A stretch of 32,000 bases of DNA from Opitutales bacterium (lineage in GTDB: Bacteria > Verrucomicrobiota > Verrucomicrobiia > Opitutales > Coraliomargaritaceae): contig JBMYVL010000002.1 of NCBI GenBank assembly GCA_049606355.1, forward strand, positions 210,001 through 242,000. The letters run 5' to 3'. The translations under genes were made by a program, and so were the position numbers. The notes below the pieces were generated by a model that did not search any database, was not told the DNA's origin, and was given only the letters and a program-made list of their open reading frames with translations. Shown in pieces: positions 1-32,000 of the stretch; within the stretch, counting starts at the first letter, position 1, and each line of letters starts with the position of its first letter.

Positions 1-92
1 CCATTCGTATCATTGAACCCAATATCTAGGTTTAAGGCATGAGCACCAGTTACATAAGTGAGTACAATGAGAGGGTACAGTAAACGTTTCAT
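1..92 (-). CDS. 5' end (30 codons) of a secreted-protein gene that runs off the left edge
   Basis: The reverse complement of 90..92 is ATG. The reading frame stays open to the window edge and translates as MKRLLYPLIVLTYVTGAHALNLDIGFNDTNG. This looks like a signal peptide with an AHA cleavage site. The mature start (DIGFNDTNG) resembles the FxFDDxxGT opening of the A modules in the giant protein at 8060..12415. It is absent from the ORF track because it is truncated. Confidence 0.4.
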   Translation of the reverse strand, partial: MKRLLYPLIVLTYVTGAHALNLDIGFNDTN

Positions 93-309
93 ATCAGGGT
101 AGGAGGTTAATAAAGTATTTGTATATTAACGTCACAGTAGCGGATTCACAATAACGAGTTATGAACGAAATTTTCACAGAAATGAAACACAGCGGGAGGA
201 TCACTCAGCCTCAGCCAATCATTCAATAACTATTATTATTTTGATATTTTTATTGAAATATGAAACTCATATGCTAAGGTACTGGCTTAATTTATTGCAC
301 CGCGAGTTA

Positions 310-1476
310 ATGTTAAAAACTAAGCACATTTTGCTTTTACTGGAGTGGTACGATTACCGGATCCACAAAGGCGTCGCACAAATGGCGCGCAAATATGGCT
401 GGCAACTCAATTGCCCCAAAAACCACTCCAACCTATCCACGCAGTCCGGTATTTTAAAGGATTGGGATGGAGATGGCTGCATCGCCATGATTGAGTGCGA
501 CGCTACGTTTAATTACCTAAGGACTAAAAAGATTCCCATCGTTGATTTAGGCTTAAGGAATCATCAAATGCCAATACCTCGAATGATCACCGACAACGAA
601 AAGATCGGTGAACTGGCTGCGGAACATTTACGTGAGTTTGGACATAAAGAAATTTTTGTCTTAGATCCGGGTAACAATGACATGTACCGGGAACGCCTCG
701 CCCATCTTAAAAAATACACCAAAAAAGAAGGAGGCATCGTTACAGTCTTAAAATCAGCAACCGAAGTGCAAAACGAGATCATTGATGAGCTCAAAGTGAT
801 TGCCAGCCATAGGGGCCATAAACTCGAGGCACTTTCCTTGGCTTTCTTTGCCTATACGGATTCGATCGCAGCGGAACTGATTTCACTCTTTCTAAAAAAT
901 GGGCTGCGCATCCCTGAGAATATCGCCCTGTTAGGTGTCGACAATGATGACCTGATCAACAGCAGCTTAGTTTTAGGCTTAAGCAGTGTTGATAGCGATC
1001 AGGAAGGTCTCGGTCGCGCCTCGGCCAGGCTGATGCATGATTTATTAAATCCCAAAAACAGAATTCCCAAACGAAAGATATTCAGACACGCCCCCAAATC
1101 TGTGGTCGCTCGACGTAGCACTGACTGCTACGCCGTGCGCAATCCACTCGTATCCAAAGCACTTCATTGGATACAAAATAATTTTTACAAGGGAATCCAG
1201 GCGACCGATGTCGCTGAAGCTATGGGCGTCACGCAACAGGGCCTACAAAAAGCATTTGCAATCAACTATATCCGGTCACCCGGCAATGAGATCCGCCATC
1301 AGCGCATTCAAGCGGTGGCCTTCCTCTTGAGTACGACTGGGGCTAACCTTGAAACCATTGCAAAAAACTGTGGCTACCATTCGGTCAACTCACTGATCAA
1401 TAGCTTCAAACAACACTATAAAGTCACTCCCGGAAAATACCGGATTCAGAAAAAGTCTGAGAGTATTAGCCTTTAG
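310..1476 (+). CDS. XylR-type hybrid transcriptional regulator (LacI/periplasmic-binding-protein-like sugar-binding domain plus C-terminal AraC/XylS HTH)
   Basis: This is ORF 241..1476. The C-terminus carries an AraC-type double HTH (HWIQNNFYKGIQATDVAEAMGVTQQGLQKAF ... NSLINSFKQHYKVTPGKYR). The N-terminal two thirds are PBP-like (IPIVDLG, LLGVDNDD). Position 241 is TTG. The ATG at 310 (MLKTKHILLLLEWYD) aligns with the N-terminus of the paralogue at 27124..28230 (MLTQRRVLLLLSAYD). Confidence 0.85.
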   Translation: MLKTKHILLLLEWYDYRIHKGVAQMARKYGWQLNCPKNHSNLSTQSGILKDWDGDGCIAMIECDATFNYLRTKKIPIVDLGLRNHQMPIPRMITDNEKIGELAAEHLREFGHKEIFVLDPGNNDMYRERLAHLKKYTKKEGGIVTVLKSATEVQNEIIDELKVIASHRGHKLEALSLAFFAYTDSIAAELISLFLKNGLRIPENIALLGVDNDDLINSSLVLGLSSVDSDQEGLGRASARLMHDLLNPKNRIPKRKIFRHAPKSVVARRSTDCYAVRNPLVSKALHWIQNNFYKGIQATDVAEAMGVTQQGLQKAFAINYIRSPGNEIRHQRIQAVAFLLSTTGANLETIAKNCGYHSVNSLINSFKQHYKVTPGKYRIQKKSESISL

Positions 1477-1481
1477 TAGTA

Positions 1482-1502
1482 AGACGACTGGATTAGTCGT
1501 CT
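1482..1502. terminator. Hairpin between convergent genes; possible weak bidirectional terminator
   Basis: AGACGACT (1482..1489), a GGATT loop, then AGTCGTCT (1495..1502) give a perfect 8-bp stem. It lies 6 nt after the regulator stop (1474..1476) and overlaps the stop codon of the GH10 gene (1493..1495). The plus strand has a modest T-rich tail (AATTCAATTTTG); the minus strand has no T-tract. Confidence 0.3.
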
Positions 1503-4357
1503 AATTCAATTTTGTAAAATTGCCTAGGTGCGTCCTCATGGGCTTCGGACCAATAATTCAGCCCACCGAAAGAACCCGGCAAGGCTTCCTCCACCACAGA
1601 CCAATTCGCAGCACCCAAATCGGTCTTCGCGAGGACTCGATAGGATTCACTGTCACTCCCGTACCAACTAATGTTATTCGTCGTCGCAGTCCGGTAGAAT
1701 GTATGAAGACTGAACTTTGAGTAACTGTTCGTGGGAAGGGTACCTGCCCTAAACTCAATTAGGTTCGAGACTCCATCTTGGTCGCTATCGGCATTGGGTT
1801 CGGCATTAATCGAACCGAAGTAGCTCAGCTCCCAGGCGTCCAACATGCCGTCATGATCGCTATCCTCAGGATTTATCGGATCCGTCACTACTGCCAAGCT
1901 CACATCATCGACATAGAAATTCTCGGCTGCATCGACATTCGATATGTAGATGAACTCCATCAACGCATCATAAACAAACTCGCCACTCAACTCCACCCAC
2001 TGGCCGGCAGTCACACCATTAGGCTTAGTATCCAGAGTCGTGTACGACACGGGATCCGTCAGGCTTTTGATGGTTAAACTTGAGTTGTCGCTATTTTCAA
2101 CCAATCGAACCCAAGCAGAGAAACGGTAGCGCTCCCCCGGACTTAAAGACGCAGTCGCGTTCGCACCTGAAAGATAATAGCGTACCCCATTCCAATTCGC
2201 CGCCGAATTCGACAAGTCGCGTTGCACATAAAGTGAATAATTACCACTGCGCGCAGTACCGGTAGTTCTACTTAAGATTACCTGAGCCGAGGTAAACGGC
2301 GCAAAGGCATTATCCATGCCTAATTCGAAATCCGCGTTTGCAATTAAATTCGGCCCGAGGTTGTTGGTTATACCCACGTGGATTGTAACCGAGTCCTCAA
2401 TCAAACTGCTCGACTCCGCCTGTATCGAAAGCGTGTGGAACCCATCCGCCGCACCGTATAGTTTGGTACGAAAAGGAGCCACTGAGTCTCTTTTAAGCAA
2501 CTGCCCGTCGGCATAAAATTCGACATAGTTAATGCCCTGATTCGTCCCGTCCGGATAGGCCGCCTCGAGCTCAATGGTTTCATTCGGATAAAATTCGCTC
2601 CCATCAATTGGTCGGATTAAACCGATGCTACCAGATGTTTCAAATAATTCGTTGTTACTATACTCCAGATAAAACGTCTCTGCCCCGCTATCCGTAGCTA
2701 TCGTTTGATCAAACACATTGCCGTCGATGATGATATCATAATCACCTGCAAAGGCACTCAATTCAACATTACCGTTCGCATCCGTTTCAACCACTGCATC
2801 CGTCCACCACTCATCAAAAACCAAACCACGATAGCGCGCTACTTGCTCGGTCTCGATCCAATTACTCGGCACATCGTCAGTGGTGTTCGACGTATCGTAC
2901 TTATCGTAACCCTGGTACTGCCAAGGCGCACGATAGTCGCGCCAGTGGCACCCCGACCAAAAGCCCCACATGATAATACCTTCAACCGCTTGGTGTTCAA
3001 AGGCTGCTCTAAAGACGTTTTCCAGCTGGTTCGCCTTGGCCGTTTCAGAACTGCCAATGGCGCCAATATCAAGCTCGGTGATCTTAATGGGCACACCGAC
3101 ATCATCTAAGATATTCAAACAATTGGTGATATGTGCTTTCGAGCGGGCCGTATTACCAAAGTGGCCTTGTACACCAATACCATCGACCGGCACATCGTGA
3201 TTGTCTCTCAAATCAATGAGCAGGTTTTTAAAGCTCGTTGCATTGCCAGTACCGGATTGCGTGATGATATTGTAATCGTTATGGTATAACTTCAGATTTG
3301 GATTCGCCGCTTTGGCGACTTCGGCGAATTCAGCCAAGATCGAAGGCCCAGAGGGACTGTGCGAGCCAGTTTTGAAATTCGTCTGACCATCGTACATCTT
3401 ACGATAATGGTCATAATTCCAGAGCTCATTGTTAAAGTCCCACTCATCGATCTTACCTGCATAATAGGAAACCACCTGCTCAATGCGATTTTTGATGGCA
3501 ACTTTGGCTTGTTCTTTCTCTGCCTCGCTTCCCTCCATTAAATCTTCAATCCATTGAGGATCATGCATATTTTCCTCAGCTAAGTTGGTCGACGACTTTT
3601 TGCCCCAAAGGAGGGTATGGCCACGCACTGGAATATTATTTGAGTCGTGCCAATTATACCAGCGGTCGGCACGGGTGAAGCTTATTCCAGCGGTGCCCAT
3701 TGAGTACCATTTCATCGCATTACCCGCTACGGAATAATTAAAGTTATCGAGGAAGACTTCGCGATATTTATTGATATATGCAAGCTGTGTACTGTTGGCA
3801 CCATTGCCGCTGATTCGTACCGGGTATGGCTTTGTGTCGGTCGGATTCAGACTCCCCTCCTCCACTGTTTGTGAACCAAAAATAAAAGCATGGCGCCTCA
3901 TGCGAATCGTAATTTCCTGGTTCGCCTGGCCTGTCTTTAAAAAAACTTTGCGTGCACGGTGACTAAGGGGATCCGTAAAGGTAATCTCAGTCGAGTCATT
4001 CAGGATTAAGTTACTGGACGCATCATAGCCCATAACTCGAACTTCGTAAGTACCTGGATTGGGTAACCACGCTTCGTTGTTACGGTACAGATAAAAAGGA
4101 CTACCCAATGCATCCGTGGAGATCTCCGCATCGTTGATCGAAAAGCTCAATGAAGCCACCTGGGCATCACTAGACGTGTACTTGATATTAAACGCTCGTT
4201 TACCAATGGTGTTTAAGTTGATCGAGGCCTGCGAGCCACTCAAACCGTTTACTAAGGCAGCAGTGGAACTGTCAATTAAGTCAAAATCAGCGCTTAAGTT
4301 GGAGAATGCCAGAAGCTGCAGGCTAACAAACGCTAGAAAGTACTTAAAATTATTCAT
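1493..4357 (-). CDS. Secreted multidomain GH10 endo-xylanase: signal peptide, N-terminal beta-sandwich, GH10 catalytic domain, beta-sandwich, Ig-like domain, CBM4/9-like domain, thrombospondin-type-3-like Ca-binding repeats, C-terminal domain
   Basis: 954 aa. The signal peptide is MNNFKYFLAFVSLQLLAFSNLSA. GH10 landmarks appear in order: HAFIFGS, FNYSVAGNAMKW, GHTLLWG, EWDFNNE (acid/base Glu311), DGIGVQGHF, IKITELDI (nucleophile Glu428) and IIMWGFW. The tail contains NLIANADFELG (CBM4/9-like start), DSDHDGMLDAWELSYFGS and DSDQDGVSN (TSP3-like), and ends ...ISWYGSDSESYRVLAKTDL..NW...QFYKIELDD. Confidence 0.9.
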   Translation of the reverse strand: MNNFKYFLAFVSLQLLAFSNLSADFDLIDSSTAALVNGLSGSQASINLNTIGKRAFNIKYTSSDAQVASLSFSINDAEISTDALGSPFYLYRNNEAWLPNPGTYEVRVMGYDASSNLILNDSTEITFTDPLSHRARKVFLKTGQANQEITIRMRRHAFIFGSQTVEEGSLNPTDTKPYPVRISGNGANSTQLAYINKYREVFLDNFNYSVAGNAMKWYSMGTAGISFTRADRWYNWHDSNNIPVRGHTLLWGKKSSTNLAEENMHDPQWIEDLMEGSEAEKEQAKVAIKNRIEQVVSYYAGKIDEWDFNNELWNYDHYRKMYDGQTNFKTGSHSPSGPSILAEFAEVAKAANPNLKLYHNDYNIITQSGTGNATSFKNLLIDLRDNHDVPVDGIGVQGHFGNTARSKAHITNCLNILDDVGVPIKITELDIGAIGSSETAKANQLENVFRAAFEHQAVEGIIMWGFWSGCHWRDYRAPWQYQGYDKYDTSNTTDDVPSNWIETEQVARYRGLVFDEWWTDAVVETDANGNVELSAFAGDYDIIIDGNVFDQTIATDSGAETFYLEYSNNELFETSGSIGLIRPIDGSEFYPNETIELEAAYPDGTNQGINYVEFYADGQLLKRDSVAPFRTKLYGAADGFHTLSIQAESSSLIEDSVTIHVGITNNLGPNLIANADFELGMDNAFAPFTSAQVILSRTTGTARSGNYSLYVQRDLSNSAANWNGVRYYLSGANATASLSPGERYRFSAWVRLVENSDNSSLTIKSLTDPVSYTTLDTKPNGVTAGQWVELSGEFVYDALMEFIYISNVDAAENFYVDDVSLAVVTDPINPEDSDHDGMLDAWELSYFGSINAEPNADSDQDGVSNLIEFRAGTLPTNSYSKFSLHTFYRTATTNNISWYGSDSESYRVLAKTDLGAANWSVVEEALPGSFGGLNYWSEAHEDAPRQFYKIELDD

Positions 4358-4369
4358 TTTATTAATAGA

Positions 4370-5764
4370 TTATTGCTGGGATTTCTGTAGCTCAAGCAGT
4401 ATTGCATCGTAGCGATCCTTACTCAATTTGTATTTGAATAAACACACGGCACAGCCAAGCGAAAATAAACCCGGGAAAATATTATACAGCCACGCAATCC
4501 CTTCGAGAGCGCTGCTATTTAATTCAGTATTGGCAACGTAACCGGTGAAGGCCAACACCTGTAGCGCAAAGAATGCCCCAAAAGACATCGCCATTTTTTG
4601 CATAAAACTAAAGAAGGCTAAAGGAATACCCTCGGACCGGATACCCGTCTTCCACTGACCGTACTCAATCGTATCCGGAACCATGCCCCATTGGCAGATC
4701 GAGCAAAACATCATACACGATGAGCCCAGCATCGATAAAACGATGAATAGTGTATAGGATTCTGCACTCGGCACGGGTACAAAATAGCGGGTTATGCTCA
4801 CGGCAAAGACCACAAGACTACCAAACAGGAAGACATTTCTCTTACCAAATCGAGCCGTCAGAATCGGGGTTAAAATTACCCCTAAAATATTAGCCGGTAG
4901 CATCCACTGGAAGAATATAGTCTGCAGCGACTCAACCTGAGCCACATATTTAAAATAATAGAATGTGACCGCGTTCTGCACTACCCATATCGCAGTGTTT
5001 AAGAACATCGAAGCCGATAGAATCAGCAATACATCGTTCTTTAATAAAATCGTGCCCAAATCCCTTATTTTGTACTTTTGAACAGACACCTGCACGCGCT
5101 CTTTCGTTTTGAGCGCCGCATAAAATAAAATGACCGTCGAGATGATGCCAAAAGCCAATGCGACACTAAACCAGCCTTCGGCCTCGTCGGCAAATTGCGG
5201 GCCATGCCAGGTCAACAGCTCTACCCCGATAAACTCTATAACAATTGGATCACTGTTCACAAACGGAGTAACGTACGAGCCGACGATGGTAATCACGACA
5301 ATCACAGCGAAGAACATCCGCATGGTCGAAATCTTGGCGCGTTCTTGCTGATCTTGTGTGACGATAGTACCGATAGCACTGTAAGAAAGCCCTACTGCAG
5401 TAAAAACCATACCGTGCAGTATGTAGGTGAAATAGCAGTAGACCACCTGCAACGTGCTACTCAGCTCTGGAATCGTAAAACAAGCGAGCAACAATAAATT
5501 CAGCGGAATGGCACCCCAGTAAATAAAAGGCTTGTAAGTACCCCACTTATTTCGAGCTCGATCAGCGAAAAGGCCCATCAATGGGTCGTTGATCGCATCC
5601 CAGGCTCGAGCGATAAGGAAAATAAAACTCGCATGCCATGCACTGATTCCAAAGACATCCGTATAAAAATAGGCCAAGAAGAATCCCAGTAACTGGAAAT
5701 TTAAATTGATACCAAAATCTCCAATACTGAAATTGAAGATTTCAGATCTCTTCAGGGGTCTCAT
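4370..5764 (-). CDS. Glycoside-pentoside-hexuronide (GPH)/MFS sugar:cation symporter, probably a xyloside/xylo-oligosaccharide importer
   Basis: This is ORF 4370..5824, a polytopic membrane protein of about 12 hydrophobic segments. Its N-terminus has the GPH signature (FSIGDFGINLNFQLLGFFLAYFYTDVFGISA ... ARAWDAINDPLMGLFADR). Position 5824 is TTG, whereas 5764 is ATG (MRPLKRSEIFNF...) and avoids overlap with the GH52 stop. It sits 12 bp upstream of the GH10 gene. Confidence 0.88.
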   Translation of the reverse strand: MRPLKRSEIFNFSIGDFGINLNFQLLGFFLAYFYTDVFGISAWHASFIFLIARAWDAINDPLMGLFADRARNKWGTYKPFIYWGAIPLNLLLLACFTIPELSSTLQVVYCYFTYILHGMVFTAVGLSYSAIGTIVTQDQQERAKISTMRMFFAVIVVITIVGSYVTPFVNSDPIVIEFIGVELLTWHGPQFADEAEGWFSVALAFGIISTVILFYAALKTKERVQVSVQKYKIRDLGTILLKNDVLLILSASMFLNTAIWVVQNAVTFYYFKYVAQVESLQTIFFQWMLPANILGVILTPILTARFGKRNVFLFGSLVVFAVSITRYFVPVPSAESYTLFIVLSMLGSSCMMFCSICQWGMVPDTIEYGQWKTGIRSEGIPLAFFSFMQKMAMSFGAFFALQVLAFTGYVANTELNSSALEGIAWLYNIFPGLFSLGCAVCLFKYKLSKDRYDAILLELQKSQQ

Positions 5765-5817
5765 AAATACAGATCGATCAATTAGTATGGCCCTAAGGGC
5801 CCATACATCAAACAAAG

Positions 5818-7986
5818 TTAACAAACATGAACTAACTTTGATTCAGGTTTTTCCAAACTTACACGCTGCATGCGTGCTGCCTCCAACCATAAGATATTCG
5901 TTACGATTCGGGGATAAAACAAACTACCAATGGGTTTTCCTGACGCAAATTGGTCGGAACAGGCGTGGGCTTTAGAACCATTGATTTGCCATTCCACATG
6001 CGCTCGGTCGGCCTTTTCCTCTCCTTGATAGCTCATTTCTAAAATCTCGTGAATGACAAATTGATTCAGGCAAATCTTACTCATCCACGAGTTATCCGCA
6101 CTGCTGGACAATTTCCATGCACCATCTGCGTAAAGGCACATCCCCGACTGGAGTATATGGGTGCTATGCTTTTTCAAAACACCGAGGTAGCCCGCAAAGG
6201 GACCGTCGCATGCCAAGTGCTCCTGCAAGCCCATCTGGTGCGGATAAATCAGCGCTTCAACCGCAGGAATAATTGCACTACGGTTATCATTTTCCAATAC
6301 CGCAGGGATAAAACCTAAATCCTCATCATACGCTTTTTCCAGTGCGGCCGCAGTGAGCAAGGCCGCATCCATTGCCGACTGTGCCAAGTCAGCGTTACCG
6401 AGCATTTTAAATAAGGCCTCTAAAGCCAGATAAGACGCCCACGTTTTGCCGGCTAGATACACGTTGTTCCGTGCCTGACCCAGCGAATGATCCAATGAAT
6501 CGTAGGTAGTGATCTCACCACCGCCCTCAGTCCTGCTACTGTCAAAGCCCATGAGCCCATTACGCAAGGCTGGATCCGGGTGATCTCGATTCAACAAACT
6601 GGTGAGGCAACGCTCGAAAAGTGCCGCGTGAGCTTCCAAAAAGTCATGATCCTGTGCATGCTTGACATAGAGCCCGGCGGTGAGAATCCAGTTGGTCAAC
6701 TCCTCATAGGTCATGTAGGAAAAGCACTTGCGGTCTATTCCCGCACACTCATAGCACGAATACTGGTCCGGGCTAAAGTGGTTGCCCACACCCATATCGT
6801 GAGTAAAGGAGACGCCTCCGATGAAGTGCTGCGATGGCTCCTCTGGTGCGAAAATGTGGTCCTCATAGGAGTAATTTGAAACAAAATGTTCCAAAACATT
6901 GCGAACCGTCCACGGATTCAGCCGAAGCTCAAAGAAGGCCATATCAATGGTCAGATCAAGCGTGTTGATCATCAAGTACTCACCCTCGTTTACAACCCAC
7001 AGTGGCTTACCATCTTCTACGAGCCACTGCGTCGAGCCGTAATAGCTGCGTGTCGCATGAGCGATTAAAAATTTCTGGTCTTCACTCAGCGAAGCAGCGG
7101 CGAGCTCAGCATCCTTCTGATCCGCGATGGCCACAAAGTCATCATAATGATCCAGCGCGTAGTCAAAAACCGATTCGATCGAAGTAAAATACTGCGTATA
7201 CCAGTAGGCTGCAGTTCGGTTATACGATACCGAACCTTGCATGAAATAGCCGACGACAAAGCGCACCGTCTTCGTCTCGCCTGGTTCAACCACGAAAGAA
7301 AACCCACCGATCGGTCCTAATAGAAAATTGGGCGTTTTATGAACCTTACTCAGTGCTTGATTGACATCGAAATCGACAAATTCGGCAACCGACGTGTCAC
7401 GCGTAGCGAAGCCCATCTGATCGCAGGTGATCATGCCCTTTAGGCTTTTACTGCGATGCGAGAGTGGCGTCCACGGGCGACTCCCCCCCACTGCGAAAAA
7501 ACCATCCCAAAGCTCTTCACTGTCATTCGCAATCGTGAGCTCTAGATAAGTTGCAGGGCAGGAAGCACGCTGTAAGGCATCACGATCCGCGGTCGACGGA
7601 TCCGGAATAGCACCAAAAGGGGTACGAATCGACATCTCCACACCAGGAGCCGAAAAAACATCGCTTGCCCACGCATAACTCCTATCGATATGCGATTCAT
7701 CAAACACAACTGCTCCAGGCGCTGATCGGGATGCAGGATCATCTTGACTGAAGCGTTCCGCATCGTTGGTTAAACTTTCAAAAAAAGGGAACAGTGCCGT
7801 ACGCCCGGAATGGGTTCGATAGCCAACAAACACCGATTGATTTGCCGGAGTCCCCATTTCCAAACCCATGCCACCATTGGCACCAAACATGCCCAGCGTA
7901 AAAGATGCATGAGCACCCATCGGTGAATGGTGTGCATGGAAAGAATCAGATGATCTTATATGATGATTCGAGTTCGAATTTTCCAT
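5818..7986 (-). CDS. GH52 beta-xylosidase, no signal peptide (cytoplasmic)
   Basis: Long blocks match my recollection of Geobacillus XynB2-type GH52 enzymes: HAHHSPMGAHASFTLGMFG, HATRSYYGSTQWLVEDGKPLWVVNEGEYLMINTLDLTIDMAFFELRLNPWTVRNVLE..YSYED, RDHPDPALRNGLMGFDSSRTEGGGEITTYDSLDHSLGQARNNVYLAGK and YPRIVTNILWLE. The track start at 8019 is a GTG inside the loop of the terminator hairpin, so I call the ATG at 7986 (MENSNSNHH...). Confidence 0.92.
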   Translation of the reverse strand: MENSNSNHHIRSSDSFHAHHSPMGAHASFTLGMFGANGGMGLEMGTPANQSVFVGYRTHSGRTALFPFFESLTNDAERFSQDDPASRSAPGAVVFDESHIDRSYAWASDVFSAPGVEMSIRTPFGAIPDPSTADRDALQRASCPATYLELTIANDSEELWDGFFAVGGSRPWTPLSHRSKSLKGMITCDQMGFATRDTSVAEFVDFDVNQALSKVHKTPNFLLGPIGGFSFVVEPGETKTVRFVVGYFMQGSVSYNRTAAYWYTQYFTSIESVFDYALDHYDDFVAIADQKDAELAAASLSEDQKFLIAHATRSYYGSTQWLVEDGKPLWVVNEGEYLMINTLDLTIDMAFFELRLNPWTVRNVLEHFVSNYSYEDHIFAPEEPSQHFIGGVSFTHDMGVGNHFSPDQYSCYECAGIDRKCFSYMTYEELTNWILTAGLYVKHAQDHDFLEAHAALFERCLTSLLNRDHPDPALRNGLMGFDSSRTEGGGEITTYDSLDHSLGQARNNVYLAGKTWASYLALEALFKMLGNADLAQSAMDAALLTAAALEKAYDEDLGFIPAVLENDNRSAIIPAVEALIYPHQMGLQEHLACDGPFAGYLGVLKKHSTHILQSGMCLYADGAWKLSSSADNSWMSKICLNQFVIHEILEMSYQGEEKADRAHVEWQINGSKAHACSDQFASGKPIGSLFYPRIVTNILWLEAARMQRVSLEKPESKLVHVC

Positions 7987-8000
7987 TGGTAATCGATTTG

Positions 8001-8031
8001 AAAAATAAAGGGGCGACACGATCGCCCCTTT
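8001..8031 (-). terminator. Rho-independent-type terminator or attenuator hairpin downstream of the giant repeat-protein gene
   Basis: The minus strand reads AAAGGGGCGA-TCGTG-TCGCCCCTTT followed by ATTTTT. That is a perfect 10-bp GC-cored stem (8007..8016 pairs with 8022..8031), a 5-nt loop and a T-tract (8001..8006). It starts 29 nt after the stop at 8060..8062 and ends 14 nt before the GH52 ATG at 7986. Confidence 0.65.
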
Positions 8032-8059
8032 ATGCTCATGAAATGCTCTACATAGAGCT

Positions 8060-11000
8060 CTACTCGTTAGTTAATTTGAAGAATTTCACTCCATCAATTG
8101 ATTCCGAATGCGGGCTGGTGTTGCCGCTCGCATTCGACCAATTCGTAAGGTCGCTGGAGGACTGAAGGTTAAATCCTTCGCCACCATCCCAAGTTACAGT
8201 CACCGTCGCACCATCCGAAATGATCGTAAGAGCCGGAGCCTCCGTGGGCGTTTGAGGATTAGGATTGTTCGGATCGTTATCGTCAGGATCCGCGTTCGCA
8301 CCGACACCGTCTTCATCTGCATCCACTGACTCATTTGGATCACTCGGGAACGCATCTTCATAGTCAAAGGCGCCGTCGTCATCCGAATCAGCAGGCATCT
8401 GCGGAGTTGGCTCATTGCTTGAATCTGCATCCCGAATGTGAATGGAATCAATCTTGACGAAATCCCCAGCACTGCCACCCGCGATGCTGCTATCACCCCA
8501 GGCGTCATTGGCGTCACGCTTCGTACCAATCTGGATACCGTGAATGGTCGTGAAGCCCGATCCGTACTGAATTAGATTATTCCAGACACCACTCCCCTGT
8601 TTGAAGCGCGAGTAGAAGGCACCGGAGTCAAGATCGACTACAACTTGTAAAGTCGTACCGCTTGTATCCGCCATGCCGCTTAAGGCAACGGTCACCGTAT
8701 CTTCCATTTTGACAACACCGTCAGAACCATACCAAGGCTGAGCTTGGATTTGGGATCCGCCGTTACCGTCAGTATACAGCTGGATCACCGTACCCTGTCT
8801 GGGTTCCGTTGGGGTGTTGTTGGGGCTACCACCGCCAGGGCCGTTCTTGATGATCATGCGAATACCCTTTTGTGCCGCAGAGTCGGAACTCGAATCCCAT
8901 GACTTACTCAAGTCATAAGAATCGAGGACCATCTCATAAACCACCACCCCTGAAGTGATCTCATTATCACTACCTAGATTGTTGGTTCTGAATACAGCAG
9001 CGTTGCCACCATCGACACCTGTCCATTTCCAGTTTTCAGAATAGCCAATATTAAGGTTGCCATTGCTGGTCTGCGGCCCCCCAGAAGTAAACGCAGTTGC
9101 CGGGTAGCCAAGATTCAAGGCCTCGTTTAAGCTGGTCCCACTTTCGTCATCAAAGTCATAGCGTAAGTAGTAGCCCTCGAAGACCCCACCACTATTAGGT
9201 TCATCATCCACATGATCGGGGATCCCATCGTTGTCGCTGTCAGGGTAATCGACTGCGCTGTCGGTGTAAAGGCTGACCAGCCCACCCGTCTCAGTACTAT
9301 CAACGAGACCAAACTGTATGCCTTTGCCGGATGCACTGTTGACGTTGTACGTAGCCGCAGCATCCCAAGCGCGAGACAAGTCGTACTCCTTAATCTCAAT
9401 AACTAAGGAAACCTGCCCGGATGTAATTGCGTTATCCAAGGTAAACTTCCTAAAGACTGACGCTAAGTGCCCATAATTGGCGTTCGTCCATTTATAGTAC
9501 TTTGTATAACCAATGTTCAGTGCACCGTTTTGCATTTGCGGCCCACCATTCGACCAAGCACCGGTAGCGGAGCCGCTGTTCGTTGCGTTTTTAAGGTTCG
9601 TACCCGCAGCATCGTCAAATTCAAAGGCGACTAAGTCCGTACCTGCAACGCTGTCAGTCAATTGAACCGATTCGATCTGAATATAGTCACCGGTCTCCCC
9701 ACCCGCGATCTCAGCAGTACCCCAGGCATCGTCGTCGCCCGTTTTAACCGCTAGGTTGATGGTTTTAACTTCCGTAAGACCGCTGCCGTCCGTGGTGAGG
9801 TTCACCCAGGTGGCGCCGGAATCCGTCGAATAACTGGTTTCAAAGGCGCCCGTGTCTAGATTAGCATCGAGCTTCAATCTGAGATTTTCACCCGACTGCG
9901 CAAAATTTCCGGTACTAACTGGCACTGCGGTCGCGCTCACCCCAGCCCCCGAGCCGTACTTCTGACCAGTAATCACCATGTCGTAATTAGTATCAGGTCC
10001 AGTATCGGCAAGGATACGGATGTGATCAATTTTAACATAGTCGCCCTCAGGAGTGGCTTCATTGACCTCAGTTGTCGAGGCATCGTCAGGTACACCCCAA
10101 GTGGCGAGACCCGTCCCGGCGGTATTGTTAGGCGTCTTCGCATTGATCTGAAGACTCTTGATATCGGTAAAGCCAGTACCGCCCAGTTCCATGTTCTTCC
10201 ATTCAGAACTCGCTGCAGACTTCGCGCGAGTCGACCATTGGCCGGTCGTTGCGTTTACTAGAATCTGCAGGTCGATGTTGCCATTAGCAGGCAAGCCGAA
10301 GGCTTGCTTCAGGGTGGAGCCATTGACTGCCTCGGCACTTACAGAGGAAGCGGAACCTGCCCAAGCATTGCTTTGCGCCTTCACTTGATAGCCACCAGTA
10401 CTGCCGCTAATATGCGAGTAGAGGTTGAGAATTGCACCGGAGCCATCCTCCTTCATTGCCAGGATTTGTACCCCCTTGTTGGCGACCAGATCGGCAGGAT
10501 CATTCCAAGAATTATCTAAAAGAGCAGAGTCAATTCGCGTCTCAATAATGTAACGACCCGAAGTTATCGCCTCATCGAGAGTATACGTGCGGCGTGCATT
10601 ACCATCGTTACTCTCACCATAAAGATCAGTCCATTGGTTGCCGGAGGTGAACCCTATATTTAAGGACCCATCCCCGCTGGTTCTCGGACCGCCAAAGTTC
10701 CACGAACCGGCGACTCCGTAAGCTGCAGTCTCCTGCAGGGCAGTCCCCTCGGCATCATCGAAGTCGAGTTGCAGAATTGCATCCGCTACCGCTTTATTGT
10801 GACTGAACAAATTAAGGGCTGCACCGGCACTATTCGAATTTAGCAGGGTAAACTGGACACCTTTGCCGCTATAACTACCGCTCGAGCCTGCATCCCAAGT
10901 CTTACTCAAATCGTAGTCAGCAACGACTACTTCAAATACGACTAAGTCTGCTCCGCCAGCATCCGTTATCGCACTGTCCAAGAAAAAGCCGCGGTGTGAG

Positions 11001-12415
11001 TTACCAAAATTGTTCACCCATTTGTTGTTTTCCGTATAACCGATGTTGAGATTTCCGCTGCCATCGGTCTTGTGCCCTGAGTAGTTGAAACTGCCGCTCG
11101 CCGACCCTGAATTGACGACCTCAGTCTCACCCTCGCCAGCAACGAGTTGCGCACCACCGACTGTATCATTGAATTCAAAAGCAACCAATGGATTGCTGTA
11201 ATTGACAGTGAAATCATTCACCCCAGAACCCGCACTGCCGGTAACAATTTTAATTGAATCAACTTTGACATAGTCACTTGCAACCCCATCGCTGGCATCC
11301 GAACCCCAGGACTCACCCTCCGGCGTCTTGGTGTTGATTGAAAAACGCTTTACGTCAGTCATGCCAGTACCATCGCTGACCAACGCGACCCAATTGCCTG
11401 CGCCGACTTTGTAGCGCGAGGACCAATTGCCCGTACTCAAGTCTGCAGCCACCTGCAGGGTGACGGCATCACTGCCAAGCTGATCGGTGTCACCACTGAG
11501 GCTTTCGACAAGAGTGCCGCTCACGGCCGGATCCGCATTGCCACCCCAATTGTTGCCCTGCACAGCAATGTCAGTTAAGACAGCGGGGGCAACAACTTCC
11601 GGAGCAGTTAAGCTAATAGCACCCACACGCACGAAATCTCCAGCGACACCGCCAGATAAAGTCGAATCACCCCATGGGTCATTGGGACGGTGGTTAATTT
11701 TCAATTGGATTTCAGAAATCTCATCCAGCCCAGAACCATCTTGAGTTAACAAAATCCAAGACACTGCATCGGCTTCCTTGAAACGTGCCGTCCAGACGCC
11801 CGTATCCAGATTAGCGTTAATTTGCAAAACGAGTGCAGCATCCGTATCAAAATTAAAATACTCTGCGGTAGTTGGGTCCGCTGCACCATAGGTCGTTGCA
11901 ATCGTAGCATCCGGTGCACCGGCACCCCAATCATTACTCTGCACCTTGGAAACAATATCACCGATCAAAAAGTGGCTGAATAGATTGATCGTAGCACCAA
12001 TTCCATCGGAGCCCTTGATAATAAAATTAACACCCTTGTCGCTGTCGGTTGAAGAAGCCGAGCTATCCCAAGCTCGAGTTAGATCATACGAGTCAATCTC
12101 GACCTCAAAGGTATACTCTCCCGAGGTCAGCGGCGTATCCAGAACATACGAACGATAGACTTCGCTTAAATCATGCGAGTTGGTAAATTTATAATACGGG
12201 GTATAGCCAATGTTCAAGACTCCCGCCTGTACTTGCGGACCACCATAATTCCAGGCTCCGCTTGCAGTGCCATCATTAACCGCAACGTTGAGGTTGGTGC
12301 CATTGGCATCATCGAAAGCAAAATTCACGCCTGCGTGAACGGCGAGAACCTGTAACATTAAGAATAAGGGTATAAGGGTATTTTTCATTCTACTAAGTTG
12401 GGTGACGAGAGTCAT
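8060..12415 (-). CDS. Giant secreted repeat protein of unknown function: five A modules plus five B modules, TSP3-like acidic repeats and a C-terminal domain. Candidate surface glycan-binding protein.
   Basis: 1451 aa, with an alternative ATG at 12388 giving the canonical signal peptide MKNTLIPLFLMLQVLAVHA. It contains no catalytic motif that I recognise. Internal repeats are obvious in the translation (listed in the repeat feature). The acidic DxDxDG stretches are DSDNDGIPDHVDDEP and DSDDDGAFDYEDAFPSDPNESVDADEDGVGANADPDDNDPNNPN. The C-terminus is TVTWDGGEGFNLQSSSDLTNW...KFFKLTNE. Confidence 0.85.
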   Translation of the reverse strand: MTLVTQLSRMKNTLIPLFLMLQVLAVHAGVNFAFDDANGTNLNVAVNDGTASGAWNYGGPQVQAGVLNIGYTPYYKFTNSHDLSEVYRSYVLDTPLTSGEYTFEVEIDSYDLTRAWDSSASSTDSDKGVNFIIKGSDGIGATINLFSHFLIGDIVSKVQSNDWGAGAPDATIATTYGAADPTTAEYFNFDTDAALVLQINANLDTGVWTARFKEADAVSWILLTQDGSGLDEISEIQLKINHRPNDPWGDSTLSGGVAGDFVRVGAISLTAPEVVAPAVLTDIAVQGNNWGGNADPAVSGTLVESLSGDTDQLGSDAVTLQVAADLSTGNWSSRYKVGAGNWVALVSDGTGMTDVKRFSINTKTPEGESWGSDASDGVASDYVKVDSIKIVTGSAGSGVNDFTVNYSNPLVAFEFNDTVGGAQLVAGEGETEVVNSGSASGSFNYSGHKTDGSGNLNIGYTENNKWVNNFGNSHRGFFLDSAITDAGGADLVVFEVVVADYDLSKTWDAGSSGSYSGKGVQFTLLNSNSAGAALNLFSHNKAVADAILQLDFDDAEGTALQETAAYGVAGSWNFGGPRTSGDGSLNIGFTSGNQWTDLYGESNDGNARRTYTLDEAITSGRYIIETRIDSALLDNSWNDPADLVANKGVQILAMKEDGSGAILNLYSHISGSTGGYQVKAQSNAWAGSASSVSAEAVNGSTLKQAFGLPANGNIDLQILVNATTGQWSTRAKSAASSEWKNMELGGTGFTDIKSLQINAKTPNNTAGTGLATWGVPDDASTTEVNEATPEGDYVKIDHIRILADTGPDTNYDMVITGQKYGSGAGVSATAVPVSTGNFAQSGENLRLKLDANLDTGAFETSYSTDSGATWVNLTTDGSGLTEVKTINLAVKTGDDDAWGTAEIAGGETGDYIQIESVQLTDSVAGTDLVAFEFDDAAGTNLKNATNSGSATGAWSNGGPQMQNGALNIGYTKYYKWTNANYGHLASVFRKFTLDNAITSGQVSLVIEIKEYDLSRAWDAAATYNVNSASGKGIQFGLVDSTETGGLVSLYTDSAVDYPDSDNDGIPDHVDDEPNSGGVFEGYYLRYDFDDESGTSLNEALNLGYPATAFTSGGPQTSNGNLNIGYSENWKWTGVDGGNAAVFRTNNLGSDNEITSGVVVYEMVLDSYDLSKSWDSSSDSAAQKGIRMIIKNGPGGGSPNNTPTEPRQGTVIQLYTDGNGGSQIQAQPWYGSDGVVKMEDTVTVALSGMADTSGTTLQVVVDLDSGAFYSRFKQGSGVWNNLIQYGSGFTTIHGIQIGTKRDANDAWGDSSIAGGSAGDFVKIDSIHIRDADSSNEPTPQMPADSDDDGAFDYEDAFPSDPNESVDADEDGVGANADPDDNDPNNPNPQTPTEAPALTIISDGATVTVTWDGGEGFNLQSSSDLTNWSNASGNTSPHSESIDGVKFFKLTNE
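8435..12328 (-). repeat. Protein-level module array inside the giant gene, in the order A1-B1-B2-A2-A3-B3-B4-A4-A5-B5
   Basis: The A modules are about 120-130 aa. Their consensus is (L)xFxFDDxxGTxL...G.W..GGP....G.LNIGYT...KW......(I)TSG.....(E)I..YDLS+.WD.....KG(V/I)Q... They lie at 11972..12328, 10802..11191, 10412..10777, 9263..9634 and 8771..9169. The B modules are about 105-125 aa. Their consensus is (V)Q.N.WG....L(Q/K)(I/V)...L.TG.W..R(F/Y)K.....W..L...G(S/T)G(L/F)T(D/E)(I/V)K.(I/F).(I/L)N.K......WG......G...GD(Y/F)(V/I)+(I/V)(D/E)S(I/V).(I/L). They lie at 11609..11950, 11246..11569, 10013..10390, 9659..9979 and 8435..8755. Boundaries are approximate and were set by eye. The copies are diverged at DNA level. 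Confidence 0.7.
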
Positions 12416-12531
12416 TTAAGGGTAACGATAAGGCCGAAACCTTAAGTACTTCCATCATAGCCAGAATCGTCAGGCTTAACAATTCATGTATTTAATAAAA
12501 TAATACCAATATTTGAAACTTAGATGCGCAT

Positions 12532-14037
12532 CTAAAACTGAGTCGCTCCACTAATCGAATGAGGGTCGATTTTGAAAGCCGCCAACCGGCCGACTTTGTC
12601 ACCTGGTATACTGTAGTTAAACTGCGGTGCATTTTCATCTAGTTCATGTCGCCAGACCTTAAAAAATGGAGGCGTCGACGTTTCCGTAAGAAAATCATTC
12701 TGACGCCCCATCCATGCAAAGAGCTCACGCTTCAGCCGCTCCTTGATCCCACGCTTGTCGGGATCTTTGGCCAGATTGACCAGCTCAAAGGGATCCACCG
12801 CGACATCATACAACTCTTCTTCGGGCTGATTTGGGTGTTTATCGGCTCCCTGCTTTAAAAAAAAGTAGACCAAAGCATCCTCTACCCGAAGCTTCGCCAA
12901 ATGTTCGTTTGAATTAAAGTTATAAATATAGTGATAACGACCATCATGAATGGAACGCTGCGGAAAAACATGGCGATTCTGAATCCCCTGATTGTGGCTT
13001 ACCGCATAAGCATATTGGTGGTGCTGCTTCGCGCGGCCTTCAAGTACCGGCAACAAGCTTTTGCCATCAAAGGCGTGGTCACCCACTCGGTAACTGGAGC
13101 TGGCCAAATCGATTGCCGTGGGCACGAAGTCCGCAAAGGTAATGATTGCATCGCTACGGCCTGGTATAATTTTGTCCGGCCAGCGCACCATATAAGCCAC
13201 ATTGAGCCCGGAATCATACACTGTAAACTTGCCACGTGCGACCCCATGGTCGTCGGCGTAAAAAACGATCGTATCGTTTTCTAAGCCGTGTTTTTCGAGG
13301 AGGCGCAAGACGGCCTCAAACTCATTTTCTTTTTCGGCAATACTTTGATAATAGCGGCTGACATAAGCGCGGGTTCCCGGAGAGTCCTGCTGGAAGGGCG
13401 CAAGAGCCACTGAATCTGGCTCGAAACTCGAATCCTTAAAGTAAGGGCCGTGCGGGTACTCACTGGCGAGGATCAAACAAAAGGGGTTTTCGCGACTGCC
13501 TAAATAGCGATCCAGCGCAGCAATGGGTAACCCGGGGCGCGGGTAGCCTGGCTTCCGAACCGGTTGGTACCAGTTCGTCCAAGGAAATTGATGGTTTGGC
13601 TTGAGATGGGATTTACCGGCTAGAATGACATCGTAGCCCAACGGTTTCAGGTACGCAGGCAGCGTCTTCACGCTAGGGCGTATCGCGGTATGATTGATAA
13701 AGCAGCCATTTCGAATCGGGTATAAGCCCGTCAACAGCATCGAGCGACTCGGCGCGCAGATTGCCTGCCCCGTGTAGGCTTTATTAAAAACGAGCGCTTG
13801 CCTGCTGAACGCTTCCGTAATCGGTGTTGGCGCCTTTAGGTTGCCGTAAATACGATGATCCGAGCGGCTTTGGTCATCTGCTAAAAAAAAGATGATGTTC
13901 GGACGACTGCCTTGTAAGCCAGTAAACTTTTCTTCCGAATGAACGGCGCATATGAAAGCAGTCTGCGCAGCAAGGAAGAGCAAGAGTACCCATGTATTTC
14001 GCAGACTCATGAACCCGGCAGTCCATTGCTCACTCAT
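12532..14037 (-). CDS. Secreted Cys-type (formylglycine) sulfatase
   Basis: 501 aa. It has PNIIFFLADDQ (metal-binding DD) and the sulfatase signature ICAPSRSMLLTGLYP, with the FGly Cys codon at 13756..13758. The ATG at 14037 overlaps the upstream stop (ATGAGTGA). The alternative ATG at 14010 gives a cleaner signal peptide (MSLRNTWVLLLFLAAQTAFICAVHS). Confidence 0.9.
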   Translation of the reverse strand: MSEQWTAGFMSLRNTWVLLLFLAAQTAFICAVHSEEKFTGLQGSRPNIIFFLADDQSRSDHRIYGNLKAPTPITEAFSRQALVFNKAYTGQAICAPSRSMLLTGLYPIRNGCFINHTAIRPSVKTLPAYLKPLGYDVILAGKSHLKPNHQFPWTNWYQPVRKPGYPRPGLPIAALDRYLGSRENPFCLILASEYPHGPYFKDSSFEPDSVALAPFQQDSPGTRAYVSRYYQSIAEKENEFEAVLRLLEKHGLENDTIVFYADDHGVARGKFTVYDSGLNVAYMVRWPDKIIPGRSDAIITFADFVPTAIDLASSSYRVGDHAFDGKSLLPVLEGRAKQHHQYAYAVSHNQGIQNRHVFPQRSIHDGRYHYIYNFNSNEHLAKLRVEDALVYFFLKQGADKHPNQPEEELYDVAVDPFELVNLAKDPDKRGIKERLKRELFAWMGRQNDFLTETSTPPFFKVWRHELDENAPQFNYSIPGDKVGRLAAFKIDPHSISGATQF

Positions 14038-16822
14038 CGATTTGTACCTTATAAAATTTGTTCGGTATTCCCTGATGAGTCTCAGTCCAATAATTCAAGC
14101 CGCCAAAGGTACCCGGTAAGGCCTCGACTTCGACCTGCCAATCACTTTGCGCCAGGTCCGTCTTACTGAGCACACGGTAGTGCACGGAATCACTACCAAA
14201 CCAGCTGATTTCATTGCTCGTCTCTCCTGCAGAGAGACTATTAAATGCGAATCGTGAATTGGCGTTGGTGGGTATCGTACCCGAGCGGTATTCAAGCCGA
14301 TTGGAAAGACCATCCATATCGCTATCCACATCCGGACTCGTTTGATTACTTCCAAAGTAAGCGACTTCCCAACTATCGGGAATCCCATCTTGATCGGTAT
14401 CGGACGGATTGACACCGGGCGTTTCTGCCACGAGCGAAAAGTCGTCCACGTAGATATCTACTCCCGCAGGAACACCTCCAATGTAGATCGACTCATCGCC
14501 CTCTGTGGCTACAAAGGTACCTGACAACTCCACCCAATCATTGATATAAGTGGCTTGGGCAACCGTGCTATAAGTCGTGCCCGATGCGGTATTCTTACGA
14601 GTCAATTTGGCCAGTACGTTGCTTTGACTGAGCCGGAGGCGACAAGCGATTTGGTAACTGTTGCCGAGCGTTAAATCATCCAGCAAATACCGAATTCCGC
14701 TGTAGTTTTGCGTGCGATTGCTAATCAATAAGGATTGGGAGCCAGCGTAGGCATAACTATTCGTGATCGAACGATCCGCCGGCCCCATGTAGTTAAAAGG
14801 CGCCAATTGCGATTCATTACTAATCGATCCAATGGTTGAGTTCTCAAAACCAGGGTTTGTAATTAAATTGGTACCTGTTCCGCTTGCGCCGACCGTAAAC
14901 GCAAGCGCTGCATTTAAGGCAGCTCCATCGTTCTGCTCGCCGACAGCGGATAAGGTGTAGTCGCCCTCAGGTCGGTCATATAGCTTTGCGGTATAGGGAG
15001 CTACCGCGTCCGTTTTAATTAAAACGTTATCCACATAAAACGAAATACGACTCAAGTCCGCACTCGCATTACCTTGCGCTTCAACTTCGATCGGTTCGTT
15101 TGGATAAAACGCTTCCCCACTGGTTGGCTTTAGGAAGCTAATCGCCGGGGTATCGGGCGGAGGTTCTTCCAGACCCACAGCAATCCGGTAGTAGCTCTGC
15201 ATCGTGGCCAATGTATCGGCATAAGCGGATGCACCGACCACATTCGACCACTCGTTCGGGTCGGTGCTGTGGTCGTACAATTCTTCTTCTCCATCACGGT
15301 AAAGGATGTAACGGAATTGTTCGCTGCGGATACTGAAGTGCTGATCCGTGTAGGGAGCGACTTGGTTTTGGGATACTGAAGCCGATGAACCAATACCTGC
15401 AACCGAGTAGCTCGGCCCATCCCATTGCCCGTTCTGCGGGTCGGCCAAATACGCACGCATCGAATAGCCATCTAAAGTATGCGGTGCGTTCAGCCCCGCG
15501 TAATCGATACAAGTAGGATAGATATCAACTAAAGAAACCGGCTTGTTGCACTCTTGGTTCGCCGCAACCCCAGGGCCGGCAATAACTAAGGGTACTCGGA
15601 CACTTTCCTCCCAAGGACTTTGTTTAAAGATATAAGACTTTTCTCCCAAATGGTAGCCGTGGTCACTGGTGAAGATAAGGATCGTGTTGTCGCGAATAGT
15701 GGGATCGTTACTATTATCAATCGCATCCATCACCTTACCCACCTGAGCATCTACAAAAGCGACGCAAGCCAAGTACGCTTGGGTGAATTCTTTTAAAGCA
15801 CGCTCGGCATCGCCATACTCCGCTATACCCATATTTTTGTATTGAGTATACTTCCACCAACCCGAATTCTGTGCCAGGTCTTTATCGGTACTGTTAACCG
15901 GCCCGGTAATATCATTGTAGTCACTGGCATTAATTGGCGCTAATTGAATCTCATTCAATGCCGGCACGAGATCAAAAAACTCTTTCGGCGCATAATAGGG
16001 TGAGTGCGGACGAACAAATCCTACCGTTAATAAAAAGGGCTTATTCTTATCGTAACCGTTGATGAAATTGACCGCTTGCTGTGCGCTGATTTCATCTGAA
16101 GTCAAATCCCGCGTGTCATCCGAAAAATCATTCGGTGTGCCGTTATCATCATAGTTCCAAGTGGTATAGGATGCATTGTTCGACCCGCCCGACTGCAACG
16201 TCCATTGATGCCCATAACTACTCAAATCCCGATAGTAGCCAAAGCCGCTATAAGGGGGCGTCACGTTATCCTTATAACCATCTCCCCACCAGGAAGGGTC
16301 GACGCCCTGAAATTGAGGGGTGCTGGTATTTGGATACGGACCAAAATTACCCTTAGTACCATAGCCCGAAGAGCCATCGGTATTACGCATAATCGTTGAG
16401 TAGGAACTCTCATGGCCATTGTGATGGATCTTACCCGTGGCATAACTATAGTAGCCCTGATCAATGAAGGTTTCAAAAAGTGTTTTTTTGTTTCGTAATA
16501 CTACATTGTTGTCCCAGCGATTGGTTTGCTGATCTTGACCATACATGCCCGAAGTAACCGGATGGATGCCGCTCCATAAACTCGCACGAGAAGGTCCACA
16601 AATTGGCGCGTTGGAGGCCGCATTGGTAAAACGAACCCCTGACTCCATCAATCGAGTAATATTTGGCGTGTAAGCCTGAGGGTGGCCGCCGATGCCTTCG
16701 ATGGTATCGTTGAGATCATCACAAACGATCACCACAATATTCGGCGACTGCGCCTGCAACGACGAGAAACCGAACAAAGTAGAGACCACAGCGAGCAAAT
16801 AGAGAATGGGGTAATTCTTCAT
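14030..16822 (-). CDS. Secreted Cys-type sulfatase fused to Ig-like domain, CBM4/9-like domain, TSP3-like repeats and C-terminal domain
   Basis: 930 aa. The signal peptide is MKNYPILYLLAVVSTLFGFSSLQA. Sulfatase motifs are VVIVCDDLND, ICGPSRASLWSGIHP (Cys75, 16598..16600) and IFTSDHGYHLGEK. The tail (aa ~560-930, nt 14033..15145) is colinear with the tail of the GH10 at 1493..4357: FYPNEPIEVEA..., NLITNPGFENS, DTDQDGIPDSWEVAYFGS, DSDMDGLSN, ISWFGSDSVHYRVLSKTDL..DW...KFYKVQIDE. Confidence 0.9.
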   Translation of the reverse strand: MKNYPILYLLAVVSTLFGFSSLQAQSPNIVVIVCDDLNDTIEGIGGHPQAYTPNITRLMESGVRFTNAASNAPICGPSRASLWSGIHPVTSGMYGQDQQTNRWDNNVVLRNKKTLFETFIDQGYYSYATGKIHHNGHESSYSTIMRNTDGSSGYGTKGNFGPYPNTSTPQFQGVDPSWWGDGYKDNVTPPYSGFGYYRDLSSYGHQWTLQSGGSNNASYTTWNYDDNGTPNDFSDDTRDLTSDEISAQQAVNFINGYDKNKPFLLTVGFVRPHSPYYAPKEFFDLVPALNEIQLAPINASDYNDITGPVNSTDKDLAQNSGWWKYTQYKNMGIAEYGDAERALKEFTQAYLACVAFVDAQVGKVMDAIDNSNDPTIRDNTILIFTSDHGYHLGEKSYIFKQSPWEESVRVPLVIAGPGVAANQECNKPVSLVDIYPTCIDYAGLNAPHTLDGYSMRAYLADPQNGQWDGPSYSVAGIGSSASVSQNQVAPYTDQHFSIRSEQFRYILYRDGEEELYDHSTDPNEWSNVVGASAYADTLATMQSYYRIAVGLEEPPPDTPAISFLKPTSGEAFYPNEPIEVEAQGNASADLSRISFYVDNVLIKTDAVAPYTAKLYDRPEGDYTLSAVGEQNDGAALNAALAFTVGASGTGTNLITNPGFENSTIGSISNESQLAPFNYMGPADRSITNSYAYAGSQSLLISNRTQNYSGIRYLLDDLTLGNSYQIACRLRLSQSNVLAKLTRKNTASGTTYSTVAQATYINDWVELSGTFVATEGDESIYIGGVPAGVDIYVDDFSLVAETPGVNPSDTDQDGIPDSWEVAYFGSNQTSPDVDSDMDGLSNRLEYRSGTIPTNANSRFAFNSLSAGETSNEISWFGSDSVHYRVLSKTDLAQSDWQVEVEALPGTFGGLNYWTETHQGIPNKFYKVQIDE

Positions 16823-16840
16823 ACTATTTTTGATTTTAGT

Positions 16841-18421
16841 TTAATTAACAACTTTTCCAAGGGCAGAATCCATTTTTTGACGCAGGCGAAGTAGTACCGA
16901 AGTATACTTTTTAGAACGACTTAAATTAACCCATTCGTTTGGATCCTGCATATGATCATAAAGCTCCTCTTCACCATTGCGACAGCGGATATAACGATAG
17001 CGCTCGGTGCGCAGACTGAAATGTTGCTCCTCAATCGGAGCGGGTTGATGCAACTGCGAAGGCAAACGTGACCCACAGGCCGACAAGGAATAATCAGGGC
17101 CGGACCAAAGCCCATCCTTTGGTCTTTCCAACAAGGGCCGCAACGAGTAGCCATCGAGAGGATGCGAGGGCTTGAGTTGCGCATAATCCAAGCAAGTCGG
17201 GAAAACATCGACCAAAGAAACCGGCGTCTTTGATTGCTCTCCTCGAGCGACTCCGGGCCCGGCAACCACTAAAGGAATACGCACACTCTCTTCCCACGGT
17301 GTGAGTTTAAAGATGTAATCCTTCTCTCCCATGTGGTAGCCGTGATCGCTCGTAAAGATAATCAAGGTATTGTCAGCATCGCCACGCGCTTCGACCGCAT
17401 CGAGGATCTTACCGACTTGTGCGTCCACAAAAGCGACGCAAGCGAGGTAAGCTTGGGTCCAACGCTTAAGCTTGGCCTCTCCACCATGATTCATAATCTT
17501 TGAATACTTCGACCAGCCCCAGGGTTGGGCTAAATCCTGCTTCTCCGCCAAGATCTTCGCACAATCCGCTAGGTCGTCCTCCATCCGTGGGGTTAGTTCG
17601 ACGCTTTCCAGTGGAAAGAGATCAAAAAACTCCTGTGGCGCGTACCAAGGCGAATGGGGACGTGAAAAACCAACTGTAAGCAGGAAGGGTTTTTCATGCT
17701 CTCTTTCCAAAAAAGCAACTGCTTCATCCGCATGCACTTCATCCGGCATCAAGTCACGGTTATGACCATCGCGGTATTCCCAAATCGCCCCATTGTAAAA
17801 CAGGGTCCATTGATACTGGTCTCCGTACTGTGAGAGATCTTGGATCGGGCCGAAACCGTCACCCCATCCCCCAATACGCTCTCCCTCACTCCACCACGGC
17901 GGCAAAATACCATGGCGCTTATTTGCAGGCTTACCATCATTTGGAAGCGGGCCAAAATTCGAATACGATCCCCATCCCGAGCTGCCATCTTGATTCTGAA
18001 AAATCTCCAAACGCTGATGCCCGTTGTGGTGAATTTTACCGGTAGCAAAATTATGGTAGCCCTGAGCGGTAAAAACTTCAAATAACGTCTTCTTATCCTG
18101 CAACACTACATTCTGATACCAGCGCTCTTTGTGTTGATTCCCACCATACAATCCAGTGGAAATCGGATGCAGCCCACTCCACAAGCTCGCTCTCGAAGGT
18201 CCACAGATCGGCGCATTGGAGGCCGCATTGGTAAAGCGTACACCCCGCTCAATCAGGCGATTGATATGTGGTGTTTGTGCCTGCGGATGCCCACCCATAC
18301 CTTCAATCGAATCATTTAAATCATCACAGATGATAATGATTACGTTCGGACGATCGTCCGCCTGTGCGAACTGCCAACTGGCAATGGTTATAAGAAGTAA
18401 TGAAAGTAATTTATGTAACAT
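16841..18421 (-). CDS. Secreted Cys-type sulfatase; tandem paralogue of the catalytic domain of 14030..16822
   Basis: 526 aa. The signal peptide is MLHKLLSLLLITIASWQFAQA. Motifs are IIIICDDLNDSIEGMGGHPQAQTP, ICGPSRASLWSGLHP and IFTSDHGYHMGEK. It aligns along its whole length with aa 1-550 of the neighbouring 930-aa sulfatase. Confidence 0.92.
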   Translation of the reverse strand: MLHKLLSLLLITIASWQFAQADDRPNVIIIICDDLNDSIEGMGGHPQAQTPHINRLIERGVRFTNAASNAPICGPSRASLWSGLHPISTGLYGGNQHKERWYQNVVLQDKKTLFEVFTAQGYHNFATGKIHHNGHQRLEIFQNQDGSSGWGSYSNFGPLPNDGKPANKRHGILPPWWSEGERIGGWGDGFGPIQDLSQYGDQYQWTLFYNGAIWEYRDGHNRDLMPDEVHADEAVAFLEREHEKPFLLTVGFSRPHSPWYAPQEFFDLFPLESVELTPRMEDDLADCAKILAEKQDLAQPWGWSKYSKIMNHGGEAKLKRWTQAYLACVAFVDAQVGKILDAVEARGDADNTLIIFTSDHGYHMGEKDYIFKLTPWEESVRIPLVVAGPGVARGEQSKTPVSLVDVFPTCLDYAQLKPSHPLDGYSLRPLLERPKDGLWSGPDYSLSACGSRLPSQLHQPAPIEEQHFSLRTERYRYIRCRNGEEELYDHMQDPNEWVNLSRSKKYTSVLLRLRQKMDSALGKVVN

Positions 18422-18432
18422 AACGAGAGGCT

Positions 18433-19587
18433 TTATTGAATTAATTGGCTAATCGCAAAATAGGCGGGCTTCGGTTTATAAGCGCGATCGAACAAAGCAG
18501 GATAAACGGTTCGCCCTTCAACCGGCCAATTCCTGAGCCATGAGTAATGGTCGACCACGCCCCAAAAGCTGACGCGCTCGATGACATCGCTGTACTCTAA
18601 GAATACTTCAAATAGATCTGAATACTTTTTCGCTTGTTGATTGAGAACACCCGGTGGAACTCCCTTTGTGTATGGATCCAATTCTTCCATGCGCTTCACA
18701 TTCAAACGGATGTCCGCACCACTTTCGGTATCTTTAGGATGAGGCAACACGCGTACGTCCAATTCTGAAATACTAATTGCGACGTTCGCCTCAGACAAAA
18801 CACGCAGCGCTGTCCGTAATTCTTTTTGGGTCGGCCACTCGAGGTGCCAATGCCCTTGCATGCCCACGCCATGAATCGGCACCCCATCAGCCTTTAAGTC
18901 TCGCACTAGGTTCGCAACAAATTGCGTCTTCACCAAGTCAGTCATGCTGTAATCATTATACAGCAGTCGTGCATCGGGGTCGGCCTCGTGGGCGAACTGG
19001 TATGCCAGCTTGATGTAATCGTCACCGATAATTTGAAACCATGGGGACTCTCGCAAAAATGCAACTTGCTCACCGTCGACAACCTTAAGGTCAACCGCTT
19101 CATTAACGACATCCCAATACTTGATGCGTCCTTTGTAGCGCTTCACTACGGTATGGATGTGGGTGCGCATACGTTCGATCAAAACCTCGCGACTGACACG
19201 GCGCCCCTCCTCGTCCACAAAAATCCAACTCGGCACCTGATGGTGCCAGACCAAGGCATGCCCGACGACTTCCATTTGCGCTGCTTCCGCTAAAGCCATC
19301 AGTGCATCGGCCGAAGCAAACTCAAATTCACCTTCGCGTGGCTGAAGGTACTGCATCTTCATACTGTTCTCTGCAGTCAAACAATTGAATTCACCTACCA
19401 GTAAAGCCAACTCACGCTTATCATTTCGAAACAACGAATCGCCATCGATACCGCCTGCCAATACGTTACCAATCAGAAATCGCTCCGCGTAGCGTTCTTT
19501 TAATGGAAGATGTGTTCCACCACCTGCACAGGCCACACCGTGCACAAGAATGAATAAAAATAGGGATAAGTGGATTCCTTTTTGCAT
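18433..19587 (-). CDS. Secreted GH10 endo-1,4-beta-xylanase, catalytic domain only, canonical motifs
   Basis: 384 aa with an N-terminal signal peptide. The GH10 motifs are canonical: FNCLTAENSMKM, GHALVWHHQVPSW, YWDVVNEAV (acid/base), HGVGMQGHWH, ISISELDV (nucleophile) and VSFWGVVD. Confidence 0.92.
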   Translation of the reverse strand: MQKGIHLSLFLFILVHGVACAGGGTHLPLKERYAERFLIGNVLAGGIDGDSLFRNDKRELALLVGEFNCLTAENSMKMQYLQPREGEFEFASADALMALAEAAQMEVVGHALVWHHQVPSWIFVDEEGRRVSREVLIERMRTHIHTVVKRYKGRIKYWDVVNEAVDLKVVDGEQVAFLRESPWFQIIGDDYIKLAYQFAHEADPDARLLYNDYSMTDLVKTQFVANLVRDLKADGVPIHGVGMQGHWHLEWPTQKELRTALRVLSEANVAISISELDVRVLPHPKDTESGADIRLNVKRMEELDPYTKGVPPGVLNQQAKKYSDLFEVFLEYSDVIERVSFWGVVDHYSWLRNWPVEGRTVYPALFDRAYKPKPAYFAISQLIQ

Positions 19588-19597
19588 AACAAGATCG

Positions 19598-21070
19598 TTA
19601 TAGTTTGGGCGTCCCCAAGCGTTCGTGCTTTTTTAAAAAATGCTGATAAGGCATCGTCGCATAACGCTCGACCTCCGCTCGAACCGCGGGGTCATTGAGA
19701 TCGGGGAACGGATTTCGTTCCAATGCTTTAAATAGTGCTTCTCTCGCCAATTGGACTTCCTGTGACGAAAAATCGGTCACTAAGGTGTAATCCTTTTTGT
19801 GCATCGATCCATTGCATCGATAGAGTCGTCCCTCACGACTGCCGTAAACTGGATCGACCGCCTCTAGCAGCCAATCTTTGGTTCGAACCATGCGCGCGGT
19901 TGCAATATAACTAAGGATGGAATCACGATAGGTATCCACTCGGCCCTGCAAGAAAGCCTTCATACTCACTCCATCGATCGCATAGTCATCTGGAAGATGA
20001 ATCCCCGCAAAGTCGAGCAAGGTAGGAAACACATCGACAAATTCCATCAACGCATTGGTCGCGCCTCTTTCCGCAACCATTCCAGGGCAATTGACGACAA
20101 ACGGCACACGCGGACCCTCCTCGGTAGCGTGCATCTTACTTGCTCCCGAAGTGCCATTATCCGAAGCAAAGATAATAAGGGTATTGTCGCGAAGGCCCAG
20201 GCGCTGCAACGCGTCAATCAAACGTCCAATCATTGCATCTACATACAGATTCAAAGCTTCTAAATTACCTCCCGTATTGCGACCCGGAATGCCGTCAGCG
20301 GGAACTGTAGGCAAGCCGCCACCGGCAATATCGTGGACTAAATTCATCGGGAAATAAGCGAGGAATGGCTGCTCCCGATGACGCTCCATAAAATCTATCA
20401 GAAAGTCTGTATATAGCTCGGGGGCAAAGTCCTCCGCGTCCGTCTCAACCAGTACCCCATTGTGAGTGATGGCTGGATGCCAGAAACGAGATGGTACTGG
20501 CTTTGATCCGGGGAATGCCCACTTCCCCTCAAATAAACCATCAAAGCTCCCATCCGCGGGTAATTTCTCATGCGCATTGATGTGCAGAAAATACTCATCA
20601 AAGCCAACATACTTTGAGTCTGGCTGGTGGTGGCCTAGGGCCATTTGCTTCCCAGAGATCGCAGTCCGATACCCATGCTCTCTTAAAACACGGGCGAACG
20701 TCAAATGCCCAAGCGCGTAATCCCAGCGACCATAATCCCCCTGTGGGATCCTCAAATCATTATGCCAAACTCCGGTTCGACTCGGATAACGCCCGGTGGT
20801 TAACAACGCGCGCGTGGGTGAGCACATCGGCGTCGCCCAAGCCATGTTAAAAAAAACACCCCCCTCAGCCAAGGTATCCACATGCGGGGTCGCATAGGCA
20901 GAATTGCCATAGCAACTGAAAGCTTCAGGGCTGATATCATCCACCATGATGATGAGAAAATTCGGCGGCCTTTCCATTTCAGCAGCAGCGACACGCACCC
21001 CCGAACAAAGATTCGCAGCAGTGCAACAGTACACCAGCCATAAAAGTAAGCCTGCTTTGTTTGTCTTCAT
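19598..21070 (-). CDS. Secreted Cys-type sulfatase (arylsulfatase-A-like)
   Basis: 490 aa with a signal peptide. Motifs are NFLIIMVDDISPE, MCSPTRALLTTGRYPSRTG (CxPxR) and IIFASDNG. There is a 1-bp spacer to the upstream gene and 10 bp to the downstream gene. Confidence 0.9.
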   Translation of the reverse strand: MKTNKAGLLLWLVYCCTAANLCSGVRVAAAEMERPPNFLIIMVDDISPEAFSCYGNSAYATPHVDTLAEGGVFFNMAWATPMCSPTRALLTTGRYPSRTGVWHNDLRIPQGDYGRWDYALGHLTFARVLREHGYRTAISGKQMALGHHQPDSKYVGFDEYFLHINAHEKLPADGSFDGLFEGKWAFPGSKPVPSRFWHPAITHNGVLVETDAEDFAPELYTDFLIDFMERHREQPFLAYFPMNLVHDIAGGGLPTVPADGIPGRNTGGNLEALNLYVDAMIGRLIDALQRLGLRDNTLIIFASDNGTSGASKMHATEEGPRVPFVVNCPGMVAERGATNALMEFVDVFPTLLDFAGIHLPDDYAIDGVSMKAFLQGRVDTYRDSILSYIATARMVRTKDWLLEAVDPVYGSREGRLYRCNGSMHKKDYTLVTDFSSQEVQLAREALFKALERNPFPDLNDPAVRAEVERYATMPYQHFLKKHERLGTPKL

Positions 21071-21071
21071 T

Positions 21072-22535
21072 TTAAAGGCGAGTTAAGACTACATCGATTT
21101 CAGGAGCTGTGCCTGCATCGGCAACAAAATGACCCAGATACTCATGCCCGTTCAAATTTACGCGCAGTCGGTAGTCCCCGTAAAAACCATTAAACGACAG
21201 CGTATTTTCCTGCGTCAGCTGTCCGTCAACTTCAGTAGTCCACTCATGATTGATCAGTTGATCCAGGACGGCATAGACCGGCTTGGGTGTGCCGTCGGCA
21301 TCTAATAGGCCGGCAGGCATCCCTCGCCAGGGATTTAAATCCGTGATCGACCACCACGTGATTGATGCGACCTGCGGATGACTGAACGCCAGGGTATAAA
21401 AGTCGCGTGTTAATGCCGCCTGATAAGCTTCCAACTGTGGCGTGCTGGTCAAGGTAGGGATCGCTGCGCCCTGATCCAGCGCTTGCTGCCAAGCCTTCTC
21501 CTGCACATCAAGGCCCTTCCAGTCTTCAAATCGCCCGCAGCTCAAAATACTCACTTCGGATAAATAAATGGGTTTCTGATACTGCGTATAAACTTCGAGC
21601 ATGTCCCACAGCGCAGCCTCGGAAAAGCTTTGGCTTACGGAATGCATGTGCGTCTGAATACCAATCGCGCCAACATCTGCACCGACCTGCAAGCAATGCT
21701 GGATTTGGCGGTGATAAAAAGGGTCGTCGTGCTGGTAATGGTTGAGAATATAAAAGCCTTCTGGGCGCGAGGCACGAGCGATCTCTAGAATTGCCTCGGT
21801 CACATAACCCGGCCCGGAGGTAAATCGGCCATCCGCCATTTCGTGCCCCATAAACGTCTGCCAGCGGCGCATCCCCGAAGACTCGTCTTTCCAGACAATA
21901 CCGGGAACTTCATTGTACAGGTCCCACTCGTCCACCTCAGGGTACTGCTCGATCAGAAATTTAACATGCCGACGTATATCTCGATCGATCGCTCGCACAT
22001 CGCGCTCTGCATCGTCAATCCATTCCGGAACCACCTGGTGCCAGACTAACGGGTGCCCCTTCAGGACCATGCCCTGCGCTTTGGCCCACTTTAATAATTC
22101 ACTGGATAAAGGTGCCGAATCATAATCCCACTTCCCGCGAATTTTTTCATGGCTCCCCCAATAGAAATTGATCGTGGCGTAGTTAAATAAGCGCGCAAAC
22201 AGCTGTTTAAAACGCGCGTACCAGGGCTGCGCCGGCACGCTCCAATCCGCTGCCAAAGAGCCACCAAACAAAAACGCATGTTTCGTTTGCTCTATCTGGT
22301 ATGTGGCACCTGCAGGGATGCTACGTCCACTGCTCTCTTTGATCGTTAACTTAAAATCTCCCTTGCGGTACTTTTCGATACGCTCTTTCGCTCCTTGTAG
22401 TTCCCATGGCACATGCGCCTCAACCACCAGGGGGTGAGCACCGATCTGGCTACTCGTCGAATTTGCCGCGCAGCCGAGCAAGCAAGCAAACTGCAACAAA
22501 CCAATGATTGCGTATACCTTGCCCATGGCGTGCAT
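21072..22535 (-). CDS. GH10-like (clan GH-A) glycoside hydrolase, predicted lipoprotein, with a divergent substrate-binding segment and a C-terminal beta-sandwich
   Basis: 487 aa. It has a lipobox, LLGC (Cys22). GH10-like landmarks appear in order: HAFLFGGS, FNYATINFYWGSHE, GHPLVWHQVVPEW, EWDLYNEV (acid/base), GAIGIQTHMH, IYLSEVSI (nucleophile position) and ITWWSITD. A second ATG lies at 22526. Confidence 0.8.
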   Translation of the reverse strand: MHAMGKVYAIIGLLQFACLLGCAANSTSSQIGAHPLVVEAHVPWELQGAKERIEKYRKGDFKLTIKESSGRSIPAGATYQIEQTKHAFLFGGSLAADWSVPAQPWYARFKQLFARLFNYATINFYWGSHEKIRGKWDYDSAPLSSELLKWAKAQGMVLKGHPLVWHQVVPEWIDDAERDVRAIDRDIRRHVKFLIEQYPEVDEWDLYNEVPGIVWKDESSGMRRWQTFMGHEMADGRFTSGPGYVTEAILEIARASRPEGFYILNHYQHDDPFYHRQIQHCLQVGADVGAIGIQTHMHSVSQSFSEAALWDMLEVYTQYQKPIYLSEVSILSCGRFEDWKGLDVQEKAWQQALDQGAAIPTLTSTPQLEAYQAALTRDFYTLAFSHPQVASITWWSITDLNPWRGMPAGLLDADGTPKPVYAVLDQLINHEWTTEVDGQLTQENTLSFNGFYGDYRLRVNLNGHEYLGHFVADAGTAPEIDVVLTRL

Positions 22536-22541
22536 TAAAAA

Positions 22542-24281
22542 CTAACGGACCTCTAAGGACATGCTCGCCTCGACTGGCGGATTCACACCATCTGAAACAT
22601 TTAAAATGAATGTGTTGATACCCCGATCCGACGCGGCAGGAGTGCCACTCAAACGTCCATACTGAGCATTGGTCATCTCCAGCCACTCCGGCCCCGAAAC
22701 CTTGCTGTAGGTTAAGCGGTCGTCATCCGCATCTGCGACCCTCCAATTGACATAGCTTTGGTAGGCCTCCCCGACAGTTGCAAAGGGCTGGCGAGTTCCT
22801 TTCTGGCTGAAATTCAGCGAGTTCCATTGCGGCGCAGCATTTTCAACCGCACTCGAGCTATCCAACTCGGTGCCGTCGTCGAACGCTAATTTTTCACGGT
22901 GCGTTTGGAGTAGTTGCGCCATTGCCTCTACAACCTTATGATAGCGAGGATCCGCGACCACATTCACGTCCTCGTGTGGATCCCTGCCATGATCAAACAA
23001 CATACTGCCCCCATCGCTCCACTCGCTATACTGAAAATTTGCAGTTCGTACCGTCTCTCCCGCATGGTAGCGCCCGAAAATGGCCTGCTTGTGGACACTC
23101 TCAGGGTTCTTCATGGTCGGCACTAAACTTTTACCCTGCAGGTGCGGGGGCAAATTCAAGCCCGCCAATTCACACAAAGTCGGATAGATGTCCACCATCT
23201 CCACCAACGACTGCACCCTCTGCCCAGCGGTGTAACCGGGTGCACTAATAATTAACGGTGCATGCATCGAGGTTTTAAACAAGGTGTGCTTACACCACAA
23301 GGAGTGATCTCCTAACTGAAAGCCATGATCCCCCCATAGAATAATGATGGTATCATCTAACATCGATTGGGCCTCTAACTCGTCCAACAGACGACCAATC
23401 ATCGCGTCGGTGTAAGAGACGCAAGCTAAATAACCGTGCACCAGCGCTTGGGCCATTGCATCGGAAACAGCACCCTGCTTGGGGACGCCGCCATAACTCC
23501 GCAATTCACCCCAAGTACTCCGGGCGGCATGCGGTGCATCCTCCGGAAAAAATGTGTAATTATGGGGTAGTTCTATGCTGGCTACATCATAGAGATCCCA
23601 GTATTTTTTCGGCGCGATAAATGGTAAGTGGGGTTTAGAAAAACCGGCCGTTAGGAAAAAGGGGCGGTCGGCGACCTTAGCCTCACGAATCTGCTCTATG
23701 ATCTTGTCGGTCATTTGACCTGTCGGATAGGCGCTATCAGGTACGTCGGCCGACTCATACGGTGGGCGCAACTCCTTGTTTTCCGGCTTTGCGTAAGCCC
23801 TAAAATAACTGGCACGGTCAATCACATCCCACGCTTTGGCATTATCATCCGCATGATGATAGATCTTACCCATCGAAAAGGTCTTATACCCACCCTGCTT
23901 AAACCAATCCGCGATGTCGGGCACATTCGGCGCCCCACTGCAGGTGTTGCGTGCATTGTGTCTACTCACGGTCGCTTGATCAAAACGAGACCCATACCAA
24001 GTGAAGCGCTGGTTCGTTGGGTATAAGCCCGACATTAAACTGGCTCTGGATGCACCACACACCGGAACTTGAACATACGCGTTCTCATACAACGTCCCCA
24101 TCTCGGCAAGGCGATTGATACTCGGACTACTCACCCGATCGACGCCATAACAACCCAGCTCAGGACGCAAATCATCCACTGCAATAAAAAGTACATGCGG
24201 CGTCTTCTGGTTCGGACCAGCAGATAAGGTCGTAACAGACAGCAAACCGACTAACAGGGATAATAAACAACGAATCTTCAT
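22542..24281 (-). CDS. Secreted Cys-type sulfatase (iduronate-2-sulfatase-like N-terminus) with a C-terminal Ig/cadherin-like domain; first gene of the minus-strand cluster
   Basis: 579 aa. The signal peptide is MKIRCLLSLLVGLLSVTTLSA. Motifs are VLFIAVDDLRPELGCYG, VCGASRASLMSGLYP (the CxAxR variant of the FGly motif) and ILWGDHGFQLGDH. The C-terminal ~70 aa (LTYSKVSGPEWLEM...LSGTPAASDRGINTFILNVSDG) resemble the 'putative Ig' (dystroglycan/cadherin-like) domain. Confidence 0.9.
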   Translation of the reverse strand: MKIRCLLSLLVGLLSVTTLSAGPNQKTPHVLFIAVDDLRPELGCYGVDRVSSPSINRLAEMGTLYENAYVQVPVCGASRASLMSGLYPTNQRFTWYGSRFDQATVSRHNARNTCSGAPNVPDIADWFKQGGYKTFSMGKIYHHADDNAKAWDVIDRASYFRAYAKPENKELRPPYESADVPDSAYPTGQMTDKIIEQIREAKVADRPFFLTAGFSKPHLPFIAPKKYWDLYDVASIELPHNYTFFPEDAPHAARSTWGELRSYGGVPKQGAVSDAMAQALVHGYLACVSYTDAMIGRLLDELEAQSMLDDTIIILWGDHGFQLGDHSLWCKHTLFKTSMHAPLIISAPGYTAGQRVQSLVEMVDIYPTLCELAGLNLPPHLQGKSLVPTMKNPESVHKQAIFGRYHAGETVRTANFQYSEWSDGGSMLFDHGRDPHEDVNVVADPRYHKVVEAMAQLLQTHREKLAFDDGTELDSSSAVENAAPQWNSLNFSQKGTRQPFATVGEAYQSYVNWRVADADDDRLTYSKVSGPEWLEMTNAQYGRLSGTPAASDRGINTFILNVSDGVNPPVEASMSLEVR

Positions 24282-24594
24282 AAGCTAGGGGATAAACGTC
24301 AAAAGCGAAAAATGAACCGCACTGTCCTGCAGCAAAGTGTAAAAGCAAAAAACTAACAGTCCTGTAGCGTAACAGCTTTGCAGCGCACTATAAAGAGGTA
24401 CTAATGACAATTATATGTTGAAAAATGAAACTCCACATTCTTCCATAAAACCCTCAATCATTTAAGGACTCGTCACCACAGATGCTGCACGCTGTGTTAA
24501 CGCGCAGCACTCAACCCCACCGAGCAGGCACAGCGCTACAGGATTGACCGCCCCGTGTGGACTCGTTTTAACCCCTATTAGAACTTTATGACTT
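24282..24594. promoter_or_regulatory. Divergent intergenic region expected to hold the promoter and operator of the sulfatase/xylanase cluster
   Basis: This is the only spacer over 120 bp upstream of the eleven-gene minus-strand cluster. It contains a direct repeat, GTCCTG(C/T)AGC, at 24324..24333 and 24359..24368. I could not identify convincing -35/-10 hexamers. Confidence 0.35.
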
Positions 24595-24960
24595 ATGGAC
24601 CTTCTCGCCCCAGTCTTGCAACTCGTCCTCGGTCTTGGCATCTTAAATGTGTGGCTGCTACGCCGCAACCAGCCGACCGCTTATCGTGGCGGTGGCGCGC
24701 CCTCATTGATTGAAGAGTTTCGCGCCTATGGCCTGCCTGAAAGCGTATTTTATTTAGTGGGAGCACTTAAACTCATCGCTGCTGCCCTGCTACTTCTTGG
24801 TCTTTCACTGCCGGCATTGGTCCGCCCGGGCGCCCTCCTTCTGGCCGGATTAATGGCTGCTGCGCTAGCGATGCACCTTAAAATTAGAGACCCGCTGAGC
24901 AAATCACTACCGGCAGCCAGCCTGCTCGTGTTGTGCATCGTATTGTTGGCCCTTCGCTAA
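24595..24960 (+). CDS. DoxX-like small integral membrane protein
   Basis: 121 aa with about four hydrophobic helices. It shares the pattern EF(R/A)xYG(L/I)P....GAL(K/Q)L(I/L)AA..LL.G with the convergent neighbour. Confidence 0.7.
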
Positions 24961-25298
24961 GCACTCGCCAGCTGAAGCGCGAGCAGCGCACACAGTACGA
25001 GGTAGAGCGCGGCAGGAGCACACTGCAGCCAATCATCGCCGATTCGTCGGCGCACGATACATCCACAGGCCATCTGCAGGGACAAGCCTGCCGCCGCGAC
25101 CGCCCCAACCTGCGGATAGGCATAGCCAACCAGTAAGCCCACGGCAGCCAGCAACTGCAGGGCTCCGGTGAGCACCCGAAATTGCGGAATGCCGTAGCGC
25201 GCAAACTCCGCAGTCATCTGCGCACTACGCACGCAGCGAACGCCGTAGACGCAGAAGGAAAGGAAACAAAAGGACTGAAGCCAGTGAAGTGCGCTCAT
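24957..25298 (-). CDS. DoxX-like small integral membrane protein; paralogue of 24595..24960
   Basis: This is ORF 24957..25352. The ATG at 25298 ([13 protein letters not shown]...) gives a length and topology similar to the neighbour; the ATG at 25352 is an alternative. The motif is [29 protein letters not shown]. Confidence 0.6.
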
Positions 25299-25376
25299 GG
25301 TGTAAAGTGCCAGACGATGCCATAGGCATATGCGCGCTTGCTTGCAGCGCAAGTCTGAGCCCGCTTTTAGGACTGC

Positions 25377-26927
25377 TTAATGCGCCGACTCGACGGACTC
25401 CGCGGTGGTTGCGCCTACGACTTCGGCCCGAAAGGGAGTTACCGGCAAACCATTGCGATCAAACAAATTGACCACCGGATTATCGGCCCAGCCATAGCGT
25501 AGCATTGTCGGCTCGGCGATTTCGGGGTGAACGACCCGTACCCGATCCTTCGCGACAATCTCAGCCCTAGCTCGATAAAAGCTCCCGTCTGCACCCGCCA
25601 GTTCGAAGCCCTGCACCTCTGCAACGTCAAAGGCGTACAAGCCCTCAGCACTCACATGCTCAAAGCGTACTTCCACAGCAGCGTCCCGCAGCGTTAAGGT
25701 CGCAAAGCGTGGGCTCTCACAGGCCAGCTCGAAGCCATAGGTCTTGGCTAAAGCGTGTCGTGCCAAACGATCCGCTACCGTACGCTTATTACGGGGATGA
25801 ATATCGCGCCCTTCACCACAATCAATAATCACCGCCTGCCCGGAGTTGGCCACACTCAAGCTCTCGGTTTGCGCCTCGCGCAACTCAGCCCACGCGCTGC
25901 GTTGTTGTGAGGCGGAGGGCTCCGCCAGGTAATCCGCCAACTGCACCCAATAAAACGGGAAGTCACCTTGCTGCCACTGCTCGCGCCAGGTTGAAATCAA
26001 TAAGGGGAAAAGGTGCGCATAATCGCTGGCACGCGCGACATTACTCTCGCCCTGATACCAGATGACCCCGCGCATGCCATAGCCAATGATCGGATGCAAA
26101 ACGCCGTTGTACAAATTCGCTGGGCGCTGCTGCCCATCACGAAAATGGTTTGGCCAGGGCGGTGCTTTGCCGACACGGCCATTGGCGTTCCAGGCACGCC
26201 AGTTCGCCACTCGTTCCGCATGCATGGCATCGGTATAGTTGGCGGCTTTCACATCCCACTCTTCCAGGTGGCTGTGATAGCGCGGATAGGCTTCTAATAC
26301 CTCACGAGGCAACCATGCTTCCGCAGAAGAGCCACCCCAAGCATTGTCGATTAACCCGACCGTAACACCTAAGGCGCGTTGGAGGCGTTGCCCGAAATGA
26401 TAACCTACCGCCGAGAAGGAGGCCGCGACCCAACGATTGCTGGACTGCCACTTGCCCTTAAAATCCCACTGCGCCTGCTGCGACCCATAGTGGGGCACAC
26501 TGAGCATCCGCAGCTGCGCTGAAGCCGCGCCCGTTACCTCTAAATCACCGCCATCCGACTGCGCGACAGACCATTTCATGTTGGACTGCCCGGAACAGAG
26601 CCACACCTCTCCCACCATGACGTCTTCAAAACGCAGCTTTTGCCGCCCCGCGACCTCCAAGGTATAGGGGCCGCCGGCGGGCATCGGCTTCAATTTAACC
26701 TTCCAGCGCCCATCCAGACCTGCATAGGCCGTGGCCTGCTGCCCATTGATGCGGACCGTAATCCGCTCCCCTGGATCTGCCTGCCCCCAAACTGGGTTGA
26801 ACTGCTGCCGTTGCAGCACCATGTGGTCACCGAAAATCGCAGGCAGCTTAATTGCAGCGCTCGTCAGTGTCGTCGAGGCGAGTAAACAGAGGAGCGTTTT
26901 GAATGGGGTCGTTCGCAGGAAGCGCAT
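25377..26927 (-). CDS. Secreted SASA/SGNH-type carbohydrate O-acetylesterase (sialate-O-acetylesterase-like); probable acetyl-xylan or oligosaccharide deacetylase
   Basis: 516 aa with a signal peptide. The N-terminal beta-sandwich motif is FGDHMVLQR. The catalytic block is GEVWLCSGQSNM (Ser115 codon at 26583..26585). Later motifs are GVIWYQGESN and WVQLA. Confidence 0.85.
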   Translation of the reverse strand: MRFLRTTPFKTLLCLLASTTLTSAAIKLPAIFGDHMVLQRQQFNPVWGQADPGERITVRINGQQATAYAGLDGRWKVKLKPMPAGGPYTLEVAGRQKLRFEDVMVGEVWLCSGQSNMKWSVAQSDGGDLEVTGAASAQLRMLSVPHYGSQQAQWDFKGKWQSSNRWVAASFSAVGYHFGQRLQRALGVTVGLIDNAWGGSSAEAWLPREVLEAYPRYHSHLEEWDVKAANYTDAMHAERVANWRAWNANGRVGKAPPWPNHFRDGQQRPANLYNGVLHPIIGYGMRGVIWYQGESNVARASDYAHLFPLLISTWREQWQQGDFPFYWVQLADYLAEPSASQQRSAWAELREAQTESLSVANSGQAVIIDCGEGRDIHPRNKRTVADRLARHALAKTYGFELACESPRFATLTLRDAAVEVRFEHVSAEGLYAFDVAEVQGFELAGADGSFYRARAEIVAKDRVRVVHPEIAEPTMLRYGWADNPVVNLFDRNGLPVTPFRAEVVGATTAESVESAH

Positions 26928-27123
26928 CGTTTAAAGAGGGGTTGGGGATGGATTGAGACAGGCGAAGCTTTCAAAAAGGCAGAAGATTCCCTCCGAGGGA
27001 ATGCAAAAATGATTCAGCAGCGTACCGCCCCTGCCTTCCGGCCGCCTTTAATCGAGTATTTCAGTTCAATATTGCTAGGTCGTTTCGCACAGCTCTTTGT
27101 TCTCGCGGAAATCGCCGTGCAGC

Positions 27124-28230
27124 CTAGCTCCTTCCGCGGTACGCACGTGTACCACAGCCATAATGCTTCCGAAAACTATTACTCAAATGCGCAGCATGTG
27201 AGAAGCCCGTCGCTTCGGCAATACGACTTAAATTCCAATCGGTTGCAGTCAACAAAGTCGCAGCCTCACGCAAACGCATACGCATCAATACTTGATGTAA
27301 ACTCGTTTGCATAGTCTTGCTGAAGGACTGGTTCAACAAAGTCTTTGAAACCCCCAACATCGCTGCCACTTCAGGCGTTCCTACCTTTTCACTTAAATGC
27401 ATTTGCAGGAAGCTCAGCGCTTTACGAACGAGTTCATCCGCGACCGCAAACCCGTCCGTGCTGGCACGCGTGACCACTCCGACTGGCTGTACATACTCAA
27501 TCGCATCGCTCGGATCATCAGCGTTCTTCATTAGAGAGTCCAAACGCTTTGCGCCTTGAGCAACGATTTGGTTCGCATTTTTATCGATACTCGAGAGCGG
27601 CACCGACTGCACTTCACAAACCAAGGGGTTATTATCCGTACCAAGGATGGCAAAATCCATTGGCACGTGATAACCCGCATTCTGACACAGATTCGACAAC
27701 CACCCGGCATCGCCATCGTCCATGGCCAAGATGGCACAGGGGCGCTCCAACTGCTGCAGGCGCTGCAACATAAGCTCCGAGCTCTGGCAACCCTTGCCAT
27801 CCATTCGCTGCACCTGGTAGCCCCGCTCCGACAAGGCTGATCGATAGCCTGCTAAACGCAAATCGCCATAAGGGGTGCGCGTACTACTGAACCAGGCAAA
27901 ATTCGTGTGCTGATAGTGCAACAAATGCTCTGCGGCCAAACGGCCGATGGCTCGGTTGTCGGCTGAAACTCGCGGCAGTTTGAGATCCGTCCGTCCAGTC
28001 GAAAGATCCACCGCCGGCACGCCCCTAGAGAGGACGTAATCTCCAAGGGCTTTTTCATTTCCGAGTGAACACAGGATTCCCTCCCCACTCCAATTGCGTA
28101 TCATTCGTTGGGCCACCAGTAGGTTTGCATCTAAATGCCAATGGTAGCGCTGCGCTGCGGCAACTGCGGCCCGATGTGTCTGCGGATCGTAGGCACTGAG
28201 CAAGAGTAATACCCGGCGTTGAGTTAACAT
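27124..28230 (-). CDS. XylR-type hybrid regulator (PBP-like sugar-binding domain plus AraC HTH), divergent from uxaC
   Basis: 368 aa with the same architecture as 310..1476. The PBP-like part contains VPAVDLS and AILGTDNNP. The C-terminal AraC HTH is TPEVAAMLGVSKTLLNQSF ... AHLSNSFRKHYGCGTRAYR. Confidence 0.85.
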   Translation of the reverse strand: MLTQRRVLLLLSAYDPQTHRAAVAAAQRYHWHLDANLLVAQRMIRNWSGEGILCSLGNEKALGDYVLSRGVPAVDLSTGRTDLKLPRVSADNRAIGRLAAEHLLHYQHTNFAWFSSTRTPYGDLRLAGYRSALSERGYQVQRMDGKGCQSSELMLQRLQQLERPCAILAMDDGDAGWLSNLCQNAGYHVPMDFAILGTDNNPLVCEVQSVPLSSIDKNANQIVAQGAKRLDSLMKNADDPSDAIEYVQPVGVVTRASTDGFAVADELVRKALSFLQMHLSEKVGTPEVAAMLGVSKTLLNQSFSKTMQTSLHQVLMRMRLREAATLLTATDWNLSRIAEATGFSHAAHLSNSFRKHYGCGTRAYRGRS

Positions 28231-28351
28231 CGCTCCAAACTAGCCATCCCGTCTCTTTTTGCAATAAATTTAACCCAATCATGCAATAGACGACAGTCCC
28301 AATTGCCGTTATACTCGAGCTTTCAACAATTCAGCAAACGCCCGCACAGAA
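28231..28351. promoter_or_regulatory. Divergent regulator/uxaC control region
   Basis: This 121-bp spacer lies between divergent start codons. TGCAATA occurs as a direct repeat at 28260..28266 and 28282..28288 (22-bp spacing). A TATACT -10-like hexamer lies at 28310..28315, 36 nt before the uxaC ATG. There is no good -35. Confidence 0.3.
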
Positions 28352-29761
28352 ATGAGCTTCATTCACGATCATTTTCTACTCAACACCGCAACCGCGAAGA
28401 CTCTCTACCACGACTTTGCCGCAGCGCAGCCAATCATCGATTATCACTGCCACCTGTCACCGGCCGACCTCGCCAGCAACCGTCGCTTTGACAACCTCTT
28501 CGATATATGGCTTGCCGGCGACCACTACAAATGGCGTGCCATGCGCCTGAATGGCGAAGACGAACGCTTCTGCACGGGCGATGCCGACCCGCAGGAAAAA
28601 TTCATGGCCTTCGCCAGAGCGCTGCCCAAGGCCTTACGCAACCCACTCTACCACTGGTCGCATCTGGAATTAAAACGCTACTTTGGAATCGATCGCCTGC
28701 TCAATGCAAACTCGGCCTCGTCTATCTGGGAAGAAGCGAATGCCCAACTACAAAACCCCTCACACAGCGCGTGGGGGATCCTCCAATCGAATCAAGTCGA
28801 AGTCATCGGCACCACCGATGATCCAACCGATCCACTCACGGATCACGTCACGCTCCAACAATCAGATTGCCCCGCACGGGTCCTGCCCAGCTTTCGACCC
28901 GATAAGGCATTCACCGTGAACGATACCCTCGCTTGGAATGAGTGGGTCGACAAACTGGAGCAGGTCAGCAACTTACCCTGTAATCATTTGAGCAACTTCC
29001 TCGCCGCTCTGGCGCAGCGGATCGAGTTCTTCAATCAACTTGGATGCGTGGCCTCCGACCATGGCATCGAACGCTGCCCACGCATCATTTACACAGAGGC
29101 GCAAGCCCGTGACATCTTTGCGAAGGCACGTGGTGGTAACACCATTTCAGCGGACGATACCGAAGGCTTTACCGGCTTTCTCCTAAGCTGGCTCGGTGAG
29201 CGCTATCATCAACAAAACTGGGCGATGCAGTTACATCTGGGTGCGATTCGCAACGTCAATGGTGCCCTCTTCCAGCAGCTTGGTGCAGATGTGGGTTGTG
29301 ACTCGATCCACGATGTCGAGCAAGTGGCTGGCATTGCCAAGGTGCTCGGCGAACTATCCGCACGCGAAACGTTGCCCAAGGTCGTGCTGTACAACTTGGA
29401 CCCGGCAAAGAATTATGCATTTGCGACCATGTGCGGTAACTTTTTCGAAGCCGGCGTCCGCGGCAAAGTCCAGTTTGGCAGTGGCTGGTGGTTCTTGGAT
29501 CAACTCGAAGGCATGACCTTGCAGATTAACGCACTCTCCAACCTCGGTTTATTGAGCAACTTTATCGGCATGCTTACTGATTCGCGCAGCTTCATGAGTT
29601 ACCCACGTCACGAATACTTCCGACGCCTACTCTGCCGCATCCTTGGTCAGGATGTCGAAGATGGGCAAATCCCGAGAGATCTGGATCTACTCGGCAAGCT
29701 GGTCGCCGACGTGAGCTACCACAATGCCCGTCAATACTTCGGCCTCACGCCTCAAGCGTAA
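28352..29761 (+). CDS. uxaC: Glucuronate/galacturonate isomerase
   Basis: 469 aa, colinear with my recollection of E. coli UxaC: FLLNT..A..LYHD.A...[48 protein letters not shown] and [19 protein letters not shown]. Confidence 0.95.
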
Positions 29762-29808
29762 GCCAACCTCTCCCACAGCTCTACCCATCCAAACAAGACC
29801 TTCATTTC

Positions 29809-31272
29809 ATGAAGCCTCTCAACCGTCACACCGCTCCAGCCCCGCCGATACAGCCAGAGCGCATTCTACAATTTGGTAAAGGTAACTTTCTGCGCGCATT
29901 CGCAGAATGGACAGTCCAACAGTTAAATGAGTCATCGCTGGAATTCCAGAGTTCCATCGCAATCGTCGAAGCAACCCCACGCGGAGGTGGCGAATTGATC
30001 AATCAACAAGATGGACTATATCATTTGATCCTGGAAGGAATTAAAGAGGGGAAGCCCACACGCACCACTCAGTTGATCGACTGCGTCAACCGTTGTATCA
30101 ATCCGTACAAGGAGTATAGCGTATACGAGCAATTAATCGAAAGCCCAGACCTGCGCATCATCATCTCCAATACAACCGAAGCAGGGATTCAATGGGCCGA
30201 GGGTGAAACACTGGATATGCGGCCGCCGCCCTCCTTCCCCGGGAAGATGACCGCGCTCCTCTACAAACGATTCAAACAGTTCGGAGGTGCTGCCGATAAA
30301 GGACTTATCATTCTCTGCTGCGAACTCATCGAGAACAATGGCGACCGCCTGAAAGAGCTCGTGCTCAAGCACGCCAACAACTGGAACCTTGAGGCCGATT
30401 TTATCGAATGGCTGGAGCAGTGCTGCGCCTTCTGTTCCACACTGGTCGACCGTATCGTTTCAGGTTTTCCGAAGGATCGAATTACTGAGATCCAATCCGA
30501 ACTCGGCTACGAGGATCAACTCGTTGTCGTGGGTGAACACTACCACAACTGGGTCGTCAAAGCACCGGACTGGGTAGCCGCAGAATTCCCGGCCGACAAA
30601 GTAGGCCTCAACGTCAGCTTTGTCGATGCAGCGAAGCAACGTGAAATTCGCGAACAAAAGGTGCGCATCCTCAACGGCTCACACACCGGAACCATGGCAG
30701 CAGCTTATCTCAGCGGCTTCGATACTGTTCGTGAAGCAATGGAGGACCCCTGCATCGGCCAATTCGTCAAAGATATGGTCGCTCAGGAAATCGTCCCCCA
30801 TATTCCGGGTGACCCAGACTACCTACAACAGTTTGCCGACACGATCCTTGAACGCTTCTACAACCCCTTCATCCATCACGAGTGGCTCTCCATTTCCCTT
30901 AACTCCATGAGTAAATGGGAGACCCGCGTGCTACCAAGCTTACTCGATGCGTTGAAAAATAACGGCGCCCTTCCGGAACGCATCACGCTATCACTGGCAG
31001 CCTTGATCGCCTTCTATCGAGGCAGACGCGGTGAGGATAGCTACAGTTGTAAGGACAATGCCGACATCCTTGAACTTTTTGGCAAAGTTTGGGGCGACTA
31101 CGAATCGAACACGCTGGAACTGGAATCGCTGGTCCGCACCGTGCTCGCCTACGAGGCGAACTGGAAACGCGACCTCAACCAAATCCCAGGCCTAACGACT
31201 GCCGTAACCCGAAAGCTCGCCAGCATCCTTACCTACGGCATGCGCGAAACCCTAAAAACGGTTCAAGCTTAG
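29809..31272 (+). CDS. uxaB: Tagaturonate reductase (altronate oxidoreductase)
   Basis: 487 aa, colinear with my recollection of E. coli UxaB: [69 protein letters not shown] and [10 protein letters not shown]. Confidence 0.93.
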
Positions 31273-31285
31273 AGACTTTTCATCG

Positions 31286-32000
31286 ATGACTGAGCAATTC
31301 CATGATATCGCACGCCTGCCAGTCCCTAGCGATAACGCCGCAATCTCGCTCGTCGACCTCAAGGCAGGCACCACGGTTGAGGCAGGCAGCACACGCTTCG
31401 ACCTCAAGCATGACGTGCTGACTGGACATCGCTTCGCAATTACCGCCATCCCCAAAGGCAGCTACATTACATCGTGGGCATATCCGTTCGGCACCGCCTG
31501 TAGAGATATCGCCAAAGGCGAATACCTCTGCAACGCCAACGTCCTCTACCGCCTCTCGATTCAGGAAGCTGTCCAATTTACTGACCTAAAGCTGCCCGAC
31601 CAAGCAAACTTTGTTGATGATATTGAGCCCTTCAGCTTCGACGAATCTACCTGGAAAAAACCTCCGCCAGTGCGCCTCTATGAAACGCCACGCACCTTTC
31701 TCGGTTACAAACGAAGCAAGCGTGGCGTAGGGACTCGCAACCACTTCGTTATCGTCAACACTTGTGCGACGACAGCACCACTCGTTGAACGCCTTGAAGC
31801 AATCTACAAGGACAAGGCCAGTGCATACAAAAATGTCGATGCCATCATCGGACTGCGCCACACCGAAAACTCCAGCATCCATGCTGAAGAGAATGAGCGC
31901 ACACTGCGCACACTCGCTGGCCTCATCAGTAATGCCAATGTCGGTGGTTTCATTGCCATCGACAGTGGCCTGGAAGGTGACCTGAGTAACAACGATCTGA
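31286..32000 (+). CDS. uxaA: UxaA-family altronate dehydratase, N-terminal part only (runs off the right edge)
   Basis: I translated this by hand from the ATG at 31286, 13 bp after the uxaB stop. It reads MTEQFHDIARLPVPSDNAAISLVDLKAGTTVEAG...LTGHRFAITAIPKGSYI (SAF-type N-terminal domain with the GH+FA motif), then ...GYKRSKRGVGTRNHFVIVNTCA (the dehydratase-domain G.RN motif). The frame stays open to position 32000. It is absent from the ORF track because no stop lies within the window. Confidence 0.85.
   Translation, partial: MTEQFHDIARLPVPSDNAAISLVDLKAGTTVEAGSTRFDLKHDVLTGHRFAITAIPKGSYITSWAYPFGTACRDIAKGEYLCNANVLYRLSIQEAVQFTDLKLPDQANFVDDIEPFSFDESTWKKPPPVRLYETPRTFLGYKRSKRGVGTRNHFVIVNTCATTAPLVERLEAIYKDKASAYKNVDAIIGLRHTENSSIHAEENERTLRTLAGLISNANVGGFIAIDSGLEGDLSNNDL

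Follow-up and report, generated by a model that had tools for sequence, protein, structure and literature searches.

Predicted alternation of native and circularly permuted lectin-like domains in an exported protein from a xylanase-sulfatase gene cluster of an Opitutales bacterium

In this study, we describe a large, probably exported protein of an Opitutales bacterium, which is predicted to consist of five L-type-lectin-like domains. The first, third, and fifth of these would be native and the second and fourth permuted, the permutation being encoded in the gene. According to the structural models, the two repeat types of the protein together make up a single jelly roll of ~250 residues, with A as its N-terminal and B as its C-terminal half, and the odd order in which they follow each other is explained because native and circularly permuted domains alternate along the chain. 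We consider it rather probable that these five alternating domains form a non-catalytic, multivalent binder of sulfated xylan.

Repeat order and its conservation

The gene lies on the minus strand of the 32,000-nucleotide stretch of DNA analyzed here (the window), and its features, in window coordinates, are the following.

8060..12415, minus strand: whole open reading frame, 1451 residues as listed (ORF list, ortholog alignment)
12332..12388, minus strand: residues 10-28, MKNTLIPLFLMLQVLAVHA, probable Sec signal peptide cleaved ahead of G29 (read by eye)
11600..12331, minus strand: domain 1, predicted native A1-B1, residues 29-272, L-type-lectin-like jelly roll (AF2, Foldseek)
10793..11569, minus strand: domain 2, predicted circularly permuted B2-linker-A2, residues 283-541 (AF2, Foldseek, HMM)
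10004..10780, minus strand: domain 3, predicted native A3-B3, residues 546-804 (HMM, trees)
9254..9979, minus strand: domain 4, predicted circularly permuted B4-A4, residues 813-1054 (HMM)
9173..9253, minus strand: acidic linker with TSP3-like motif DSDNDGIPDHVD, residues 1055-1081 (pattern level)
8426..9172, minus strand: domain 5, predicted native A5-B5, residues 1082-1330 (HMM)
8240..8425, minus strand: long acidic linker (net charge -20), residues 1331-1392, carrying TSP3-like motifs at 1343 and 1365
8063..8239, minus strand: small C-terminal domain, residues 1393-1451, ..TVTW.GG.GF.LQSSSDL..W...KFFKLTNE

The true start is probably M10 (window position 12388), which would give a protein of 1442 residues, since M10 and K11 are invariant in an alignment of 10 orthologs; A1 begins at residue ~19-24 in the orthologs. 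The N-terminal stretch that precedes G29, judged by eye, is a probable Sec signal peptide, in keeping with the original prediction of an exported protein. The protein contains no Cys and has a net charge of about -116.

Fragment-versus-self BLAST places the A copies at residues ~30-150, 411-540, 548-668, 929-1052, and 1084-1216, and the B copies at ~158-270, 285-391, 678-802, 821-920, and 1223-1327, with many internal matches (E from 1e-7 to 1e-33); protein fragments were used for this comparison, the whole-protein self-BLAST giving the identity match only. Hidden Markov models built from the copies recovered the order A-B-B-A-A-B-B-A-A-B in the target and in P0001-P0022, with the first A missing and the rest intact in P0012. 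The five A and five B modules of the original prediction, and their order, are thereby borne out, and the motifs given for them are seen in the alignments (FxFDD..GT, GGP..G.LNIGYT, TSG, and YDLS.WD in A; L.TG.W..R.K, G[ST]G, and GD[YF]V.[IV]DS[IV] in B).

Trees of the halves recover the copy classes as monophyletic, except for A1 and B1. With its order kept by 22 orthologs (35-73% identity) and its copy classes for the most part monophyletic, ABBAABBAAB would be an ancient, selected architecture. The mutual order of the copy classes is not resolved in these trees and is partly contradictory, with A1 grouping with A4 in the clade of the query. A duplicated ABBA super-unit, as originally proposed, fits the order of the segments and is neither borne out nor contradicted by the half trees. 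Domain 3, the best conserved among orthologs, has an enlarged loop ahead of its last strand, and this loop carries an insertion of ~215 residues in the P0008-P0018 orthologs.

The A-B domain is rare, with 136 representatives among 1.84 billion proteins. A single AB is found in 53 of 134 representatives, 33 full-length AB domains occur in proteins of fewer than 340 residues, and tandem (A-B)4 relatives exist as well. AB would therefore be an autonomous domain unit, because single AB proteins are common among the representatives and, in long relatives, nearly every A has a B directly after it. The nearest sequence relatives, which are also the simplest members of the family, are ~250-320-residue proteins in which one AB domain stands between a signal peptide and a PEP-CTERM tail, and most short AB relatives combine a signal peptide with such a surface-sorting tail. 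A genome scan with the ortholog alignment retrieved four MAG species representatives, and with the target sequence alone no relatives; word-index homolog searches gave five short matches for the AB alignment and 10 for the terminal-domain alignment.

Predicted fold and circular permutation of the repeat halves

AF2 gives a single, compact all-beta body for A1B1 (pLDDT 87.9, pTM 0.88) and likewise for B2A2 (pLDDT 87.6, pTM 0.89). In Foldseek searches, the best matches of A1B1 are the non-permuted lectins FRIL, PAL, SBA, ECorL, ERGIC-53, and VIP36, aligned over the full length with probability 1.00, E~1e-6, and TM 0.38-0.50, and the top 50 PDB matches of B2A2, with E from 3e-5 to 4e-4, comprise nothing but mature lectins of the ConA type. 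Altogether, the predicted models follow the legume-lectin jelly-roll fold and strand topology over 236-291 columns, with TM 0.32-0.50. As a control, the same non-permuted lectins match ConA as two swapped stretches, split mid-chain.

The profiles behave likewise. The BA units match the AB profile at hmm 132-247 and then 5-129 and, once re-permuted, give a single match of 208-210 bits; domain 4 aligns at hmm 132-247 and then 6-127, and as a single match of 210 bits when re-permuted; domain 5 gives one full-length match of 275 bits. In the B-A units, the C-terminal half stands ahead of the N-terminal half, as in a ConA-type permutant, and this order is present in the open reading frame itself and in all orthologous genes, which argues against a post-translational origin. 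In the predicted permutation, the chain is opened at the hairpin that separates A from B, and a linker of 4-15 residues bridges the former termini; a jelly roll would tolerate this because its first strand lies next to its last.

The original prediction had taken A and B for two unrecognised module types. This proves wrong in view of the single AF2 bodies, the full-length lectin matches, and the re-permuted profile matches, although its hint of a first ConA/LamG strand in A and a last one in B was apt, these being strands of the same domain in the models. It is true that A and B have no similarity to each other, that each has the typical size of a CBM (~110-130 residues), and that four distant long relatives (P0111, P0122, P0148, and P0158) show A-type matches alone; yet different, independently folding CBM-like modules in a mirror-like order are scarcely credible, since AB and BA each fold as one body (pTM 0.88-0.89) and align full-length to lectins of a single domain, which divide into permuted and non-permuted ones exactly as predicted. 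Moreover, every stand-alone relative consists of an A and a B together, and A-only or B-only matches are mostly short fragments.

A further possibility within the lectin-like reading is that the halves pair non-adjacently, in a domain-swapped or intertwined ABBA where A1 would join B2 and B1 would join A2. The linkers B1-B2 and A2-A3 are of 4-10 residues and, therefore, neighboring domains must touch. Nevertheless, A1B1 and B2A2 fold confidently in isolation in AF2, and stand-alone AB proteins exist, which makes such intertwining very unlikely, and we retain the pairing of adjacent halves.

At the sequence level, no lectin family of Pfam matches the whole protein (E<=1) or any of the 28 AB units (E<=10), and Pfam and NCBIfam together give nothing on the whole protein, the 28 AB units, or the small terminal domain. 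A profile search of PDB sequences returned no lectin, with a chance Fab match at E 0.7. Comparison of the AB and BA profiles with ConA by hhalign, in both orders, gave probabilities of <=0.1% and no residue-level alignment, so homology to legume lectins was dropped and the claim retained is that of fold and topology. The original prediction of an undescribed family therefore stands for the sequence, absent from Pfam and NCBIfam, but not for the fold, which is the known one of L-type lectins. The literature searched contains no account of this protein family or of permuted and native domains alternating in one chain.

Compared with the L-type lectins (legume lectins, ERGIC-53, and VIP36; Pfam clan Concanavalin), which share with A1B1 a two-sheet jelly roll of ~240 residues, the target is bacterial, has five tandem copies, and belongs to a glycan-degradation locus; it shows no detectable sequence similarity to them, hhalign giving no residue-level alignment on which their Ca/Mn and Asp-Gly-Asn sugar-site residues could be placed. 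Gene-level permutation of such a jelly roll has a precedent in the GH16 lichenase of Fibrobacter succinogenes, a gene-encoded circular permutant of a ConA-like-fold enzyme. In such cases, the permutation is found between different proteins, whereas the target alternates both forms in one chain and is apparently non-catalytic. With ConA and the Diocleinae lectins, the B-A units share the strand order that breaks mid-chain relative to favin, FRIL, and SBA (PMC3320104). ConA, however, acquires its permuted order post-translationally, through cleavage and transpeptidation (PMC3320104), while in the target the predicted permutation is gene-encoded and both topologies alternate within one polypeptide. 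A model of permutation by duplication has been described (PMC3320104), and the A-B family, in which AB occurs singly, in tandem as (AB)n, and reversed as BA, shows the stages expected under it.

Residue conservation, acidic linkers, and the terminal domain

Across the 28 units, the only invariant residue types are F, G, and W, and no D, E, H, K, R, or Y is invariant in the alignment of the five copies or of the 28 units. A non-catalytic function is suggested because the invariance is restricted to these three residues and the best-kept acidic positions reach merely 74-90% across 86 domains. The original prediction, which recognised no catalytic motif, holds in the sense that the copies share no invariant residue of a catalytic type. 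In A1, 'FEVEID' might be read as a GH16-like ExDxxE, but E106 and D108 are not conserved among the copies and this reading was rejected.

The ConA-like jelly roll hosts several glycoside hydrolase and polysaccharide lyase families. With such a host fold and an enzyme-rich operon around the target, and with D36 (83%), R88 (76%), E104 (74%), and D111 (79%) moderately conserved across 86 domains (positions +2), the domains might be thought to form a new GH or PL family with a ConA-like fold (as GH11, GH16, and PL7) acting on sulfated xylan. We regard this as unlikely, given that no D, E, H, K, R, or Y is invariant among the copies, that the best structural matches are lectins rather than enzymes, and that an enzyme with five catalytic domains in tandem would be out of the ordinary; the single-domain relatives, in addition, end in tails for surface anchoring of the kind typically seen on PEP-CTERM proteins without enzymatic function. 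The non-catalytic reading is the one followed below.

The linkers contain the TSP3-like pattern D-x-D-x-D-G-x-x-D-x-x-[DE] at 1059 and 1343 and a shorter D-x-D-x-D-G at 1365, whose Asp and Gly residues are invariant in 10 orthologs. The Ca-binding TSP3-like linkers originally proposed are thus supported as motifs, but the Pfam TSP3_bac model does not score on the target at E<=1, and the likeness is one of motif level.

The 59-residue C-terminal domain belongs to no curated family of Pfam or NCBIfam. It had been described as the same C-terminal domain as that of two enzymes in the cluster, a claim that is not confirmed: a clean profile gives no significant match and the hhalign probability is 3.4%. 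The tails of the two enzymes are clearly homologous to each other, and the domain of the target resembles them at motif level only. Tails similar to the C-terminal domain of the target occur on relatives, and some orthologs end in an acidic tail. No C-terminal PEP motif, hydrophobic helix, or basic tail (TIGR02595 / PF07589) was matched on the target, which ends in ...GVKFFKLTNE.

Genomic setting and proposed role

A domain scan of the window ORFs confirmed that the gene is located between a sulfatase block and a GH52/MFS block, as originally predicted. The surrounding genes encode GH10 xylanases, sulfatases, an esterase, a GH52 xylosidase, and an MFS transporter, and the order sulfatase/GH10 - target - GH52 - MFS_2 - GH10/CBM is repeated in the P0021 and P0010 loci. 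The place of the target within the sulfatase/GH10/GH52/MFS block is strictly kept across orthologs of 35-44% identity. Among more distant relatives, an (AB)4 protein adjoins sulfatase-GH10-sulfatase and two single-domain proteins adjoin sulfatases. Two neighbors, at 1493-4357 and 14030-16822, match CBM_4_9, which has no match on the target. The 16 window ORFs that reach 150 residues (15 and the target) include neither a TonB-dependent receptor nor SusD, and the window contains no EPS-synthesis or exosortase genes. The joint presence of GH10 and sulfatases in one locus is a published signature of predicted sulfated-xylan PULs (PMC6794258). Proteins of the target type appear to be confined to sulfated-xylan-degrading gene clusters of uncultured marine Verrucomicrobia.

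A different reading of the protein is that it belongs to the cell surface or matrix, as a PepA-like EPS tether, a particle adhesin, or a surface-layer component, and merely happens to lie among the xylan genes. The single-domain AB relatives are PEP-CTERM proteins; one of them, P0070, matches the model of the flocculation protein PepA (NF033554) over nearly its full length, below threshold (E 2e-9, 37.6 bits, cut-off 80). PepA retains exopolysaccharide on the cells (PMC9850573), and this weak kinship would also suit a non-catalytic polysaccharide binder. Strong acidity and linkers of the Ca-binding type, both common in matrix proteins, point the same way. The target itself, however, does not match NF033554, has five domains and no PEP-CTERM tail, and is located in a catabolic locus rather than in the EPS-type setting of PepA. 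Because the position of the gene is conserved and distant relatives also have sulfatase neighbors, we favor a role in the degradation of sulfated glycans over one in matrix building, which, with the window devoid of EPS-synthesis and exosortase genes, seems improbable.

The most plausible role of the target is thus multivalent binding of sulfated xylan, the link to this glycan being drawn because of the conserved synteny and the sulfatase neighbors of distant relatives. Once exported by the Sec route, the protein would, as we infer, act as a non-catalytic, multivalent binder of sulfated (glucurono)xylan, the same glycan that the GH10 xylanases, sulfatases, esterase, GH52 xylosidase, and MFS transporter encoded around it would degrade and import. 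Five weak sites per chain would confer avidity for the polymer, holding it near the exported enzymes. More speculatively, the A-B-B-A arrangement would leave every half with a single complementary neighbor, avoiding the register ambiguity of an (A-B)n chain. Whether the gene-level permutation amounts to a re-invention of that of ConA, selected against mis-registered folding, in a new family of sulfated-xylan CBMs of marine Verrucomicrobiota, is a tentative and rather doubtful proposal.

The proposed capture role, in an exported multi-beta-sandwich protein encoded within a polysaccharide-utilisation cluster, would be analogous to that of the SusE/SusF-like SGBPs of Bacteroidota and of tandem CBM arrays. 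The target, which is verrucomicrobial, is nevertheless unrelated to SusE/SusF in sequence and fold family; in contrast to these lipoproteins, it has no Cys lipoprotein signal, and its locus has no SusC/SusD, so that the analogy to SusD/E/F would be functional only. Uncultured planktonic Opitutia/Coraliomargaritaceae are not known to have SusC/D systems, and how they capture their substrates is poorly understood.

All together, the fold predicted here is ordinary, and what is unusual is the alternation of its permutation within a single chain. The A-B family may offer a compact natural system in which to test permutation by duplication, and whether permutation guards tandem repeats against misfolding. 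For annotation, ~1,250 residues of 'hypothetical protein' become five predicted domains of the L-type-lectin-like kind, and the PEP-CTERM relatives could be annotated as well with an A-B profile. From the point of view of marine glycobiology, the protein points to what is probably a new binding module without catalytic function, found repeatedly beside sulfatases, and its gene has a fixed place in the predicted sulfated-xylan loci of uncultured planktonic Opitutia/Coraliomargaritaceae.

Repeat pattern and reading frame

The open reading frame at 8060-12415 (minus strand, 1451 amino acids as listed) encodes a strongly repetitive protein. Comparison of 120-residue fragments with the whole sequence gives dozens of internal matches (E 1e-7 to 1e-33), which define five A and five B segments in the order A-B-B-A-A-B-B-A-A-B.

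Segments of the target protein (residues, from fragment comparison)
A1 to A5: about 30-150, 411-540, 548-668, 929-1052 and 1084-1216
B1 to B5: about 158-270, 285-391, 678-802, 821-920 and 1223-1327

With HMMs built for A and B, this order is found again in the query and in 22 homologs (35-100% identity). The pattern, read as such in the original prediction, is therefore real, well above chance and conserved; the motifs quoted there are also seen in the alignments. In ten aligned orthologs M10 and K11 are invariant and the ortholog proteins begin at that position, and the true translation start is therefore probably M10 (window position 12388, not 12415), giving 1442 amino acids. The leader from M10 (19 residues, ending VHA/G) is, judged by eye, signal-peptide-like. 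In the database copy (P0001, 1432 aa) the start seems to have been placed at M20, which would cut the signal peptide short.

A predicted lectin-like domain in native and permuted order

Relatives with a plain (A-B)n arrangement (P0023, ABABABAB; P0024, AB..AB..AB) suggested that A and B together form one domain, of which B-A is the circular permutant. The predicted models of A1B1 (residues 25-275; alignment of 28 natural A-B units) and B2A2 (residues 280-544; 21 natural B-A units) are each a single compact all-beta body, with pLDDT of 87.9 and 87.6 and pTM of 0.88 and 0.89, respectively, from these shallow alignments. In Foldseek searches of the PDB, the entire A1B1 model aligns with L-type lectins over 236-289 columns (E about 1e-6, probability 1.00, modest TM of 0.38-0.50), the matches including FRIL, Pterocarpus lectin, soybean agglutinin, Erythrina lectin, ERGIC-53 and VIP36. 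Mature concanavalin A (ConA) is a natural circular permutant, and a match of B2A2 to it was set as the expectation before the B2A2 search. The top 50 matches of B2A2 are all Canavalia, Dioclea, Cratylia and related ConA-type lectins (278-291 columns, E from 3e-5, again a modest TM of 0.32-0.40), with no non-permuted lectin among them. When, as a control, ConA is used as query against PDB sequences, the lectins that top the A1B1 search match it in two swapped stretches, split in mid-chain, which gives mature ConA the 'B-A' order by comparison; the history of its permutation has been described (PMC3320104).

Against the A-B profile, B2A2 and B4A4 match in two pieces (profile about 132-247, then about 5-129), and once re-permuted in silico they give a single full-length match of 208-210 bits, the native units scoring 275-288 bits. 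In the A1B1 model the break falls in the hairpin between strands 116-126 and 129-139. On the strength of the predicted models, the target is very probably a chain of five lectin-like jelly rolls, of which the first, third and fifth are native and the second and fourth permuted. The two module types originally proposed are, by models, Foldseek and re-permutation alike, halves of one domain, and the original prediction was right to liken the start of A and the end of B to the first and the last strand of a ConA/LamG domain.

The likeness to lectins is one of fold and topology and is not established as homology, since no sequence relationship is found by HMMER against PDB sequences or by hhalign against ConA, whichever order is used. 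Pfam and NCBIfam give no match for the whole target (E<=1) or for 28 individual A-B units (E<=10). ConA-type lectins share the B-A order of domains 2 and 4, but in the target the permutation is encoded in the gene. The L-type lectin/ConA-like fold, circular permutation, PEP-CTERM surface proteins and non-catalytic binders in glycan loci are already known; the new elements are a sequence family that has this fold and is rare and uncurated, a permutation at the ConA position that is written into the gene, and native and permuted copies that alternate strictly, and in a conserved way, along one chain. The searchable literature gave us no account of such a protein.

Family, history and accessory segments

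Searched exhaustively with the A-B profile by HMMER, 1.84 billion representative proteins yield only 136 at E<=1e-3, 84 of them at E<=1e-10; the lectin-like body is covered by no curated model. A single A-B is the commonest architecture (53/134), and 'A' or 'B' singletons are mostly contig fragments. Most of the 33 full-length A-B domains in proteins below 340 aa stand between a signal peptide and a PEP-CTERM tail (...VPEPSTYALL...RRRK). One relative matches PepA, a flocculation PEP-CTERM protein reported to hold exopolysaccharide on cells (PMC9850573), near-full-length and sub-threshold (E 2e-9, 37.6 bits, cut-off 80). In the single-AB protein P0033 (381 aa) the C-terminus consists of repeated GDFNGDGTVNVLGDAFVLVGNLG segments instead of PEP-CTERM, possibly dockerin- or EF-hand-like and hinting at an alternative attachment route. 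P0024 (2279 aa), the most divergent of the relatives, combines three widely spaced A-B units with MBG_3 and YDG domains, and its gene adjoins one for a protein of >3600 aa without a Pfam match (locus L005, 1-16840); both look like giant surface proteins. Long relatives carry A then B almost without exception, a few having A-type matches only. P0085 (866 aa, outside the ortholog group) has B then A at residues 182-446; here the permuted form may have arisen a second time, independently.

Neighbour-joining trees built from the halves of eight orthologs recover every class from A2 to A5 and from B2 to B5 as monophyletic, which makes the ten-half layout older than the split between these lineages. 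Among the classes, branches are short and the groupings inconsistent: A2 and A4 are nearest on average, B1 groups with B3, and A1 (native domain 1) groups with A4 (permuted domain 4) in the query's clade and branches elsewhere in distant orthologs. The A1-A4 affinity, with 56% identity in the target (residues 30-120 versus 929-1021), may reflect later exchange within the gene, or gene conversion, between halves that belong to differently permuted domains. Duplication of an ABBA super-unit, as first proposed, fits the order and is its most economical reading, but similarity among the halves does not demonstrate it. Single, tandem native and permuted relatives look like stages of permutation by duplication (PMC3320104). 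Speculatively, the A-B-B-A order may have been selected because it leaves one complementary neighbour per half; in an (A-B)n array, (AB)(AB) and A(BA)B registers would compete.

Motifs of the form D-x-D-x-D-G-x-x-D-x-x-[DE] occur at 1059 and 1343 of the target, and a shorter D-x-D-x-D-G at 1365. As their Asp and Gly are invariant in orthologs, the pattern supports putative Ca-binding-type linkers, in keeping with the TSP3-like acidic linkers first described. A small domain lies at the C-terminus.

Small conserved domain
8063-8239, minus strand: last 59 residues of the target, ..TW.GG.GF.LQSSSDL..W...KFFKL
P0010, residues about 850-903: copy of the small domain

In the ortholog subgroup P0008-P0018, an acidic tail replaces the target-type C-terminus, and the final loop of B3 (domain 3) carries an insertion of ~215 aa that contains a copy of the small domain. 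The target had been said to share its C-terminal domain with two enzymes; the tails of these neighbours, GH10-CBM (1493-4357, minus strand) and sulfatase-CBM (14030-16822, minus strand), are clearly homologous to each other, but the target's resembles them at motif level only, tails of other family members being intermediate. The common motif, ..[ST]W.G....[YF].[VL]..[ST].DL...W......F[FY][KR][LIV].., marks a ~60-aa domain that ends the target, both enzymes and several distant AB-family proteins, in every case preceded by an acidic TSP3-like linker. No Pfam or NCBIfam model recognises it and a homolog search with it was uninformative; it may serve in sorting or anchoring, or be a mere Ig-like spacer.

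Gene neighbourhood and function

All genes in 1493-24281 lie on the minus strand.

Target neighbourhood in listed order (minus strand)
1-4: GH10+Big_7+CBM4_9; MFS_2 transporter; GH52; target
5-8: sulfatase; sulfatase+Big_7+CBM4_9; sulfatase; GH10
9-11: sulfatase; GH10; sulfatase

The window holds three GH10, one GH52, one MFS_2 transporter and six sulfatases; close by are a SASA-type esterase, two AraC/periplasmic-binding-type hybrid regulators and, for uronate catabolism, a glucuronate isomerase (UxaC) and a mannitol-dehydrogenase-family enzyme. In published work, GH10 together with sulfatases marks the predicted sulfated-xylan loci of marine bacteria (PMC6794258), and 1493-31272 looks like a single sulfated glucuronoxylan utilisation region. 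The N-terminus of GH52 is not signal-peptide-like, so this enzyme is probably cytoplasmic. Few-base overlaps between neighbouring frames (5818-5824, 14030-14037) suggest translational coupling, and the stretch of ~1.1 kb that separates the last sulfatase from the esterase gene (24282-25376) contains no frame of at least 150 aa. Orthologs occur only in four uncultured MAGs (Opitutia, Puniceicoccaceae, Coraliomargaritaceae, Verrucomicrobia) among 185,579 species-representative genomes, and in the P0021 (36% identity) and P0010 (43%) loci the gene again lies between sulfatases and GH52/MFS.

The only residues invariant in all 28 units are Phe, four Gly and one Trp. The best-kept polar positions in 86 family domains (domain 1 numbering) are D36, N47, W55, N68, R88, E104 and D111, followed by W208, W220, W248 and an Asp in the last strand (60-97% for the whole set). 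As no D, E, H, K, R or Y is invariant, five catalytic copies seem unlikely. Lectin topology, export and the fixed gene position in a sulfated-xylan operon argue instead for glycan binding, as do relatives that adjoin sulfatases: the (A-B)4 protein lies beside sulfatase-GH10-sulfatase, and two single-domain PEP-CTERM relatives are also sulfatase neighbours. At locus L011 (133-7286), which is on an unrelated contig, a 1412-aa sulfatase+CBM4_9 is flanked on both sides by A-B proteins (615 aa, A-B-A with the small terminal domain; 275 aa, single-AB PEP-CTERM), and at L012 a single-AB PEP-CTERM protein stands among sulfatases, an esterase and an EF-hand protein. The target has no cysteine and is acidic (-13 to -21 per domain, about -116 overall), which makes sulfate recognition by simple electrostatics unlikely; Ca2+-mediated or backbone contacts would be needed. 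A role in binding sulfated xylan is an evenly balanced possibility. More generally we infer, in agreement with the original guess, that the target is a non-catalytic, multivalent glycan-binding protein for the substrate of its locus.

What the first reader, a model, noticed from the sequence alone, without database searches (positions are those of the whole stretch)
12532..24281. Sulfatases interleaved with GH10 xylanases in one tightly packed cluster: candidate sulfated xylose-glycan utilisation system
Read directly from the sequence, the gene order from 24281 down is sulfatase, GH10-like, sulfatase, GH10, sulfatase, sulfatase-CBM, sulfatase. Spacers are 6, 1, 10, 11 and 18 bp, and the last pair overlaps by 8 bp. 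The cluster continues with a giant secreted repeat protein, a GH52 beta-xylosidase, a GPH symporter and a multidomain GH10. All five sulfatases keep the C-x-(P/A)-x-R formylglycine motif and carry signal peptides. Classical xylan loci for land-plant glucuronoarabinoxylan need no sulfatases, and classical algal sulfated-glycan loci (carrageenan, fucoidan, ulvan) are not built around GH10 plus GH52. The near-alternating arrangement and the apparent translational coupling suggest that desulfation and xylan-backbone cleavage act on one substrate. Candidates are a sulfated xylan, xylomannan or xylogalactan, or a Xyl-sulfate-bearing algal glycan. No SusC/SusD or TonB-dependent receptor gene lies in the window, so this is not a Bacteroidota-type PUL.
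Basis: partly seen in the sequence, partly recalled or inferred. Interest (0 to 1): 0.8.

Follow-up and report, generated by a model that had tools for sequence, protein, structure and literature searches.

The report
Sulfatase–xylanase gene block, marine Verrucomicrobia
A marine Opitutales bacterium carries a tightly packed, evolutionarily conserved block of five sulfatases interleaved with two xylanases, most likely a pathway for eating sulfated xylan from algae; similar loci were already predicted in marine Bacteroidota, but no such pathway has been shown biochemically.

Summary
Seven co-directional minus-strand genes (12532-24281) run sulfatase, GH10, sulfatase, GH10, sulfatase, sulfatase-CBM, sulfatase, with the stated spacers. 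All five sulfatases keep the formylglycine motif.

The linkage is not chance.
- The same seven-gene order recurs in four other Opitutia species at 54-77% protein identity.
- A sulfatase sits directly beside the divergent GH10 in 17 of 18 PVC species, against 0 of 43 outgroup species.
- Close sulfB relatives in ocean metagenomes are flanked by GH10a in 14/14 informative contigs and by GH10b in 11/11.
- One Puniceicoccales isolate fuses sulfA-like, GH10 and sulfE-like domains into a single protein.
- Sulfatase D and xylanase GH10c share the same carbohydrate-binding tail (40% identity).
- SulfA's closest characterised relative is a xylose-2-sulfate sulfatase.

The best reading is a SusC/D-free pathway for a sulfated beta-xylan. 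Sulfate removal and backbone cleavage would happen outside the cytoplasm. A GPH symporter would import the products and a cytoplasmic GH52 would finish them.

The substrate is inferred, not shown. The novelty claim is overstated, because 'sulfated xylan PULs' with GH10-sulfatase fusions were predicted in marine Flavobacteriia in 2018-2020. I rate this a new variant of a known, uncharacterised kind.

The parts
22542..24281 (-). sulfA: exported S1 sulfatase (579 aa, CGASR), S1_7-like, with a C-terminal Ig-like (He_PIG) domain
   Evidence: Pfam Sulfatase 2.5e-46. Best solved relative is 6HHM at 2e-80 over residues 22-461. [quoted passage not shown] The next hits are iduronate-2-sulfatases. Orthologues at 46-71% identity lie in nearly all closer PVC loci.
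21072..22535 (-). GH10a: exported (LLGC lipobox-like) divergent GH10 of the AcXyn10A subgroup, with a C-terminal beta-sandwich
   Evidence: Pfam GH10 1.7e-28. The clade profile hits 8B73 AcXyn10A at 5e-76. AF2 model pLDDT 92.5; top fold match is 8B73 with TM 0.87. N208-E209 and E327 are invariant. Basic residues specific to the sulfatase-linked clades are H129, H266, R377 and R404.
19598..21070 (-). sulfB: exported S1 sulfatase (490 aa, CSPTR), subfamily unresolved
   Evidence: Pfam Sulfatase 3.6e-40. PDB hits are only weak and partial, to S1_16, S1_15 and S1_19 members. In metagenomes, relatives at 66% identity or more are flanked by GH10a (14/14 informative) and GH10b (11/11).
18433..19587 (-). 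GH10b: exported canonical GH10 endo-xylanase (384 aa)
   Evidence: Pfam GH10 1.3e-92. Best PDB hits are 4K68, IXT6 and Cellvibrio mixtus Xyn10B. The WDVVNE and ISELD catalytic motifs are present. It is paired with a sulfC orthologue in L019, L021 and L022.
16841..18421 (-). sulfC: exported S1 sulfatase (526 aa, CGPSR) with a roughly 100-aa insertion; paralogue of sulfD
   Evidence: Pfam Sulfatase 1.1e-52 spanning residues 25-415. It is 52% identical to the sulfD catalytic domain. PDB hits (6HR5, choline sulfatases, 6HHM) do not resolve the subfamily.
14030..16822 (-). sulfD: exported S1 sulfatase (930 aa, CGPSR) carrying a Big_7-CBM4_9-TSP3-tail cassette
   Evidence: Pfam. The C-terminal 376 aa are 40% identical to the C-terminal cassette of GH10c.
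12532..14037 (-). sulfE: exported S1 sulfatase (501 aa, CAPSR), S1_8-like
   Evidence: Pfam Sulfatase 2e-36. The best full-length PDB matches are S1_8A/B/C sulfatases and N-sulphoglucosamine sulphohydrolase. Homologues at 36-40% identity (310-340 bits) sit in Flavobacteriaceae xylose loci. Its homologue forms the C-terminal domain of the L008 fusion protein.
8060..12415 (-). Giant exported protein (1451 aa): five copies of a module of about 250 aa (A+B halves), Asp-rich TSP3-like repeats and a C-terminal tail. Possible lectin-like surface glycan binder.
   Evidence: No Pfam or NCBIfam hit. Internal repeats were mapped. The module family has only 89 cluster representatives among 1.84 billion, mostly stand-alone proteins of 270-320 aa. 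The AF2 model is low-confidence (pLDDT 55) and resembles legume-lectin/ConA-like folds at TM about 0.45. Homologues follow the heptad in L010 and L013 and sit in L007, L008 and L017.
5818..8019 (-). GH52 beta-xylosidase, no signal peptide (cytoplasmic)
   Evidence: Pfam GH52 4.6e-146. N-terminus read. Orthologues at 58-62% identity are in L007, L018, L021, L022 and L025.
4370..5824 (-). GPH-family (MFS_2) glycoside:cation symporter
   Evidence: Pfam MFS_2 2.4e-85. TIGR00792 gph scores 339.8 bits, above its cutoff. It is conserved next to GH52 in relatives.
1493..4357 (-). GH10c: exported multidomain GH10 (954 aa) with the Big_7-CBM4_9-TSP3-tail cassette
   Evidence: Pfam. WDFNNE and ITELD motifs. 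Cassette shared with sulfD. Homologues in L019 and L058.
241..1476 (+). Regulator 1: periplasmic-binding-protein-like sensor domain plus AraC-type HTH (XylR-like architecture)
   Evidence: Pfam Peripla_BP_3 plus HTH_18. Orthologues at 59-66% identity are in L007, L008, L019 and L025.
24282..24594 (-). 313-bp non-coding stretch upstream of sulfA, the likely promoter region of the block (inferred)
   Evidence: It is the only gap longer than 18 bp upstream of the seven genes. The promoter scan was uninformative.
25377..26927 (-). Exported SASA-family carbohydrate esterase, a possible accessory deacetylase. Membership of the system is uncertain.
   Evidence: Pfam SASA 1.1e-16. A 32%-identical homologue lies in the Bacteroidetes locus L040. 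It is absent upstream of the heptad in L011.
27124..28230 (-). Regulator 2: second PBP-like plus AraC HTH regulator. Membership of the system is uncertain.
   Evidence: Pfam. About 30% identical to the regulator 1 orthologues.

Best explanation
The block is the core of a SusC/SusD-independent pathway by which a marine Opitutales (Verrucomicrobiota) bacterium uses a sulfated beta-xylan, either 1,4-linked or mixed 1,3/1,4-linked.

Proposed sequence of steps:
1. The polymer is captured at the cell surface. The CBM4_9 cassettes on sulfatase D and xylanase GH10c would do this, possibly helped by the lectin-like giant protein.
2. Exported sulfatases strip sulfate esters. SulfA is S1_7-like and may act as an endo xylose-2-O-sulfatase on the chain. 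SulfE (S1_8-like), sulfB and sulfC would work on oligosaccharides.
3. Exported GH10 enzymes (GH10c, GH10a, GH10b) cut the backbone. The GH10a clade may tolerate sulfated xylose.
4. Neutral xylo-oligosaccharides enter through the GPH symporter.
5. The signal-peptide-less GH52 beta-xylosidase cleaves them to xylose in the cytoplasm.
6. An XylR-like PBP/AraC regulator controls the set.

Shown here: gene content, catalytic motifs, export signals read by eye, conservation of order, reciprocal adjacency, the domain fusion, the shared CBM cassette and the homology relations.

Inferred: the substrate, the position of sulfation, the cellular location, the order of steps and co-transcription.
For: Heptad conservation: the order sulfA-GH10a-sulfB-GH10b-sulfC-sulfD-sulfE(-giant) is kept in L010, L011 and L013 and as far as the contig reaches in L012. 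Protein identities are 54-77%. The flanks are unrelated, with housekeeping genes upstream in L011.

More distant relatives: Opitutia, Kiritimatiellota and Planctomycetota keep GH10a with sulfB and sulfA orthologues. Several also keep GH52-GPH (L007, L018, L021, L022) or a GH10b-sulfC pair (L019, L021, L022).

Enrichment:
- A sulfatase lies within the flank in 18/18 PVC loci, 16/19 Flavobacteria-type loci and 6/43 outgroup loci.
- A sulfatase is directly adjacent in 17/18, 5/19 and 0/43.
- Fisher p is 1e-10 (PVC presence), 2e-7 (Flavobacteria-type presence) and 3e-14 (PVC adjacency).

Reciprocal test: sulfB relatives at 66% identity or more are flanked by GH10a in 14/14 and GH10b in 11/11 informative ocean-metagenome contigs. 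Paralogues at 39% or less have no GH10 nearby.

Fusion: the L008 1285-aa protein has a sulfA-like domain (416 bits), a GH10 domain (224 bits) and a sulfE-like domain (336 bits).

Shared cassette: the Big_7-CBM4_9-tail cassette is 40% identical between sulfD and GH10c.

Sulfatase homology: sulfA's best solved relative is the xylose-2-sulfate endo-sulfatase P18_S1_7. SulfE is closest to S1_8, which holds the exo xylose-2-sulfatase P32_S1_8.

GH10a: it belongs to a subgroup with proven endo-1,4-beta-xylanases, AcXyn10A and Fsa02490Xyn. Its catalytic residues are invariant.

Location: GH52 has no signal peptide, while all sulfatases and GH10s have one.

Flavobacteriaceae: loci with a GH10a homologue and a sulfE homologue also hold GH43 xylosidases, an FGGY-family sugar kinase and an HTCS regulator.

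Substrate plausibility: sulfated xylans and sulfated mixed-linkage xylans are reported in red algal walls (PMC12223506).
Against: No enzyme of this or any homologous locus has been assayed, and no sulfated-xylan degradation pathway was found in the searchable literature.

Sulfatase subfamilies could not be assigned with SulfAtlas models. S1_7 and S1_8 are polyspecific: S1_7 also holds iduronate-2-sulfatase and a kappa-carrageenan 4-sulfatase.

The subfamilies of sulfB, sulfC and sulfD are unresolved.

A 57%-identical sulfE homologue in Pelagicoccus mobilis sits with GH141 and GH3 and no GH10. Another sulfE-like sulfatase is fused to GH26.

The window holds no formylglycine-generating enzyme, xylose isomerase or xylulokinase.

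Adjacent hexuronate genes (uxaC, uxaB-type, uxaA) could mean that the polymer also carries uronic acids.

The species counted in the enrichment test are phylogenetically related, so the p-values overstate independence.
Confidence: 0.6

Rival explanations
1. The backbone is a xylan, but the sulfate esters removed are on side-chain sugars (for example sulfated glucuronic acid, galactose or arabinose substituents), not on xylose itself. The sulfatases would then clear decorations so that the GH10 enzymes can bind.
For: S1_7 includes uronic-acid 2-O-sulfatases such as iduronate-2-sulfatase, which is sulfA's second-best solved relative. Hexuronate catabolic genes (uxaC, uxaB-type, uxaA) and a carbohydrate esterase lie just upstream. 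The subfamilies of sulfB, sulfC and sulfD are unresolved.
Against: No side-chain-removing glycosidase is present in the window or the PVC relatives: no GH67/115 glucuronidase, GH43/51 arabinofuranosidase or galactosidase. SulfA's best hit by a wide margin is the xylose-2-sulfatase, at 274 bits against 180 for iduronate-2-sulfatase. The hexuronate genes are not conserved next to the heptad in L011.
Confidence: 0.2
2. The target is a different sulfated heteroglycan that merely contains xylose or xylose-sulfate, such as ulvan, sulfated xylomannan, xylogalactan or xylose branches of fucoidan. The GH10 enzymes would cut non-classical linkages.
For: The characterised relatives of sulfA and sulfE (P18_S1_7, P32_S1_8) come from an ulvan pathway. 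A sulfE-like sulfatase is fused to GH26, a family I recall as holding mannanases and beta-1,3-xylanases. A sulfE homologue lies next to GH141.
Against: The window and the related PVC loci contain no polysaccharide lyase, GH78/GH105, fucosidase, mannanase or galactanase. All catalytic glycosidases there belong to GH10 or GH52. All characterised GH52 enzymes are beta-xylosidases (from memory of CAZy). The nearest characterised GH10a relatives are endo-1,4-beta-xylanases.
Confidence: 0.13
3. It is an ordinary xylan locus into which unrelated sulfatase genes have drifted, because Opitutales genomes are very rich in sulfatases. The interleaving would have no functional meaning.
For: PVC marine genomes are known to carry very many sulfatases (from memory; the topic of PMC8857213). 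No expression or biochemical data exist for this locus.
Against: Orthologous sulfatases keep the same positions across five species with different flanks. Adjacency is 17/18 against 0/43 in the outgroup, which includes sulfatase-rich Planctomycetota. The reciprocal adjacency holds in metagenomes. A sulfatase-GH10-sulfatase fusion exists, and a sulfatase and a xylanase share a CBM cassette.
Confidence: 0.04

Closest known systems
Predicted 'sulfated xylan / xylose-rich' PULs of marine Flavobacteriia (Formosa, Polaribacter, Aurantivirga; PMC6298971, PMC6794258, PMC7242417)
   Same: GH10 is co-localised with several sulfatases and a beta-xylosidase-family gene. A sulfatase-domain-containing GH10 is reported there, and the analogous fusion is seen here in L008. 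Flavobacteriaceae loci retrieved here carry a homologue of the GH10a clade (33-35% identity) and of sulfE (36-40%). The function there is also only predicted.
   Different: Those loci are SusC/SusD-based with HTCS regulators and use GH3, GH43 or GH30 xylosidases. This one has no SusC/D or TonB receptor. It uses a GPH symporter plus a cytoplasmic GH52 and an XylR-like regulator. It has five sulfatases in a fixed interleaved order, a CBM-bearing sulfatase and a giant lectin-like protein, and it lies in Verrucomicrobiota.
Ulvan pathway sulfatases of Formosa agariphila: P18_S1_7 (PDB 6HHM) and P32_S1_8
   Same: P18_S1_7 is the closest characterised relative of sulfA (2e-80, roughly 40% identity by eye over about 440 residues). 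Both enzymes remove 2-O-sulfate from xylose (PMC9096561). SulfE resembles S1_8 members.
   Different: The ulvan locus is built on ulvan lyases, a rhamnosidase and unsaturated glucuronyl hydrolases, none of which is present here. In ulvan the xylose-2-sulfate lies in a rhamnose-containing repeat, not in a xylan.
Gram-positive xylan systems with an extracellular GH10, oligosaccharide import and an intracellular GH52 beta-xylosidase (Geobacillus stearothermophilus type; recalled from memory)
   Same: The logic is the same: exported GH10 endo-xylanase, then oligosaccharide transporter, then cytoplasmic GH52. GH10b's close solved relatives include the Geobacillus xylanase IXT6.
   Different: Those systems have no sulfatases and use ABC transport rather than a GPH symporter. 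They target land-plant glucuronoxylan and include glucuronidases.
AcXyn10A (PDB 8B73) / Fsa02490Xyn subgroup of GH10
   Same: GH10a shares the fold (TM 0.87), the C-terminal beta-sandwich and the catalytic residues. Members of the subgroup are proven endo-1,4-beta-xylanases.
   Different: The marine sulfatase-linked clades carry basic residues on the catalytic face where non-linked members have D, Q, Y or V/E: H266 in the N-D-Y motif, R404 next to W403, and H129. The non-linked members have no sulfatase neighbours.
PVC sulfated-glycan loci for fucoidan (for example Lentimonas or Planctomycetota fucoidan clusters; PMC11685898, PMC8857213)
   Same: They are sulfatase-rich, SusC/D-free gene clusters in the PVC superphylum that pair exported sulfatases with glycosidases.
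   Different: Those clusters are built around fucosidases and fucanases (GH29, GH95, GH141, GH107/168). This one is built exclusively around GH10 and GH52.

Membership tests
S1 formylglycine-dependent sulfatases | Sulfatase catalytic domain (Pfam PF00884) | tested here: met
   All five proteins, E 2e-36 to 1.1e-52, above the gathering score.
S1 formylglycine-dependent sulfatases | C/S-x-P/A-x-R formylglycine motif plus metal-binding DD and D(H/N)G motifs | tested here: met
   CGASR, CSPTR, CGPSR, CGPSR and CAPSR. DD lies at residues 32-55 and DHG or DNG is present in each.
S1 formylglycine-dependent sulfatases | A maturation enzyme (FGE or anSME) available to convert Cys to formylglycine | not tested
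   None is encoded in the 32-kb window. The rest of the genome was not available.
SulfAtlas subfamily S1_7 (for sulfA) | Closest to S1_7 members by sequence, or a hit to the SulfAtlas S1_7 model | tested here: inconclusive
   The top two solved relatives are S1_7 enzymes: 6HHM at 2e-80 and iduronate-2-sulfatase at 5e-52. SulfAtlas HMMs were not available, so formal assignment is open.
SulfAtlas subfamily S1_8 (for sulfE) | Closest to S1_8 members by sequence, or a hit to the SulfAtlas S1_8 model | tested here: inconclusive
   The best full-length PDB matches are S1_8A/B/C chains and N-sulphoglucosamine sulphohydrolase, but only at E 1e-21 to 1e-25. NCBIfam gave nothing above its cutoffs.
Glycoside hydrolase family 10 | GH10 (beta/alpha)8 domain | tested here: met
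   Pfam PF00331 in three proteins: 1.3e-92, 1.7e-28 and 2.9e-47. The GH10a model matches only GH10 xylanases in the top 50 fold hits.
Glycoside hydrolase family 10 | Catalytic pair: Asn-Glu acid/base after strand 4 and Glu nucleophile after strand 7 | tested here: met
   GH10a has N208-E209 and E327, invariant in 36 sequences and placed at the ends of strands 203-208 and 323-330. GH10b has WDVVNE and ISELD. GH10c has WDFNNE and ITELD.
Glycoside hydrolase family 10 | Endo-beta-xylanase activity | not testable with these tools
   Only inferred from characterised relatives: AcXyn10A and Fsa02490Xyn for GH10a, and 4K68, IXT6 and Xyn10B for GH10b.
Glycoside hydrolase family 52 beta-xylosidase | GH52 domain over its full length | tested here: met
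   PF03512 at 4.6e-146, covering profile positions 1-413 of 413.
Bacteroidota polysaccharide utilisation locus (PUL) | Adjacent SusC-like TonB-dependent transporter and SusD-like lipoprotein | tested here: not met
   No Plug, TonB_dep_Rec or SusD domain appears in any of the 16 ORFs of 150 aa or more in the window. The organism is an Opitutales MAG.
'Sulfated xylan' degradation locus as predicted by Krueger et al. 2019 | GH10 co-localised with at least two sulfatases and a beta-xylosidase-family gene | tested here: met
   Three GH10, five sulfatases and a GH52 within 23 kb.
'Sulfated xylan' degradation locus as predicted by Krueger et al. 2019 | GH10 fused to a sulfatase domain | tested here: not met
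   No fusion exists in the window. The fusion exists in a relative, the L008 1285-aa protein.
'Sulfated xylan' degradation locus as predicted by Krueger et al. 2019 | Activity on, or induction by, a sulfated xylan | not testable with these tools
   No biochemical or expression data exist for this locus, and none was found for any homologous locus.
Ulvan utilisation locus | Ulvan lyase (PL24/25/28/40) with GH105/GH88 and a GH78 rhamnosidase | tested here: not met
   No lyase, GH78, GH88 or GH105 domain appears in the window or in the related PVC loci examined.

The most novel reading that the evidence does not exclude
The marine GH10a clade would be a new functional type of GH10: an endo-xylanase whose cleft is adapted to bind sulfated xylose. 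The candidate residues are basic ones on the catalytic face (H129, H266 replacing the Asp of the N-D-Y motif, and R404). Together with five position-specific sulfatases it would form the first complete enzymatic route for sulfated xylan. That glycan has been inferred from phytoplankton-bloom metaproteomes but has never been isolated together with its degrading enzymes. The rare lectin-like module of the giant protein (89 cluster representatives among 1.84 billion) would then be a new family of sulfated-xylan-binding proteins, taking the place of SusD-like binders in PVC bacteria.
Probability: 0.3. Interest if true: 0.75.

Novelty: new variant of a known kind. Interest (0 to 1): 0.55.

Why it matters
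Sulfated xylans have been listed among the main glycans targeted by bacteria in North Sea spring algal blooms. That listing rests on gene content and transporter expression in Flavobacteriia only. Neither the polymer nor any enzyme acting on it has been characterised.

This locus shows that free-living marine Verrucomicrobiota, Kiritimatiellota and Planctomycetota carry a homologous but differently organised system without SusC/D. It is found in ocean metagenome assemblies from several projects, including Tara Oceans.

The system is a compact, fixed set of seven enzymes, and in one isolate three of the activities are fused in a single protein. That gives a short, concrete list of proteins to express. 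It makes three questions directly testable: what the marine sulfated xylan is, where it is sulfated, and who degrades it. If GH10a proves to accept sulfated substrate, it would extend the known specificity of one of the best-studied glycosidase families.

Tried and rejected
Searches and analyses that led nowhere:
- Promoter and terminator consensus scans across 7900-27200 gave counts at shuffle expectation: 17 found against 18.4 expected, and 25 against 20.1. They say nothing about operon structure.
- A search for shared 9-mers among the intergenic regions, looking for a possible regulator box, found nothing beyond chance.
- The NCBIfam scan gave no sulfatase model above its cutoff, so it did not help with subfamily assignment.
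- The word-indexed homologue search with the giant protein's module returned nothing. The exhaustive representative search did find the family, with 89 representatives.
- AF2 on the giant's module with a 3-sequence alignment gave pLDDT 55. I treat the legume-lectin/ConA-like match as a weak hint only.
- A search of the Kappelmann et al. supplements and the Avci et al. text for sulfatase subfamily labels of the Flavobacterial sulfated-xylan PULs found none.
- The window's own genome is not among the GTDB species representatives; the best GH10a match there is 64%. The organism label comes from the exact-sequence look-up.

Readings considered and rejected:
- Ulvan locus: no lyases or rhamnosidase are present.
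- Fucoidan locus: no fucosidases are present.
- Bacteroidota PUL: no SusC/D is present.
- Chance clustering in a sulfatase-rich genome: contradicted by the conserved order, the reciprocal adjacency and the fusion.

Full report
**1. Observation**

Seven minus-strand ORFs run from 24281 down to 12532.

Pfam assigns the following:
- a Sulfatase domain to five of them (E 2e-36 to 1e-52);
- Glyco_hydro_10 to the other two (1.3e-92 for 18433-19587 and 1.7e-28 for 21072-22535);
- Big_7 plus CBM_4_9 to the 930-aa sulfatase.

I call the genes sulfA, GH10a, sulfB, GH10b, sulfC, sulfD and sulfE in the order of transcription.

The spacers are 6, 1, 10, 11 and 18 bp, followed by an 8-bp overlap. Two start codons are ambiguous. 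Gene callers start GH10a three codons later. SulfE has a second Met at codon 10.

All five sulfatases carry C-x-(P/A)-x-R together with the DD and D(H/N)G metal-binding motifs. All three GH10 proteins keep the Asn-Glu acid/base and the Glu nucleophile.

Downstream lie four more genes:
- a 1451-aa protein with no family hit;
- GH52 (4.6e-146);
- a GPH symporter (TIGR00792 above its cutoff);
- a 954-aa GH10 with Big_7 and CBM_4_9.

A divergently oriented PBP/AraC regulator follows.

Reading the N-termini, every sulfatase, every GH10, the giant protein and the SASA esterase begin with a signal-peptide-like segment. GH10a has an LLGC lipobox-like motif. GH52 has no such segment. No SusC, SusD or TonB-receptor domain occurs in the window.

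The exact GH10b and sulfA proteins are on record from an NCBI MAG labelled Opitutales bacterium (contig 261 kb). The exact GH10b protein is on at least 23 metagenome contigs.

**2. Is the linkage more than chance?**

GH10a has a clade of homologues in Opitutia, Kiritimatiellota, Planctomycetota and marine Bacteroidota. I scanned the species-representative genomes with a profile of that clade, which gave 80 loci. I then searched their ORFs with all window proteins.

Three genomes carry the identical order sulfA-GH10a-sulfB-GH10b-sulfC-sulfD-sulfE: an Opitutia MAG (L010), a Coraliomargaritaceae MAG (L011) and a Tara Puniceicoccaceae MAG (L013). A second Coraliomargaritaceae MAG (L012) shows the same order up to sulfD, where its contig ends. 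L010 and L013 are followed by a giant-protein homologue. Protein identities are 54-77%.

Upstream of the block in L011 are unrelated housekeeping genes. The seven genes therefore travel as a unit.

More distant PVC genomes keep GH10a with sulfB and sulfA orthologues. Several also keep GH52 with the GPH symporter, a GH10b-sulfC pair, and the same regulator.

Counting species representatives:

| Group | Sulfatase within the fetched flank | Sulfatase directly adjacent |
|---|---|---|
| PVC loci | 18/18 | 17/18 |
| Flavobacteria-type loci | 16/19 | 5/19 |
| Outgroup GH10a-like loci | 6/43 | 0/43 |

The outgroup is mostly non-marine Planctomycetota and Armatimonadota. Fisher p is 1e-10 for PVC presence, 2e-7 for Flavobacteria-type presence and 3e-14 for PVC adjacency. 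The species are related, so these p-values are generous.

I also ran the reciprocal test, scanning metagenome contigs with sulfB. All 20 contigs with relatives at 66% identity or more show the same neighbours. They come from Tara Oceans and other metagenome assemblies. GH10a is directly upstream in 14 of 14 informative cases, and GH10b is directly downstream in 11 of 11. The 22 contigs with paralogues at 39% or less show no GH10.

**3. Independent signs of functional coupling**

- In the isolate labelled Puniceicoccales bacterium CK1056, one 1285-aa protein joins three domains: sulfA-like (416 bits), GH10 (224 bits, best match GH10b) and sulfE-like (336 bits).
- The C-terminal 376 residues of sulfD are 40% identical to the C-terminus of xylanase GH10c. 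This region comprises Big_7, CBM4_9, Asp-rich TSP3-like repeats and a tail. A sulfatase and a xylanase of the same locus therefore carry the same targeting cassette.
- SulfC and sulfD are 52% identical paralogues, one with the cassette and one without.

**4. What the parts are**

*SulfA.* Its best solved relative by a wide margin is 6HHM (2e-80, residues 22-461). [quoted passage not shown] Iduronate-2-sulfatases come next.

*SulfE.* Its best full-length matches are S1_8 chains and N-sulphoglucosamine sulphohydrolase. S1_8 contains the exo xylose-2-sulfatase P32_S1_8.

*SulfB, sulfC and sulfD.* They could not be placed.

*GH10a.* It belongs to the AcXyn10A subgroup. The clade profile hits 8B73 at 5e-76. 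The AF2 model (pLDDT 92.5) superposes on 8B73 with TM 0.87. AcXyn10A and Fsa02490Xyn are endo-1,4-beta-xylanases.

I compared the sulfatase-linked clades with the non-linked outgroup.
- The linked clades carry conserved basic residues at H266, R377 (Lys in Flavobacteria) and R404. The outgroup has D, V/E and Q at these positions.
- The PVC clade additionally has H129, R178 and R223.
- In the model, H266 is the last residue of strand 5, in the N-D-Y motif position.
- R404 follows W403 in the strand-8 loop, and H129 sits in the strand-2 loop. All three are on the catalytic face of the barrel.

This fits recognition of an anionic substrate but proves nothing.

*GH10b.* It is a canonical GH10, closest to 4K68, IXT6 and Cellvibrio mixtus Xyn10B.

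*The giant protein.* It consists of five copies of a two-part module of about 250 aa. The module family has only 89 cluster representatives in 1.84 billion, mostly stand-alone proteins of 270-320 aa. Several of these lie in the related loci, and one has a weak PEP-CTERM match. A low-confidence model resembles legume-lectin/ConA-like sandwiches.

**5. Mechanism proposed**

1. The polymer is captured at the surface by the CBM cassettes and perhaps by the lectin-like protein.
2. Desulfation and endo-cleavage take place outside the cytoplasm.
3. Neutral xylo-oligosaccharides are imported through the GPH symporter.
4. The cytoplasmic GH52 hydrolyses them to xylose.

Only the gene-level facts are shown. 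The substrate, the 2-O position, the order of steps and co-transcription are inferred.

Natural candidates exist: sulfated xylans and sulfated mixed-linkage beta-1,3/1,4-xylans are reported in red algal walls (PMC12223506). Marine xylans have also been reported in green, red and brown macroalgae and in some diatoms.

**6. Evidence against, and rivals**

- S1_7 and S1_8 are polyspecific.
- A 57%-identical sulfE homologue in Pelagicoccus mobilis lies with GH141 and GH3 and no GH10.
- Another sulfE-like sulfatase is fused to GH26.
- Hexuronate genes flank the locus.

A xylan with sulfated side chains is therefore a serious rival (0.2). A different xylose-containing heteroglycan is less likely (0.13), because no lyase, fucosidase, mannanase or rhamnosidase is present in any of the PVC loci. 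Chance clustering is nearly excluded (0.04).

**7. Comparison with what is known**

The closest known thing is the 'sulfated xylan / xylose-rich' PUL type predicted in marine Flavobacteriia. It includes a sulfatase-domain-containing GH10 (PMC6298971, PMC6794258, PMC7242417).

The Flavobacteriaceae loci I retrieved are homologous in part. One is a North Sea MAG with GH43 xylosidases, an FGGY-family sugar kinase, an HTCS regulator, a GH10a homologue and a sulfE homologue.

What differs here:
- the phylum;
- the absence of SusC/D;
- the route through a GPH symporter and a cytoplasmic GH52;
- the fixed interleaved heptad;
- the CBM-bearing sulfatase;
- the giant repeat protein.

I found no paper describing GH10-sulfatase loci in PVC bacteria. 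I also found no biochemical demonstration of sulfated-xylan degradation in any organism.

**8. Verdict**

The functional coupling is strongly supported, the substrate is inferred, and the novelty is overstated.
- Novelty: a new variant of a known but uncharacterised kind.
- Interest: 0.55.
- The most novel reading not excluded is a sulfate-accepting GH10 clade together with a new family of sulfated-xylan-binding modules. I put its probability at about 0.3.

Noticed in passing
window 1-24000 versus 24000-32000: G+C is 0.44-0.52 across the xylan/sulfatase cluster but 0.53-0.59 in the region upstream of it. The heptad also has unrelated flanks in L011. Together these hint that the block moves between genomes as a unit.
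   Followed up: partly
window 24595-24960 (+) and 24957-25352 (-): Two small convergent, slightly overlapping genes for DoxX_2-family membrane proteins sit between the heptad and the SASA esterase gene. No link to the system is evident.
   Followed up: partly
window 28352-32000 (+): A hexuronate catabolism set lies here: uxaC (glucuronate isomerase, 1.2e-191), a mannitol-dehydrogenase-family oxidoreductase (uxaB/uxuB type), and the start of an altronate/galactarate dehydratase running off the window end. It is transcribed divergently from a second PBP/AraC regulator.
   Followed up: partly
L007 12687-13865, L021 12842-13984; L007 7998-10004, L009 6275-8347, L021 6171-8177: More distant PVC versions of the locus contain two conserved genes that the window lacks. 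One encodes a 380-392-aa protein with no Pfam hit, wedged between the sulfatases. The other encodes a 670-690-aa GHL6/GH42M-like putative glycosidase, often followed by an FGGY kinase.
   Followed up: no
L091 1893-4349 (protein P0195): This is an 818-aa metagenomic protein that fuses a sulfE-like sulfatase (55% identity) to a GH26 domain. From memory, GH26 holds mannanases and beta-1,3-xylanases. It is a second kind of sulfatase-glycanase fusion.
   Followed up: partly
L090 (Pelagicoccus mobilis, GCA_042434375.1): A cultured Opitutia strain has a 57%-identical sulfE homologue in a different cluster. That cluster holds GH141, GH3, three further full-length sulfatase genes plus a short sulfatase fragment, an esterase and a large CBM6/F5_F8 protein, but no GH10.
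   Followed up: no
window 8060-8230, 14033-14200, 1496-1660 (C-termini of giant, sulfD, GH10c): By eye, all three large exported proteins of the locus end in Asp-rich TSP3-like repeats followed by a similar tail of about 55 aa (W..G....L.S..DL...W ... KF[FY]K[LV]). It may be a PVC sorting or anchoring domain. It is confirmed by alignment only for sulfD versus GH10c.
   Followed up: partly
L007 6032-6931: A stand-alone 299-aa homologue of the giant protein's module has a weak PEP-CTERM match at its C-terminus (E 0.0034, below the Pfam cutoff). This suggests the module family is surface-anchored.
   Followed up: no
L108 (Ga0208390_1021032): This is the one sulfB-bearing metagenome contig that does not fit the pattern. 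Only the C-terminal 194 residues of sulfB are present, preceded by 1.1 kb with no match to any window protein. It may be a chimeric assembly or a rearrangement.
   Followed up: no

What the first reader, a model, noticed from the sequence alone, without database searches (positions are those of the whole stretch)
14033..15145. The same ~370-aa C-terminal cassette is grafted onto a sulfatase and a GH10 xylanase
The tail of the 930-aa sulfatase (aa ~560-930) and the tail of the 954-aa GH10 (aa ~578-954, nt 1496..2626) are colinear module for module. The Ig-like domains are FYPNEPIEVEA...YVDNVLIKTDAVAPYTAKLY versus FYPNETIELEA...YADGQLLKRDSVAPFRTKLY. The CBM4/9-like domains are NLITNPGFENS...YVDDFSLV versus NLIANADFELG...YVDDVSLA. 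Both then carry two TSP3-like DxDxDG repeats with a WE..YFGS motif and a terminal domain of about 70 aa. Two enzymes with unrelated chemistry, sulfate-ester hydrolysis and glycosidic-bond hydrolysis, therefore carry the same targeting and binding apparatus. That is direct sequence evidence that they are delivered to the same substrate or the same cell-surface location, and it is a clear case of domain shuffling within one locus. The adjacent paralogous sulfatase (16841..18421) lacks the cassette, so the fusion can be polarised.
Basis: seen in the sequence. Interest (0 to 1): 0.75.

Follow-up and report, generated by a model that had tools for sequence, protein, structure and literature searches.

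The report
Shared xylan-binding tail on two enzymes
A sulfatase and a xylanase in one marine Verrucomicrobiota gene cluster carry the same four-part tail, which most likely binds xylan and holds both enzymes at the cell surface; this is an ordinary kind of domain sharing with some unusual details.

Summary
The last 371 aa of the 930-aa sulfatase and the last 378 aa of the 954-aa GH10 align end to end (40% identity, E 1e-78). Every module is significant on its own.

The tail consists of:
- a Big_7 Ig domain;
- a CBM22-like xylan-binding module;
- two calcium-loop (TSP3) repeats;
- a 75-aa FN3-like beta-sandwich that has no Pfam or NCBIfam model.

It is not a recent graft, because the two copies share almost no DNA similarity. 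GH10 plus tail is an old architecture found across Verrucomicrobiota and Kiritimatiellota. The tail-bearing sulfatase is one old orthologue group confined to this conserved GH10/sulfatase/GH52 locus, and is sister to the tail-less paralogue next door.

Module trees suggest that the 3' modules were re-exchanged between the two genes several times in other lineages.

The TSP3 plus sandwich unit ends within 5 residues of the C-terminus in 107 of 110 hits, on many unrelated secreted proteins.

Best reading: both enzymes attack polymeric sulfated xylan outside the cell, held there by a shared binding module and a shared C-terminal tag. Binding and localisation are inferred, not shown.

The parts
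14030..16822 (-). Gene for the 930-aa S1 sulfatase with the C-terminal cassette (S930). It has a Sec signal peptide and the formylglycine motif CGPSR at aa 75-79.
   Evidence: [quoted passage not shown]
15197..16744 (-). Sulfatase catalytic region of S930 (Pfam Sulfatase aa 27-443 plus SGSH_C aa 393-542)
14885..15145 (-). Cassette module 1 in S930: Big_7 Ig-like domain (aa 560-646)
   Evidence: fold close to the CbhA X1/Fn3-like module 3pdg, TM 0.84
14432..14884 (-). Cassette module 2 in S930: CBM22-like (Pfam CBM_4_9) module (aa 647-797)
14264..14431 (-). Cassette module 3 in S930: two TSP3/EF-hand-like calcium loops, DTDQDGIPDSWE and DSDMDGLSNRLE, each followed by a short helix (aa 798-853)
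14033..14263 (-). Cassette module 4 in S930: terminal six-strand FN3-like beta-sandwich ending ...KFYKVQIDE-stop (aa 854-930)
1493..4357 (-). Gene for the 954-aa GH10 xylanase with the same cassette (G954). It has a Sec signal peptide and the catalytic motifs WDFNNE and ITELD.
2933..3799 (-). GH10 catalytic domain of G954 (aa 187-475)
2366..2629 (-). Cassette module 1 in G954: Big_7 Ig-like domain (aa 577-664)
1895..2365 (-). Cassette module 2 in G954: CBM22-like module (aa 665-821)
1727..1894 (-). Cassette module 3 in G954: two TSP3/EF-hand-like calcium loops (aa 822-877)
1496..1726 (-). Cassette module 4 in G954: terminal beta-sandwich ending ...QFYKIELDD-stop (aa 878-954)
16841..18421 (-). 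Tail-less paralogous sulfatase (S526), 55% identical to the S930 catalytic part and belonging to its sister orthologue group
1493..24281 (-). Eleven tightly packed minus-strand genes (gaps -8 to 116 nt): 5 S1 sulfatases, 3 GH10, GH52, an MFS_2 transporter and a 1451-aa unknown exported protein. This is the putative sulfated-xylan locus that holds both cassette genes.
   Evidence: syntenic loci L003, L010, L012, L013, L014, L017, L019

Best explanation
The cassette is a four-module extracellular 'working end': Big_7 Ig spacer, CBM22-like xylan-binding module, two calcium-loop (TSP3) repeats, and a terminal FN3-like beta-sandwich.

It belongs natively to a PVC-wide family of GH10 xylanases. It was copied onto one sulfatase paralogue of a conserved sulfated-xylan utilisation locus of marine Puniceicoccales/Coraliomargaritaceae-like Verrucomicrobiota.

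Proposed mechanism:
- Both proteins are exported by Sec.
- The CBM holds them on the xylan backbone.
- The TSP3 plus sandwich unit is a generic obligate C-terminal module of secreted PVC proteins. It keeps them at, or takes them to, the cell surface.
- There an endo-acting xylose-sulfate sulfatase and an endo-xylanase attack the same polymer side by side.
- The tail-less sulfatases and GH10s finish the oligosaccharides in the periplasm, the MFS carrier imports them, and the signal-less GH52 beta-xylosidase works in the cytoplasm.

Shown: the homology of every module, the module identities, the distribution, the strictly C-terminal position of the last unit, and the old and mosaic history.

Inferred: xylan binding, surface location, endo-sulfatase specificity, and the division of labour between compartments.
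For: - Homology: E 1e-78, and every module is significant on its own.
- Locus content: 5 sulfatases with intact C-x-[PA]-x-R motifs, 3 GH10, GH52, MFS_2, XylR-like regulators (periplasmic-binding domain plus AraC HTH), UxaC. All enzymes except GH52 start with a signal peptide.
- CBM: for both proteins the best PDB sequence hits are the xylan-binding CBM22 modules of C. thermocellum Xyn10B (1dyo/1h6y) and P. barcinonensis Xyn10C, profile E about 1e-12, fold TM about 0.64. The three cleft aromatic positions are kept (W53 as W or Y, Y103 as Y, Y136 as Y).
- Terminal unit, fold and position: AlphaFold pLDDT 93.7 and pTM 0.82, one compact unit of two loop-helix motifs plus a six-strand sandwich. 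Of 110 hits with a home-made HMM, 107 end 0-5 residues from the protein C-terminus.
- Terminal unit, carriers: GH10, sulfatase, pectate-lyase-like, BNR_4, Laminin_G_3 and LVIVD proteins, and giant Big_7 proteins.
- Positional analogy: distant GH10 homologues carry a type IX CTD (Por_Secre_tail) at the same terminal position, and a Planctomycetota homologue carries a PEP-CTERM-like tail.
- Precedent: the A. muciniphila surface sulfatase Amuc0953 has an SPI signal, a CBM, an Ig domain and a CTD-like terminal domain, and is cell-bound (PMC13524802).
- The terminal unit is the best conserved part of the cassette (53-58% against 36-40%).
Against: - No binding, activity or localisation data exist for any member.
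- Arg25 and Glu138 of the CBM22 cleft, the residues altered in entries 1h6x and 1h6y, are not conserved. The ligand may therefore differ from plain xylan.
- The terminal sandwich matches only generic FN3 folds in the PDB (E about 0.01). No type IX CTD appears in the top 50.
- No Por_Secre_tail, dockerin or other sorting-domain model hits the module.
- No candidate translocon or anchor partner is visible in the window.
- Homology to the Amuc0953 CTD was not tested.
- The sample used for the positional statistic was collected with the cassette itself as query.
Confidence: 0.6

Rival explanations
1. The enzymes are soluble and secreted. The cassette is only a binding-and-stability unit. The CBM targets the polymer, while the calcium loops and terminal sandwich are a rigid calcium-stabilised cap or spacer with no sorting or anchoring role. 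Its terminal position simply reflects how such modules get appended.
For: The terminal domain has only generic FN3-like structural neighbours, and FN3/X1 modules are common passive spacers in CAZymes. No sorting-domain model matches. No partner machinery is present in the window.
Against: A passive spacer would not be expected to end within 5 residues of the C-terminus in 107 of 110 hits on very different proteins. Nor would it be expected to be the best conserved and most often homogenised part of the cassette. Homologous GH10s of other phyla carry true sorting signals at that position.
Confidence: 0.25
2. Dockerin-like assembly. The two calcium loop-helix motifs plus the sandwich dock both enzymes onto a surface scaffold, for example the conserved 1451-aa repeat protein of the same locus. 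The result would be a small multi-enzyme complex on sulfated xylan.
For: There are two EF-hand-like 12-residue loops (DxDxDGxxDxxE), each followed by a helix, about 25 residues apart, as in dockerins. A large signal-peptide-bearing repeat protein without any Pfam domain is conserved between the two cassette genes in the syntenic loci that span that position. Concerted evolution of the terminal unit within lineages would suit co-evolution with one partner.
Against: Pfam Dockerin_1 does not hit the module. No cohesin-like domain is recognised anywhere in the window. The module occurs on many proteins in genomes and loci that lack this scaffold candidate.
Confidence: 0.1
3. The resemblance is an artefact or a very recent event in this genome, such as an assembly chimera or a fresh duplication or gene conversion inside the window.
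For: Metagenome assemblies can join repeated segments. One short public scaffold (L018) may be such a chimera.
Against: The two copies in the window are 40% identical in protein and share only 55 nt of detectable DNA similarity. Both architectures recur in independent samples and in syntenic loci.
Confidence: 0.01

Closest known systems
Modular GH10 xylanases with CBM22 modules (C. thermocellum Xyn10B/XynY, P. barcinonensis Xyn10C)
   Same: A GH10 catalytic domain combined with a CBM22-type beta-sandwich module. These CBMs are the best PDB sequence and fold matches of the cassette CBM.
   Different: Here the CBM lies C-terminal to the catalytic domain, behind a Big_7 domain. It is followed by TSP3 loops and a terminal sandwich rather than a dockerin. 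The same unit also sits on a sulfatase. Cleft residues Arg25 and Glu138 are replaced.
[quoted passage not shown]
   Same: Closest solved relative of the S930 catalytic part (E 2.5e-39). It is an endo-acting sulfatase on xylose-2-sulfate within a polymer (PMC9096561).
   Different: The relationship is distant. P18_S1_7 is a single-domain enzyme from a Bacteroidota ulvan locus. S930 carries a 371-aa tail and sits among GH10, GH52 and xylose-type genes.
Predicted sulfated-xylan PULs of marine Flavobacteriia (PMC6794258)
   Same: The same enzyme logic: GH10 plus several sulfatases, with CBM22 present. One pattern even has a sulfatase domain fused to a GH10.
   Different: Those loci are SusC/D-based and belong to Bacteroidota. 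Coupling there is by direct GH10-sulfatase fusion. Here the two enzymes stay separate but share one binding and terminal cassette, in a Verrucomicrobiota locus with an MFS importer.
Amuc0953, cell-surface S1_20 sulfatase of Akkermansia muciniphila (PMC13524802)
   Same: A Verrucomicrobiota sulfatase with an SPI signal, a CBM, an Ig-like domain and a small terminal beta-sandwich. The authors liken that sandwich to a type IX CTD, and the enzyme is cell-bound.
   Different: Its CBM is an N-terminal beta-helix that binds mucin. Homology of its terminal domain to the one here was not tested, and no TSP3 repeats are reported.
Type IX secretion C-terminal domains (Por_Secre_tail) on Bacteroidota CAZymes
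   Same: A beta-sandwich of about 75 aa at the extreme C-terminus, shared by many unrelated secreted enzymes. It occupies the same position on distant GH10 homologues.
   Different: There is no sequence match to PF18962 and no type IX CTD among the top 50 fold matches. The host phyla are not known to have a type IX system. The module here always comes with two calcium loops.

Membership tests
GH10 glycoside hydrolase (G954) | Match to the family profile above the curated cut-off | tested here: met
   PF00331, 161.9 bits against a cut-off of 22.1, aa 187-475; GH10 structures are the best PDB hits
GH10 glycoside hydrolase (G954) | Two catalytic glutamates in the WDxxNE and TELD motifs | tested here: met
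   WDFNNE and ITELD are read directly in the translation. The roles of the motifs come from established GH10 knowledge.
S1 formylglycine-dependent sulfatase (S930) | Profile match and the C-x-P-x-R formylglycine motif | tested here: met
   PF00884, 162.4 bits against a cut-off of 25; CGPSR at aa 75-79
S1 formylglycine-dependent sulfatase (S930) | Sulfatase activity and SulfAtlas subfamily | not testable with these tools
   Only the nearest solved relative is known (6HHM, S1_7).
CBM22 / Pfam CBM_4_9 (cassette module 2) | Profile match above cut-off in both proteins, with CBM22 as nearest relatives | tested here: met
   PF02018, 51.9 and 37.5 bits against a cut-off of 25.9; best PDB hits are 1dyo/1h6y/4xup; fold TM about 0.64
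CBM22 / Pfam CBM_4_9 (cassette module 2) | Conserved ligand-cleft residues of CBM22-2 (R25, W53, Y103, Y136, E138) | tested here: inconclusive
   The aromatic positions are kept (W or Y, Y, Y). R25 becomes M or is not aligned. E138 becomes G (S930) or S (G954).
CBM22 / Pfam CBM_4_9 (cassette module 2) | Binding to xylan | not testable with these tools
   Needs an experiment.
Big_7 bacterial Ig domain (cassette module 1) | Profile match above cut-off | tested here: met
   PF17957, 38.0 and 42.6 bits against a cut-off of 24.1
Bacterial TSP3 repeat (cassette module 3) | Profile match above cut-off and DxDxDG calcium loops | tested here: met
   PF18884, 29.8 bits against a cut-off of 25, on the S930 fragment; 29 of 33 family members match; two DxDxDG loops in each protein
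Type IX secretion CTD (Por_Secre_tail) | Match to PF18962 or a closest fold match to a type IX CTD | tested here: not met
   No Pfam hit at E up to 10 on the isolated domain. The top 50 Foldseek PDB hits are FN3-type domains.
Type I dockerin | Match to PF00404 | tested here: not met
   No Dockerin_1 hit on either protein or on 33 family members.
PEP-CTERM sorting signal | Terminal PEP motif, a hydrophobic helix and a basic tail | tested here: not met
   The proteins end in ...KFYKVQIDE and ...QFYKIELDD, with no hydrophobic stretch.

The most novel reading that the evidence does not exclude
The TSP3-loop plus beta-sandwich unit is the cargo tag of an undescribed outer-membrane export or surface-attachment pathway of Verrucomicrobiota and Kiritimatiellota. 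It would be a functional counterpart of the type IX CTD. The repeated homogenisation of this unit between the sulfatase and GH10 genes would then keep both enzymes matched to the same lineage-specific receptor.
Probability: 0.25. Interest if true: 0.8.

Novelty: new variant of a known kind. Interest (0 to 1): 0.5.

Why it matters
- A xylan-type CBM on an S1 sulfatase is a strong substrate clue for an uncharacterised marine sulfatase. It points to an endo-acting enzyme on sulfated xylan, a glycan so far only predicted from PULs.
- The locus gives a Verrucomicrobiota counterpart to the Bacteroidota sulfated-xylan PULs. It uses a different way of coupling desulfation and backbone cleavage.
- The terminal unit is widespread, strictly C-terminal and unmodelled in Pfam and NCBIfam. 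It is a concrete handle on how PVC bacteria place enzymes on their surface, which is still an open question.

Tried and rejected
- **Searches that undersampled or were swamped.** The first word-indexed search with the S930 tail found only 6 proteins and undersampled the family. The exhaustive profile search was swamped by giant multi-Big_7 proteins, so only single-stretch hits were informative.
- **The 1451-aa protein.** Its C-terminus looked like a third copy of the terminal domain by eye. The HMM support is marginal (10.4 bits, E 0.03 for 752 ORFs), so it is not counted.
- **P0176 / L018.** This is a sulfatase tail without a CBM, whose last 404 nt are 99.75% identical to a GH10 gene from another sample. 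It may be a scaffold chimera, because a NAD-binding fragment is fused at its start and the scaffold is only 1.5 kb. It is not used as evidence.
- **NCBIfam.** The matches to Amuc_1099, MtsD and CglD cover only the TSP3 loops.
- **Literature.** Searches for a described TSP3-type sorting domain in Verrucomicrobia found nothing relevant.
- **A recent duplication in the window** is rejected on the DNA comparison.


Full report
**1. Observation**

The window carries a 930-aa ORF (14030-16822, minus strand) and a 954-aa ORF (1493-4357, minus strand).
- BLASTP aligns aa 560-930 of the first with aa 577-954 of the second in one colinear block: 153/387 identities, E 1e-78. Nothing else in the two proteins aligns.
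- Each module scored alone, against 300 shuffles, is significant: Ig 40% (z 25), CBM 39% (z 22), TSP3 pair 55% (z 27), terminal domain 53% (z 44).
- Pfam gives Sulfatase/SGSH_C + Big_7 + CBM_4_9 for one protein and Glyco_hydro_10 + Big_7 + CBM_4_9 for the other.
- The window holds exactly two copies. They share only a 55-nt stretch of detectable DNA similarity.

The finding's coordinates and module list are correct.

**2. Surroundings**

Eleven genes from 24281 down to 1493 lie on the minus strand with gaps of -8 to 116 nt. In order they are: sulfatase, GH10, sulfatase, GH10, sulfatase S526, sulfatase+cassette S930, sulfatase, a 1451-aa exported protein without any Pfam domain, GH52, an MFS_2 transporter, and GH10+cassette G954.
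- All five sulfatases keep the C-x-[PA]-x-R motif.
- Every enzyme except GH52 starts with a signal peptide.
- The flanks hold two regulators with a periplasmic-binding-type domain plus an AraC HTH, a SASA-type esterase, UxaC and a mannitol-dehydrogenase-family enzyme.
- From established knowledge, GH10 enzymes are endo-xylanases and GH52 enzymes are beta-xylosidases. The locus therefore reads as a sulfated (glucurono)xylan utilisation locus.
- The same gene order recurs in a Coraliomargaritaceae MAG (L003) and in metagenome contigs L001, L002, L010-L014, L017 and L019. The source is therefore a marine Puniceicoccales-type member of Verrucomicrobiota.

**3. Distribution and polarity**

An exhaustive profile search of 1.84 billion representatives found the full cassette, as a single colinear stretch, only on sulfatases and GH10s among complete proteins.

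*GH10 side.* A search with the GH10 part alone returned about 40 clusters (at 90% identity) of 886-985-aa GH10+Big_7+CBM_4_9 proteins.
- Their catalytic identity runs from 96% down to 35%.
- Nearly all end in the same terminal motif with two DxDxDG loops.
- One comes from a Pontiellaceae isolate, which is Kiritimatiellota.
- Cassette divergence follows catalytic divergence: 72% down to about 30% against 81% down to 35%. On GH10 the cassette is therefore old and vertically inherited.

*Sulfatase side.* An NJ tree of the catalytic domains resolves five orthologue groups.
- The cassette-bearing sulfatases of four lineages (window, L003, L011, L012) form one group. Support is 100% for three of them and 67% when L012 is included.
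- This group is sister to the tail-less S526 group, which is present next door in the other three lineages as well.
- The duplication and the fusion therefore predate these lineages. With a CBM of the GH10-typical CBM22 kind, the likely direction of transfer is GH10 to sulfatase.

**4. Mosaic history**

In a 36-sequence cassette tree the sulfatase cassettes are not monophyletic. Per-module identities:

| Pair | Ig | CBM | TSP3 | terminal |
|---|---|---|---|---|
| Sulfatase S950 (L011) vs GH10 P0257 | 42 | 71 | 66 | 67 |
| S950 vs its orthologue S930 | 45 | 44 | 46 | 53 |
| Sulfatase fragment P0002 vs GH10 P0260 | 36 | 32 | 82 | 83 |
| Window pair S930 vs G954 | 36 | 37 | 48 | 58 |

At DNA level:
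- S950 and P0257 are 69.8% identical over 867 nt, starting exactly at the CBM.
- P0002 and P0260 are 74.7% identical over the last 395 nt.
- Orthologous cassettes of different lineages show little or no DNA similarity.

Module trees:
- An all-sulfatase clade gets 0% bootstrap support for the CBM and for TSP3+terminal, and 19% for the Ig domain.
- For TSP3+terminal, P0002 pairs with GH10 P0260 (100%), S930 pairs with the G954 clade (76%), and S950 falls among the G948-950 GH10s (about 50%).

The 3' modules have therefore been exchanged again between the two genes in several lineages, by gene conversion or repeated swapping. In the window any such event is old.

Caveat: apart from the window pair, the compared genes come from different samples, so 'same genome' is inferred from relatedness. 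The deep nodes are weakly supported.

**5. What the modules are**

- *Ig module.* Pfam Big_7. The fold is closest to the CbhA X1/Fn3-like modules (3pdg, TM 0.84).
- *CBM.* The profile and both single sequences hit the xylan-binding CBM22 modules of C. thermocellum Xyn10B and P. barcinonensis Xyn10C best, with fold TM about 0.64.
  - The cleft aromatic positions are kept.
  - Arg25 and Glu138, the residues changed in entries 1h6x and 1h6y, are not kept.
  - Loss of the acidic Glu would suit an anionic ligand, but that is speculation.
- *Last 129 aa.* With a 33-sequence alignment they fold at pLDDT 93.7 and pTM 0.82 into one unit: two calcium-loop/helix motifs plus a six-strand sandwich.
  - The loops match TSP3_bac.
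  - The sandwich has no Pfam or NCBIfam model.
  - It has only weak FN3-type neighbours in the PDB.

**6. The terminal unit as a generic C-terminal module**

107 of the 110 hits end 0-5 residues before the stop codon.
- Carriers include GH10s, sulfatases, a pectate-lyase-like protein, BNR_4, Laminin_G_3 and LVIVD proteins, and giant multi-Big_7 proteins, in several Verrucomicrobiota lineages.
- Distant GH10 homologues carry Por_Secre_tail (the type IX CTD) at that position. A Planctomycetota homologue ends in a PEP-CTERM-like tail.
- The A. muciniphila surface sulfatase Amuc0953 combines an SPI signal, a CBM, an Ig domain and a CTD-like terminal sandwich, and it is cell-bound (PMC13524802).

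Together this makes a sorting or surface-retention role the most likely one. It remains an inference from position and analogy.

**7. Mechanism proposed**

- Sec export is followed by placement at or beyond the outer membrane through the terminal unit.
- The CBM docks on the xylan backbone.
- The sulfatase removes sulfate esters within the polymer while the GH10 cuts the backbone.
- The tail-less paralogues process oligosaccharides in the periplasm, MFS_2 imports them, and the signal-less GH52 releases xylose in the cytoplasm.

Rivals:
- a purely structural tail on soluble enzymes (0.25);
- a dockerin-like docking unit for a scaffold such as the 1451-aa protein (0.1);
- an artefact or recent event (0.01, refuted).

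**8. Comparison and novelty**

- Sharing one CBM and one anchoring module among different catalytic domains is a familiar theme in CAZyme biology.
- GH10 plus sulfatases plus CBM22 has been predicted for sulfated-xylan PULs of Flavobacteriia, where a sulfatase domain is even fused to a GH10 (PMC6794258).

What is less ordinary here:
- a xylan-type CBM on an S1 sulfatase;
- an unmodelled, strictly C-terminal PVC-wide module;
- module-wise re-homogenisation of the tail between two non-homologous enzymes.

I rate it a new variant of a known kind, interest 0.5.

**9. Limits**

- There are no experimental data on binding, activity or localisation.
- Trees are NJ on short modules.
- Several public sequences are fragments or come from error-prone long-read assemblies.
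- The JGI metagenome scan failed, and two fold libraries were unavailable.

Noticed in passing
window 8060-12415 (-): A 1451-aa exported protein with no Pfam or NCBIfam hit. It contains five copies of an NLNIG[YF][TS] motif and repeated DYDLS[KR]xWD motifs. It ends in Asp-rich loops plus a small ...W..G..LQSSSDL..W...FFKL domain that looks like the cassette's terminal domain, but the HMM support is marginal (E 0.03). Counterparts of 1528-1705 aa occupy the same position in syntenic loci. It is a candidate glycan-binding or scaffold protein.
   Followed up: partly
L018 (ENA ERZ23487451 scaffold_50128) vs L019: A 1.5-kb scaffold encodes a sulfatase tail with the Ig domain but no CBM. Its last 404 nt are 99.75% identical to the 3' end of a GH10+cassette gene from another sample. 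It is either a real recombinant or an assembly chimera; a NAD-binding fragment is fused at its start.
   Followed up: partly
window 24282-25376 and 24001-32000: The operon ends at a 1.1-kb gap holding two small divergent DoxX_2 membrane-protein ORFs (24595-24960 +, 24957-25352 -). GC is 0.44-0.52 across most of the locus and 0.53-0.55 from about 24 kb on, so the sulfated-xylan operon may be compositionally distinct from its flank.
   Followed up: partly
window 241-1476 (+) and 27124-28230 (-): Two regulators combine a periplasmic-binding-protein-like sensor domain with an AraC-type HTH, the architecture of XylR-type xylose regulators. One lies 16 nt from the stop codon of the GH10+cassette gene, on the opposite strand (convergent). 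This arrangement is conserved in L010, L013, L014 and L017.
   Followed up: no
window 18433-19587 (-) and 21072-22535 (-): The two tail-less GH10s have signal peptides with a Cys shortly after the hydrophobic core (VHGVAC-AGGG; LLGC-AANS). They are possible lipoproteins, which would be a different way of membrane attachment within the same locus.
   Followed up: no
window 22542-24281 (-): The first sulfatase of the operon (579 aa) carries a different C-terminal extra, a sub-threshold He_PIG Ig-like domain (aa 498-576; 21.5 bits against a cut-off of 24).
   Followed up: no
L009 118-3552 (P0225): A divergent 1144-aa GH10+cassette protein has an additional N-terminal region with its own TSP3 repeats. 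It sits outside any visible sulfatase locus, next to ArsP_2 and thiamine-biosynthesis genes.
   Followed up: no
L013 17910-22847: In one syntenic contig a protein of more than 1646 aa with a TonB-dependent-receptor Plug domain lies about 5 kb beyond the GH10+cassette gene. It is a possible outer-membrane importer for this system, and is absent from the window.
   Followed up: no
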